A DNA stretch of 64,000 bases from Chrysomallon squamiferum (Eukaryota > Animalia > Mollusca): positions 15,562,001 through 15,626,000 of the forward strand of contig CM022677.1 in the NCBI GenBank assembly GCA_012295275.1, given 5' to 3'. The notes beneath the pieces are model-generated. The model had not been told where the DNA came from, ran no database searches, and was given only the letters and a program-made list of their open reading frames with translations. This document shows positions 1 to 64,000 of the stretch, in pieces. The number at the start of each line of letters is the position of its first letter. Positions within the stretch are counted from its first letter, which is position 1. The translations under genes were made by a program, and so were the position numbers.

Positions 1-539
1 TCACAGAGTTGTAGGTGTGGCAACATTTCCAAAGGGAATGGCTAATTAGTACATTAATATAATAACATTTAATTGGTTAGACAGATAGACAGACTGATTA
101 TGATAGAAACAGATATACCTACTTAGCCAGAGATCGTTACTGAAGATAGATGAACAAATGGATACACAGGGTATTGCTACTTTTTTCTAATTTCGAATGC
201 AGTGCCATTAATTTGAAACCCATTTCTATATACAGAAAGACAGACAGACCAACAGATGTGTATGTACTTAAGATTAAGTTATAACATATAAATATTTCCC
301 TCTGGCTTTCTTATGCTCTGTCTCACCCTCGAAATGTTTTATTTTACCAGATATTATGTAATAATTAAGTATTATAGGTTCTGTGATTAATGTGCTCTTT
401 AACAGAAAATATTATAGACACTTCTTTTCTTATAATATTTACCTTCTTATCAGCAGATCATAATTATTTAAATACACTCTTTCTATCTATTTATCTATAT
501 TTATCGTTCTCTCTATTTATCTCATATATATAACAACAT

Positions 540-2546
540 TCTCTCTCACACACAAACAACAGACTCAGTTTTTATGACAGTGTTGCAGGTGCATACTTTC
601 ATGCCTCCTTATTTATCTTTCTAGTAATTATCTACCTTTCTTCTGTCTATCAATTTTCCTATCTTCTGTTTTCTACCATCTATCCACCATTTTCTTACAC
701 ATTATGAGTGCCCCCCCCCACAGACAAACAGTTACTCATTCTTTCATATAGACATACATACTAATCATCTTCTAAACACACAAATACATTATCTTTCCTA
801 TACATGTGTGTGTGAATTTATGTATGTATGCATACATTTATATATACACATACACAAACACACACACCCATTCCTTAACTCAAGTCTATGTCCGTCTATC
901 TACAAATCAATCTAACAAACTAGTAGCATACCTACATATCAGTTTATCTCTCTAGCTTATGCGTCCGTTTTTCAATAACCATCTGTCAATCATCTGTCCA
1001 GCTCCCTGTATATCTGTCTAACCACATACTACTTCAAACCTCTATCTTTCTGTTTAACTAACTGTAGTTATATCTGTAAATATAATATATCTGTATTTAT
1101 CTCTATATATCTGTCTATATAATCTATCTGTATTTATCTCTGTGTTTCTGTCTATATAATCTATCTGTATTTATCTCTGTATATCTGTCTATATAATCTA
1201 TCTGTATTTATCTCTATATATCTGTCTATATAATCTATCTGTATTTATCTCTGTATATATACCTTTAAGTTATCAATTCATCATTAACTCAATCCAAACA
1301 CAGATCCAGTGTGTGTGTGTGTGTCAAATATACCCTCTCTCTGAACTCTAACTTAAACATTTTCTTACAAATATACATCTTCCTGTCCTCAAATCTACTG
1401 CCATCATATTTGCTTCATACCCATCTTTCTGCCTATCTATTTATCATTCGAAAGCTAGATATAAACCTGCTGACCTGCCTGTCTGTTTAGCTATCTTTAT
1501 ATATCTCTGTCTATCCTCCACCAAACTCGTAAATAAATTAATCCATCTACATTACAATCCATCAATAACTATCCATGAATGGCCTGTGCATCTTCCTGGC
1601 TATTTCCCTAAATAATTATAACTACTTTGCATAGCTATCTTTTTGTGTTACTCTCATTCACAATTCCCTAGCAGTTTATATCTGCCTATTTTTCTTTTAT
1701 CGTGTCAATCCACTGACATTAATAACCATCAATAACCTCAATCAGTCATTTAAACATCTCCTTGCCTAAATACCTACATATCCACCTTCAAATATCTCTA
1801 TATTTCTGTATGTTTCCACACAAATATACTCAATATATTCACACACTTCAAAAAACACAAGCAAATTTACCTTCCAATATACATTTGTATACTAGTCCCT
1901 GCTCCAACTTATGCATATCTACACCTGTATATGTGTATGTATGTATGTGTGTGTGTCTATATATATACATTCCTTATTGTACATTACCATCCATACTTGC
2001 CTACACCTACATGTCTAGCTGTCTGTCTGCTGCCTATTAGATAACTATCTACATATATCTCCATATCAACGTTCAGAACTACCTAACTATCAGGTAACTA
2101 TCTATATATATCTGCTGAACTACTGACCTACCTTCCTGTCTACACTCTCAGCCTGGCACACAAAAAAACATGACAGAAAGAAGAAAACACAGAATAGATA
2201 GACAGATATTGTCATGTTTACCTATCTGGTTAAATTCATCTACATCTATCAATTCATTTGTTGACTTTTACTGATCTAACTGTCTATCAATCTCTCTCTC
2301 TTTCTTTCTGTGTATCTTCCTGTTTATCTCTTTACCTGTTAATCTCCCGTCAGTCAGTCTCATATCTCTGTCAATCATCTTTCCATTTCTTCAAATGGTT
2401 GCTCTCAAGGTAACTTCTAATATTCTTTCTGAAAACAACTTTAAGCTGGAACCTGCCTGTTGTCTGTCTATAAGTATCATTGCTCCACATTTTTTATTTC
2501 TTCTGCACTAATTTGTAATTTGTAATGTAGAACGACACAGAGCTTT
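540..2546 (+). repeat. Segmental duplication, direct copy of ~44313-45915 (TATC/TGTC-rich DNA plus a degenerate exon-like block)
   Basis: Collinear shared blocks, e.g. CTCTCACACACAAACAACAGA (541 / ~44318), ATCCAAACACAGATCCA (~1292 / ~44978) and TTTCTTCAAATGGTT...GAAAACAACTTTAAGCTG...ACACAGAGCTTT (2386-2546 / 45760-45915). Boundaries approximate. Confidence 0.85.
1080..1260. repeat. ~36-bp minisatellite (TATCTGTCTATATAATCTATCTGTATTTATCTCT..), about 5 units
   Basis: Direct tandem units visible; a more degenerate version lies in the paralogue at ~44800-44945. Confidence 0.8.
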
Positions 2547-2612
2547 TGCAGTGTCATTAGTCATTACAGTGGAAGTGTTTTGTTCCCTTCCATAATAACC
2601 AAGAATCATCCA
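2400..2612 (-). pseudogene. Possible degenerate exon beginning like a TSP1 module
   Basis: Minus strand TAG|TG GAT GAT TCT TGG TTA TTA TGG AAG gives (V)DDSWLLWK, the same acceptor phase and VDxxWxxW start expected of TSP1 exons (compare 26324). Downstream it is broken by stops. Confidence 0.3.
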
Positions 2613-2744
2613 CTATTAACTATTGGAGAATAATCAATCAAATTTTCAAAATATGTGCGTTTTTTTGTGCACGTGTCGGATACGAGTTGTTCCCCTTGGG
2701 TGGCGCGTGCGGCACTTTTCACCCATGCCCCACTTTTGTAATAG

Positions 2745-2870
2745 CAGATATTAAGCGAAATAAATATGTACAGTAACGCGATATTAGCAGTATTAAGTAA
2801 ATTAAAAACTGTGACGTGATATTAGTAGTATTAAGTAAAGAAATACTGTACAGTGACGTGTGATATTAAT
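2745..2870. repeat. Degenerate ~40-bp minisatellite of the same family as 15680-15975
   Basis: Units resemble TTAAGTAAATAAATACTGTACAGTAACGTGATATTAGCAG. Confidence 0.7.
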
Positions 2871-2889
2871 CACAATAATGTATTTGAAG

Positions 2890-3340
2890 AGGTGATTCGC
2901 CCGCTCAAAACGTTTGTGGAATGATTCATAAAAAGCGCTAAAGAATAATGAGAAGGACTCTAGAAAGCTAGAAACAACGCCGTCAAGACGGCAACGATGG
3001 TGATATTGATATAATACATTTTAGAATAGGATCTGAATACTAAAAAAGAGTGAATAATAATTAATAAAAAGGAAAAGAATAGTGAGAATTGCTCCGAGAA
3101 CTATGAGAACAACGCCAGTTCGAATGTAGCGACAGCGACATTAATAGAAATATTAATAATATATTTTAATTCAGGATGGGCACGTTCAAAAAATAAGAAT
3201 AACAGTGAATGAAAACACGAAAAGGAATAATGAAGAGTACACCAATGACGTTAGGAACAATCCTGGACCGACGGCATTGCCGCCTCGTTAATAGAAATAT
3301 AAATTATATTTTTTTAACGTAGGATATGGACACTAATTGC
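2890..3340 (-). repeat. Three degenerate ~130-145-bp tandem units, CpG-containing, possibly an old coding repeat
   Basis: Plus strand recurs as GAATA(A/G)TGA..(G)AACAA(C/T)..TTAATAGAAATAT..AGGAT. Minus-strand pieces translate to FERAHPELKYIINISINVAVATFELALF and FERANHLFKYIIVINIT. Confidence 0.45.
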
Positions 3341-3379
3341 AATATTTAATAAAAGGCAAAATAATATTTTTGTTTTTTT

Positions 3380-4600
3380 CAGACAATGTTTTCAGACGTA
3401 TCTCAAATATTGGTAAATTCCTGCACGATAATAAGCAACTTGTAGTGTGAGTTGTAAGTTTTGTGATTTTATTTGGTGCATTAATATAAATAAGAAGAAG
3501 AAAGAAAAAGTAGGGGAAAAAAAATTAAAACACCGTTTATTTGAACCGTAAAGGTCAACGATTGGCTAATAATAAGATAAAAAAAATATATAAATAAACA
3601 AATAAAATAAATATATTTTAATTGAGATTGTGATGTTTCTTTATTTTATTTTATTTGTTTTGAACATTATTTTAATTTTTTTTTTGGTGGGTTGATTGTA
3701 TATGCGGAAAAATGCGGGATGATTGTCGGTCTTTACGGACTTACTTTTTTGTTTAGTGTTCGAAGAATTTTCTACAGAATTGGTGTAATCGCATTAAAAA
3801 ATAGTTGTTTAAAGTATTTGATTTTGTGAAGGAGACAGGTATTACTATTTATTATTATAAATGTTAATGTGTTTGGATTTTTTCGTTTTATTTAATTATA
3901 ATTTAAAAGTCATAGACAACTGATGGCAGCCATATTATTTGAGAACAATAATTATTTATTTATTTAGAATTTTTTCAAATAACGACACTCGATTAATAAT
4001 AACATTCACCAGTGGTTGTACTAATGTGAACAACATAAACAACGTCATGATGTATCAGCAAATTTTGAGTGTCCAGTAATTAAATTTGTTTTACAATAAA
4101 TTGACTTGTGTAGCACACACCAAAGGAAACACCACACAACAAGTCACAGAGAATTTAAAATTATTATTATTATTATTATTGTTATTGTTATTGTTATTAT
4201 TTATTTATTTATTATTTTATTTTATTTTATTTTTTTAGTTGAAATAAACATAATAAAACTATTAAAAGAAGATATGCTAATTTTGTTTGACAGGTTGTTT
4301 TCAGTCAGTTTATTTATGATTTATTATTTTTAAAGATTTAGGTTAAATTGCTGACTTGCTCTATAATTATTAAACATATTAAACTTTATAATGGGTGGTT
4401 CCCTAAATGCTTTCATGTTATTTAACCTAAATACCTGTATAGCTCTGTTAACACTAAAAACAAATAAAGATGAATACAAATTTAAGAAATACATGACTAG
4501 GTTATTTCATATGTAGATGATGCTATAAAATATTAATAAAATTATTTATAAAAAAAATATTTAACACACAAATAAACACTCAAATAATTTGTTATCCTGT
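3380..4600 (+). repeat. Duplicated promoter/first-exon-like cassette; inverted copies at ~52150-53050 and ~32150-32525
   Basis: GCGGAAAAATGCGGGATGATTGTCGGTCTTTACGG...GGAGACAG|GTATT and TGATGGCAGCCAT match the reverse complements at 52580-52810 and, in part, 32210-32320. CCAAT box (ATTGGCTAAT) at ~3561. Confidence 0.8.
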
Positions 4601-4833
4601 TCTTTGTTTCTCTTCTTTTCTTAATGGTCAGTTTTAATTTATTTATTTACATTTTGTTTTGTTTTGTTGATATTCCTTCTTTTTCATCTTCTTCTTCTCT
4701 TATTATTATTACTACTTTTTATTATTATTATTATGTTTTATTTTTATTATTATTATTTTTGTGATCTTTATTATTATTATCCATTTTATTTTTCATATCA
4801 TTACTAATAATTTTTATTTTTTATGTTTTCTAG

Positions 4834-5370
4834 GTCATGTGGAGAAAATGTTCCAAATGAATTTAAAGAATGGTTCTGTAAAAAATCAGATGTGAGTGAA
4901 ATATTTTATAAATTTCTCATCCAGCTACACAATCATTGATCAGTATCATACTGTAGAGTGCAAGTGCTGCTGGAATACTATAATATGATATATCGATGGT
5001 TTACATGTATCAACAGGAACAAGAAGAAAAGGGCAGAGCACCATTGAAGTCTGCTTTTTTGTGAAATCAAGCTGATGCTGGTAAAAACACTTCATCTGCT
5101 ACGCTGCAAAACAAAAAACTAGGCAGACGACTGCGATGGCAAAAATAACAGCCAGAAAGTTGAGCAGCAGGTAACATCTGAGCTTGCCTCTCTGAGAATG
5201 AGGCTGGATGAGAAGATAAAGAAAAGAGAGAGAAGAAAACAAAGGCTGTAGCTGAAGCAGAACAAGATGAGACTCAGGAAGGCAGCGTTCATGAGAGTGA
5301 TGTCAGCGATATTGACAGTTCGAAGGACCAAGCTAGTCCTGTACCTGATTCAGACAACACAATTCCAAGT
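4834..5370 (+). pseudogene. Degenerate orphan exons, product unknown
   Basis: TTTTCTAG| acceptor at 4833 and |GTGAGT donor at 4892 enclose a frame SCGENVPNEFKEWFCKKSD. The following purine-rich block gives charged peptides (EKKTKAVAEAEQDETQEGSVHESDVSDIDSS) interrupted by stops and frameshifts. Confidence 0.35.
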
Positions 5371-5786
5371 TGCAAGTTTTGTATCTTATTTTTATTTCTT
5401 AGCAAATAAAATAAGTTTTATAGTAACAACTCTTTACTGATTGTAAATTAGCATAATAATAATCATTTGTTTGCTATTGTTTTGTTAATTATTTAAATTA
5501 TTTTCATTATTATCATTATCATTATAATGATTATAAAAGTATATCAAAAATATCCCACAACTCTTTGAATAATCCAGTAACTGATAACAGTAAACTTTAA
5601 ATAATACAGAAACATTAGTTATTTATTTTTAACAGTTTATTATTTTTATTATTTTATTTGTATTTTTATTTTCAGAATGCACATACAGCTCTAATTGATG
5701 TGCTGATGTTGGCTGGTGAAGTTGTTTCAGTAGAAGGTGCTGTCCAGCACTGAGGATAAAGTTTGCTGCCACTGGAATTATTCTAA

Positions 5787-5788
<2 letters not shown>

Positions 5789-5864
<76 letters not shown>
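5789..5864. repeat. (CT)n microsatellite
   Basis: Pure dinucleotide run. Confidence 0.95.
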
Positions 5865-5872
<8 letters not shown>

Positions 5873-8800
5873 ATCTATCTGACAGATACCAGATGCATAT
5901 ATAACTACAAAATTAAATAAATAAATTACTGTTGTTTTTCAGAAACTGCTCTGTCCACAAGAAGAGCTAATTTAGTGAGTCACCATAGGAGAGAAATGTC
6001 ATCAAAGAATATGGCAGAACAGGAGCATCTATAGAGGTTGTTGTTATAGCAGTAGTATTAGTCATTGTTGTAGTAATATAGTTGTTACATCATTAATACT
6101 TTAATAATAATACTACTTGTTGTAGTAATGTTGTTTATTTGATATTTGAGTAAAGAAATACAGGCATAGGAGTAATGGTGAAGAGAGTAAAAAAAATCAC
6201 TTTTATTATTAATGGATAGTAATTTTAGTAATAGGAGTATTATTTCAATAACAGTTACCCTAGTTGAATAAGGAATAATAGTAAATATTAGTTACAGTAA
6301 TGATGTTAATAAAAGTAGCATATAGTGTTGCAGTAAACATTGTAGTAGCAGTGTTTTATTTATTTTATATTTTTTACAGTATTTTATTTATTTATTTATT
6401 TACTCAAACTAGGCAGTGCACCCACCAATGTGACTCTGATTCAGACATGGACATTGAAGCCGACCACGTCAATTCTTAAGTTGGAGAGTCTTACACCAGT
6501 TACCAATCTCAACAGTCAAATATCAGGAGAAAAAAAATTTGAAAATCTTAAACATGCTAAAACCAGGGAAAGAAAAACACTGTTTGTGGCAAAGACAAAA
6601 GGCTTGAAGTTCAGCAGCAGTTCTTTTTAGCTTGTATTTGTACTAGGAGTAACCAAAACAGTTTCATTTTTAACTCACAAAAATTGAGCCAAGAAGTACT
6701 GCATTTTATTTTATTTGCATAAAGGAGTGATATTCAGTTATGTGTGAAATCAGTTCATAAAGAAAAACACATCTATAGTAATTCTGTTTAATGTGTTTCT
6801 GAATGAATAATTCTTTTATCGCTTTAATTATGTGATTCAAATTCATCTTTATTTTAGACATATTTGTTATCTCTCTAATCTATTTGGATTTAATTAATAT
6901 TTTATTTATAATATATATTTATTTTTCAAAACTTCTCTGCGTGTAGATCATAAACATTTAAATTAATAGCAAATGTAGATCTGACCTTCATTCCACTGAA
7001 GAATCTAACTACCAGAAGTAATTAGTTTAGATTTGGGATTAAATGTCTTTCTTTAATTTTTATTTATGAATTTGTTTTTGTTTTTTTTTCTATGAGATAT
7101 ATTCCTGTCACAGTTTTAGGCTCATCATAAATAATTATTAGTAGCCAGGATGCCTGCCAAAACAGTCTGCTAGATCAATGTAGAAGTTCAAGATGACAGA
7201 GGAAATAAAAGAGAAATGTACTCAGTGAATACAGATAGAACAAACTGTAAGCTGGAAACCATTTTGAGTTTATTGTGGCTAATCCAGCTTTAATTCCAAA
7301 ATTGCTAAATAAGTAATCTTGTGCAAGCTGAAAATAAATATTTCTGGTTTTGCAGGTGATTTTGAGAAAAAAACCTGAAGCTGACAAATTCATCTGATAC
7401 AGTTACTAGCCAGACAGAAGAAATCAATAAAACAGAGCACTGTTTTGAAGTAAGTGGTCTTGATATGTTTTATAGTAACACTTTTTTTTTTCTATATGTT
7501 TTAAAACAAGAGCCATAATAATAATTTTATGGGAAATATTAATTTCACACAGACTTAGTTAAAATGGTAGAATTTTTTATCAAGGTTTTAACTCATTAAT
7601 TGTAAGGTTTGCTCAGGTAAAGGATTTAGTCGTTTTTAAAGTTATTTTTGCTGCTTCTCGAATGTTACCATTATATCCAGTCAGTATTCAAACATTCTTA
7701 AAGTATAATTAATTGATAATTTATAATAATTTTCCATGACTGAAATTTGTTTTCCCAAACATTTTATTGTGCAAATTAATCAAATACTCCTAGCCTGAAA
7801 TAGGTAAAAAAAAATAATCATTTAAATAATTTATGTTAATATTTAGAATGATAAACTTGATGCTCATTTTTTATTTATTGTTAATTTATTTTTCTTTTAT
7901 TAATTTTTCTTTCTATATTTGTTTAGTTAGATAAATCTGGCTAAAAAAAGGGGAAGGTACAAAATCCACAAAATTGCCCAATCTTGAACAAATAGTAGGA
8001 AACAAGTAAGTTGTTTAAATATAGCTATCATACCACCAGCACAAACTTTGGATCCAGCATTTCAGAGGATTTTCTTGACCAGCTTGGAAGACCTTTCATG
8101 TAATCAGATACAAGACAGATCGGTGGATTTTATACTTCTGTGGTTTGCGGGGAAGGGATATTAATGTTGTTTTTTGTTTGCTTTTTTTTTCTTTATCAGC
8201 TCAAATAGCATTTTAAATAAATTATTTAAAAATATATAATAGCAATATGAATAGTAATAATAGCAATAACAACAACAACAACAACAATAATAATAAACTA
8301 AAATAAAACAAAAACCTGACAAAACGAGTACTTCATTTCTTGATTCTGTTTTATAAAAATTCCTCGATATTCCTGAAAAATGAACATTCCAAATGCACAG
8401 CCATCAAGTTGGTGCTAATTATGTTATAAACTGCCATTGATTAGGAAGAAGCAGATGTAAATCCTTACAACTCTGTTTCCTACCAGTCAAAACTTTATAT
8501 ATCAGATGACACAGAGTTGATTAGTTTCAGTGTTACTGTTGCAGTAATGAAATATATGAAATAAACTAAGAATGCACAAACAGAGATACTACTACTAATA
8601 ATAATAATAATAATTAGTCAATTTCATAGACAAAGTAGTCTAAGGGAAATAACTCTGTTGTCCATTAATAGGAATGAATATAACGATGATAATGGTTGAC
8701 AACATTAACAACAACAAAACAAATTTTGAAAAAGGAAATAAAAAAAAATAATGATGTATTTTGTAATTTAGATTTCTGTTTCATTTAATTCATTTAGTTA

Positions 8801-9554
8801 AGTGCTAAAGAAATGATATGAAATAAAATTTTAAGAATATATATTAAATTAATGATTGTTTGATAATTTTGATAATAATTTTAAACGAAAAATAACAAAT
8901 AGTGGCATAATGAATCAATAAGAAATGTTTTATTACATTAAATATTTTCACAAACTTTGATGAATCTTCTATTCACATATTTCCACAAACTGATTTCATA
9001 TCAAGTAATTATGATAAACCCTTTTTTAATGTAAGAAAGGGGAGATAACTCCATCCGAGAAAGTATTCGTTTTCATATTAAAGGAAAATAACTATTTGTG
9101 AATATATTCGCTGGTAACTATTATTAAGAAATATTTTATTGTTTATTATATTTAATATTCATTTTTTTCTCCTTTTACCATCGAACAAAAGTATAATGTA
9201 GACCATAATTCTTGTATTTTTAAGTTCTCACTATCCTTATCATATTTCAAGTTCAGAGTTATATCAAAATATAAATTTTCGTTTTGTAAATTTTAGATTT
9301 CAACAAATTAGATATTTTCAACATTGAATTATTATTATTAATATAAAAAGATGTTATTTACCTTTTAGATATTGATATATTAATATAACAAAAAAAGAAT
9401 ATCCTATAAATATTTCCATCTGATCTATAATTTTAATGTAAAAAGCATTCATTATTTAAAATGCTTATCAAATGATTAAGCAATGTCCACTAATTAAATT
9501 CAATAAAATTACTGGATTCCATTGGTTGAAAATATACCTGAACATTAATCACAA

Positions 9555-10860
9555 GCGAATATATTGATATTCTCTCCCTTTAACATGAAAAAGAATAACC
9601 TCTCGGATAGAGTTATGTCCCCGTTGTTACATTTTTTCTCCTTGATTATTCAGGTTAAAATAAACATATTCCTATATAGATTTATCTCCCTTTAACATGA
9701 AAACGAATAACCTCTCGGATGGAGGTATCTCCCCTTTGTTACATTTTTCTCCTTGATTATTCAGGTTAAAACGAACATATTCCTACATAGAGTTATGTCC
9801 CCTTTGTTAGATTTTTCTCCTTGATTATTCAGGTTAAAAGGAACATATTCCTATATAGTGTTATCTCCCCTTCGTTACATTTTTCTCTTGATTATTCAGG
9901 TTGAAACAAACATATTCCTATATAGAGTTATGTCCCCTTTGTTAGATTTTCATCCTTGATTATTCAGGTTAAAACGAACATATTCCTATATAGATTTATC
10001 TCCCTTTGTTACATTTTTCTCCTTGATTATTCAGGTTAAAACGAACATATTCCTACATAGATTTATCTCCCTTTGTTACATTTTTCTCCTTGATTATTCA
10101 GGTTAAAACGAACATATTCCTACATAGAGTTATGTCCCCTTTGTTAGATTTTCTCCTTGATTATTCAGGTTAAAACGAACATATTCCTATATAGAGTTAC
10201 CTCCCCTTCGTTACATTTTTCTCTTGATTATTCAGATTAAAACGAACATATTCCTATATAGATTTATCTTCCTTTAACATGAAAACGAATAACCTCTCGG
10301 ATAGAGTTATCTCCCCTTTGTTACATTTTTCTCTTCATTATTCAGGTTAGAACGAACATATTCCCATATAGAGTTATCTCCCCTTCGTTACATTTTTCTC
10401 TTCATTAGGTTAAAACGAATATATTCCTATATAGATTTATCTCTCTTTTGTTACATTTTTCTCTTGATTATTCAGGTTAAAACGAACATATTCCTATATA
10501 GAGTTACTCGGCGAAGTAAAGGCTATATTGATTACAGTTTAGTGATATGTGCTCACAAACATAGAATAGAGTTAGGTCCATTACATGAGATGTACTCAGT
10601 AAACAAATTAAAAATTATATCGATTAGACTTATCTCCCTTTAGTAATATGTGTTCACAAACATAGATTAGAGTTATGTCCCTTATGTGAGATGTACTCAC
10701 TAAGCAAAGTGAAAATTGTATCGATTACAGTTATCTCCCTTACGTGATATGTACTCACTAAATAAAGTAAAAATTATATCGATTAGAGTTATCTCCCTTT
10801 AGTGATATGTACTGGCAACTTTAGCCTTACGTGAGATGTACTCACTAAGCTTACGTACGC
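9555..10860. repeat. Satellite array: ~68-bp units (to ~10505), then a second related unit type; both built on GAGTTATCTCCC(C/T)TT
   Basis: Unit TCCTATATAGAGTTATCTCCCCTTTGTTACATTTTTCTCCTTGATTATTCAGGTTAAAACGAACATAT, period 68 (9781 to 9849). A variant subunit TTTAACATGAAAACGAATAACCTCTCGGAT occurs at ~9578, 9690 and 10273. From ~10520 the units carry GATGTACTCACTAAG. Confidence 0.92.
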
Positions 10861-11095
10861 TAATTATCCATATGGGATAAATGGAATCTCGAAAAATGCC
10901 GGGGACTAGGGTAGGGGGGCGGATAGATAAAAATAGGTGAGAACACTTTCCCCTGGCAGACAGCCCGTGCTTCTGGGGTAGGGCATGTGTTCAACTCACC
11001 TTTTCTGTCCGGGACCCTAAGCTCACCCGTTTTTATCCTATCCACCTCCCTGCCCTAGTCACCCACACACCGACTGTCTGTCCTGCATATGGATG
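10861..11095. mobile_element. GC-rich element with nested inverted repeats (MITE or non-autonomous DNA element)
   Basis: Outer ATCCATATG (~10866) pairs with CATATGGAT (~11086). Inner GACTAGGGTAGGGGGGCGGATAGATAAAAATAGGTGAG pairs imperfectly with CTCACCCGTTTTTATCCTATCCACCTCCCTGCCCTAGTC. Confidence 0.55.
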
Positions 11096-12459
11096 GAGCT
11101 ACTGATAAACACAGACTGAAGTTTGGACAGGCACTAGGGGCTTTTACGATTAAACTGGTAATTAAATATTTAAAAAAGTAACATTGTTTTTGTTTACTGA
11201 CTGAAAATATAGAAACTTATCTAGTGATCATATATTGCAATTACTGATAGTGACTTCAGGATCTATCTGATCTATCTATCTATCCGTGCATACAATACAT
11301 ACACATGCACACATGCACTTACACACTGTCTGATAAAACATTTGACAAGCTAAATTAGAAAAAAACAAAAAACAACAACAATCATTTCAAGAAAGAAATA
11401 TTCTACTATTACCTGTATATATATATATAAAGAAATCAACTCTTCGTGATTTTTAGGATCTATATTTATCTGCAAAATTCATAAATAACAAATACCGCAA
11501 ATAATGGCAGGAATCCCGCACCACACAAAACAAAATTATTATCATATGAGAGTAATCTCCCTTCAGCTATAGTTTGTTTCTTTCTTCTGTTTTTGGGATC
11601 CTCGGTGTACGTCAATGCACACCACAGAAAATCGCTGAAAACGAAACAACGTATAAAGCTGTATAAAGAGTAATAAATGTGAATGGATAGGTACGTTCCA
11701 GGAATAGCATATATCAATTTACACAATATAAACAATATGCCGTGTCTATTAATATGTGATAAATAACTAAAATATAAATAATAAAAAATAAATACAGATT
11801 TATAAAGATTAAAATAATATAAACCTGGAATATTAACAAACGTTAAAGGTTAACTGTCAGCGAAAAAATAGTCTGTCACTGAAGAATGTTTTTTCTTCTT
11901 GTTTTTGTTCTTATTTTTTTCATATTTCTCTCCAAATTTCTCTGTCGTGGCCTCCAAGTTTAACATTAATTGCAAAAGCTGATTTCGATAACAGCAGCAA
12001 AAGACTTAATTTTTTTCTCATTTTAAGATAACCAGTGGTACGAAAGTTTGCTTGTATCGTCAGTCCATTCAGATTTTTTATTTCGTTTTCTCTCCGGTTT
12101 CCTACAGTTGCATATAATAGTCACTACGTAGCTAAATCTTTTGTTTACACAATGGAAAAACGTGAAAAACTAACAATAATATTGTTCATCTAGCTGCACG
12201 TAGTAATTACAAGAAGTTTAGTGTCACTGTTAACCCTTCAAAAGCGCGATCATTTCATCTCACGCGGCAGTCTGACTGTGTTCAAACTGCCGTCATTCTT
12301 TAACAAATGATAATACTTAGAAAACTGCGAGTCGTTGTTAACAATACTAATTACTATATAAACTTTTCTGTTGTTCTGAAATTTACACCCGGATTCATCC
12401 CGATTAGATTAGTTTATGTTAATAATAGATTCCCGATAGAGTCCACTATTTACAGTTAA

Positions 12460-12498
<39 letters not shown>

Positions 12499-12814
12499 CA
12501 TAATAGTAATAATAATAATTTCATTTTTTCATGACGTAATAAATACAGTTTGTATACTTACAACAAACCGGCCATCTGAAATGTTCGAGGATAATTTATG
12601 CAATGTACAGCGAGTACTGACATTTATACTAATTCTGTAAAATAAAACATGAAATAGTAATATATTGAATCGCATGTTACATCAATTTGGTGAATTTTAT
12701 ATATTTTCATTATACAATTTAATTAAGTAAAACTATACAAAATATTACTTAAGAAGTCTATTTTATACGAATGTATTTTTATTTTACCTCAATGAAATAA
12801 CAAGTAATAAGCGG

Positions 12815-12818
<4 letters not shown>

Positions 12819-12904
<86 letters not shown>
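12819..12904. repeat. Compound (GT)n(GA)n microsatellite
   Basis: Direct inspection. Confidence 0.95.
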
Positions 12905-12908
<4 letters not shown>

Positions 12909-12979
12909 CAGTTTCTAATATACTTGTTTGTTTTTAACACAACATATACTTGATGACAATTTACATTTACAATGGACTG

Positions 12980-13010
<31 letters not shown>

Positions 13011-13811
13011 GACTTAAGTTATTACAAGCAGTGTAAACCATTACTGACTACTGATAATAAGAATTTGGTGTACATATCAAAACGGACTTGTCGACGTTTG
13101 GCTGAAATAAGAAGCCAGAATTAATACTTTGATCAAGACGTTTCCCTCTTTGTTGAAATAATGGTGACATGTTTCACTAAAACTAAAAACTTGAATTACT
13201 TGAGGTTAAACATAGAGATCTATGAAAAAATAACAATTTAAAAAATAATAATATTATAAATATTCACATACAGCATCTTTGATTATTTTGGGGTTTTATT
13301 TTTTGATAAATTAATTAATTAATTAAACACCCTTAAAAATATTTAAAGTTAAACATTTACAGTTAAAACGATATTAATTTTCATCTCCAGAACAGAGAAT
13401 TTAGCTATTATAACAGCTGTTACAATGCAGCAAGCATGTTTATATCGGTTTGTCGTTTATCTTTTACCTAAGACAGTGTAGCATTTGCAATGATTATAAG
13501 GCCTTGAAGAAACTCAAGCGACAAGAAGACGTAATAATTATATTTTGAACGAGAGTAATCACTTACACAAACAGGCGTCTTTGAAAAATAATGCGGAATT
13601 AACCAAGAAAGAAAGAAGGGATGAAAAAAATAAATAACAAAGCACGACAAAAATAAAAGAAATCAATAACATGCAATAAGAAATACTTTCAAGATATTTT
13701 TATTTAGTTTTCTTTTTTTTTACATAAATACCTATTTTTCTTTTTTTTTACAAACAACAAAGAAATCTCTTTCTAGCATCTGCACACATTAAAAGCTACA
13801 TCGTATTTCAT

Positions 13812-15332
13812 TTATTCTTCTGGATTTGTGGAACATGGTTGCTTGAATACTTGCCCTTTTTCTAGAATCCAGTAAATTGATACCCATTTAGAGCCAATAA
13901 GAACAGGACAAGCTCCATGAAGTGTCATTTTGTTAGGTGAACCATTCCGATATAAATTATACCAAAATATAGCTGCACCTGCTTTAGGTTGTATTCTTAC
14001 ACCAAGATGAAGAAACACTGTTGCACCCACTTCAACATCACTCAAATAGTTTAACCATGTGGCAATTCTGTTTTCACCGGAAGAATCTGCTATGTTGAAA
14101 TAGTCAGTATGAGCCGTGAACTGTCCGCCTATTCCATAGTTTGCCACCTAAAGTGGTTCTGAAGCTTTCATTGAAAGACCTGTGATTGCTTCAATTCTTT
14201 TCTGACTTCTCATGTCTGCTTCTGTGAAAGCTCTTCCTAGAAAATTATTTTTGCTAATTCTTGTCTCAGATTTGAAAATGTTTCCATAGTGATTGATTTC
14301 AGATGCTTGTAAAAGTGGCATAGAAACTGTTTTAATGTCTTCAATTGCAGCATCACTGATAAAATCATGATAGAGAAATTTTCGGTGAGAAATGCAGAAT
14401 CTTTTCTTTGGCAGGCTTAAGAATTAGAAGCGGATTTTTGTTGTTGTAATGGTAGCGACATTTCAGACGATGTCTCTGTCGTATTTTAATAACGTCTTCA
14501 CCACGACAGAGAGCATCGAGAGTTGTTTTTTCTTTAACTCTGGCATTTTCTTTTCTCTTTTCTTTCCTACATTTTGATACACTTCAAAACTTTTTCCTCC
14601 TTTTCGGATCACGTTCTAGTTCAGGAGCTAACATTAATTGTTTATTTGTCAAATTTAAAAAGTGTTTTATCTGTCCCTCTAATTCTCTGCCGTGTATTTC
14701 ATAGTCATGAAATTCTATCCGAGATACATTCTGAATTGTTTCCGTTCTTTTTTTCTCAAGACTTATCTCCATCCAAATATGCACATATTTGTATTTTGTC
14801 ATTTTGTATGCGATGCGACCTAATTGATAACAGTCTTCTGCTGATAATCTCTGTATATATCGTTCATATATAAAACCGTCTGCTAATCTCGTCGCATTTA
14901 ATTTGTATGTATCCTGAAGTCGGAACAGAGCTGCAGCGGCCCTTCTAAATCTTCGTAACTTGGAAGCTGTTCACGAATTTCTTGTAGTTCAGTCAGCTCT
15001 GTCTGGGACGTAATACTTTCGTGAAGAATAGGCTGCACATCTCGTTCCCAGTCCAAAGTGAAACGTTTAATATATAAAAATGCACCAATCGGGTTGGCTA
15101 TGTAACGATTTGGGTCTTTTAGTGCGATCGAAAAGTGATGTTCAGTTTGATTTGAAATTGTTTTCAACTTTTCCAATTTAGTTCCTTGTTCATGAACGTG
15201 ACTGAAATTTCTTAATGTTGTTGCCAAGTCTCTTCCTGCTAGTACAGAGCTGTAGAGATGTGATACGGACGTAAACAGTTCTGAATTCACAGCTGATAAA
15301 AGCGAAACTAAAGTAATGTACTGCTGATACAT
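13812..15332 (-). pseudogene. P4HA: Intronless prolyl 4-hydroxylase alpha subunit pseudogene (collagen P4H alpha family)
   Basis: Signal-like N-terminus, then ELFTSVSHL, YIANPIGAFLYIKRFTLDW, LPSYEDLEG/AAALFRLQDTY, LCRGE, LKCRY, PLLILKPAKE, LYHDFISD, RISK, RIEAITGL, ANYGIGGQFTAHTDYF (HxD), NRIATWLNYLSDVEVGATVF, AIFWYNL, TLHGACPVLIGSKW (His, Lys). Several frameshifts and a TAG at 14148-14150 where LQVANYG is expected. No introns over 1.5 kb. Confidence 0.93.
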
Positions 15333-15679
15333 ATTTAAAGGTATCTACCAGCGATATGAATACCTAAATATTTGGTATAAAAATAGAGTTATGATGATAT
15401 AATTCTAAATATATATCAGGTTATTGAACTGGTGGGGGCCATCTTAAACATTTTATTTTATTTCTGTTTTTTATTTTAGTACAATTTTTAGTTTTAGTTT
15501 TTCTTAATTTATTTTATGAATGTGTTTCAATAAATGACAGTTTTAATAGAAAATGTTTTTATACAAAATCATTAAACCTTATTTCATTTCACTTTATATT
15601 TTTTATTTTTCATTCTTTCTCTGTAGAGGACTAAATGATAGAGGACTACTTTCTATGAATTGTCTAGAATCTCCTCTTA

Positions 15680-15975
15680 AGTAAATAAATACTGTACAGT
15701 AACTGATATCAGAAATTAAGTAAATAAATACTGTACCGTAACGTGATATCAGAAATTAAGTAAATAAATAGTGTAAAGTAACGTGATAGCAGAAATTAAG
15801 TAAATAAATAGTGTAAAGTAACGTGATATCAGAAATTAAGTAAATATATAGTGTAAAGTAACGTGATAGCAGAAATTAAGTAAATAAATACTGTACAATA
15901 ACGTGATATCAGCAGTTTTAAGTAAACAAATACTGTACAGCAACATGATATTACCAGGCGTGAAGTAAATAAATA
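15680..15975. repeat. 40-bp minisatellite, about 7 units, just upstream of the P4H pseudogene
   Basis: Unit TAAGTAAATAAATA(C/G)TGTA(C/A)AGTAACGTGATA(T/G)CAGAAAT. Confidence 0.92.
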
Positions 15976-17699
15976 CAATGGATTAACTCATAACCATCAA
16001 CTCAGTTTGTGAGATAATCACGTATCAGTTATATAATTATAATGTCATGACATCTCTCTTCCTGTTATATACTTGATAACTTATTTGGCTCTCTACCATA
16101 TCTCTAACACTTGTCTCTGTGTCTACATATATCTCTATTGCTTCTTTATGATTCTCTACCAGCATGTCTAGTTCTTGTTTATCTCTCTACCATTATCTCT
16201 ATCACTTGCCTTCCTCTCTACAGTTATCTGTATCATTTGTCTCTGGCTCTCTAGTTATATCTGTATTAGTGTCTGCCTAACCTTTATCTCTATCATTTGT
16301 TTTCTACCTGTATCTCTATGACTTGTCTCCTTCTCTTTACATACATCACTAATATTTGTCTCTGTCCTACATAACTAGTATTTGACTCTGTCCCTCTAAC
16401 TATATCTCTATTGCTTTCTCTCTTTATCTACATCTCTGTCACTGGTCTATATATCTAACTCCTGTCTACCTCTCTACCTTTATCTCTGTCTTTTTCTATA
16501 TCTTTATCTCTATCATGTGTCTGTCAGTATACCATGATCTCTATCACTTGTTTCTGTTTCTCTATCTCGATTACATGTCTGACTCTCTCTACCTTTATCA
16601 CTTGTCTGCCTCACTACCTTATCACTTTTTCTGTTTCACTATCTATATATTGATAATTTTGCCTGTCTCTCTTTGCTTATATCTCAATCACTTGTCTATC
16701 TCTCTAAAACCTGTCTCTATCACTCTACCTATATCTCTATCCAATGTCCCTATATTTCTATATCTCTCTCTGCTTATACCTGTCCCAGTCTCAGCTACCA
16801 ATAATCTCTAACATTAATGTGTGAGATAAACTAATGCAAAGATAGGATTTATGCTACTGGCTCAAAATTAACCACACATCTTTTTTCTTTTTTTTTTACA
16901 TTACTTGGATAGAAGTATTTTTGATTATACATATCATTTTTTTTTATTCCTATATAATAATTATTTAATAGTCTGGTCATGCAGGTTTAAACTTGCTGAG
17001 TTGGTATATAGTTAACAACAGCTTCCTCTGAGGAATTTTAACTAACTGAGCTCAGTTGTTAAGGATATATGGAATAAGTTTTAGCAGTCCATTGTTTTGA
17101 TTTTGGAATAATAAACCAGCTTAGCATTCACATCAATAACAGCAACAACAATCAAACATTTTATATCAAAATGGTCGAATTACATAATATGGTCGTTACT
17201 GATTTATCTATCTACACAGCTGTGTGTTATCAATCCATCCATCCTTCCATCCAGCATATCTGTTTCAATGTATTTACTTATCCATATACCTGTGTGTGTG
17301 TCTGCATATATATGTGTGTGTTTGTCTCTCTATTGGTTTGCCCATTCAACATACTTGTATCCCACCTGACTATGTACCTCTCTTTCTTTTTCTAATTATC
17401 TATCTGTCAGTCTGTCTTGTTATCATTCCTATACACGTATGTGTGTATGTATATATGTATGTATATATGTGTGTACATCTATATGGATAGATCCATCCCT
17501 CCAATCAGCGTTAGTGAAAATTATTTATTTCATTTTAATTTATTTTATTTCAATTATTTTATTTTATTTTATTTTTTTATTTACTTATTTTATTTTTTTT
17601 TTTAATTTATTATTCTTTTATTTTTTATTTTTTATTTTATTTGTTTTTGGCTGACGATTTCGTAACAAAAAGTAAAAAAAAAAAAAAGTACGAGATGGT

Positions 17700-17960
17700 A
17701 TATTACGTCAACGTCAGAAAAAAAAAAAAAAATAATAATAAAAGAAATATTACCACGTTTTGAGCAGTTACTACAGAGTATTAGCCATCTATGTATTGGT
17801 TATATGACATACTTCTCTAAATTTCTTTTAATGATCCATGTAGAATTATTGCATTGTAAAAGTCTACATGTTTAAAAGTCTGTAAATACTGATCGGCGTT
17901 CGTTGCTGCCATCTTGGATTTCGATCGGAAGTTTCTGTTCGGTCACGGAAGTTTTTAAAC
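17700..17960. promoter_or_regulatory. Putative housekeeping-type Pol II promoter motif cluster
   Basis: Local CpG cluster with TTACGTCA (CRE/ATF-like, ~17703), ATTGG (~17795), GCCATCTTGG (YY1-like, 17908) and two CGGAAGT (ETS-like, 17926 and 17946). No downstream CDS identified. Confidence 0.45.
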
Positions 17961-18009
17961 TTCCAAATACAATTATTTTACATCTACTTTCTGAACTTTT
18001 TATAATTTA

Positions 18010-18510
18010 CACTGATAAAGATGGTTGTTACAAAACTATGATCTCTTTCGCCTTTCCTTTTTAAACTAAAATAAATGAATTAAATAAATAAAATAAATAA
18101 ATAAAATTAAATGAAAAACATTAAATGAAATAGCAATTTTACAATAATTTATCAAATAATAATATCACGATAATTAAACCAAAAATACAGGAAACTGGTT
18201 AGTTAAAAGAAAAAGAAAACGCAGGGAATGTTAATAAGCTGGTTCTGTCTGCTACGAAACATTATACAGAATTGGTTATTTTCGTCTAAAAGCAGCAAAT
18301 CTAATTTACCGTCACCTCGTATAAACGAGGAGTAATCTATTTCAGAAGTTCGTAGTCTAAGAGAAACAACTCTATTTAACACGCACGTTGGTAAATATAC
18401 AAAAAAGACTGAGTATCGTAAAATTAAAAAAAAAAATGAAAAAATGAAAAAAAAGAGTTCAAACTGAATATATATCATTCACTGAATTCACTAAATTCAC
18501 TAAAATTATT
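18010..18510 (+). repeat. Direct duplication of ~46420-47005 (18905-19045 also matches ~47700-47900)
   Basis: Shared CTGATAAAGATGGTT, GGAAACTGGTTA, GTTAATAAGCTGGTTCTGTCTGCTAC, TCTAATTTACCGTCA; and TTCAGTGTATTCTGAAAATACTGAAGGATCTTCGAGATTAA. Confidence 0.88.
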
Positions 18511-19479
18511 TTATTTAAAACTAGTGGTAAGTTGGTTTAATTCTGGCCCCCGAGGTCTATTATGACTTGCAGCCGCTATACTGCATTTTGAGGTTTCAAA
18601 ACTGAGTGCTATTTTTTAGTCCTATAGACATAAGGTTAGTGATAAGTTATGACAGATAATCAGTTATTAAGTTCAGCAGAAGAAACTTGATTAATATGTA
18701 GTAATTAGGCAAGAAATATGCTTTTTATTGTATTTTTTTAAACATATTGTATTCTTGTGTGATATTTGTCAAGGAGTTTAGTTTATTGAAGTTTTGAATC
18801 TACTGGTACTGTTTGTATGTCTGTCTGTCTATGGATTTATCTCTCTGTAGGTATATCGGTCTCACTGTCTATCTGTCTCTCTGTCTATCTATCTGTCCAG
18901 CTATCTATCTAACCTCTCAGATTACAGTGATAAGAAATTAAAACTTCAGCAAAAAAATGTATAAACACTGTTGAAAATATTGGGAGCGGTTCAGTGTATT
19001 CTGAAAATACTGAAGGATCTTCGAGATTAACATTAATATTAATAAATTAATTTATTTATTTATTTATTTTGTTAACTGTTTTATGTCATAGAAAACAAAG
19101 CTTGTCCCTGTAAATTACAGTTGAAATGTCCTTTGTTTTGCAGTAAAGAAAAACAAAATGTTCTTGTTCAAGTAAAGTGTAACTCAGTTTTCACCATCCT
19201 TTTTTCAGAATCATTTTAATAATTTGTTATTCATAAAGTTTTGAGAAAAAATAACGTTATATGTTATTATGAGGAACGCTATTTAGTACACATATTAGAA
19301 CTGAATGACAATAGTTTATTTGCTTCAAGCAGACCTCTTTATACTAACACATTTAAATTTAGTGAAAGAACCATAACGTTTTACATTTATATGTAGCACT
19401 CTAGATTATTCCTAGTTGAATATTAAGTGTCTAATTATGAAGTTAAATTTTAGGGGAGATAATAGAATATTACTTCTTC

Positions 19480-19620
19480 AGATAATTTTCTGCAGATAAC
19501 ATGTGCCTTTCTGACTTTTCCTATTTCAATTAATATTCTGAAAGGAAATATTTCTACTATAAAATAAGAATATAATTACCAAGATATTCAGTTTTGCACC
19601 TAATAAAAATAAATATTTGT
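19480..19620 (+). repeat. ~140-bp direct repeat, second copy at ~20938-21085
   Basis: ATAATTTTCTGCAGATAAC..CTGACTTTTCCTATT..AAAGGAAATATTTCTACTATAAAATAAGAA..ATAATTACCAAGATATTCAGTTTTGCACCTA in both. Confidence 0.85.
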
Positions 19621-20127
19621 ATCTGTCTTAATCCTGTTAATATCGTTTATAATAAAATATTTATTTTTTTCGCTTGTCCCGTAAGCTTTTAAAAAAGTTT
19701 CAATTTATTTGCATAAACTGTGCTCAGAAAAAAACAAAAATTGAAAACAAAAATTAGAAAAGAAATAAAAACAAATGTGTCCATTTTTGTTGTTGTAATA
19801 CAACAAAGTTTATACAAATAAGCTAAGATTGAGTAAAAACAGAAATAAACAAAAATAAAATACCTGACATTTTCTTTAATTGTACTGCTTTACATAATTT
19901 AATTCAGTCAGAACTATTTTATCTGGAATATTAACATAATAATATGTTTGCTGTACTACAAAACATATTTCTATAATTAGAAAATATAGCTAGCTCATCC
20001 GGATTAAGGACTTCATCTTTACTTTATTCATTTTAATTGATTTTATTTTGTTTTTGATATATTAAAAATCAAACAAATCCGAAAACAAACAACGGACACA
20101 CCTCAGTACTCATTCAAAATTTCGAAA

Positions 20128-20187
<60 letters not shown>

Positions 20188-20469
20188 AACAACATTAGTA
20201 CAGATAAACTCAATTGAATCATATATAAATGTCATGTTAATAATAAAAATACTGACAGTGAATACAACGTAAATTCCGACGCGCAGTTTTTCTTCAGATA
20301 TCTGTAGAAATGTAATTCTCAGTTTGTCAGTATAACCGTTGTGACTCTAGAAGCCTTCTCTCCATCTGCAATCTTAATACATTATCCAGAGATACTCGTA
20401 TTTTCCTGTAATATATAATCAATAAATTGTGAAAAAAAAAAATAATAATAATAATAAAAATAATAATAA

Positions 20470-20500
<31 letters not shown>

Positions 20501-21552
20501 AAGAAGAACACCCATATACGCACACAATTCCTTAGTTGTTATTAAAGTTTAAAAAAATGTTTATCACTTAACCTGTTCTATAATTCTCGATTTACACTGA
20601 TTCTACATTCTGCCACATTAAGAGCTCTCTACTAAACATGAATTTTTTTGTTTTCATAAATAAAAATGAAATATTTACTCTATTTATACGGCGTTATTTG
20701 ATTTTAATAATCTTTTCCCGCAATAACACCTTACCTTTTAAATACAAGATTTTTGACATTATACGGCGCCTTTATTCAAAATAATATGTGGGTAAGTAAC
20801 AGAAAACAACATTGCACCGTTTCTTAAACTCAGTTTTGATAACCTTGACATAGTCGAAAAATAAAATGTTATTTTCAGTTACCTCACAGAAGATTTTGAT
20901 ATATTTTATTAAAAACGGCATTAACTTGATAAGATGAATAATTTTCTGCAGATAACTCGTACCTGTCTGACTTTTCCTATTGTTAATAGAAAAGTATATC
21001 AATTAATTTTCTAAAAGGAAATATTTCTACTATAAAATAAGAACATAATTACCAAGATATTCAGTTTTGCACCTACTAAAAAGAAAACACGGAGAAGTCT
21101 GGGAAAAGGGAAACTTATTCATGTATTTTCACTAGGTCATTCTGTATTTTATCTATATTTATCTATTATTATTATTATATTCAGAGGTGATCTAGTATAA
21201 TGAAATGTTAATTTTCGAGGTAAACTACAAACATTCTTGACAGTTTAAATTTGTTTTGATAATGACGTGTAAAAATATCAGTGTTAAACAGCACTACAGT
21301 TACTATAAGATTAAGGTAATTTTCGCTCATTGTCTCATTTTATTCCTGAAAACTGCTGGTAGTAAATTAAAACGTAAATTCTGTCTAGCGTTCTCAAATT
21401 ATCTTCATAAAACTACGCTCCTAGAAATAATATTTATGTCATTAATTCTTAAGTTATTAATATAAATTGCTGAGATTCCATTTTAAAGTTATTCTATTCT
21501 GTTCTTTACAAAATATTTTTAAAGTTTTATAGAAGGCGTAGTGGTAGGCATG

Positions 21553-21588
<36 letters not shown>

Positions 21589-22111
21589 GATATAACTGAC
21601 AAATTGTAATATTAATACAGTAGCTATCTCCTAGTAGAATAAAATGTAACTGTAAGTGAAATTATCAGTATTTTTTATGATGCAAAATAGAGGTAAAACA
21701 TAATAAAACATCACGTTATTTTCACTCAGTATCAAATTATGATATAAACGTCGCTGGTTTTATATATAAAACATGAATTACGTCGCGTTTTACAAAACAG
21801 AAAACTCTGTGAATTTTAATTTTAATGTTGATAAATCTATCCTTTTTCAGATAAAATCTAAACACTCCTTTTAAATATATCCTTTTTCAGAGAACTTCAT
21901 AATAATTATTGTAAACACTCAAGTGAGAATAAAAAATAAATTATCCTTTTCAGAGAACTTCATAAAATTAAAACACTAAATAATTAAATAAAATTAAATA
22001 AATAAATAAAAACATCTACATTGTTTATGTAAACATTAGTTTAACCAATCAGATGCTGAGATTCCGGGCACCTGCCATCGTATTCGAATGTTTTAAATCT
22101 TTGAATTAGAT

Positions 22112-24782
22112 CAGTGATTCTCAACCGCCGTGTTGCGACACACAAGTGTGTCGCGAGGCTCCCTCAGGTGTGTCGCGAAACTTTGTGACGAACACCTGAA
22201 AACACGGACAATTTGCATAAATCTCGGTTTCATGTTCTACTAATATGCCTTGGAGGAAGGAACTTCCTTTCTCCAATGAATATGCACACATTCAAAGTGT
22301 ATGCACTCCAATGAATATGCACACCGATCAGTGGCGGCCACCAACCTTTGCACCTTTCGCTCAAGGTCGATCAGTTGCCCATGAGACGTCAGTGTGATAG
22401 GTTGTGTGTGTGGTGTTGTCGAATTAACTTCGCTGTGTTTTAAATTATTGTCATTCTTAAACACTTATTAGTAAAGAGATGTAGCTAACTAGGTGTATTT
22501 AGTTAAGAAATTATGCTAGTTAGAACAGACTTTGCAAATGCAAATCTGTCGTCACGGCAAATCTGTCGTCACGGCAAATCTGTTCAGTTTACAGTGTTTA
22601 CTATTTACTTACATCGAACTCAATCGTACTGCACACTCAATTTTGACCTCTAAATTACAGATGAATTTAAACTAAATTAGCTTGTGACTAATCATAACTA
22701 GTTTAACGCTGCCTGTTGTTTACTGTTGTTGGTTAGAGTACGCGCGTGTTAATTGCTTATGAATACCCCCTCACAATGGATAAATGTGTTAAAAGGAAGG
22801 ATGTTAGTGACGGGTGTGAGGTTAAAACAGAACATACAATGAAGCCCACAAAATCCAGCACGAAAAAGGCAAAAGTTCACCATAATAGACGGTACTGTGA
22901 TGATTATTTGAAGTTTGTATTTTCTTGGTCAGGAGATGTTGCTCAACCATGTCCATTATGTATAGTTTGTGGTGAAAAAATGGCCAATGAATCCATGGTA
23001 CCAAATAAATTACTAAGACATTTCACGACTAAACATTCCTACCTACAAGATAAAGATCTTAATTATTTTCAAAGACTGTTACAACAGCAATCAAAGCAAC
23101 GCAATGTTTTTCAGAAAACAATGACCGGGCTCAACTCGCAACAATTGAGGTAGCTGAAATAATAGCAATGAAATCCAAATCCCACACTCTTGCTGAGTCA
23201 GTTATCCTTCCCGCTTGTAAAAAGATGGTGAAATCCATGTTAGGTGAAACAGCTGAAAAAGAAATTAGTAAAATTCCGCTTTCAAATGATACAATACACA
23301 GGAGAATTGTAGATTTATCTGAAAACATTGAAACTAATGTTCAGAAAAAACTTGAAGGATCTAAATTTGCTTTAATAGTTGATGAATCGACCGATATCAG
23401 TAACAGTGCTCAATTGCTTGTATTTGTTCGTTTCATTAATGATGATGAAATAATCAGTCAGTTTTTGTGTTGTAAAGAAATGCCAACAACTACTAGAGGT
23501 CAAGATATTTTTGATATGATAACCGGCTATCTTAAAAAAATGAATTTGACGTGGAAGTTTTGTGTTGGTATTTGTACTGATGGTGCACCATGTATGGTAG
23601 GCTGCATTAAAGGTTTTGCATCACTAGCACGGAAAGAAAATCCAAATCTTGTTCGTACTCATTGCTTTTTACATAGAGAAGTTTTAGTTTCAAAAGTATC
23701 ACAAGAAGATTTGAAGCAAGTGTTACATCAAGTAGTTGAAATTGTCAGTTACATTAAAAGCAGGCCAATAAAGTCGAGATTATTCGAAGAACTATGCAAA
23801 TCAATGGATTCTCAACATGTTCGCTTACTCATGCATACCGACGTTCGATGGCTGTCAAAAGGTAAAGTGTTAACTCGCGTTCATGAATTACAGAAGGAAT
23901 TAATAGTATTTTTTGATAAAGAAAAGAACGAAAGATTTTGTAAATATCTTCGATGTGAATTTTGGATGGCCAAAATGGAATATTTAACGGAAATATTTGG
24001 ACAACTTAATATTGTGAACAGTAGTATGCAAGGTCGAAACGAAAATATTCTAACTTCGACAGATAAGTTGGTTGCCCTTAAAAAGAAAATTGTTATTTGG
24101 AAAAACAGAGCAAAGTCGGGTGAGTTTGATATGTTTCCTACAATGCGTACTAACTGCACTAAAGAAATGATCCCTATCGTGGTTGAGCATCTGACAGCGC
24201 TCGAAGAAAACATCGACCACTACTTTCCGTCGCTGAACACTGAAAAGTACGACTGGTTCGTAATCCTTTTGTAGATGTTCCTTCTAATATTGGGTTTAAA
24301 TTATGCGAAGAAGAAGAATTGGCTACCATTTCAAGTGACAGCAGTCTTAAAATAAAGCATTCTGAGGTAGATATCGACACATTTTGTATTTCAATACAAA
24401 AGGAATTTCCCGCATTAGCTGAAAAAGCCCTATTAGTTCTTTTACAATTCTCTACTCCTTATTTGTGTGAATTGGGCTTTTCAACCTTAAATAATATAAA
24501 AAAATAAGAAGAGAGAAAGATTACGTTCCACTGAAGAAGAAAGGAGAATTTGCTTTCGCAAAATATTCAAGAAGTCATAAGACAAAACCAGGAACAAGTT
24601 TCACACTAGGTAAGTGGCAATTCTGGGATACTAACATAATAAACTGTTTCAGACAAGTCCATATACGTATTTTTTAATTTATTTTACGATTTCATCATAT
24701 AATATTTAAAATTATTACTGTGTCGCGACAGTTTCATGCGCTCGTAGATATGTCGAGAGTAAAAAAAGGTTGAGAAACACTG
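22112..24782 (+). mobile_element. Full-length hAT DNA transposon, Buster/Charlie group
   Basis: TIRs CAGTGATTCTCAACC (22112) and GGTTGAGAAACACTG (ends 24782). Perfect 8-bp TSD AATTAGAT (22104-22111, 24783-24790) with the central TA typical of Buster elements. Subterminal TGTCGCGA repeats at both ends. Confidence 0.96.
22776..24609 (+). pseudogene. Buster-type hAT transposase (ZBED5/ZBED8/SCAND3-like family), frameshifted
   Basis: MDKCVKRK start; BED finger CIVC...KLLRHFTTKH; PLSNDTIHRRI, DESTD, CTDGA, HCFLHRE, DVRWLSKG, LCELGFS; ends QVSH-TAG at 24609. Frameshifts near 23130, 24258 and 24500. Confidence 0.93.
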
Positions 24783-24826
24783 AATTAGATCAATAAAATG
24801 TATTCTTTCCAATACAAAAATAAATA

Positions 24827-24869
<43 letters not shown>

Positions 24870-25234
24870 TTTAAAAATCGCTCATTACTGGTCCTGCAGA
24901 ACTGTTATTCAGGAAGAACATTTTGTGGAACAATATTTGAATCAGGCCCGACGACTCATTTTTAAATTTTATTTAATTTTATTTATTTTTTATTTATTTA
25001 TTTTTAATTTTAATTTTTTATTTGTTTTATTTATTTATATATTTATTTATTTTTATTATTTTTATTATTTATTTTTGTTTTTTTTGTTTTTTGTCAATTT
25101 TTAGCTCAGGAATTTTGTGACGTCAATTATGCGCTGTGACGACAGTGTTATTGGCGTTTCTACACAAAGTAGCTGAATGTTTCGTAAACAAACTTTCGTA
25201 AAGGGAGCTCGCATTCTTAAAAATATTTTAAAAC

Positions 25235-25334
25235 TGTGACATACGTTTCTTGCACAGATCTGAATTGTCAGGGTGTGTTCTAGGTGGTGCTCACACAACC
25301 ACAGAAGCCTGTACTGGAGGTTCATGTAACAGAG
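25235..25334 (+). pseudogene. 3' half of a TSP1-like exon (paralogue ends at 56995)
   Basis: GGAHTTTEACTGGSCNR followed by AG|GTGATT; resembles the end of the 26324 exon (GDRQTTTTESCTSALCDR|GTAAG). Confidence 0.55.
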
Positions 25335-26323
25335 GTGATTATTTTAATTTATATAGCAGGAAGACATTTAGAATGATCAAGAATTACTTTCTGTGTCTGC
25401 TTTCACCAAAATTATAAATCTAGTCATATCAATAAAGTGCTTCTTAAATAGAAAAGCTTATTTTATATAATTAGGTGAATTGAATATGTGTTAAATTTGG
25501 TGAAACTGTCTGCATTTTCTGTTTAAAGTCTGAAATGCAAAATTATGTTTTTTAGCATTGATCTATGACATTGTTACTTTTACTAATAAAAAAAAAAAAA
25601 AAAAACAACAACAACACATTTTTATTATTGTAATTATTATAATTATTATTAGTTGTAGTACTATTCATAGTTGCCATAAAATGTCTCACAGATGTATTTA
25701 CATGACTCAAGCAATTGTGAAAAACTGAAAAATATGAAATATGACTTTTTGGTAAATATATCTCATCATATCATATACACTATGTGTTACTGCAAACAAA
25801 TGTGTTGACAATGTATAAAAAGTTGTTTTTCTTCATAAAATAAATTGTTCCTCTAATTTAATGAAGAATTAACACTGGCTAATAATTTATTCAGAACTAA
25901 AGAATTAATTTTTGGGCAGGTTATGCTGATTTTGTAAACACTTCACTATTTTAAAAGAACCTGAGCTAATATTTTCTGAACAAAAATATATAAAAGTATA
26001 TATTTTTATAAAACAATTATATATCATAACTCTATTTAATAAAAATGGTTTGATAATTTAAACCATAATTTGTATTTCATAAATTTTGATGAATAAATAT
26101 ATATATATAAAGATACAGAATTATATTGGTACTTTAAGATATTAATTCGTAATAACACATTGAATATAAACTTTCTTTAAACTCCAAGCAGTGATACCAT
26201 AAAATCATGACATTATAAATAATTACATTTAACACTTTGCTTTTAAATTAGTCAGTGATTTTATGTATTTAAGTATTTACTTATTTGTTTGTTTATTTAT
26301 TTATATATTTTTTTTTTTTTTAG

Positions 26324-26506
26324 TGGATGGGGTTTCATCAGCTTGGGCAAGACAAAGTTTACACACCTGTCAGTCAAACTGTTGCAGAACTGTGACATTA
26401 GTAAGAACATGTACAAGCCCAACACCAGCTAATGGTGGAAGTCAGTGTAGTGGAGATAGACAAACTACAACCACTGAAAGCTGTACCAGTGCACTGTGTG
26501 ATAGAG
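26324..26506 (+). CDS. Thrombospondin type-1 repeat (TSP1/TSR) exon, open, phase 1-1
   Basis: Poly-T + TAG acceptor, GTAAGC donor, 183 bp. Translation (V)DGVSSAWARQSLHTCQSNCCRTVTLVRTCTSPTPANGGSQCSGDRQTTTTESCTSALCDR has the RTCTxPxPxxGGxxCxG motif. The first conserved Trp is lost, so it may be a pseudo-exon. Confidence 0.8.
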
Positions 26507-27068
26507 GTAAGCTTCTGACAATTGTGGTGTGCATGTTGGTGCACACAGTTGCATACATACACACATAAGCACATAAATGTATTTCTTTTATTTCTTTTTT
26601 ATTTGTTTAAATATTATTACAAGCATTATTACAGATTTTAAAAATTAACTTTGTAATATGATTTTAAATAATTACATATATTTATCTTGTCAAACACTTT
26701 ATGTTTGTTAAACAGTTTAAACAAATACTTTCAGGTATAAATACTTTTGATCAATAACCTGCCTTATAACGTAATCAGTGTAACATTAATTCATAGATAA
26801 TTTTGTATACCTCATCAATAACCTGCCTTATAATGTGATCTGTATAACATTAATTCATAGATAATTTTGTACACCTGATCAATAACCTGTCTTGAAATTG
26901 CATGGCACCACTCATGTATTGACAGCAGCAGACTATTCTGTACTGGCAGAACAACTGAAAAACTCAAAAAGCTTTGAGCAGGCAAGTTAATCTGTTATTC
27001 AATTTCTACATAAAAGAAAATCATTACTAGATTTCAAGCACAGTTAAAAAGTATTTAATTCACATCTT

Positions 27069-27108
<40 letters not shown>

Positions 27109-27399
27109 TTTCACGATTACAGTTGATGGTTTTTGGTCTGCATGGTCACTTCAGAGACTGCGTAGTTGTAGTGAAACATGGTAGAGGCACTAGAATAAGA
27201 TTTGAGATAAGAGCATGCACAAAGAATGGAGGCAAAGACTGAGGAACAGATGACACAGGAATCTTCAAGAAACATGTGAAACAAATGTCTTATGTCCTGG
27301 TAACAAGCAATAATTAAATCAAATATATTCATACTGTAATTTTCTTTTAAACAAATTATGTACAGACAGGAGGGCATGTTATTTCCTGTGGATCTGCTA

Positions 27400-28130
27400 C
27401 ACAGACTGGTATAAGGTTATTTAACAATCTAGCTGATTATCCTGATATATGTATAACATTATAGTATGTTTTCTTTTTTTGTGTGTGTGTGTTTTCTGTG
27501 GAAAGAGGTATATTAGAAAAATAGTTTTAGTTGCTTGTTTAAAAGGGTGTCACTTTATATTGCAGAAACAGGGTTTCTTTTTCATTATCTGTGTAGTTAG
27601 TTGCATTTTAAAATAAGTAAAACTAGTAAAAAAAACATGCTGTGTATGTTCTTAAATAAAATATTTCTTCTTCACTTTAGATTTGGTCATTAGTGACCAG
27701 CTTGAAGTAAGTGTTTATTAAATCAACAAAGATAATGCTATACTTTACCAGACCAGTTGATTTAATATTTTGTTAAGATGCTGTAAAGCTTCTTTTTACA
27801 ATGTAAATATACTGTCCTAGTTATCAATATTTTATTTAATTCCTATACACATCTTTCCTTTCCTAATACATAATTGTTGTTGCTAATTAACTTTCATCCT
27901 GAAGAACATCTCATCAGACTGATGAACATGCTGGACCCAAAAGGTGTTGATCCTTTTGTTGAAATGAACTTTTACAAGAAGATCATCAAAACATGGATTC
28001 TAGACCTTAACAATGTGAAAGTGTAATAACTTAATGAATCAAAAAACACACAAAAACACACACATTACACTCTTATCTTATATTATAGAATAATTAAACA
28101 ATAAACAGATACTTTGTATTTATTTCAATA
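27400..28130 (+). repeat. Inverted duplication of ~50210-50900 carrying two small exons of an unknown gene
   Basis: TTTAG|ATTTGG..CAGCTTGAA|GTAAGT, and an exon reading PEEHLIRL(M/K)NMLDPK(G/A)VDPFVE(M/E)NF(Y/H)KKIIKTWILD in both copies (27897-28022 +; ~50297-50422 -). Confidence 0.8.
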
Positions 28131-28664
28131 TTTCATTTACAGAATGTACAACTATTTGAATAATGTAAAATGTTACTTGCACTATATTTTATGTTTAGTT
28201 TATAAATGAATACTATATTTTGTTGTAGGATCCTAGACAACAGATTCAAGCTGCCTTATCCAGCACTTCAGTTGAAAATGTTGTAAGACCCATTTTTTTA
28301 ATTTTTTTATCCTGCTCATTTTATTTGAAGAATTAGAAATATATATTTTTTATTATTATTGTATTTATGTTATGTATTTATTTTATTATTATAATTTTAA
28401 TTTAAATTTTGATTTACTAATTAATTAATTTATTTATTTATTTATTTATAGTATTAATATTTTCAATCTCTTAACTGCATCTAGTTATTTTTCTACATTC
28501 TACTAATTAAAATTCTTTTATTTAATTCTTTATTATTATTATTATTGTTATTATTATTTTTTTACAAACTAGTTATAATTATTTTTATTATTATATTTCT
28601 TCTTCATGTTTCTTGTTATACATATATAATATATATTTATTTTCCTCTTTTGTTATTTCCACAG

Positions 28665-28849
28665 AACTGATCTGGGTTTCACATCATTGAAAAAGACACA
28701 GCAGTTGGCACCAACAACACCAGTACCACCATTAGACCTGAATCAAACTGACATCACCACACCAACCACTAAAAACTCAAACTCCTGTGCCAAGAAACAT
28801 CCAGACACACTAGAAAAGAAACCAGAAACACCACCACCCATTGCCAGAG
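28665..28849 (+). other. Candidate Thr/Pro-rich exon
   Basis: TTTCCACAG acceptor; open frame TDLGFTSLKKTQQLAPTTPVPPLDLNQTDITTPTTKNSNSCAKKHPDTLEKKPETPPPIAR; donor weak. Confidence 0.4.
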
Positions 28850-29859
28850 GTTTTTCAGTAAAAATAATGCAACACACTTTATACCTAGTCACATCCACTT
28901 AGTCAGATTTTAAAACCTTTAAAAAATATTCAGGTAAATATGTCTGTAAATATGTCTTAATCTATCTGTCTGTTTCTCTTTCTGTCTGCCTCCCTATTTA
29001 TTTATGTTATTTCTATCTCTCTCTGCTTTTTTGTTTGTATTACTTTCCTTAAAAATGTTCAGATAAATATGTTTGTCTTTCTGAGAATCTGTCTATATAC
29101 CTATGTCTGTACTTACTATACACTTATCTGTTTGTCCTTCTGTATCTCAGTCTGTGTCTATATATCATTTCTTATTTGTTCCTAATTAGCAAGTTTCTTT
29201 CCTTTTTCTTTCTTTTCATTATCATTTTTAACAATTATTGTCAAAGTTGTAATATTATTTGAACAAAGAAAATATTTTATATAATCTTTCTGTAAATTCT
29301 CTTTTGATAATTCTGAATATAAACAGCTTAAGAATCAGTTATTTAAATAATTCTAAATTTATTTATAGTGTTAATTTATAAAAATGCTCTTAAAACAAGT
29401 TTTAGTAGACAGTTGATCATTTTCATTTTATTTATTTGTATTTATTTATAAATCTTTCTATCTTTCTTCAGTGTATCTATCTAAAGTATGTATTTATCTG
29501 TCCTTTATTTATATATTTATTTATTTTCTTATTATTATTAATTTATTTAAAATATAATCATACTGAATTACATAATATTGGATATATAATATTTTTTTTA
29601 TTATTATTATTTTATTAAATATTACAACCTACTGAATAATTTAGTATTCTGTATTTTCATTAATTATTAACAGCTTTTTTTTTTTTTTTTTTTTTTTCTA
29701 GCTAGGTTTAGAATTTATGTTGGACCCCAGGCTTTCTGAGCTGTGTGTTTGGCAATGTGTTCTAACACAACAGTGATCTTCCTTAGCCTCACCAACAACA
29801 AAACAGACACTGAGAGTGCTGTGAGTAATCTTAATTATAACTGTTACAAAATCTTTTAT

Positions 29860-29908
29860 AATAATAATAATAGTAATTGTAATAACAATAATAATAACAA
29901 TAATAATA

Positions 29909-29953
<45 letters not shown>

Positions 29954-30022
29954 GTAATAACAATAATAATAATAACAATAATAATAATAATAGTGGAATA
30001 ATAATAATAATAATAATAATAC
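29860..30022. repeat. (AAT)n microsatellite
   Basis: Direct inspection. Similar runs at 12461-12520, 20130-20182, 24829-24868, 42240-42308 and 47960-48028. Confidence 0.95.
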
Positions 30023-30069
30023 CCAATAACAAGAAATTATTTTTATATTTATATATGAACAGTTAATGT

Positions 30070-30266
30070 TAGCTCGTGGACTAGACATCGTCTGAAATGT
30101 CGCTTCCATTACAATATCAAAAATCCGCTTTTAATTCTTATGCCTGCTAAAGAAGAGAGTCTGCATTTCTCACCGAAAATTGTTCTCTATCATGATTTTA
30201 TCAGTGATGCTGAAATTGAAGACATTAAAACAGTTTCTATGCCACTTTTAAAAACATCTGAAATCA
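30070..30266 (+). pseudogene. P4HA: Second P4H alpha fragment (inverted paralogue of ~14295-14480)
   Basis: RHRLKCRFHYNIKNPLLILMPAKEESLHFSPKIVLYHDFISDAEIEDIKTVSMPLLKTSEI matches the minus-strand copy. Confidence 0.9.
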
Positions 30267-30930
30267 GTTGTTATCAAAAGCATCTTTTGCAATTAATGTT
30301 AAAATTGGAGGCCATAACAGAGAAATAAATAAAAATAATAATAATAATAATAATAACCCACAAAATAACGCAGTCATCAATGTTTATCCTGTGACAACTG
30401 ATAGACCATTAACATTTGTAATAAAAAAATATTCCAGTTTTATGTTACTTTAATCTTTAGAAATCTGCACTCTGGCTAAAACAGTATATCACGTTCGTCT
30501 CAACGAATCATGCGGTTTTGACAGCGTCCACTGTATTTATATTTATTGTTTATATTTTAGTTATTTATCACATTATTAATAGATACGGTATATTGATATT
30601 CCTGGAAGGTACCTACACATTTACATTTATTACTCATTATACAGCTATATACGACGTTTCGTTATCAGCGATTTTCTGTGGTGTGCAGTGACGTTACGAC
30701 ACCGAGAATCCCACAAACAGAAAAAAGAAAGAAACTACAGCTGAAGGGAGATTACTCTCATATAATTTTTTATTTCGGGGGGAGGCGGAATTTCTACTGT
30801 TATTTGCGGTATTTGTTATTTATGGGTTGTTTTTTTCAGTTAAATGTAGATTCTAAGAATCACTAAGAATTGATTTCTTTATATAGAATAGGTAGAATAT
30901 TACTTTCTTGAAATGTTTCCTTGCTTTTTT
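30267..30930 (+). repeat. Inverted copy of ~11385-11995 (downstream flank of the P4H pseudogene)
   Basis: TTTTGCAATTAATGTTAAA.TTGGAGGCCA, CAGCGATTTTCTGTGGTGTGCA and GCTGAAGGGAGATTACTCTCATAT match reverse complements at 11950-11980, 11617-11640 and 11543-11568. Confidence 0.88.
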
Positions 30931-31068
30931 CTTTATTCTTTATATACTTTGGAGTCCATATTTGTAATTTAGTTTGTAAAATATTTCGTCGTCTGCTTTT
31001 TGGAAAGTTTTCAAGGGCAGATAATCGAAAATGAATTATTAAACAATACGTTATAGAATCATGAGTGT

Positions 31069-31104
<36 letters not shown>

Positions 31105-32985
31105 TAATTTTGCTGAATTTTTATTGATCAATCAAAAGAGTAGTCAATTATATTTTGCTTTTCATTTAATTATTATGTAATTATATTTATCCCTTAACTT
31201 ATAACAACACAAAGAAAAAAAAAAAAAAAAAAAAAAAAAAAACAGGAGATTAAAATGACAACAAAATATCATTGATATCACTGATATGAAGGAAGTAACG
31301 AATTTTTATCTGAATAAAATTTGCTGGTATTTTAATTCATAATCTGTGGAAAATCTGAGATTCATTTCAGTTATTTGGCAAACAGAACACTGAATATCTC
31401 GTACAGTTTCAAACCAGTATACACATGTTTTATATCAAAATGATGATTTCTAAGTTTTACTATATTTTTAAGCATGATGCAGAAAGCAACAACTTTTAAT
31501 TAACTGCACTAAATAGCTCAGATGTACCTTACAGTTTAATTATTAATTTCCCAATTTAAGTAACTGTTAATTCATTTATTTCAGAAATTTGGCAGAGTAT
31601 AAACAGAAACACAACTGAGGAAAACCCTTTCAAGGAAGGAAATTAAGATCACAAAAATGTGTTTACCTTTGCAGCAGCATAGAGACAGTTTTACATAAGA
31701 TTTAGGTAAATTGATAAATGTCTTCCTTGTATTTGAATACTCTGCAAGTCTTTGAATCAATCATTGTAAAAGAGAGAAAACAGATTTCAATATTGCCTAA
31801 AATACTACAATGCCTCCACTTAATTTCATAATAAAATGTTTTTCTTTTTTCTTTTTTAGATCTCACTGTGTTGAAGACATAAGTCAACATGACAGATTTG
31901 AATTGTATCCAGTTTTAGTTCACGTTGTATTTTATACATCAGTCAAATAATGTGGAAAAATTCAGATTTTAGGAAAATAAATTTTGTTTCGTCTTCACTA
32001 AAGGAGATGACTGCTGCTTGTTCTCTCAATCATGATGCTGTTCGGAGACTACATTGTTACTTTAAATTCAAACTATAAAACTGTAATTTATCTGTATTTT
32101 TGTAATAATGAATAACAGCTGAAGGTTTCTAGTTTCAAGATTTATATCTGATTATCTACAAAATTTCTGACACTGTTTATTTTTTATGTATATATAATTA
32201 TTGTTCTCGAATAAGATGGCTGCCATCATGTGGCAATTCTGTATAACATTCTTCGAACATAAAATAAAACTGTAAATCCCTAAACACCGGCAATCACCCC
32301 GCGATCATTTCCGCAACAACTATACCCAAAAAAAATACAATGCAAATAAAACAAATAAAGGAATATAATAACCTTTATTACAATATACGTACCAATTATA
32401 AATCGATATGGTTCTTTTGTCAAATAAACGGTGTTGTTATTTCCGCCTCCCTAATTTTTCTTTCTTCTTCTTAATTTATTTATGTTAATACACCAAATAA
32501 AATCACAAAGTGTAGAACTCATTTTAAACTGTGTAGTCTGGGTAAGGTGTCTCATATGTGAAAACTGGGCGTGCGTTAAAACAACAAATAATCCTGGCGT
32601 GTTGAAATGTTAAATAAAAACATATGAAAGTAAATATGTTTTAATATATTTGCGAAATTTCAATTGTACTGTTGTAACATTTCTTTTGATTATTAATATT
32701 AATGTGTGTGCGTGTCCGTTTAAAACTGTATTAAAAAGTGGTTAAAGTGAATCAAGAAAACGTGACACAATGTAATGAAATAATGAGTCAAGACAAACAC
32801 ATTAATGTTGTTAGGATATGAAATGACTAAATACATGAAGATTAACAATGAAAAAATATTTTATTACAGCATATTTCTATTGTGTTAGCGTCTGTAAAGA
32901 TAAAAAGGAGTAAAGGAGGTGACTAGGGAAATGTTTCTCCACCTCAGTGTGGTCAGTAACTAGTATATCTGACAAAAATATTATA

Positions 32986-33333
32986 ATGAAAGATAACGAA
33001 CAACAGAAAGAAGAAGAGGAAGAAGAAGAACGTTACTTATACATATTAATCGTTTTAATGCACAAAGGAAAACGTGTATTGGATAAAAAGGAAGTTACTC
33101 GTCTTTGGGCAATAGCATAATCTAAAGTATTAAATATATTACAACAGTTAAATGTGTCTAGGGATCAAGCTCAAGAAATCTGGTTACAGATTCGACGTAG
33201 ATATCCAGATTTGCAAATACCGAATTCAGAGTTCTATTCGGCAACACATAATCTTTGGCAAGAATATAACAATACTGAAGATTCGAACGAAGAGGACACT
33301 TTTGATTCGCCTTTATTCTCAGAAGACAACTGA
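32986..33333 (+). pseudogene. Acidic 116-codon ORF of the viral island, one in-frame stop
   Basis: MKDNEQQKEEEEEEERYLYILIVLMHKGKRVLDKKEVTRLWAIA*SKVLNILQQLNVSRDQAQEIWLQIRRRYPDLQIPNSEFYSATHNLWQEYNNTEDSNEEDTFDSPLFSEDN*. It ends 18 nt before the capsid-like ATG. Confidence 0.55.
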
Positions 33334-33351
33334 AGACAAACAAAAGAAACA

Positions 33352-35024
33352 ATGAAAAGGCACAAAGAAGAACCAATAAACCCACCACCAAATAAGAAAC
33401 GTAAAGAAAATCCAGTTATCTACAACAGTATCTGAAGATGTTGTAGAAAACACTAGAGCGAAAGGAACGTATCTACAACCAGAAGAAAGTGTGATGGATC
33501 CTGATTCGGTCACAGGAAACGAAGTCACTCCAACTGTGCAAGGAGCACCTATGTTCTCTATCACAGATTTGGAGGAACAACAACAGCGGCTAATCCTAAG
33601 TATATCAAAGTAAAAAGAACATTTAAACGTAAATTTACTAGAGTTTAAATTTTACTAAATTAAGAAAAGCAGAAATGAATATTCTGTATAACGGCGTAGA
33701 TCAAATAGGTTGGCCCAATGCTATTGGAGATCCATCCGTATGTAAATTTACTTTTAATCATGGTGGTCATATAATACCTTATTGGTATAAACAAGCTAGT
33801 ACTAAACCTGAAGATTGGAATTTACAAGATGAATTTGTAGGTTATAGTATTAAAAAGTTTGGATTCAATATTAATAATGATTCATGTTTTAAACAATAAT
33901 AAGGCTGATCCTAATGAAGTTCCTGCTATGGCTCCACCAAATGCTAGAGTGTGGACTTTTACTGATACCAACAAAAAATACAGGTGATTATAGTCATAAT
34001 AATTTATTTAGAGATGAAGAATGTATGGATCAAACCGATGAGCGAAGTATCAAGGTACAACCTGATAGAAATATTTATTTGCCACGTAATATAGGAATGC
34101 AGGTTTAAAATAATGCTTGGACACTGATTGGTGATAATATAAAAATGTACATAACTGACACCTAATTATATTTATGATTTAAAAAAACATGACGGTTACA
34201 TAGAAACTGTAATTAGTGCAGGAGGGTTTGCCTTAGATTATGAATGTAAAGATGCTCCTCTAGTATTATTTCAGTCAAGTTGCTGGTAACGTAAATTGGA
34301 GTAATTATCAATTTAGTAATGAAAGTGCAAAATATTTTGAAGTGTGGCCAACGGATGAAATAACAGTAACTGATACCACTCAACATCCAATGGGAAAAGC
34401 TATGACAGGTTATTTTAATCATCAGAATCAAAATGTTGATTATAAAGCATGTTTTCAGAATTTAGTTAGGTGAACCAGCAATGGCAAATGATAGTATCAA
34501 AATAAATTGATAAAAAAAGGTGTGACAGCAAATGATACAAGTGATCAAAATGTCAAAACAGAAATGGACGGAAGTCATCGTAGAACATATGACTGTAACA
34601 GACCACCAATGTTTTTAATAAGTATTTATCCGGATGTTGAAAGAACAACTAATTATCACGCTAATCTTCAAATAACGCATTATAGTGAAGTAGAGTTCAT
34701 AGTTAGGACTGGTATGTGTCCTAAATACATTCCTATTGGACTTGGTGGTTGCCCTGGTGTTATGAGAGGAATGTTTATACTGTGGTTGCTGGTAAAAAAG
34801 ATAATATAAAACATACAGAACAAGAACATTTTTTATCTGAAAAGTCTAAACAATATTTCGAGAGAATTAAAAAATCTTGGCAACTACGAACAGACGCTCC
34901 AATATGGGATAATTGGAATAGAAGAAAACCTAGTCGGCGGTTGTTTTGGCCTATACATGGTGTTTATGTTGATAGGACTGTACCTGTCGTTGGAAATGAA
35001 AATGATTGGAAATATCCTTTATAA
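33352..35024 (+). pseudogene. Parvovirus-like capsid (VP) gene with multiple frameshifts and stops
   Basis: Stitched frames: MKRHKEEPINPPPNKKRK (NLS-like) ... RFGGTTTAANPKYIKVKRTFKRKFTR ... FNHGGHIIPYWYKQASTKPEDWNLQDEFVGYSIKKFGFNINN ... APPNARVWTFTDTNKKY ... YIYDLKKHDGYIETVISAGGFALDY ... RPPMFLISIYPDVERTTNYHANLQITHYSEVEF. Order and spacing recall the jelly-roll strands of invertebrate and hamaparvovirus capsids. Recognised by eye only. Confidence 0.6.
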
Positions 35025-35264
35025 ATTTCATTAAAATTAATTTTATTAATAACTATATTGTTATTTAATACAAAATTAATTTATTATATATTACATAAAA
35101 TAAGGTTTAAACGAAGAGCTTAGTTTTGGACAATATTTAATTCTTCATTATTATTACTTTTTAAATTGAATAAAATGTATTCTGTTTTTATTTATGTATT
35201 TATTTATTTATTATTATTATTATTGATAAAGCAAAATGTAATTTTAGTGATGAGCTCATCTATA

Positions 35265-35390
35265 TTTAGTCGACGTCAGAAAGTCGAAGCCGATTGGTCA
35301 ATTTGAATATTACGTCATTGGCAACAAGGCAACTAGCAACTAGACAATTAGCAACAAAAGTCAGCTGCAGTTGTGTTTATAAAGCGAACA
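35265..35390 (+). promoter_or_regulatory. Compact promoter in the viral island
   Basis: GACGTCA and TTACGTCA (CRE/ATF-like), two ATTGG, four (G/A)GCAAC repeats, CAGCTG, then TATAAAG at ~35378, about 28 nt before the ATG at 35406. Confidence 0.5.
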
Positions 35391-35405
35391 CAAAAAAAAA
35401 AAAAA

Positions 35406-35525
35406 ATGAAGTGGTTATCTTGGTGCTGCCCGTGTGTCAAGCGTCGAAGACATAAAAGAAAATTCAGAAAAATGATTGAGGCTAAACAAGAAGTGCTAAG
35501 TGGTATTAACTATGAATTCAAATAG
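35406..35525 (+). CDS. 39-aa basic, Cys-containing small ORF (viral island)
   Basis: MKWLSWCCPCVKRRRHKRKFRKMIEAKQEVLSGINYEFK*, directly after the TATA box. Confidence 0.4.
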   Translation: MKWLSWCCPCVKRRRHKRKFRKMIEAKQEVLSGINYEFK

Positions 35526-35735
35526 ATGGTAATTTACAAGTATAAATAGGCAGACAAGTATGTCAGGTGACTAATTACAAATATCGCCCGTTTCTACAAT
35601 GTCAAAAGATAATATATGTGTTAAACGTACATTATATAACTGTAATCACAAATAATAAAATAATAATCTAAACCCAAAAATAACAAACAATAACATATTA
35701 ATATAAAACTTTATCTAATTGTTTACTATTTGCAG

Positions 35736-36040
35736 ATATTATTTTGGAGGACCTGGAGGAAACCGTGATTGAGTTGAATTTGGTATCGGACGCGTACACT
35801 AGCGAGGTGGAGAAACTGTTAACACTCTGGGAATACCGCATCGGGGAATACCATCTGAATATTGCTGAATGCATGGACCATCCAAAGTTTAATCTGTTTA
35901 AATAATTTGATTTGTTCTGGCGAAGCAACGAAGATATGCGAGCTGAGCTATACGCACTTCGAAAGCCGCCAAAACGCTACTACGAGCTTCTCAGAAAGAA
36001 CAAAGAGTTGTGCAATATTCTCACAGATTTATTGTATTAG
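35736..36040 (+). pseudogene. ~100-codon spliced-type ORF of the viral island, one internal stop
   Basis: CTAAT branch + TTTGCAG acceptor (35735). (D)IILEDLEETVIELNLVSDAYTSEVEKLLTLWEYRIGEYHLNIAECMDHPKFNLFK*FDLFWRSNEDMRAELYALRKPPKRYYELLRKNKELCNILTDLLY*, with TAA at 35903-35905. Confidence 0.5.
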
Positions 36041-38103
36041 AACAAAACTTTGATCTGTCTGTCAGTCTCCTTTCCTTAGGTTCTTCTACAATAGAAAACA
36101 GACTTTACTCTCTGTAAAATTACTAATTGTGTTATATTTCTTTTTACTTTTCCTCTGTTGGCTACAATTTTATTTCACGGGAGCATTAATTTCATTATTT
36201 ATTATCTATTTATAAGTCAATATTATTTATTTATTTATTTATTTATTTATTGCTTTATTTCTTGCTTTATTTCTTTAGTTAATTAGATTTTTTTTTTTGT
36301 TGTTGTATCTTAACGTAACATACATTCTGTACCACTTATCAGTTTAAACTGAATAAAAAGCCATTACTAAACATATTCTTTCATTATTTGTATGTATGTA
36401 TAGATATACATACATACACACTATAAACACATGCCTGCATACATACCCACGTGCATCGAAAAAATACCCACATATACACTCAAACACATAAACACTCATA
36501 CAAACATACATTGGCTCATGGTATATTTGTGATGCATATGTTATAGAAAAAAGTATTTATTTATTTATTTATTTATTTTTATAGTTTTAAAAATTAGTTA
36601 TAGTTGTTATTATTCAGTTTCTGTTAAGTCACACTGCACACTGGATATAACTGAAATTCATTCACAGATAAAGCACTGAGGATTTGTAATGCTACATAAT
36701 ATACATTTATCTAAGAAAACAAGTAAACTGTAATCTGTCTCTTAAAATAAAACAGCTGAAAGAAACATTTCTTCATTCTTTGATGTATGGGCCAGTGATA
36801 AGTGTCTATCTATGTTTCAATGTGTGCATGAGTAAGTACTTGTGTAAGTCTGTATGCATGTTTATTTGTGTATTTGAGGTATGTGTTTTTATATGTATTT
36901 ATGCATGTGTATCTGTGTGAGTTTATATTATGTGCATTTGAGTGTGTATATACTTGTGTAAGTCTGTATACATGTGTATTTGAGTGTATGTATTTTTATA
37001 TGTATGTATGCATGTGTATCAGTGTGAGTTTATATTATGTGCATTTGAGTGTGCATATATTTGTGTAAGTCTGTATCTGCATGTATCTGTGTCCTTATTA
37101 TGTATGCATGACTGTGTATGTATTTCTGCAGGTTTGCATGTATATGTGTCTGTGTATGTTTGTATTGTATGTTTAAGTATGTATATATGTTTGTATGTCT
37201 GTATGTACGTGTGGATATATTTGTATTATGTGTGTGCTGTATGAGTGAATTTGTTTATTTAGTCAAATTATCTAGTGATCATGAATATGTTTCTGAATGT
37301 GTGTGTATGTGTGTGTTTTAGAATGTTTGAATGTATGTACTTATATCTAAGTATGTGTTTGTATTACTGTGTGTAAGTTTGGATGAAATCAATGCCAAAT
37401 AAATTATTATCTGAACACCAAAAACAAAAACAAATCTGAAAATAAATAAAGTATCTACCGTGTGTGTTATGTTGTTTTTTTACCTGCTGAAATTAAAGAA
37501 CAACAGAAATTGAATAAAATACCTATCTATATTTAATTATTTTAAATTTGTGTTTTTTTTTTTTTTTTAAATAATTAGTTACTAATTTAAAATCAAACCA
37601 CTCACATTAAAATAGAAAAATAAACATATTCCATAAACATACACAATTAAAAAAACTCATAATTCATCATAAACTAATACACACATATGCGCATACACAT
37701 GCACACAGGCATACCTATAAAAAATTCCATACAAACACAGATACAAAGACACACACTCACACAGAAACACATACGCATACACACACAGACACTCAGACTT
37801 GCACATATATAGACACACTCACAAAAATACAGCCACATTCACACACACAAACATACAAACTTAATACAAGACACATACAACTCACACACATATAAATACA
37901 AACATACACAGAACCATATATACAATTACATACATATATATATAACATCACCATAAAAACTCACTCTTACACATCATGCAAAGATAATTATGTAGAAACA
38001 AAATGACACACAGTGGTATAAAGAGATAAGAGGTATATAAAAATATCACTTGTTTGTAGGTAAAAAGAAGATGGAGGTAGAGCATGTCCCGGTGACAGAA
38101 GCA

Positions 38104-38400
38104 GAAAACACCAGTAACACAGTCAGTGAAAACACCAGTAACACAGTCAGTGAAAACACCAGTAACACAGTCAGAGAAAACACCAGTAACACAGTCAGTG
38201 AAAACAGCAGTAACACAGTCAGAGAAAACACCAGTAACACAGTCAGTGAAAACACCAGTAACACAGTCAGTGAAAACAGCAGTAATACTGTCAGAGAAAA
38301 CACAGTTCAGTCAGAAACTAGCTTAAAGAGAACAGCAGTAACACAGTCAGTGAAAACAGCAGTAACACAGTCAGTGAAAACACAGTTCAGTCAGAAACCA
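38104..38400 (+). repeat. 24-bp minisatellite GAAAACA(C/G)CAGTAACACAGTCAG(T/A) inside a candidate exon (38060-~38519)
   Basis: In-frame ENTSNTVS repeats after TTGTAG|GKKKMEVEHVPVTEA; frame disrupted after ~38320. Confidence 0.85.
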
Positions 38401-39224
38401 GCTTAAAGAGAACAGCAGCACAAAGTGGTGATGAAACAACTACAGCAACAACAGCAACAACAGCAGATGTGAAGAAAACAGAATCAAGCACATTTCTGAA
38501 AATAAGAGAGAAGACAAAAGTAAACCTATGACAAATAAATAATCATAATAATAATAATTATTATTATTACTAACATAGTATTAATATTAATATTATTAAC
38601 AATACTATTAATTACAATAATACAATAATAACAATAAATAACAACAATAACAATAACAACAATAATTAATAAATAAAGAAAAGAAATAAAGTTCTCTATA
38701 ACTTGTTTACTGATTGCTTAATCTTAGATTTACTGTTTTTGTAAAAACAATATTGTTGTCATGATCTTATGTTTTGATTTCATCATGTGGTTTTTAATGC
38801 ACAGAAAAGGTGAAAATAAAAAATCATTAAGTTGACAGCTATTTTAATATAAAATATATTTTGGTACTTTATTAAATAAGAATTTAAACTGTTTTCACTT
38901 AAATAATAATATCCATTTCAAGATGTTGCATTTTGATTTTGTCATCTTTCTCAAAGAAATTTTAAAATAACGTGTCTGATCAAAGGATATCACTACTTTC
39001 ATATAAAATTTATTTGCAAACTTTATCAGTTTGCAATAGGTCTTATAAAACCATCAGTAACCATCCATGTATGATCAATGCATCTCACTAGTTACCTACA
39101 CATCAATGTCTATATAACTACCTTACATATCTATTTTTCTGTATGTCTTTCCATCTATAAACTTAAATATATGTCTAGAGCTCAAAAACATTCTTACACA
39201 TGCATATATGTTACAATATATCAA

Positions 39225-40005
39225 ACTAGTCATTTAGCCTAACACAAAACCATCAGAAATTAGGCCTAATGAGTAAAATGTCCTGGAATTAGGCTGAATG
39301 ACTGTATTTTCCATGGTGTTGTTTGACATTCTGCCTGATAGTTATTTAGACAATAAGTCAAGCAGGTTTAATGCTTTGCAACATTATTAGTGGTTCAATT
39401 CAATTCTTTATTATTCTAAGCTTTACAGCTTATTGATATACAATGTCAATAATAATAAGAAAGAAAAAAAAGAAGAAAAAAAACAACAACAGAATTACAA
39501 ATACTGACAGTATGAAAAAAGAGAAAAATCCTTTGGAGAATATTAATTGCAGATAAATTATGTCTAACAAGTCAAAACTTTTTGACCAGTTACCACCCAA
39601 GACCAAGCTTGACCAGTTGCCACCTAAAACCAAGCTTGACCAGTTACCACTCAAAACCAAGCTTGACCAATTACCACCCAACTCGGAACCTGACCAGCTG
39701 CTGCCCAGTGCCAGGAGCCAGTTTGATGTGTGTCCCCAGAGACTGCTGTTGTCTCATGATGTCTCTTAGAGCAGGGCTGTCAACAGAGTCCACCGCAGGA
39801 GGAGAAGAGTTTGTGAAATGCAACTGTGAAGTGAAAAAGAGTCAAACAAAATGTTTCAAGAACAATTCAAGATGTTACCCAAGTTTGAACTGGTGTAATA
39901 AATAGAACACTACTTGTAATTTTGTCAAAATAAATGTTTTCTTGAAATTGGAAATCATTCTTTTTCATTCAGTGATTTTGCCTAATGACTAAAGGTCTGG
40001 TTACC
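39225..40005 (+). mobile_element. Internally deleted DNA transposon with a KRBA2/SCAND3-type (Ginger2/TDD-like) integrase C-terminus
   Basis: ARSQFDVCPQRLL...SLRAGLSTESTAGGEEFVKCNC...KCFKNNSRCYPSLNWCNK* (~39710-39905) is the Cys-rich tail of these integrases. ATTAGGC/GCCTAATGA subterminal motifs at both ends. Confidence 0.72.
39581..39705 (+). repeat. 27-bp tandem repeat (TTGACCAGTTACCACCCAAGACCAAGC), about 5 units
   Basis: Encodes LDQLPPKTK repeats, in frame with the integrase remnant ARSQFDVCPQ. Confidence 0.85.
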
Positions 40006-40659
40006 ACTTATCTACCACTCTGCATCTCTCTTTGTGTCTATATGTCAACCTGTTGAGTAACTATCTACACACATACCTATCTGCTTGTTCTATCTTATCT
40101 AGTTTGTTTTTATCTTCTCCATGCAAGAATATTCCAATCCATCAGTAACCATCCATCAATCATCTACCCAACCTACCTACATATCTAATTATGCCAACAT
40201 ACCTGCATTATAACTGTATTTCTGTCTGTCCATTTACAAAAACACTCTATAAAACTTTATTTAGTTTCTCTCTCACTGTCCAAATTATTATCACTGTACC
40301 TTCTCTTTCTGTCTGTGTATCTTCCTCTCTGTCAGTTTATCTAGAGTCTGTCTTCTGTCTGTCTGTCTATCTATATTTTATTATCCCTTTTTCTTACACC
40401 TGTCTAACTATGACTACTTGTCAACCTTCTGACACTGTTTTTCATGCAGTGTGTAATCTATGTATCAATCCATCATCTATCTTTCTATCCATCTGTGCAT
40501 CTGTTACTGGACATTTTTAAAATTTATTATTAAAGTTAAAAAACACACACGTTTATCACATAAATTTTCAATATACAATGAGCTTCTTTTTAAAGTAAAT
40601 TTAATTATCTGGTATACATTTACTTTCACCGTAATATATTTATTTAAAAAGGGCACTTA

Positions 40660-41770
40660 CCTGGAAACCATATTTCTTCATGTCTACTGGAGTACTTGTT
40701 TACAATAACAGTTTACACTCTTCTTTTCAGTATCAATCTGTGTGTAGATAATAAAACATCTCCTTAATTTCAGGTCTTCTCACTTCTTCCTTTTAAATAG
40801 AAAAACCAAAAATATATTAATGTTCACATAAACTAACTGAGTTCTTTATAAAGCAAAAACTGAAATTTAATTTGCTGCTACTAAAAACTTTGAAAAAGAA
40901 GCAAGAACAATATAAAAAACAAATAATAATAATAACAATAAAAAAAACAAATTCAGTATATATCACATGAACATATTTTTAAAACAGTGTTTAATCTGGC
41001 AAATGCTGTCCTAGATTCTAGTGAGAAAATGGATTCTCAAACAGGAAACTAATTTAATCCTAGGAATAAAGTGTTTATACAATTACAAAGACTTCCAGCA
41101 TTATTGTTTTTCTGCTTTGCAAATTTGACAAATGTCTGAAGATGCTATGCGAGATACAGCAAAGACTCTGAGTATTTCAAAGTCCACACTGTGTGACACA
41201 GACGAAACATCTCGACGTGACCTCCAAGCCAAAGAGCAAGAATAATCTGGTTTTTAATGCAGCTACCTAAGTGTGGACAGTGTCAGAAATGTGACATACA
41301 ACAGTGAAATGTACACAGTGATATAACCCATTTAGCTATTCTGGTGGAAATCACTACAAAAACTCTGACCACTGCTGATCCCTGGCAAAAACTGCAAAGG
41401 ATCACATGAAATAAATAAATAAATAAATACCCTATAGCTGCATTATGACATCTTCATTATGAAAGTTTTTATGTGTCTTATTAATCCAGTTAAAATAAAT
41501 TTCAGGTCATCTTACGTGTTAAAGTTTCTTATTTCCTGTAAAATATAATTCTCTGACAAGAATAAATAATATTACTCAAATAGAACTTACCTTTTTTTTC
41601 TCTATTGATGTCGCATGCTTTCTTCTCAAACTGTAGGAACTGTAGGAACTGCTGACAAACACATTCTGACTGGAGTCAGTTTCTATTGTTTGTGTTAGTA
41701 TTACTGACGACATTCAACATGAGATAAAATGTCAGACTCTTTCAAGCTGATAATCACACAGGCAGTGTCT
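40660..41770 (-). pseudogene. Cluster of degenerate minus-strand exons, product unknown
   Basis: CTTAC (GTAAG donors) at ~40656 and ~41586 with matching acceptors. Peptides such as EEVRRPEIKEMFYYLHTD*Y*KEECKLLL*TSTPVDMKKYGFQ contain stops. Confidence 0.35.
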
Positions 41771-42081
41771 GTAAGTAAAATTAAGATGAAATTAAAGTAT
41801 TTAGGGAAACAAAGTTTATTTCTCTGCTGATCAGAGGTGAAAACAACACATCTTCTTATGCAGCAGGAAACGAACAACATAGACAGAAAGCTTCATATAC
41901 TCATTATCTCAGTCATAAATATATACAAAGTCATTTAACATTTTATCTGTTTTATAAAGCAATTAGCATAGTTGAAAAACATTGAAACAAAAACTAGATC
42001 ATTATATTCAAATATTTAAAACACAATTAACATCATTGTGTCAAAGTGAATGGTATCTGCATGTGTTGTGTGTGTGTGAGT

Positions 42082-42113
<32 letters not shown>

Positions 42114-42236
42114 TTTTTTGTTGTGTGTAGATGTGTGTGTTCCTGTTTTTTGATCAATATTGTTCTGTACATATTTGTTAATATTACTTTTAATTTTTTT
42201 CTTCTTATTGGTATCATCATTATCATCATCATCATC

Positions 42237-42287
<51 letters not shown>

Positions 42288-42516
42288 TACTATTATTATT
42301 ATTATTATTTCACATTATAGGTGAAATTTTTGTTTCTTTCTTTTTGTCTGTCTTTGATAAACGACAGAACAAAAATAAATGTCACTGTTGGGTGTCATTC
42401 AAAACTAAATAAAGCAGAAAATACGTGAAACTACAGATATGTGTTTGTTGTTTTTGTTTTTACTATGCTAACACTAGAATCAGGTTAGAAAATTCGATGG
42501 CTAATGAAGAGTGAAC

Positions 42517-42520
<4 letters not shown>

Positions 42521-42598
<78 letters not shown>
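42521..42598. repeat. (GA)n microsatellite
   Basis: Pure run. Other dinucleotide runs at 44010, 45400, 61246, 62711 and 63078. Confidence 0.95.
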
Positions 42599-42602
<4 letters not shown>

Positions 42603-44007
42603 GCTTATGATGAGAGTGTACTTTTGTATGGGTTATAAATCGACAAACAGAAAAAGATACATATGGATTTTGAAAGTTGTTATGCATGCAGGAGGCGAGT
42701 GAGACAGAAAGACTCAGAGGTAGAGAGAGTTTGATAAAGATAAAAACTTAGACAGGCTGACAGATTGTTTGTAGGACAGATAAATAGACTGATAGCAAGG
42801 AACAAAGATAAATAGAAAGCCACAGAGGAACGTACTGATAGATATAGAAATACAGAGACAGATTAAGAGACATAACAGATGAAAGCAACTGTATGATGGT
42901 AATGTGAGGTATATAATAAAGTGTGACTATATATATGTGTGTGTGTGTGTGAAAGAGTTCTTTTTTAGAGAGTGAGGTTGATTTGAGTATTTGAGCAAGA
43001 AACTGTGTGAATATGTGTTTATGAGTTAGAGAGAAAGAATGGGTATATCATGTGTGATTTTGTGTGTTTTTCTGTGTGTTTTTGAATGTGCATATGTGTT
43101 GTAGATACATAGTTAGATAGAGGGACAGAAAGATATATGTCAATGTGAAAGATGTACATGTAAACATGTATGGCTCTATAATATTATGTGTTTTTGTGTT
43201 AGAGAGAATGTGGATACACAGGGTATTACTACGTTTATATAATGTTTAGAAAGAATGGGTGTATTATACAAAGAACACTCCTTTTTGAACATGCATGTAT
43301 TATCTATCTTGTTCTCAAGAAGAAACACTCACTCTGTCTTACATATGCACTCCAGCTTTCACATTTGTAGACATAGCTTACCTAACAAATATATGTATAC
43401 ACATAAACACATTTTCATTCACACATCACCTCTCTCTAACCCTCACAAAAATAAATACTCAGTATATTCTTACACATGCCTGTCTCTAAGTAAATCTACC
43501 CCAAAATCTATATCTGAAATAAATAAACATAATCTTGTTCACGCTTATTTATTGACCCATCCTCAAATATAAACATACTCTCATTTACACATTCATTTAT
43601 ACACCAATCCTCTAACATAAATACAAAACAGTATATCCATACAGATATACTCATGAATATGAACCTACAAATGCATATATTTATTTTTTGTATATATCCA
43701 TCTATCTATATCTATCCTAACACACATATACATAAACCCACATTCATTCACTCATATATTTATTTATATTTATTGATCAATCATATGATTCTCTCATCAC
43801 ACTATCTTTCACACATTTATATACCCATTCTCTCTAATACACACATATGCCCATATTTATACAGACAACTATATACATACACATCAGTTGTCTATCTATC
43901 TATATGTAATTATTGTCTACCTGACCTATGGATCTATCTCTCTAGCATTGCCTAGCAATCCATCTATCTAGCTCTCTGTCAATCCATCTCGTGTTCACAA
44001 AATTAGT

Positions 44008-44049
<42 letters not shown>

Positions 44050-44593
44050 CTATTTGCCCCATTTTTAAAATGCATTATTTAAATACTTTTTCTTACACAA
44101 ACTGACAATCCTCCTTTAACACTGCCATACAGCAATCCTCTCTAGCAAACATACAAACACATCAAGACCTCCACATTTCCCTATCCACCTCTCTATCTGT
44201 CTTTGTATCTCTATTCAAATATGTGTCTGTCTATCTGCCTATCTATCTATCTATCTATCTATCTATCAGTATATGTATTTATTTATCTATTTTATCCCAT
44301 ATATATAAGCAACACTCTCTCTAACACACAAACAACAGATCATTTTTTTTTACAGATGTGCAGGCATATACTCATGCCTCCCTCTATCTTGCTAGTTGTC
44401 TGTCTTTCTTTCTGTCTATCAACCTACATTTTTTTGTGCCCATTTGACATTTGACCATCTATCCACACTTTTTTTACACATTATACATGTGCCCTATCAT
44501 ATATGTGTACTCATCCTTTAATAGACATACATACCAATCACTTCCTAAAGACAGAAATACATTATCATTCCTATACAGCTGTTTCTCTGTTTT

Positions 44594-44632
<39 letters not shown>

Positions 44633-45398
44633 ATACATTAATTAATGCATATGTGTATATATGTATGTCAGTCTGTCTACAAATCAATCTACTGAACTAG
44701 TACTACACATCTACCTTCCTATCAGTTTATCTCTCTAGCTTGTATGTCTATTTTTTCAGTAACCATCTGCATATTAACTACACACTACTTCAAACCTCTG
44801 TATATCTTTCTATATAACCTATCTATATAATCTATCTGTATTTATCTCCATATCTGTATTGATCTCTGTATATCTATCTATATAAATTATCAGTATTATC
44901 TCTGTATATCTCTCTATATAACCTATGTATTTATCTCTGGATATCTAGCTTTAAGTTATCATTTCATCACTAACTCGATCCAAACACAGATCCAATCCTC
45001 TCTGTCTTCTTTCTGTCTCTGATTGTATTTATCTATGTACATATACATGATCATATCCACTTTACTATCATACTTGCTTACACCTATCTTTCTATCTATC
45101 TTCCTGAATATCTATTTATCATTCAATAGGTAGATATGAACCTACTGACCTACCTGTTCTTTAGCTATCTGTAAACCCATCAATCAAACTCTAAGTAAAT
45201 GCCTGCCTATATATATATTTCCCTATCCATAAATATTACAATCCATCAATAACCATCCATGAATCACCTATTCATCTTCCTGACTATCTCCCTAAATAAT
45301 TATAACTACTTTACATATCTGTCTGTATGTGTTACTGTCCATTTATAACATAAATAATTCTCATTCAGAATTCCCATATTTAGCCATCCTTATCATTG

Positions 45399-45444
<46 letters not shown>

Positions 45445-48400
45445 CACTTTCTATGCATATGAATACAGTTGTCACCTGTCTATATATATATCTCTATATG
45501 TATGTCTAGCTACACAATTTCTCAGTCTATCTACATAAGTCTATCAGTCTATCTCTCAGTCTGGCACGCAAACACACATGACAGAAAGAAGAATACACAG
45601 AACAGACAGACAGACATTCTCATATTTACTTATGTGCCTAAATTCATCTACATGTATCAATTCATTTGTTAACTTCTACTGATCTGTCTATTAGACACTC
45701 TCTACCTGTTAACCTCCCATCAGACAGTCAGTATCACATCTCTGTCAATCAGCTCCCCATTTCTTCAAATGGTTGGTCTCAAGTTAACTTCTAATATTCT
45801 TTATGAAAACAACTTTAAGCTGTAACCTGCTTGTTGTCTATCTGTAAATATCATTGTTCCACATATTTTCATTTCTTCTCCACTAATTTGTAAAGTAGAA
45901 CCACACAGAGCTTTGGAAAATAATTCATTAGCAATATAAACAATGCCAGGCATTTTAGTTAAATAACTAATTGATAAGTTCTGTCATTTATTAATTTATT
46001 AATTCTTTGAGACAAATCACTTACAATATCTGGATTTCGAACAGATTACAACAAAAATCATCTTACAAAGTTCCCCATAACTTAAGGCATGGAACAGTGT
46101 TATATAAAAAAATTTAAATATGAAACTGATCGTTTGCATCATAATAGTACGTGTTTCAGAAGTTGAATTTCTTTTGTTTTAACGAAAAAGACAAAAAAAA
46201 AATAATTTGAGGAACCTTTAATTTAACTTTTTTTTTTTTTTATTGTAAAATTGATATCAAGCAATGAATGTGTCAAGGCAATGATTCAAATAACATGTGA
46301 TCAATTTGCTTTTTATATGTAAATACCACCTCATGTATTGAAAATGGAAATAAATATTAAAATGAAAAGTTATAATGGTTTTATAACTACGTACTCAGAG
46401 CTGAAGTTTTTATGATTTACCCTGATAAAGATGGTTTTTCATATTACAAAACCATGATGTCCTGCACCTTTCCTAACTACTTTTTCAACTAAAATAAATG
46501 AAATAAATAAATAAAATTAAATGAAGAATATTAAATGAAATAGGTATTTTAGAATAATTCAATAAATAATATTAACACATCAAAATAAACCAAAAATAAA
46601 GGAAACTGGTTATTTAAAAGTCAAAGATAACACAGGGATTGTTAATAAGCTGGTTCTGTCTGCTACAAAACATTATACAGAATTAGTTATTTTCATCTAA
46701 AAGCACCAAATCTAATTTACCGTCATCTCGCGAGGCGTAATCTATCAGAAGGTCATGGTCTAAGGGAAATAACTCTATTTAACATGTAGGTAAATATACC
46801 AAAAAGACTGAGTATTGAGTAAACTTTAAAAGAAAAGAAAAAGGAAAGATGGAAACCACGCAGAAACATTTTTTTTGTTGTTGTTTTGTTTCAATAAATG
46901 AGAAAGACTAAGAAGAAACGAAAGATTACTTGTAATATCTTAAGTCTCCTGAATATGGATCATTCACTGAATTTACTAAATTTACTAAAGTGATTTTATT
47001 TAAATCTATATTATTTTTTATTTCTATTTAATGTAACTGTTGTTTTTTGTTTTTTTTATAATAAATATGTGTCTGAAATAATTATTTTATTTCCTTTCTT
47101 AATCTTTTCTTTTTTGCTTATTTCAGTATTCTTTCTTAATTATTATTTTATCTTTTTAAGTAGTATTATTGCAGTTACTGTTCTTTTTTTCGTTAATGTC
47201 ATGTCAGATAGTATTACTGTTGCCATTATAAAGAAAGAAACAATTACCAACAGACAGATTGATAAAAACACACATTATGCACACACACACACACACATAG
47301 AAAAGAAAAAGTTTGGTATTCATGTTTGCCTTAGAACACTGGTTTTCAACCTTATGAGCAACTCAGTATGACCGATGACCCCTTTAACATTTTTGATTCA
47401 GTAATATATAGGGTTACCATATTTTCATCAACCAAAGACAGTGCTAAAGGAATCTAAATAACAGAGACATAGGTACACTGAAGATAACTAGGGATGGATT
47501 TAGAGACAGACAGACATTTTACATAAACTTGTAACAAAGTGTTTGCACATGCGTTAATATATCATCATATTAACCTCGTTTTTCACATTTTTTCTTTTAT
47601 AGGTCACTTTAATTATTCAGTTTACTTTTGTCCTTTTTTATCTATCTTCTGTCTATCTATCGATCTACCTGTCTGTCTGTCTGTTTATCTATCCACCTAC
47701 CTATCCACCTCTCAGAATGTAGTAATAAGTAGAGGGGTCGCTGTAACTATAACTTCAGTAATTTTTGTTATAAACACTGCAAACAATATTGATAATAAAG
47801 AAGCGATGATGTTTGATCTCACTTGGAGAGATTCAGTGTATTCTGAAAATACTGAAGGATCTTCGAGATTAATATTAATCAATTTATTTATTTATTTATT
47901 TGTCTTAATATATCCTCTCACCTTTCAATTCTACTAATCTTAACAATAACAAAAACAACAACAATAATAATAATAACAATAATAATAATAATAATAATAG
48001 TAGTAGTAATAATAATAATAATAATAATGTGGAAAACACTCACTATTTTTCAATGAAATAAACATACTTCACTGTTTTCTTTTCTGGAAGCTTTATAACA
48101 ATTTCTGGTTGTAGCTTTCCATCTCATTTGCAAAATCACTTTCTTGACTGAAAGTATCAAAATAAACATTTCAGATGAAAAATATAAATGTCATCATGTA
48201 CAGTACTGTATTTGTTACACTACTGAAAATATTTCATTTGAAATGAAATAATTTTATTTGAGGTAAACATCACAAAGGAAGAAGAAAAACAAATTATTAC
48301 TGTAATTCAAAATAATGTTTGCAAATTTTACAAATTTAAAATCTGAGTAATATATAATGATAATAATAAAAATAAAATAAACAAAAACTAAATAATTGTG

Positions 48401-50914
48401 ATCCTCCACCACAAAATGAGTCTTACGTACATATTTTGGGGGTTTAAGCTTTTCTAATAATACCTTTTATGCTTTTTTTTGTTGGTGAAAACCATTTCAA
48501 AATTGAACAAATATTTCCTGAAAAAAATGGTGATTAGTTTTTGATAAAATTGCACTCAGTGGTACACAAAGTTCTTTGTAACATTTTCCTTAGCAACCAT
48601 TATTGTATTTTCATGGAATTTGGCCTGCTTATCAAACTTAGTTCACTAAAGAATTCTACTGTTTGAAGGCAACATCTGTTTTACTTTTTGCAGAATATTT
48701 TATTTAAAATAAATAAAAATGCACCTTTTTACTGCATCCACAAACAAAAGGACCAACTAGATCACTGTTACTAATTATATAAATTTTCCTAGCCAGTTAA
48801 AGAATAGTGCCACACCAAGCTTTGAACAGATCATACCATCCTGCACCCACTGATAGCAATTAAACACATTCCTTGCCTTTCAATTTCTTTTTAAAAATTG
48901 TTATAATTAAATTTCTCTGATAAAACCTTGAATAACAAAGATATGCTACTTCCTTTATAATAGAACAAAAAACAAACTATTTTCTTTTAAGGATAACATG
49001 TATATATGTGTGGATCATGACAATATGTGACCAATTTAAGAACAGAATGTTTTCTAATATTTAATATTTTATTTACTGTTCATGCTTTCAAACAATACAC
49101 TGAAATAGACTGACACACTTTGATAGTGTTACATTCTCATAATATTAATTCTCACCCCAAGAAATAATAATAACAATTAAAAAGTAATACCGTTATTTAT
49201 ATGCAGTATATAGAATTGTCACAATTGTGACATGCGAACATCCAACAGTGTAATTTGAAAATAATATTTTTAACAACAGTTTCAAGTTAGTGTTAATGTA
49301 GCTGCATGTCTTGTCTAACAAAAGGTTGAATGCTGAGGTGAAGGTATTCCTGTCAGCCAGCTGGAATCCCAGGAGGGGGTATAGATTCTGGAAGTCCTGT
49401 TAGTGCCTTCACTGTTGCTGCTTTATGTTCAGAAGCACTTGATCCACAGCTAGCAAAATTTAATTCAGAATCAGTGTTATTTGTCACTTTCAATAACAGA
49501 AGAATCAGTAAAATAATCCTGGATAAAAGATTGTACATCTTCTGAATCAGTATTGTCCAAAATATTTGCTCTAATTGCAAAATTTAAATCCTTGGTTAAA
49601 ATTTCAGCATGCATATAGTTAAATGCCATCTTGGAAATTACCTCACTTGACAGAAGTATTACATCATATGATATTCTTGACAAGTGAGTGATGGGGATTT
49701 CCATCCTAGTAATCATTTGTTTACTGTTCAATTCTTATTTTGTTCTTATTCATTGATCTTCTATTTTAAACTCAGCCAATCAAACTCTGCCGTGAAAACA
49801 AGCTTTCCACTGATACCCTGTGATTCCCTGTTACTTAGTCGAGTAAAATAAAAAAAATCAATAAATAAAATACATATGTCATTAGATATATGTATCATTT
49901 AAAGTTTTAAATACCCAAAAAATCAATATTACTAAAAAGTGATATTTTAAATTTTTTTATTATTTTTTTATGAAGATAAAATTTTAGAAATGACTCACCA
50001 ATATCAGTTTCCTGTAAACACTCAAAGTCTTCTCAAACTAACTGAATATCATGATCCACATTCTCCAATGGAACTGGGCATCATAACTGTGATTTCCACT
50101 GAAAATTAATAACAAGAATCAGAAATTAACAGAATTTTTGTTTTAACATAAACAATGATAAACACATTATTCAAATAATAGTAAAAGGTAATACTGTAAT
50201 AATTCAAAATATCTGAGATACATTATTCTATAATATAACAATAAATGTGCATATGTGTATGTTTTGGTGTGTTTTTTTGATTCATTAAGTTATTACCCTT
50301 TAGCACTGCTATGATCCAGAATCCATGTTTTGATGATCTTCTTGTGAAAGTTCTCTTCAACAAAAGGATCAACAGCTTTTGGATCCAGCATGTTCTTCAG
50401 TCTGATGAGATGTTCTTCTGGCTGAAAGTTAAGTAGCAACAAAACAATGTATTAGGAAAGGAAAGATGTGTTTCAAGAATTAAATAAAAATTTTGATAAC
50501 TAGGACAGTATATTTACACTGTAAACAGATACTTTACATCTTAACTAAATATTAACTCAACTGGACTGACAGAGCACAGCATTACATTTGTTGATTTAAT
50601 AAACACTTACTTCAAGCTGATCACTAACTGCACTGCTAAAATACACCAAATCTAAAATAAAGCAGAAATATTTTATTTAAGAACATACACAGCATGTTTT
50701 TTTTACTAGTTTTTAATACCTTAAAAGGTAACTAACTATACAGATAATGAAAAAGAAACCCTGTTTCTGCAATATAACGTGACACCCTTTTAAACAAGAA
50801 ACTAAAAATATTTTTCTAATGTACATCTTTGCACATAACAAAACAAACACATACAATCTTAGATACATCAGGCATGGATCAACAGCTAGACTGTTAAAAA
50901 ACCTTGTTAGTCCT

Positions 50915-50985
50915 CTATGCAGGACTAATCCTTGAACCCAAAAGACGCTGACCATGCACTCTAACCACTGAGCCAGTCTATCCAT
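50915..50985 (-). mobile_element. tRNA-derived SINE head or tRNA-like remnant (truncated paralogue at ~60500-60535)
   Basis: Minus strand GGATAGACTGGCTCAGTGGTTAGAGTGCATGG...GGGTTCAAGGATTAGTCC. Good A box TGGCTCAGTGG (50965-50975), degenerate B box, no complete cloverleaf. Confidence 0.5.
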
Positions 50986-51710
50986 CACTATAAATTTAAA
51001 AAAATGAATTAAGTGAATCCTTACTGAGAAGAGTTTCACTTATTTAGTTCTGGAGTACTGGTGAATCACGACTCAGTTTTGTGAAGTCTATGTTTTGTTG
51101 TGTTGCTAATGGGTATTTTGTATTTTGTGACACTTACCTCCCATTACCATAGTGAGATGCTGAATTAACATTAATAAAAATAATAACCGTGCAATGTAAA
51201 CTGTCTGCTGAAAGTTAACTCAGATGCATTCATTTAAAGATCCTTTATTGGTACATGAAATACTGACCAGTATATAAGAATCTATTAAAGCCTGAAATCC
51301 TCCATTTAAGTAATACAAATACATGTACAAAGGTCTGTACACTAAAACTGAATATTATAAATCCCAATTCTTCCAGTAAAATACATTTCATAAATTTGTA
51401 TAATAAAAGATTTATACAATTTTGGCCTTGCAACATAAATTAAAAACTGTCACAAAACATAATTTCTGCTTCCTAACCATTCAGCAGCTGTCCTGTCTCT
51501 GTCAGTTTTATCATTTCAAACCAGAAGAACAGCTCTGTGAGAAAGTCTAAAAGGTTTTATTGTCTACATCTCGCGTTTACAGGCGATCCTCCTGACTGCT
51601 GGCAGTTCCAGACTAGTAAAAATAATGTTAAACATTTTAAAGTACTCATAAAATATAATGCTTCTTCTTTTAAATTAAAGTACAGAAATTCACACCAAAA
51701 TAATCACATA
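50950..51710 (+). repeat. Direct duplication of ~60500-61695 (with an insertion or replacement in the latter)
   Basis: Shared CATGCACTCTAACCACTGAGCCAGTCTATCCATCACTATAA, GACTCAGTTTTGTGAA, GAGATGCTGAATTAACATTAATAAAAATAATAA, GTCTGTACACTAAAACTGAAT, TACTCATAAAATAT. Confidence 0.85.
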
Positions 51711-53792
51711 TATATGAATGGAAGTGTGTGTGTGTGTATGTGTGTGTGAGACAGAGACAGAGAGAAATGTACATGATATAAAATGTAATGTGTGTTATAA
51801 AATCTTAATGTAATACAAAATGCAATTTTCTACATTAAATTAAATCAAACTTCATTAGGTTTATAATAATAAGAAACACATAAGAAATACACAGAACTGA
51901 CATAATTTAGACCTTGTACATTCATAGGTTTATAATGTATCAATTGAACATTTTATAATACATATTATGAAGCAAATAATGTCAACCATTAGCTATAGAT
52001 ACAGAGGTAAATAGTTTTGGATGTCATATTACTTGCATTTTAAGACTCCTATGGCATATATACACAAACTTAAAAAAATATATATCATTTCAGTAGGTAC
52101 AATAGTGTATTAATATCTCTTGTGATTATGATTACAAATTATTTATGTGCGTGTTAAATATGTTTATAACAAATGATTTTATTAATATTTTACAGTGTCT
52201 ACATATGAAATAACCTGATCATATTTTTCTTAATTTTGTATTCATCATTACTTGTTTTAAACGTTAACATACAGCTATATAGATATTTAAATAATATGAA
52301 AGCAGTTAGGGCCCCACCCATTACAACCTTTAATATGGTTAAAAAATCATTTAAATATGTTTAATAATGTATAGGGCAAGTCAGCAATTTAACATACATC
52401 TTTTAAAAAATAAATCATAAATGAAATTACAAAATCCTGTCAAACAAAATTAGCATATTTTTTTTAACACTTTTATTAGTTTACAGATTTTTTTTAAATT
52501 AATCGAGTGTCTTTTGAAAAAAATATAAATAAATAAATCAATAAATCAATAAATTTATAAATAAATAATTATTGTTCCGAAATAAGATGGCTGCCATCAC
52601 TTGGCTTTGACATGTAAATTATAATTAAATAAAACAAAAAAAATCTAAGTTATAATAAATAATAATACCTGTCTCCTGCACAAAATGAAATGCTTTAAGC
52701 AGCTTTTTGTTGGATCATTATGCGATTACACTAATTCTGTATAAGATTCATCGAACATCAAATAAAACAGTAAATCCGTACAGACCGACAATCATCCCGC
52801 ATTTATCCGCAAATACAACACTAAAAAAATAAATAAATAAAATTCAAAACAAATAAAATAAATAAAGAAACATAACAACCTTATTAAAATATAATTATAA
52901 ATAGATGAGTTTATGTTTTTTGTTTTTGTGTTTTGTTTTGTTTTTAATCATATTATTAGCCAATCACAAAGCTTAGAACTCAATTTACAATAAGTTGCTT
53001 AGTATTGTCCAGGAATTTACCAATGTTTGATATAGGTCTGAAAAAAGATAATAATAATAAAAATAAAACATTTACAGCTATGACAAATACGGAAATCAAT
53101 ACTCTTTTTTTTTGTGTGTGTGTATATCTGCATTGTGTCTGTGTGTGTGTTAATTTTCAAAAGTACCAACTTTATATATATAATATATAGAGACAAAACT
53201 GAAATTCCAAAATGAATTTTCTTCACGTATAGAATCACTATACTATATAATCTTGGAAAAGAAAATTTCTGAAAGTGAGTTGATATATTTACATGTAAGA
53301 AATAATGTTTGTTTCTGATGTATATTTCTGAAGTTATTGTTATTATTATTATTACTACTGTTATTTTTATTATTACTGTTGTTATTATAATATTATTTCT
53401 ATATTTATTATTATTATAGTTATTTATTATTATTATTATTTTATTACTATAGATGTTATTATTGTTATTATCATTATTATTATTATTATTATTACTGTTG
53501 ATATTGGTAATTTTTACACTCTTTTTCTTTATTCTTGACTAATTTGTAATTATTATTATTGTTCCTACAGTTGTAGCAGTAGTAGTGCTAGTAGTAGTAT
53601 TAGTGTGGTTGCTATTACCCATAATAGTGGTCTTAGTAGTAAATAAATAGTATTTAGTAACAGTTTATACAATAACATTTATGGTTAGATGTATTTATTA
53701 CAATAGCAGCTGCTATTATTTTTATTTTTGTTCTAGATGTTGTACTATGTTGTTGTTGTTATAATTTCAGAACTGTGTAACTCCAGCAAAGT

Positions 53793-53890
53793 GCAAGAAA
53801 ACTACAGACAAGATGAGACGAGCAAGAAAACTACAGACAAGAGGAGACAAGAGCAAGAAAACTTCAGACAAGATGAGACAAGGTGAGACA
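53793..53890. repeat. ~29-30-bp tandem repeat GCAAGAAAACTACAGACAAGATGAGAC.. x3
   Basis: Direct inspection. Confidence 0.8.
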
Positions 53891-54584
53891 AACTGTGATT
53901 ATTACATTTCCCATCTTATTAAACATTATAATAAATATTTTTACTGTTGTGTTCAGAGTTGTGACAGTAAATTTCTAAAAAAATTTTAGATTTTTCATGG
54001 AATATAAATTTGGCAGACTAAAAGTATATAAAACTGACAGAAGGAACATCACTGGTGTCAAAAGAAAATTCAACATTTCAGATGATGACAACAGTTCTAC
54101 ATCAGCAGAGATTGTTACTGATGATGTTATTATTATTATTATTTTATTATTTATTACTGTTATTGTTATTATCATTATTATTATTATTTTATTATTTATT
54201 ATTGTTATTATTATTATTTAAAATTATTATTATTACTATTATTATTAGTAGTAGTAGTAGTAGTAGAATCATTATTAATGCTTTTCTCATTATTCTTTTT
54301 TTCTTTTTTCTTTAAATTGTTTTTTTGTCATTATTATTATTCTTGCAGTATCTGTAAAATTAATAAATTCAGTACTAGCATAATGATAGTTGACAGCAGT
54401 TATAATATATTATTATTATTAATACTTTTCTCATTACTGCTTTTCTTTTGGGGTAAATTGTTATTATTAGTGTTTTAGCAATAGTAGCATTAATCATTAA
54501 AATGATTTCTGAAGTAGTAATAGACTTATAATACAAGGTATTATCAAATATTGGACATAATCTGATTACTATTATTATTATTTA

Positions 54585-56001
54585 TACTCTCCCCAAAAAG
54601 AAACGCAAAAGTAGATTTTATTGACACTGGAAATATCTATCTAATGGAACAACAGAAAGCAGCAGAATGTTCACATTTTACACACACTTTCGCAATTCAT
54701 TAATATTGATGGTATTACCTTGAAAAGGTTAACGTTCAAGGTTATAACAGTATAATATCAATATCTTGTGTGCTAACCATGGGAGTCCAGAACTGCCTGA
54801 CATCTCCTTCCCATGGCAGTAATGACATTACCAATTACACCTTGTGGAATGGTGGCCCACTCTGTCTGTAGTAATAATGCCAACTGAGCACAATTCTGTG
54901 GCTGTGGTTGATGCTGTCTCAGTCATCTATCCAACTCTTCCCATAAATGCTCTATAGGGGTCAGATCTGCAGATTTAGAGGGCCAGGGCAGGACCTGAAT
55001 GTTATTGTGTAGGTACGCTGTTGTGAGTCTGGCTGTGTGTGGTCTCGCATTGTCGTGCTGGAATATAGTGTTACCATTATTCATGTAGCTGCAGAATTTC
55101 ATCTCAGTATCTCTGTGCTGTTCAGTTGCTTTGGATGTGAACCAGGTTGTATGAGATTGCCACCCACACCATCACACTACATCTGCCAAATCTGTCCGCT
55201 TCCTGATTGCAGTTTGCAGCAAAACGTTCACCAGGACGTCTGTAAACTCGACATCTTCCATCAGCTCGACAAAGCAGAAATCGAGCCTTGTCAGTACACA
55301 GGCAGTTCTCCATCGTAATTGAGGCCAGACTCTGTGCACTTGACACCACTGACACTGTCGACGATGTTGTTGAGTCAAAACCATTCTTCTTACAGGCTGT
55401 CTAGCTCGAATACCTGCCTTGTGTAAACAATTGTGCACTGTCTGAGCTGATATTCTAAGCAGACTGGTATTGCTGAAGCAGTAGAGGTTGCTGTGGTGGT
55501 TCTTTCCTGTAGATGAAGTACCCGTATGTAGCTGTCCTGGTCCCTGTGGTTACATGTGGTCTACCTGATCTGGGATGGTCACGTGTTGTTTGCTGTATCT
55601 GGAACTGATACCACTATCTCAAGATGGTTCTTGGGGATACATGGAACACCCGGGCTACGACTGAGAAGGATTACTCCAGCTTGTAAACAGCCGATGGCAT
55701 TGTTTCGTTGCGGTTCACTCACTCGTGTCATTTGTTTGATGTTGGGTTAGAACAAAAATAACGAACAGATGTATTCGAAAACCTTGCATTTTTATAACCC
55801 TTGTATTCAAGTTTCACGTGGTTTGCATGCGGGGACGTTCTGGCTAATAAACATGATCATAGCCTTTATTTTGTGTTACCTGCTTTTTTGCAACTGTAAC
55901 AAAAGCTATACATTTGAATCACCAAATGTCATTATATTCATAGTTTGTATGTGTCAGTTTACAATAGTTATCTAAGAAATCAACCATTTTTGGGGAGAGT
56001 A
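54585..56001 (-). mobile_element. Tc1-family (Tc1/mariner) DNA transposon
   Basis: Inverted ends TACTCTCCCCAAAAA / TTTTTGGGGAGAGTA, each flanked by TA; ~1.4 kb. Confidence 0.92.
54758..55731 (-). pseudogene. Tc1 transposase, disrupted
   Basis: MTRVSEPQRNNAIGCLQAG start; TDKARF (first D), GRCRVYRRPGERF, SVMVW, FQHDNARPH, WPSKSADLTPIEHLWEE; G*HTRY* end. Frameshifts and stops present. Confidence 0.92.
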
Positions 56002-56339
56002 TACAATCAGTTGTTAATCATTCTGCAATGTTAACAGTGAGTGCTATCATCCAAATATTGAACTAACAGGCTTATTGATGAAATCCCAGCCTCACCTTCT
56101 GTTCAGAATTAATTACAGAGATATAAAATTACTACTCTGTCTATTTAACTTATCATCTAATATTCTAAGACTATTTTGAGAAAATCGCAAAATTGTGCTT
56201 AACTATATTTTTACAATAGAATAATATCAGCTCAAAATATTTGTTATTTCCAAAGATAATAACATAAAAAAATAATACTGTATCTCTTTAGGAAATAAAA
56301 TTTCATTTATACAGTTTTTAAATTAATAATTCAGTAAAT

Positions 56340-57315
56340 AAATAAATAATTCAATAAATAAATAAAAACATCTGCATTGTTTATGTAAACATTAGTTTAA
56401 CCAATCAAATGCTGAGGTTCCGGGCACCTGCCATTGTATTCAAATGTTTTAAATCTTTGAATTAGATCCATAAATTTGATTCTTTCCAATAAAAAAAAAA
56501 GAAATAATAATAAAATAATAATAATAATAATAATAATTTAAAAACTCGCTCATTACTGGTCCTGTTATTCAGAAAGAATATTTTGTGGAACAATATTTGA
56601 ATTGGGCCTGACGACTCATTTTTAAATTTTATTTAATTTTATTTAAATTTATTTACTTATTTTTAATTTTAATTTTTTATTTGTTTTATTTCTTTATATA
56701 TTTATTTGTTTTTATTATTTATTATTATATATTTATTTTATTTTATTTATTTTTTCAGTTTGTAGCTCGGGAATTTTTTGACGTCAGTTATGCGCTGTGA
56801 CAACAGTTTTATTGGTGCTCCTACGCAAAGTAGCTGAATGTTTCGTAAACAAACTTTCGTAAAGAGAGCTCACATTCTTAAAATCTTTTAAAACTGTGAC
56901 ATACGTTTGTTGCACAAGAATTGAATTGTCAGGGTGTGTTCAGGGTGGTGCTCGCACAACCACAGAAGCCTGTACTGGAGGTTCATGTAACAGAGGTGAT
57001 TATTTTAATTTATATAGCAGGAAGACATTTAGAATGATCAAGAATTACTTTCTGTGTCTGCTTTCACCAAAATTATAAATCTAGTCATATCAATAAAGTG
57101 CTTCTTAAATAGAAAAGCTTATTTTTTATAATTAGGTGAATTGAATATGTATTAAATTTGGTGAAACTGTTTGCATTTTCTGTTTAAAGTCTGAAATAAA
57201 AAGTTATGTTTTTAGCATTGATCTATGACATTGTTACTTTTACTAATAAATAAAAAAAACAAAAAAACAAACAAAAACAACAACACATTTTTATTATTGT
57301 GATTATTACAATTAT
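56340..57315 (+). repeat. Direct paralogue of ~21995-22111 + 24791-25645, lacking the hAT insertion
   Basis: CATTGTTTATGTAAACATTAGTTTAACCAATC..CCGGGCACCTGCCAT..AAATCTTTGAATTAGATC carries a single AATTAGAT (56460-56467) and continues into the TSP1-like half exon. Confidence 0.93.
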
Positions 57316-58663
57316 TTTAATAATAATAATCTTGATAACAGTAGTAATAGTAGTGGTAATAATAATAATAAATTTTTTACATTTACCATTTCATATGAGA
57401 CATTAACTTGAAAGACTCTATCATTATCCATACAGAAATGACTGAAATAATGTTCTTAAACACTTAATTAAAATATTCATACTGTATAATTAACCAATCC
57501 ATTGAAAATATTATAATATACGATGGTATAAATATAAAATTACAGTACGATTTATTTTTCATGGTCACTATGAGCGAATTACAAAGTCAATAGTTTAAAA
57601 AAGCTAAAATAGATACATCTGTTATAAATGATCAATACAGATAGTAAACTACTTTTGATTGGCTAATATGTCTGAGAAAATCATTTTGATTGGTTTAAAA
57701 AACAGTTGGTCACATAATTTTTGGAAATAATATCTAAATATCAAATGTGATATAAAACTGTTTTATTTTTATGTGAATATTTTTCTTTGGCTGATGTGTA
57801 GCTGGTAATTGATTAGGAACTAGATTTAAAGTCAGACTGGAAAATAAACAAAAATATCATAAAATGAAACATCTCTTGATTTATTTACCAATTTTATTTT
57901 TGAAAACAAATGGTAAATACTGTGTTGTATTCAAATTCAGCTATAAGTTTCGGGAAAAGAAAACAGAATCATGTGGGTTGTTGTTAACAGGTTTTTAGTA
58001 ATATTTATATTATGTGTATAATCAACATACTTTTGCTGTTTTTAACCTGTCAGGCCATCTGACCTTTGACCATGGACAGTGACTGGCCGATGCAATGTTT
58101 TAACGCAATAAGTGAACTGGAATATGGTCACATTGCATGCTTTATCTTCTCTGTGACTTCTGATGTTCCATGCAAGGTGTGTCAGCCAAAGGGATGCAAC
58201 TTGAGGTTTGTCTGCTTCAGCTTTTGGTTTCAGTTTTGGTTCACTGTTATTTGAGTTTTGGCTGTAGCTTGTAATAAACAACTTGTTCAGTCTTCACAGT
58301 TTATGTTAAAAGTGTTTATGTTAAAAACAATAATAAAGAACACAACAAATTCAAAACACACTTTTGATATTTTTGTTTACAAATAACTGCCAGTTCACAA
58401 CAACAAGGTAAGGCTATGAGTATCACAGCCAATATTCAAGTGTAAAAAGCAAATACAAGAAATCGTGAAACAAAAAATTGCAAAAAGAAAAGAAAAAAAT
58501 TATGGCTAGTGTTAATGGCTTATAGATAACACCCTATGAATTATATTTGACAAAAACTAAAAAAAAAAATAAAAAAATATGGTTTGTTAAATGATTATAA
58601 AAATATGTAACACACATTTCAAAATCATTGGTGATAAATAATAATGAAATAGTGAAACATATG

Positions 58664-58735
58664 TACAATCTGTGTCATGTGACAGCATCACCAGGCAGAT
58701 TAATACTGTGACACTGTCACATGACACAGATTGTA
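58664..58735. repeat. Hairpin with a 22-bp perfect stem
   Basis: TACAATCTGTGTCATGTGACAG ... CTGTCACATGACACAGATTGTA. Confidence 0.85.
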
Positions 58736-61242
58736 TAAGTTGTATTGTTTATTATTACTTTACCTGGAGATGGTGGCTCCCCCTGTCTGCCTATTTTTTG
58801 TAAGTATTTGGATTTACAAAAATTATTTTAAATAAATAAATAAATTATAATAAATAAATAAATAAATTTATATTAAAAAATAATTTTAAAAAAAGAAGAA
58901 AACAGAACAATCTAAATATGAATTATAGAACAATGAGACCAAAATATGTTGATGAAAACTGATACGTTTCAAATTTAATTACTACTAATAATAATAATAA
59001 TAATTCAAGAAAGAAAATCAAAATCAAAATAGAATATTACATGTATACAAAAAAATTAGATATTGACCAGTTTTTACATTATAAATTACTATTCTCCATG
59101 CCTCCAGCTTAGTTCTCCCAGGTTTATATGCTTACAGTATTGGTGTAATCCTAATTCTAATCCTAACCCTAATCCTAATAATGCTTTATAGCATCTTTAA
59201 TTTATTGTAACACTTAACCGCTTATTAAGTTTAGCAACAAATTTTCCATGAAAATTAATTAAATGCTCTAGATAGTGTTTTGACTGTACATGTATGTAAT
59301 AATACATAAAGCTTAAACACTTAAATCTGAGAATAACAGATTTCAATATTTCTGGTCCATTAAATTTAGCAATGGCTTAATTTAGATTAATAATAATAAT
59401 TAGCAGGGCTTTAAAAATAAGAAAATTAATAAACAAGTAGCAAGCTAAATTAACCTGCAAATAAAGATTTAAAATAAAATTTACCAGAAAAGATAATAAC
59501 AAAATGGTGATTTCTAACTACCTTATTAATATCATTATTTTGATGCATGTTTCAATATGGTATACATTCTGAAAATTCTGCTTACATTCATGTGTGCACT
59601 TTGTTAAAAAATTCAAAAACTGAAATATTTTAGAATTATATTTTATATTATAATTATTAAAAACAATAAATTACTAATCTGACATATTAAAAGAATAACT
59701 TTAATTCATGGATTTCAAAAAAGGTTTATTTTTATTTTTATTTTATTATTATTATTTGTTTTGTTTTTTAAAGTTCTACAGTCACTATTTTTTATAAGTG
59801 ATGAAAATTCTATAAATAAGCAAAGTGAGAATTAATTGAAAAGCAAAAAGGTTTTTAGATAATAATAATAATAAAGATAATAATGCTACACATTTTTTTT
59901 AAAAACCTCCAAGAACTGATTAAATTTAAAAAAGTAAAGTTAGTACAGATGACAGAATGATGAAAACAAGTGTGGTTGACTAAATGAAGAAATGATAAAT
60001 ATGTTTTAAACTAATGGATGATAAAATTAGTTAATTTTACTTATAAAAATTGAACTTAATGAATATGTGTGATGCTGTAATTTATATATTCCATGTTGAC
60101 TGGTACCAGCATTTCCTAATAATAAAGAATAACAATATTTTAACAGGCTTGTATATAAAGGATGACTTACCTAATATTTTATTTTATTTTTTATTTTAAT
60201 TTATCTATATATCACAAAATATCAGAAATGTAAACCAAAACCTCACAGACTGAGTAAATTAGTGTATAATGCTGGCATACTCAGTCTGTTAAAGCCATTT
60301 GTATGGAGGAATGATGTTAATGATGGAAAAATAAATATAGAGATGAAAGAATAACAAATAAATAAATAAAATAATAATAAAAATATAAGAAGAATTAAAA
60401 AAATCATAAGATAAAGAAAATATAATGATTGTGGACACCAGAAACAAGAATAAAACAATGCTAATGGAAATATGGAAATAATGAAGTATTCTAAGTTATC
60501 ATGCACTCTAACCACTGAGCCAGTCTATCCATCACTATAAGATTAACACAGTTGATTAAGTGAATACTCTCGGAGTAGAGTTTGATTTGTTTAGTTCTGA
60601 ATCTCGACTCAGTTTTGTGAAAGCTAATGAGTACTTGGTTTTCGTGACATTTGACTTCCATTACCATAGCGAGATGCTGAATTAACATTAATAAAAATAA
60701 TAATAAACCCTGCAATGTAAGCTATCTGATGAAATAAATCTTCATAAGATTTAACTGAGGAGCACTCATTTAAAATTAACTTTCTTTATTGACAGCTTCT
60801 GAAATACTGACATTATATAAGGATCTTCAAAAAACTCTGAAAGCATCCATTTTAAATAATAAAAATATATTTACATAGGTAAAAGCATTCATCAGTCTGT
60901 ACACTAAAACTGAATATTACAAATATAAATTTTTCCAGTACAATAACAAATTTCATAAATTCATATAATAAAAGATATAATACAATTTTTTGCTTGCAAT
61001 GTACATTTTTTTAACATAAAATCCTGAACCATAACTAAAAACTCTCACAAAACTTACTTTCTGTTTCCTGACCATTCAGAAGATGTCAGTTTTATCAAGT
61101 GGAAATAGTTGATGGTAAGATACTGTTCACAGAATGTTTTGATGAGGTGTAGATTACATAAAGAATTAGCTATTCCTAACCCATCTTTCAAACATATCTG
61201 AAAAATAAATAAATAACAACGAGGCAATACATATTTAATAAC

Positions 61243-61291
<49 letters not shown>

Positions 61292-62708
61292 CTAACAAAA
61301 AGCCTGACCTAATAATAATAAAATACGAATTTGTCCATTATGAAACATAAAATTTAAAAACAACAAATCTGTCACTATTAACATTCATAAATTTAATGCT
61401 AAATTTTAAAGTTACCATCTGATATATTATTTTATTTACAAAAATTGTGCTACTAAACAAACCCATGAAATTTGAGAGATTGCCGACAATTGAAACCATA
61501 GACAACAGCTACAGTACATCCATCTCCAGTGTATTTTAGTGTGTCTGTCATCACAGGAACAGTGACACTGTGTGAAAGCTGACAGTTCCATCTGGTAACA
61601 GGAAAGTTAAACATTTTAAAATACTCATAAAATATGATGCTTTTTCTTCTTTTGTTTTAACATATAGAAATTTACCACAAAATAATCACATTTTTCAATT
61701 CTTTAACCTAAAAGATAACGGATTTGGTTTTTCGCCTAGCTTGTCCCTTTAATAAATAATGTTACCAAGTGTGAGAGAAGAATTTTCCACCTGTAAAATG
61801 TATCCAGACTGTTGATTCTGTCTGCCAAATAAACAAAATGCCTCAGTGTTACAGGTTCTTGTTTTACAGAATGATCTGGCAACACACGTCTAGTGGCAAA
61901 GTTCAAAGTTGCCAAAGTAAACAAGTCCCTTTTTTTCTTATAAAAGCCTGGAGATTCTTTTGTTAGGAGAGAATTGTGGAACCATCACTGTCCCCTAAAC
62001 ACACCTGGTAACTAGTTATTTATATATTTGCTGGTTTCATTGTATTAACCCATATGTGATTGATGTGACAGATGACAATATTTCTATTTGATCTATCTTA
62101 GTCTTTACTACTGAATGTTCAACGTTAGTGCGAATACAGTTTTTAAAAGTGCTTGTGTTTGTTCTGTTCTAGTGTTATAATATATAGCATACTGATACTG
62201 ACCACTAGAGCAAACCAACTCAGGTAGCACCTCCCTGAGACAGATACACATTTACAACTTAGGGGAATTCCCATGGCACCATGTAAAGCATTATAATGAT
62301 AATGTTAATACTAATAATAACAATCATAATTAACAAAACAGCAAATAACTGATTATTATTACACTGTTTTATTGTTAATTAGAATTTTTCTCTAAGACAT
62401 AAAATAAAATAAACTCACAATTCAGAATGTATGAGAATGGTTTCTGTAACAGCTGATTCATCCTTTTCCATGATGTAAGTTACCTTTCTAGACAGCACCT
62501 CAGTAAAACTGAATTGACCTACAGAAAATATTTAATATCAGTAGTAAGTATAAAGTTTATTAATTTTAATAAAAACATGATATATTTTTATCAATCTACA
62601 TTTGTTCGACAAACACATTTTTCTGCTTATTATCATTTGTTCATATTTCAGTTATTTTTATTTATGGATTAAATTAGCCAAGACACAGGTACACACACAT
62701 ACAGCCAA

Positions 62709-62763
<55 letters not shown>

Positions 62764-62768
62764 TATAC

Positions 62769-62801
<33 letters not shown>

Positions 62802-63075
62802 TCTCTCTCTCACACAGACATATATATATATATACACTCTCTCTCTCACACACACACATATATATATATACACACACTCTCTCTCTCTCTCATTGACTTT
62901 GCAGTAAAGTAATCATTATCTCTAGGTAAAGATTTAAAGCAACTAAGTAAACTTTAGTTTTGACAAAACAGATTAGTTGTGTGTTATCACTAACAATAAC
63001 AAGCTCAAAAGACAGGACAAAAATTTCAAACACGATTTGTAGAAATTCTAACTTTCAGTATACAATCTAGTGATT

Positions 63076-63123
<48 letters not shown>

Positions 63124-64000
63124 TAAAACATACCCTGGCACTGTTGAGAGATTTCTGAAAACATTCTAACACAGACCTGACACATCTCTTGATACCAGAC
63201 TGTTTGTAAGATGTTGCATCATCTGGAAAATAACATAATAATTATAAAATAATAATATTTTTTTTAACGCATTTTAATCATAGACGATGATAACAATTAA
63301 TATCAATAATAACCTTAACAACAACAATAGTAGTAGTAATAGTAGTAATAATACATTAATAGTAAAAATAGGAATAATAACACAACAATAACAGTAATAA
63401 TAATTTACTATATACATTTTGAAAATGATTTTCATCAATTACTGATTATAATATTTGTTAATGAGAAAAAGAAGGAATGAATGTTTTATTCAACAACATG
63501 TATATAGCATCATATTTTTGCTTTTGTATTTAACACGTTTTATGAAGGAATGTGGTAACTATACTGTAGAAAAAAGTGTCATAACGGGAAATACTAATTT
63601 CTTCATTTTCAGAGCATTTATTTTTTCTATTTTTGATGAATAATTATAAGTTTTATATAAAGTCTGAAATTTGAGGTAATTCAAACAAAATGACAATGCA
63701 CATAATAATTAGAATATATATTTTGAAATATTTGAAATTTATAAAGAATTTTCTCCAAATGCTTTCTGCAAAATCCATGCCGGCGGTGAATTTAATTTGG
63801 CCTCGCAAACATCAAAAATAAATGTTAATAATGATATGAAGAAGAAAATGAAAAACAGTAATAATGATTTTAAAAATAATAATAATAAAAATTAAAGCTC
63901 GTAATAGTAGTAATAATAATAATAATAAAAAGAAGATGAAGAAAAAGAAAAACAACATTCCGTGGTAAGAATTTCAGCCAGGACGTGAAGTCTCTCTCTT

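What the first reader, a model, noticed from the sequence alone, without database searches (positions are those of the whole stretch)
32525..36050. Degraded endogenous ssDNA virus with a divergent parvovirus-like capsid, hidden as fragments in the ORF track
Seen: a 3.5-kb island without microsatellites, richer in CpG than its flanks, in which short + strand ORFs stitch across frameshifts into one ~550-codon gene (33352-35024) plus neighbouring ORFs. It starts where an inverted host repeat stops (~32525) and ends where TCTG-type host DNA resumes (~36053). Knowledge: parvovirus VPs have a basic NLS-bearing N-terminus, a Gly-containing stretch, then jelly-roll strands; chaphamaparvovirus VPs carry a GWHIIP...P.QW motif. 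Inference: GGHIIPYWYKQASTKPEDW...GYSIKKFGFNINN and the distal RPPMFLISIYP...NLQITHYSEVEF are the equivalent strands of a possibly undescribed invertebrate virus lineage. I see no PLA2 motif.
Basis: partly seen in the sequence, partly recalled or inferred. Interest (0 to 1): 0.85.

Follow-up and report, generated by a model that had tools for sequence, protein, structure and literature searches.

The report
Fossil capsid of uncatalogued parvovirus lineage
An animal genome, likely a snail's, carries a broken gene, likely present in several copies, for a virus coat protein whose intact relatives are predicted to fold like parvovirus capsids yet match no catalogued capsid family, so it likely records infection of molluscs by a little-described parvovirus lineage.

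Summary
Observation largely confirmed. Window 33058-35024 (+) is one capsid gene of about 656 codons (not 550; it starts about 300 bases earlier), broken by about 10 frameshifts and 4 stops and 55% identical to an open 690-aa natural protein. That protein's model matches parvovirus capsids (VIA Z 14.7-9.5 for the top 20, next 6.0) but no Pfam or PDB sequence. About 50 relatives, mostly 650-820 aa on 3-7.5-kb contigs, share an N-terminal helical hairpin; one is labelled Parvoviridae sp., one comes from a sea slug assembly, one carries PLA2. Runs from three studies of the organism hold the gene, several breaks included, plus variant copies. No NS1 and no terminal hairpins were found. The chaphamaparvovirus link is not supported. 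The left boundary holds; the right does not: a small, spliced, more abundant orphan gene follows and the repeat unit runs to about 36200. Verdict: a defective, likely multi-copy endogenous element of an uncatalogued parvovirus-type capsid family; subfamily unplaced.

The parts
32200..32521 (.). Fragment of a dispersed host repeat, cut off at 32521 (left flank)
   Evidence: loose ends at 32521
32522..32956 (+). Upstream module of the element; 32592-32956 is shared with more abundant copies that continue into other DNA on both sides; no hairpin found
   Evidence: tables 2, 7, 8
33058..33250 (+). 5' part of the capsid gene: N-terminal helical hairpin conserved in the family (one in-frame stop near 33120)
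   Evidence: (E 4e-8)
33058..35024 (+). Broken parvovirus-type capsid (VP) gene, about 656 codons, about 10 frameshifts and 4 stops; jelly-roll core from about 33600 to 34720; no PLA2
35031..35405 (+). AT-rich 3' region and CCAAT-like/TATA-like upstream region of the small gene (motifs read by eye); other copies carry different DNA before 35031
   Evidence: loose ends at 35031
35406..36040 (+). Small two-exon orphan gene (about 135-140 codons; intron about 35503-35733); other copies are spliced in RNA; the window's copy differs at its splice sites and has an in-frame stop near 35900; viral or host origin not settled
   Evidence: tables 7, 8; no homologue
36041..36214 (.). 3' end of the multi-copy unit; runs past 36053 into TTAT-type repeats
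   Evidence: tables 2, 7, 8

Best explanation
This is a broken gene for a protein predicted to be a parvovirus-type capsid, fixed in the host's DNA and likely present in several copies, most likely left by germline integration of a defective piece of a virus from an uncatalogued parvovirus lineage. Shown: the gene's extent, its breaks, its 55% identity to an open natural relative, its presence in runs from three studies, and the lack of detectable NS1 or hairpins in this window. Predicted: the eight-stranded jelly roll and the N-terminal helical hairpin (modelled on the open relative). Inferred: a linear ssDNA virus of about 6-7.5 kb infected germ cells, part of its genome was joined into repeat-rich DNA by host repair, truncating a host repeat, the unit was amplified and then decayed copy by copy, and this copy makes no capsid. 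The basic stretch near residue 100 likely served as the nuclear-import signal of the parent VP.
For: Fragment 33642-33896 finds P0001 at 77% identity, E 1e-34. A profile of 30 relatives without the close one scores the X read-through at 289.6 bits against at best 5.7 in 200 shuffles. Model of P0002: strands at 189-204, 265-285 and 564-581 with block pLDDT mostly 80-95. All listed PDB Foldseek rows are parvovirus capsids, best E 2e-10; 49 of 50 BFVD rows carry parvovirus or densovirus names, 1 is unnamed; VIA top 20 are parvoviruses (Z 14.7, rmsd 4.5, 255 aligned, down to 9.5), next Z 6.0. Of 20 clusters looked up, 17 lie on contigs of 2.8-7.5 kb, 1 is 'Parvoviridae sp.' QKE54994.1, 2 lie on long ENA contigs. 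1 of 40 scanned hits has a parvoviral PLA2 (PF08398, E 4.5e-11). 9 of 11 listed runs, 3 studies, one organism, hold the stretch or part of it; listed contigs span 5 of the 10 frameshifts without a gap, and up to 7-8 different contigs cover single positions.
Against: The fold was predicted for the relative, not for the window's gene; mean pLDDT 60.8, with 318 of 690 residues under 50. No NS1 was seen beside any relative because no relative's genome could be fetched (empty; one search gave one 1-kb contig). GenBank 'Parvoviridae' labels are often wrong, mostly for bidnaviruses (PMC13426907 section 4.1). No listed contig spans the whole locus or the 32956 junction (tables are cut). Contig depth is no copy number. 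The host's identity as a snail rests on earlier unreviewed notes.
Confidence: 0.72

Rival explanations
1. The capsid gene was captured as a cassette (32957-35030) by a multi-copy host mobile element whose own cargo is the small spliced gene, and spread by that element rather than as decayed virus.
For: Loose ends at 32956 and 35031 show copies that share both flanking modules but hold other DNA toward the capsid side; summed depth is higher on both modules than on the capsid gene in all 4 runs; the small gene is spliced in RNA. In another assembly the close relative occurs several times per contig, with open 690-aa frames one residue apart.
Against: No terminal inverted repeats above AT-rich background, no target-site duplication seen, no transposase, Rep or helicase match among 116 ORF fragments in 29-40 kb. 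Internal deletions and concatemers of a virus genome give the same pattern. Depth of contigs cannot rank parts.
Confidence: 0.17
2. The parent virus was a bidnavirus-like or other pPolB-encoding virus that uses a parvovirus-derived capsid, not a member of Parvoviridae.
For: Relatives' contigs reach 6-7.5 kb, above the usual 4-6 kb. Bidnaviruses share the jelly-roll capsid and are often mislabelled as parvoviruses.
Against: Bidnavirus major capsids in one study are 515-615 aa, against mostly 650-820 aa here; one relative has an N-terminal PLA2; parvoviruses over 7 kb with NS genes are described (PMC9001828 passages).
Confidence: 0.08
3. Assembly artefact or contaminating live virus.
For: No listed contig spans the whole locus; the best DNA holder may be the source sample.
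Against: About 14 disabling breaks, several spanned without a gap by contigs from two studies.
Confidence: 0.03

Closest known systems
Parvoviridae capsids (PARV4 8ep9, Bombyx densovirus 1 3p0s, Syngnathus chapparvovirus 9nek, Zophobas black wasting virus 8tje)
   Same: Predicted eight-stranded jelly roll with long loops; VIA Z 14.7, 14.5, 14.1, 12.5; Foldseek E 2e-10 and 6e-10.
   Different: 7-15% identity in the structural alignments; no sequence match in PDB or Pfam; scores tie across subfamilies; conserved N-terminal helical hairpin; no PLA2 in this gene.
'Parvoviridae sp.' hypothetical protein QKE54994.1 (P0025) and its unnamed Logan relatives
   Same: Same family by sequence (E 1.5e-33): helical hairpin, glycine-rich stretch, core motifs.
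   Different: About 30% identical to P0002 in the core; found on virus-sized contigs. A link to the two atypical >7-kb goose-swab parvoviruses MT138329 and MT138334 (VP upstream of NS, extra ORF) is a guess that could not be checked.
Elysia marginata hypothetical protein GFR75904.1 (P0033)
   Same: Same capsid family, in a gastropod assembly.
   Different: 30% identical in the core, lacks the helical hairpin; lies on a 7,432-base contig, so it may be a free virus and not an insertion.
Parvovirus-derived EVEs of invertebrates (IHHNV EVEs of shrimp; megaparvovirus EVEs of beetles)
   Same: Integrated, broken, hairpin-less viral genes in host DNA.
   Different: Those belong to characterised lineages and include NS1; megaparvovirus VP is 504-577 aa with no N-terminal extension.

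Membership tests
Endogenous viral element (parvovirus-type) | Virus-derived coding sequence | tested here: met
Endogenous viral element (parvovirus-type) | Inherited in host DNA and disabled | tested here: met
   Host repeats and transposons in the window; about 14 breaks; held by runs of 3 studies with shared breaks
Endogenous viral element (parvovirus-type) | Host-element junctions spanned by single reads | tested here: inconclusive
   Only short contigs were available; none listed spans the locus
Parvoviridae | VP with eight-stranded jelly roll and long loops | tested here: met
   For the open relative P0002, 55% identical
Parvoviridae | NS1 gene with HUH and SF3 helicase domains at this locus | tested here: not met
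   No Pfam match in 222 of 823 ORF fragments scanned and no nearby Walker A motif; the locus is therefore not filed as a parvovirus genome. A very decayed NS1 could be missed
Parvoviridae | NS1 in the genomes of the free relatives | not testable with these tools
   No such genome could be fetched
Parvoviridae | Terminal palindromic hairpins | tested here: not met
   7 of 7 end windows fold no better than shuffles, z from -1.34 to 1.14
Parvovirinae / Densovirinae | PLA2 domain in the VP1 N-terminus | tested here: not met
   None in the window fragments or P0002; present in 1 of 40 scanned hits
Hamavirinae (chaphamaparvoviruses) | VP begins at the first strand, with no long N-terminal region (PMC13426907 section 3.3.2) | tested here: not met
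   About 185 residues precede the first strand
Hamavirinae (chaphamaparvoviruses) | Sequence homology to hamavirus VP | tested here: inconclusive
   No profile match to the solved chapparvovirus capsid; it is the top Foldseek row but tied with densoviruses
Bidnaviridae | pPolB gene beside the parvovirus-like genes | not testable with these tools
   No relative's genome available; none detected in the window
DNA transposon carrying a captured capsid | Terminal inverted repeats, target-site duplication, transposase | tested here: inconclusive
   None found, but only one copy could be read and its right end is uncertain

The most novel reading that the evidence does not exclude
An NS1-free, multi-copy mobile unit of snail genomes that carries a parvovirus capsid gene beside its own spliced orphan gene, has been amplified in at least two capsid subfamilies, and still keeps open capsid frames in clustered copies: a capsid-bearing element between virus and transposon, derived from an unnamed parvovirus subfamily with 6-7.5-kb genomes.
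Probability: 0.17. Interest if true: 0.75.

Novelty: new variant of a known kind. Interest (0 to 1): 0.5.

Why it matters
Parvovirus-derived fossils are common, so the kind of thing is ordinary. The capsid family is not: about 50 members with no Pfam or PDB sequence match, a conserved N-terminal helical hairpin, genomes likely at or above the family's upper size, and no known host. Endogenous copies are the standard way to assign hosts to such metagenomic lineages (PMC13426907 introduction); this one, with the sea slug record, points to gastropods, for which my searches listed no paper on a parvoviral EVE. Clustered open copies of the close relative raise a testable question of selection or recent amplification.

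Tried and rejected
No host genome was held, so copy number, junctions and NS1 elsewhere could not be searched. Pfam and PDB sequence searches of the fragments gave only noise. A single-sequence fold failed (pLDDT 30.8). A word-indexed search with alignment A1 returned only P0001. Loci of relatives were not found in viral contigs or, save one 1-kb contig, in metagenomes; a window motif had no match in prokaryote genomes. Atlas hits for P0025 were parvoviral capsid clusters at 0.85-0.87, under the bar; the N-terminal hairpin gave no usable hit and only Z 4.5-5.0 helical matches. P0049 is a repeat-protein false hit. No bidnavirus is named among the 50 BFVD rows shown, which excludes nothing. No Rfam match. 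The bacterial promoter scan is irrelevant here. The tree was not built, so no nearest free relative is named. RNA contigs over the capsid gene have depth about 3-7 and no splice, so transcription of the capsid gene is not shown. Joints with 20-24 letters on one side were set aside as unreliable. No complex was predicted. The supplements of PMC9001828 and PMC13426907 were not read; the first may bear on which genome encodes QKE54994.1.

Full report
Observation. The + strand of 33058-35024 holds short ORFs in all three frames. The 85-aa fragment at 33642-33896 found one protein among 12 candidates, P0001, at 77% identity. Its cluster has 13 unnamed ENA members, among them open 690-aa proteins P0002 and P0009. 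P0002 aligns to the window collinearly from residue 1 to 689. A frameshift-aware alignment gives 350 of 634 aligned residues identical (37% in the first 65, 65% in 186-425, 76% in 536-600), with frameshifts near 33410, 33560, 33640, 33880, 33970, 34150, 34270, 34460, 34500 and 34780 and stops near 33120, 33330, 34110 and 34150 (places are approximate). The CpG and repeat contrasts are real but weak markers.

What the protein is. A search of 1.84 billion representatives with P0001 gave 51 hits at E up to 0.001, 18 at 1e-30; one, P0049, is a false hit to a repeat protein. None of 40 scanned hits matches a Pfam capsid family; one (P0048) has an N-terminal parvoviral PLA2. Neither P0002 nor two family profiles match a PDB sequence. 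A profile of 30 relatives, built without P0002, scores the window's X read-through at 289.6 bits against at best 5.7 in 200 shuffles, so the window's gene belongs to the family on its own. AlphaFold2 on the 31-row alignment models P0002 with an N-terminal helical hairpin (residues 10-47, pLDDT about 86-92), a disordered linker holding the basic stretch, and a strand core from residue 189 to 581. Foldseek against PDB lists only parvovirus capsids (best E 2e-10); 49 of 50 BFVD rows carry parvovirus or densovirus names; VIA-align gives 20 parvovirus capsids at Z 14.7-9.5 and the next fold at 6.0. The top scores tie among a human parvovirus, a densovirus and a chapparvovirus, so the fold gives no subfamily. 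The hairpin is visible in most of the 31 aligned rows and has no usable match elsewhere.

Where the relatives come from. Of 20 clusters looked up, 15 are Logan contigs, 1 JGI and 1 an Elysia marginata record, all on contigs of 2.8-7.5 kb; 1 is GenBank 'Parvoviridae sp.' QKE54994.1; 2 are on long ENA contigs. All free relatives are 24-34% identical to P0002 in the core. No tree could be built, and no relative's genome could be fetched, so NS1 was not seen beside this capsid family.

Endogenous state. 9 of 11 listed runs, from 3 studies and one organism, hold the stretch or part of it; 2 runs of another organism hold next to none. In 4 runs laid, listed contigs span the frameshifts near 33410, 33560, 33640, 33970 and 34780 without a gap, those near 33560, 33640 and 34780 in two studies. 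Other contigs differ by substitutions and small indels within the gene, with up to 7-8 contigs over one position, which points to several copies or alleles in different states of decay; depth gives no copy number. No listed contig spans the locus. Earlier unreviewed notes call this genome a snail's; I did not test that.

Anatomy. On the left a dispersed host repeat is cut off at 32521 and does not resume in the window. The module 32592-32956 is shared with more abundant copies that run into other DNA at both ends. After the capsid stop, loose ends at 35031 show copies with other DNA upstream. A two-exon orphan gene follows (35406-36040); RNA contigs of other copies show the splice; no homologue was found. 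Contigs cross 36053 and go on to about 36200. No hairpins (7 of 7 windows), no convincing inverted termini, and no NS1, Rep, pPolB or transposase match among 116 fragments in 29-40 kb; 106 further fragments gave only host and transposon families (222 of 823 ORFs of 35 aa or more were scanned).

Mechanism. Most likely (0.72) a defective piece of a linear ssDNA parvovirus entered the germline, truncated a host repeat, was amplified and decayed; the shared modules and the small gene would be the virus's control regions and an accessory gene, with NS1 lost. These steps are inferred. The main rival (0.17) is capture of the capsid cassette by a host mobile element; the loose ends at both edges of the gene and the clustered open copies of P0002 fit it, but no transposon ends were found. 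A bidnavirus-like parent (0.08) and an artefact (0.03) are less likely.

Comparison with what is known. PMC13426907 (abstract, introduction and sections 3.3, 4.1, 4.2 read; supplements listed, not read) defines the family by NS1, lists six subfamilies, says hamavirus and megaparvovirus VPs start at the first strand, and warns of mislabelled records; this VP fits neither lineage. PMC5013282 (passages) found parvovirus-related sequences in six molluscs, one likely integrated, branching outside known genera. PMC11357303 (passages) has no occurrence of 'gastropod' or 'snail'. bioRxiv 10.1101/2022.12.13.520061 (passages) gives bidnavirus capsid lengths. Searches for QKE54994 (0 papers), parvovirus + gastropod + EVE (6 papers, listing only), and related terms (listings only) showed no title on this capsid family or on a gastropod parvoviral EVE; the library lacks most subscription journals.

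Verdict. A real, defective endogenous parvovirus-type capsid gene. It works like other parvoviral EVEs and is not filed in any subfamily. Its value lies in the uncatalogued capsid family, the likely gastropod host and the unexplained modular, multi-copy setting. Interest 0.5; new variant of a known kind.

Noticed in passing
P0001-P0013 (ENA contigs of 8,418, 60,905, 297,455 and 452,437 bases): The close relative occurs as 13 cluster members on what appear, by equal contig lengths, to be 4 contigs, with at least 3 C-terminal ends on the 297-kb one; two open 690-aa frames differ by one residue. Suggests clustered, recently amplified copies. Host not known.
   Followed up: partly
window 35406-36040: Two-exon orphan gene, cysteine-rich and basic at its N-terminus, spliced in an RNA run and covered by more variant contigs than the capsid gene; no homologue found.
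   Followed up: partly
window 13815-15344 (-), with inverted partial duplicates at 30083-30939: Intronless, frameshifted prolyl 4-hydroxylase alpha gene (PF08336, PF23558, PF13640) in the CpG-rich 9-25 kb region; part of that region is repeated about 600 bases left of the studied flank.
   Followed up: no
window 31584-32030: Exon-like pieces joined by a GT..AG intron in an RNA contig (joint 31700-31855), in DNA covered by many variant contigs; gene not identified.
   Followed up: no
window 22737-24700: Long ORFs with a weak DUF4371 match (E 4.5e-5), likely a hAT-type transposase remnant (family label recalled).
   Followed up: no
window 54926-55549 (-): Tc1/mariner transposase remnant (PF01498, PF13358).
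   Followed up: no
window 9560-10813: Array of 67-base and related tandem units at the left edge of the CpG-rich region.
   Followed up: no
L001 1-1011: A capsid-family fragment (53% to P0025) abuts a bacterial-looking ORF on a 1-kb contig; likely chimeric.
   Followed up: no
P0033 (GFR75904.1): Annotated as a sea slug protein but on a 7,432-base contig, the size of the free relatives' contigs; may be a co-assembled virus.
   Followed up: no

What the first reader, a model, noticed from the sequence alone, without database searches (positions are those of the whole stretch)
35024..35410. Capsid end runs into a new promoter and gene with no terminal hairpin: circular or concatemeric viral template?
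Seen: after the capsid stop come an AT-rich zone with AATAAA-like signals, then CRE-like, CCAAT, (G/A)GCAAC x4 and TATA motifs and a fresh + strand gene. A GAATATTAC (fits NANTATTAC, 35305-35313) sits in a weak stem GTCAAT/ATTGGC. Knowledge: in monosense parvoviruses VP is the last gene before a palindromic terminus, whereas CRESS-DNA viruses are circular with a NANTATTAC stem-loop origin. Inference: the order (Cys-rich tail, acidic ORF, VP, promoter, leading ORF) looks like a genome opened inside its replication gene. That would mean a circular virus with a parvovirus-like capsid, or a head-to-tail concatemer. The nonanucleotide is weak evidence in AT-rich DNA.
Basis: partly seen in the sequence, partly recalled or inferred. 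Interest (0 to 1): 0.75.

Follow-up and report, generated by a model that had tools for sequence, protein, structure and literature searches.

The report
Parvovirus-like fossil with extra downstream gene
This is a broken, repeated virus-like insert in an animal-type genome, in which a likely parvovirus-type coat gene is followed by a second promoter-like stretch and a small spliced gene; that layout likely reflects a linear virus with two gene units in a row, not a circular virus, and it points to a likely undescribed virus lineage.

Summary
The motifs are real: capsid stop 35024, AT-rich spacer, CRE/CCAAT/GCAAC x4/TATA cluster, and a + strand gene that proves to have two exons (35406-35502, 35736-36040) and is spliced in an RNA contig of a related copy. 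The capsid matches intact 690-aa proteins from unnamed ENA contigs (28-75% identity by piece) and aligns weakly, in two colinear blocks, with parvovirus capsids. The circular (CRESS) reading fails: the nonanucleotide core occurs 55 times in the window, has a 4-bp stem (50 of 68 CRESS controls have 8 bp or more), and no Rep/NS1 remnant was found. The 'acidic ORF' is the capsid's own N-terminus and the 'Cys-rich tail' has no support. Capsid, spacer and small gene are all repeated in the host. Best reading (0.45): an internal spacer between two same-strand cassettes of a linear parvovirus-type genome or capsid-only segment, as in the AdSDV VP segment. A head-to-tail concatemer (0.25) or a hairpin-less circle (0.15) is not excluded: relatives lie 2 to 4 or more per contig, and what follows the small gene in other copies could not be read.

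The parts
32190..32521 (.). Host interspersed repeat that flanks the element on the left (not part of it)
   Evidence: Copies at 3448-3959 and 52554-52906 of the window; contigs of other copies leave the window sequence at 32190 and 32521 (table 7)
32522..32956 (.).
   Evidence: High summed contig depth; contigs join or leave at 32592, 32758 and 32956; no Pfam, NS1 or Rep hit; TG repeat near 32700 varies in length among copies (table 4)
33058..35024 (+). Decayed capsid gene, likely parvovirus-type jelly roll; at least 6 frame changes and several in-frame stops; includes the 'acidic ORF' as its N-terminus
   Evidence: tblastn of intact P0014 gives 7 pieces covering residues 1-689 at 28-75% identity; hhalign of the family to 39 parvovirus VPs E=0.011 plus a second colinear block E=0.89
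35025..35264 (+). AT-rich spacer with AATAAA at 35169 (likely capsid polyA signal) and an A/T palindrome at 35034-35082
   Evidence: repeated in the host (depth 893 and 689 in runs X3, X6 at 35050-35175); one contig spans 34847-35131
35265..35405 (+). Promoter-like cluster: two CRE-like sites, two reverse CCAAT, four GCAAC repeats, E-box, TATAAA at 35378
   Evidence: Sequence; function inferred from position 28 nt upstream of the ATG
35305..35313 (+). GAATATTAC: chance match to the CRESS nonanucleotide, overlapping the second CRE-like site; not an origin
   Evidence: one deep contig of another copy lacks letters across 35313-35333 (table 4)
35406..35502 (+). Exon 1 of the downstream gene (32 codons plus one base; Cys and basic N-terminus)
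   Evidence: RNA contig join (tables 5c and 7)
35503..35735 (+). GT-AG intron, 233 nt, phase 1, keeps the frame
   Evidence: an RNA contig of run X8 joins 35500 to 35734 and two contigs of RNA run X5 agree by their loose ends
35736..36040 (+). Exon 2 (about 100 codons; one in-frame stop at 35903-35905 in this copy); protein of no known family
   Evidence: no hit in Pfam, NCBIfam, PDB or 1.84 billion cluster representatives
36041..36183 (+). Repeated tail: no AATAAA; a pyrimidine tract with AG at 36079 (possible further splice acceptor); likely right edge of the insert at about 36150-36190
   Evidence: Sequence; depth 6074 falling to 142 in X3 after 36183 (part of the next bin was skipped as a repeat); CpG o/e falls to 0.21 in the flank

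Best explanation
The stretch is a spacer between a decayed capsid gene and a small spliced gene inside one repeated insert, and it is likely the internal boundary between two same-strand transcription units of a linear parvovirus-type virus genome or capsid-only genome segment. In that virus the capsid mRNA would end at the AT-rich zone (AATAAA 35169), and a second promoter (CRE, CCAAT, GCAAC repeats, TATA) would start a spliced mRNA for a roughly 133-residue accessory protein. Terminal hairpins are not expected at an internal boundary; the true ends would have been lost on or after integration. The unit then multiplied and decayed in the host germ line. Shown: motifs, intron and splicing in a related copy, homology to intact 690-aa proteins, repetition in the host, absence of a CRESS stem-loop. 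Inferred: parvovirus-type fold (weak statistics), promoter and polyA function, linear topology, accessory role.
For: Capsid relatives P0013-P0033. Two colinear blocks align with parvovirus VPs; best score 27.9 beats 59 of 60 column shuffles and 60 of 60 block shuffles. Splice join in RNA contig, GT-AG, frame kept. Every bin from 32530 to 36183 has depth far above the lowest single contigs (72-90 in X3), and depth drops after 36183; the small gene has no other copy in the window; CpG o/e 0.86-1.31 over promoter and gene against 0.21 in the right flank and 0.48 for the window. No stem-loop origin. No Rep/NS1 remnant in six frames. No 'goes back' joint from the right end to the left part among the joints shown. 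Published linear precedent of similar size (about 3.3 kb against about 3.6 kb here): AdSDV VP segment (PMC10267136).
Against: No AATAAA follows the small gene within the repeated tail, and a pyrimidine tract with AG at 36079 could lead into a further exon, as expected if the gene were the leader of a replication cassette. Diverged copies run on for 93-135 nt of other sequence after 36106, unread. Relatives are clustered: at least 4 copies on a 297455-nt contig, 3 on 60905, 2 on 8418, which fits tandem arrays. No single contig shown bridges 35131-35244, so the capsid-to-promoter link outside this locus rests on depth, which the tool says is no copy number. In 39 of 39 parvoviruses fetched, VP ends within 484 nt of the record end, so the layout is not the norm. 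The capsid assignment is weak: hmmsearch not significant (4.6 bits, shuffles up to 5.3), no Pfam or PDB hit, AlphaFold models unusable (pLDDT 31 and 28), and the parvovirus set was fetched with a recalled motif chosen for its likeness. No relative of the small gene was found beside the ENA capsids. 64 and 16 joints were hidden.
Confidence: 0.45

Rival explanations
1. Head-to-tail concatemer or episome of a hairpin-type parvovirus: the promoter and small gene are the left end of the next genome copy, a leader cassette upstream of NS1, and the insert is cut off before NS1.
For: Clustered capsid copies on single contigs, two within 8418 nt; no polyA signal and a possible acceptor after the small gene; head-to-tail forms are published for bocaviruses, PPV4, PPV5 and AAV (PMC3125170 abstract; PMC3676418 passages); hamaviruses carry small 5' ORFs (PMC13426907); an A/T palindrome at 35034-35082 could be a terminal remnant.
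Against: No GC-rich hairpin remnant in the 240-nt spacer (15% GC), whereas the bocavirus episome keeps 513 nt of structured termini; no NS1 remnant on either side; clustered relatives differ by 0-13% in protein, which suits repeated events more than one concatemer; no backward joint shown.
Confidence: 0.25
2. A truly circular, hairpin-less ssDNA virus (or capsid-carrying mobile element) with a parvovirus-type capsid; the spacer is its one large intergenic region and the four GCAAC repeats are initiator-binding iterons.
For: Hairpin-less spacer with short direct repeats at 7-15 nt spacing; all genes on one strand; tens of copy-equivalents in the host by rough depth; family unlike any library entry.
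Against: CRESS origin test failed (4-bp stem against 8 bp or more in 50 of 68 controls); the nonamer's 3' side differs in a deep contig of other copies; no Rep remnant; no relative among 2.9 million viral contigs; the 'Cys-rich tail' that suggested a permuted genome is unsupported.
Confidence: 0.15
3. 35265-36183 is an unrelated host or transposon gene that happens to lie behind the capsid fragment.
For: No homologue of the small gene anywhere searched; exon 2 and its tail have higher depth than most of the capsid; the left side of the insert is a mosaic of repeats with junctions at 32521, 32592 and 32956.
Against: The spacer and promoter are themselves repeated; the best-kept capsid bins (3800-4600 in X3) reach nearly the depth of exon 2 (4800-6000); shared high CpG content; no junction or loose end in 35024-35410 among the rows shown; compact 233-nt intron and dense promoter.
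Confidence: 0.15

Closest known systems
Acheta domesticus segmented densovirus (AdSDV), VP segment (PMC10267136; passages and section 8 read)
   Same: Linear segment of about 3.3 kb with no NS gene: capsid ORF with its own promoter and polyA signal, then a second promoter and a small ORF spliced onward; same strand.
   Different: AdSDV capsid is 378 aa and brevihamaparvovirus-like, and its second unit carries a PLA2; here the capsid is 690 aa, has no hit to any solved structure, and the small gene has no known relative. No NS segment or termini were found here.
Parvovirinae capsids (39 dependo- and bocaparvovirus-type VPs from IMG/VR)
   Same: Two colinear sequence blocks at the positions of the jelly-roll core; similar total length (681-765 aa stop to stop).
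   Different: Similarity is at the edge of significance; VP is the last long ORF in all 39; host here looks like an invertebrate (inferred from composition and recalled exon likenesses).
Head-to-tail episomes of bocaviruses, PPV4 and PPV5 (PMC3125170 abstract; PMC3676418 passages)
   Same: Capsid end joined to a promoter and a leading gene.
   Different: Those junctions keep structured termini and lead into NS1; neither is seen here.
CRESS-DNA viruses (78 IMG/VR loci), including Oomyviridae / parvo-like hybrid virus (PMC13426907 passage)
   Same: A NANTATTAC match in an intergenic region.
   Different: No stem-loop, no Rep, and the capsid profile matches none of 188 other ORFs of those loci (best E 1.1).
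Megaparvovirus lineage and its beetle EVEs (PMC13426907, section 3.3 read)
   Same: Parvovirus-type genomes with extra cassettes of unknown, sometimes spliced genes; found as endogenous elements.
   Different: Their extra cassettes lie upstream of NS1 and VP, not downstream of VP.

Membership tests
Parvoviridae | Single jelly-roll capsid of parvovirus type | tested here: inconclusive
   hhalign E=0.011 with a second colinear block; hmmsearch, Pfam and PDB negative; models unusable
Parvoviridae | NS1 with HUH nuclease and SF3 helicase | tested here: inconclusive
   None in the 64-kb window (best 1.8 bits), but the profile is built from Parvovirinae only and is insensitive to distant SF3 domains (control); the insert may be truncated or one segment of two
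Parvoviridae | Linear genome with terminal hairpins | tested here: inconclusive
   No GC-rich hairpin at 32521-32660, 32880-33000, 35024-35410 or 36040-36189; ends are commonly lost in endogenous copies (general knowledge; PMC11357303 passage on IHHNV EVEs)
Cressdnaviricota (circular Rep-encoding ssDNA viruses) | Nonanucleotide at the apex of a stable stem-loop | tested here: not met
   4-bp stem, fold -3.1 kcal/mol elsewhere; 50 of 68 control loci have 8 bp or more
Cressdnaviricota (circular Rep-encoding ssDNA viruses) | HUH-SF3 Rep gene | tested here: not met
   Profile of 34 Reps finds nothing in six frames of the window (best -1.0 bits); absence in the window only
Cressdnaviricota (circular Rep-encoding ssDNA viruses) | Circular genome | not testable with these tools
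   No related locus with flanks could be fetched; contigs laid are short
Bidnaviridae | [quoted passage not shown] | not tested
   No profile search for PolB was run; no stop-free frame above 140 codons lies in 26000-44000

The most novel reading that the evidence does not exclude
An animal virus or self-amplifying element with a parvovirus-type capsid but a circular, hairpin-less, single-strand-coded genome: capsid, polyA, one control region with GCAAC iterons as origin, a spliced leader gene, then a replication gene, repeated in tandem in host chromosomes. It would bridge hairpin parvoviruses and circular DNA viruses.
Probability: 0.15. Interest if true: 0.85.

Novelty: new variant of a known kind. 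Interest (0 to 1): 0.5.

Why it matters
Endogenous parvovirus-like elements are common, but this capsid family has no named relative among 5.8 billion protein clusters, and its layout (capsid first, then a second promoter and a spliced gene that is still transcribed from some copy) has, in what I read, one precedent, the segmented cricket parvovirus. It marks a likely new lineage of small DNA viruses of invertebrates and gives a cheap test: the 8418-nt contig with two capsid copies should show at once whether the unit is linear, tandem or circular.

Tried and rejected
CRESS origin: rejected. A minus-strand HUH-like motif near 32720 and the plus-strand Cys-rich reading: both rest on a TG/CA repeat; no Pfam or profile support. 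Locus L001, the only hit for the small gene in metagenome contigs: a phage contig where the match lies opposite another gene; rejected as chance. Searches for related loci in viral, metagenome and genome contigs: none. No whole genome is held. Two AlphaFold runs gave unusable models, so no fold search was run. The Atlas gave no result for the capsid relatives and none is available for the small gene. The odd N-terminus of P0024 matches nothing in the window. Joints such as 35410 to 34501 rest on short A-rich matches and were not used. No target-site duplication above 6 nt. Pfam did not confirm the host exons I thought I recognised. Earlier findings of the scan: nothing on this element. Literature searches with no paper: circular + parvovirus-like capsid + CRESS; endogenous parvoviral + concatemer + tandem + invertebrate. 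No supplements were read.

Full report
Setting. The window is AT-rich (about 29% GC), full of microsatellites and interspersed repeats, as in an animal genome; that it is an invertebrate is my inference. No whole genome is held. Nine public runs from three studies, all of one coded organism, hold the stretch or part of it.

The capsid stop (35022-35024), the AT-rich zone, AATAAA (35169), two CRE-like sites, two reverse CCAAT, four GCAAC and TATAAA (35378) are all where stated. The GCAAC cluster is the densest in the window and appears in 0 of 20000 shuffles of the region, with the caveat that the motif was picked after the fact. The names of these promoter motifs are recalled, and their function is inferred.

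The nonanucleotide. The core occurs 55 times in the window. The region folds no better than shuffles (z -0.33, +0.27, -0.55). As a control I fetched 78 CRESS-type loci (the scan had at least 124 matches): 68 of 78 hold NANTATTAC and 50 of those 68 have a perfect stem of 8 bp or more; the window has 4 bp. The match overlaps the second CRE-like site, and one deep contig of other copies lacks letters across 35313-35333. It is not an origin. An A/T palindrome at 35034-35082 is the only notable fold (z -2.84), but one host locus among 207 AT-rich windows folds better, so it is weak.

The capsid. A window piece found one cluster among 5.8 billion: 13 unnamed ENA proteins, two of them intact at 690 aa; seven more fragments followed. 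P0014 aligns to 33058-35018 in 7 pieces with 6 frame changes, at 28-75% identity. The 'acidic ORF' is therefore the capsid's own start. Pfam, NCBIfam and PDB gave no hit and two AlphaFold runs failed. Against 39 parvovirus VPs (39 of 41 loci), hmmsearch was not significant (4.6 bits; shuffles up to 5.3), while hhalign gave a 75-column block at E=0.011 that beat 59 of 60 column shuffles and 60 of 60 block shuffles and a second block in the same order at E=0.89. The set was fetched with a recalled motif chosen for its likeness, which biases the first block. I take the capsid as likely, not proven, parvovirus-type.

The downstream gene. It has two exons: ATG 35406, donor GT 35503, acceptor AG 35735, phase 1, frame kept, stop 36038-36040, 134 codons with the stop. 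An RNA contig of run X8 joins 35500 to 35734 and loose ends of two contigs in RNA run X5 agree; no such join is listed for DNA runs X3 and X6. Both RNA runs are of one study and are contigs, so this shows splicing of some copy, not of this one, which has one in-frame stop at 35903-35905. Exon 2 has no relative among 1.84 billion representatives, in Pfam, NCBIfam, PDB or in three contig collections (the one hit is a chance phage match). Prokaryotic gene calling may miss such an exon, so the blank is weak.

One element or two? In run X3 all bins from 32530 to 36183 have summed depth of 412-11649 where the thinnest single contigs have 72-90, and the next bin has 142 (that bin and the 412 bin include skipped repeats, and the tool warns that depth is no copy number). 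Near-identical contigs at similar depth cover capsid (23-27 in X1) and intron (23), one contig spans capsid end to spacer, another exon 1 to exon 2; none shown spans 35131-35244. CpG content is high over promoter and gene and low in the right flank. Copies at 80-88% identity also exist for capsid and for exon 2. I read this as one repeated unit ending near 36150-36190. On the left, 32190-32521 is a host repeat with two more copies in the window, and 32522-32956 is a more abundant stretch with junctions at 32592 and 32956; at 32956 most contigs leave the window sequence, so this copy may lack a segment there, of unknown size. The 'Cys-rich tail' has no profile hit and includes a TG repeat of variable length.

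Replication gene. Profiles of 38 parvovirus NS1 and 34 CRESS Reps found nothing in six frames of the window. Cross-controls show limited reach (NS1 profile on Reps, median -2.2 bits; Rep profile on NS1, median 11.9), so a distant, decayed helicase could be missed.

Topology. No joint from the right end back to the left part appears among those shown (15 of 79, 15 of 31); a longer unit would not show one anyway. Relatives are clustered, judged by equal contig lengths: at least 4 overlapping capsid pieces on 297455 nt, 3 on 60905, 2 on 8418, at 87-100% identity to P0014. This fits tandem arrays or repeated insertion at one place; the spread of identities speaks against one concatemer. After the small gene there is no AATAAA in the repeated tail and a pyrimidine tract with AG at 36079, which keeps the 'leader of a further gene' reading alive; diverged copies run on for 93-135 unread letters after 36106.

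Mechanism and comparison. In 39 of 39 parvoviruses fetched VP ends within 484 nt of the record end, so 1160 nt of repeated DNA with a second gene is unusual. But the linear VP segment of AdSDV has this layout: capsid ORF with its own polyA site, second promoter, small ORF, splicing, no NS gene (PMC10267136, passages and section 8). I give this 0.45; a head-to-tail concatemer, as published for bocaviruses, PPV4 and PPV5 (PMC3125170 abstract; PMC3676418 passages), 0.25; a hairpin-less circle 0.15; an unrelated neighbour 0.15. Membership in Parvoviridae is untested for NS1 and termini, so I call it parvovirus-like; membership in Cressdnaviricota failed on origin and Rep. PMC13426907 (abstract, section 3.3, passages) shows other lineages with extra cassettes and warns that many 'parvovirus-like' sequences are bidnaviruses; I did not run a PolB profile. 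PMC11357303 and PMC6631224 were seen as passages only. Four searches found no paper on a circular or tandem endogenous element with a parvovirus-like capsid; the library lacks most subscription journals.

Verdict. A real, repeated, decayed viral insert of a likely undescribed lineage with an unusual second cassette; the CRESS idea is refuted, topology is open. Interest 0.5; new variant of a known kind.

Noticed in passing
window 32956: Most contigs covering 32760-32956 continue with other letters, and a capsid-bearing contig has 82 other letters before 32955: this copy may lack a segment upstream of the capsid, possibly where an NS gene would lie.
   Followed up: partly
window 35034-35082: 49-nt imperfect palindrome of almost pure A/T ten bases after the capsid stop; kept in near-identical copies.
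   Followed up: partly
window 36063-36117: Pyrimidine tract with AG at 36079 in the most deeply covered part of the tail; in phase with the donor at 35503 but closed after 12 codons in this copy.
   Followed up: no
runs X3, X5, X6 on window 33129-35018: Several diverged capsid copies (80-88% identity) exist in the same organism, one in a 2080-nt RNA contig and one in a 2311-nt DNA contig.
   Followed up: no
window 3389-4576, 32183-32521, 52142-53044: A host interspersed repeat family with a short palindrome near 32214-32226; type not determined.
   Followed up: partly
window 30083-30279 and 14281-14475: Inverted 90-93% duplicate of an exon-like stretch that recalls prolyl 4-hydroxylase alpha (recalled; Pfam gave no hit).
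   Followed up: partly
window 26314-26499 and 27100-27240: Exon-like pieces that recall thrombospondin type-1 repeats (recalled; Pfam gave no hit).
   Followed up: partly
window 39790-39905: Cys-rich reading that recalls the C-terminus of Ginger2/SCAND3-type transposases (recalled; no Pfam hit), preceded by a 27-nt tandem repeat.
   Followed up: partly
window 9560-10813 and 38100-38420: Tandem arrays with 67-nt and 24-nt units.
   Followed up: no
protein P0024 (8418-nt contig): One capsid relative has a different first 60 or so residues, matching nothing in the window: a rearranged junction or an assembly error.
   Followed up: partly
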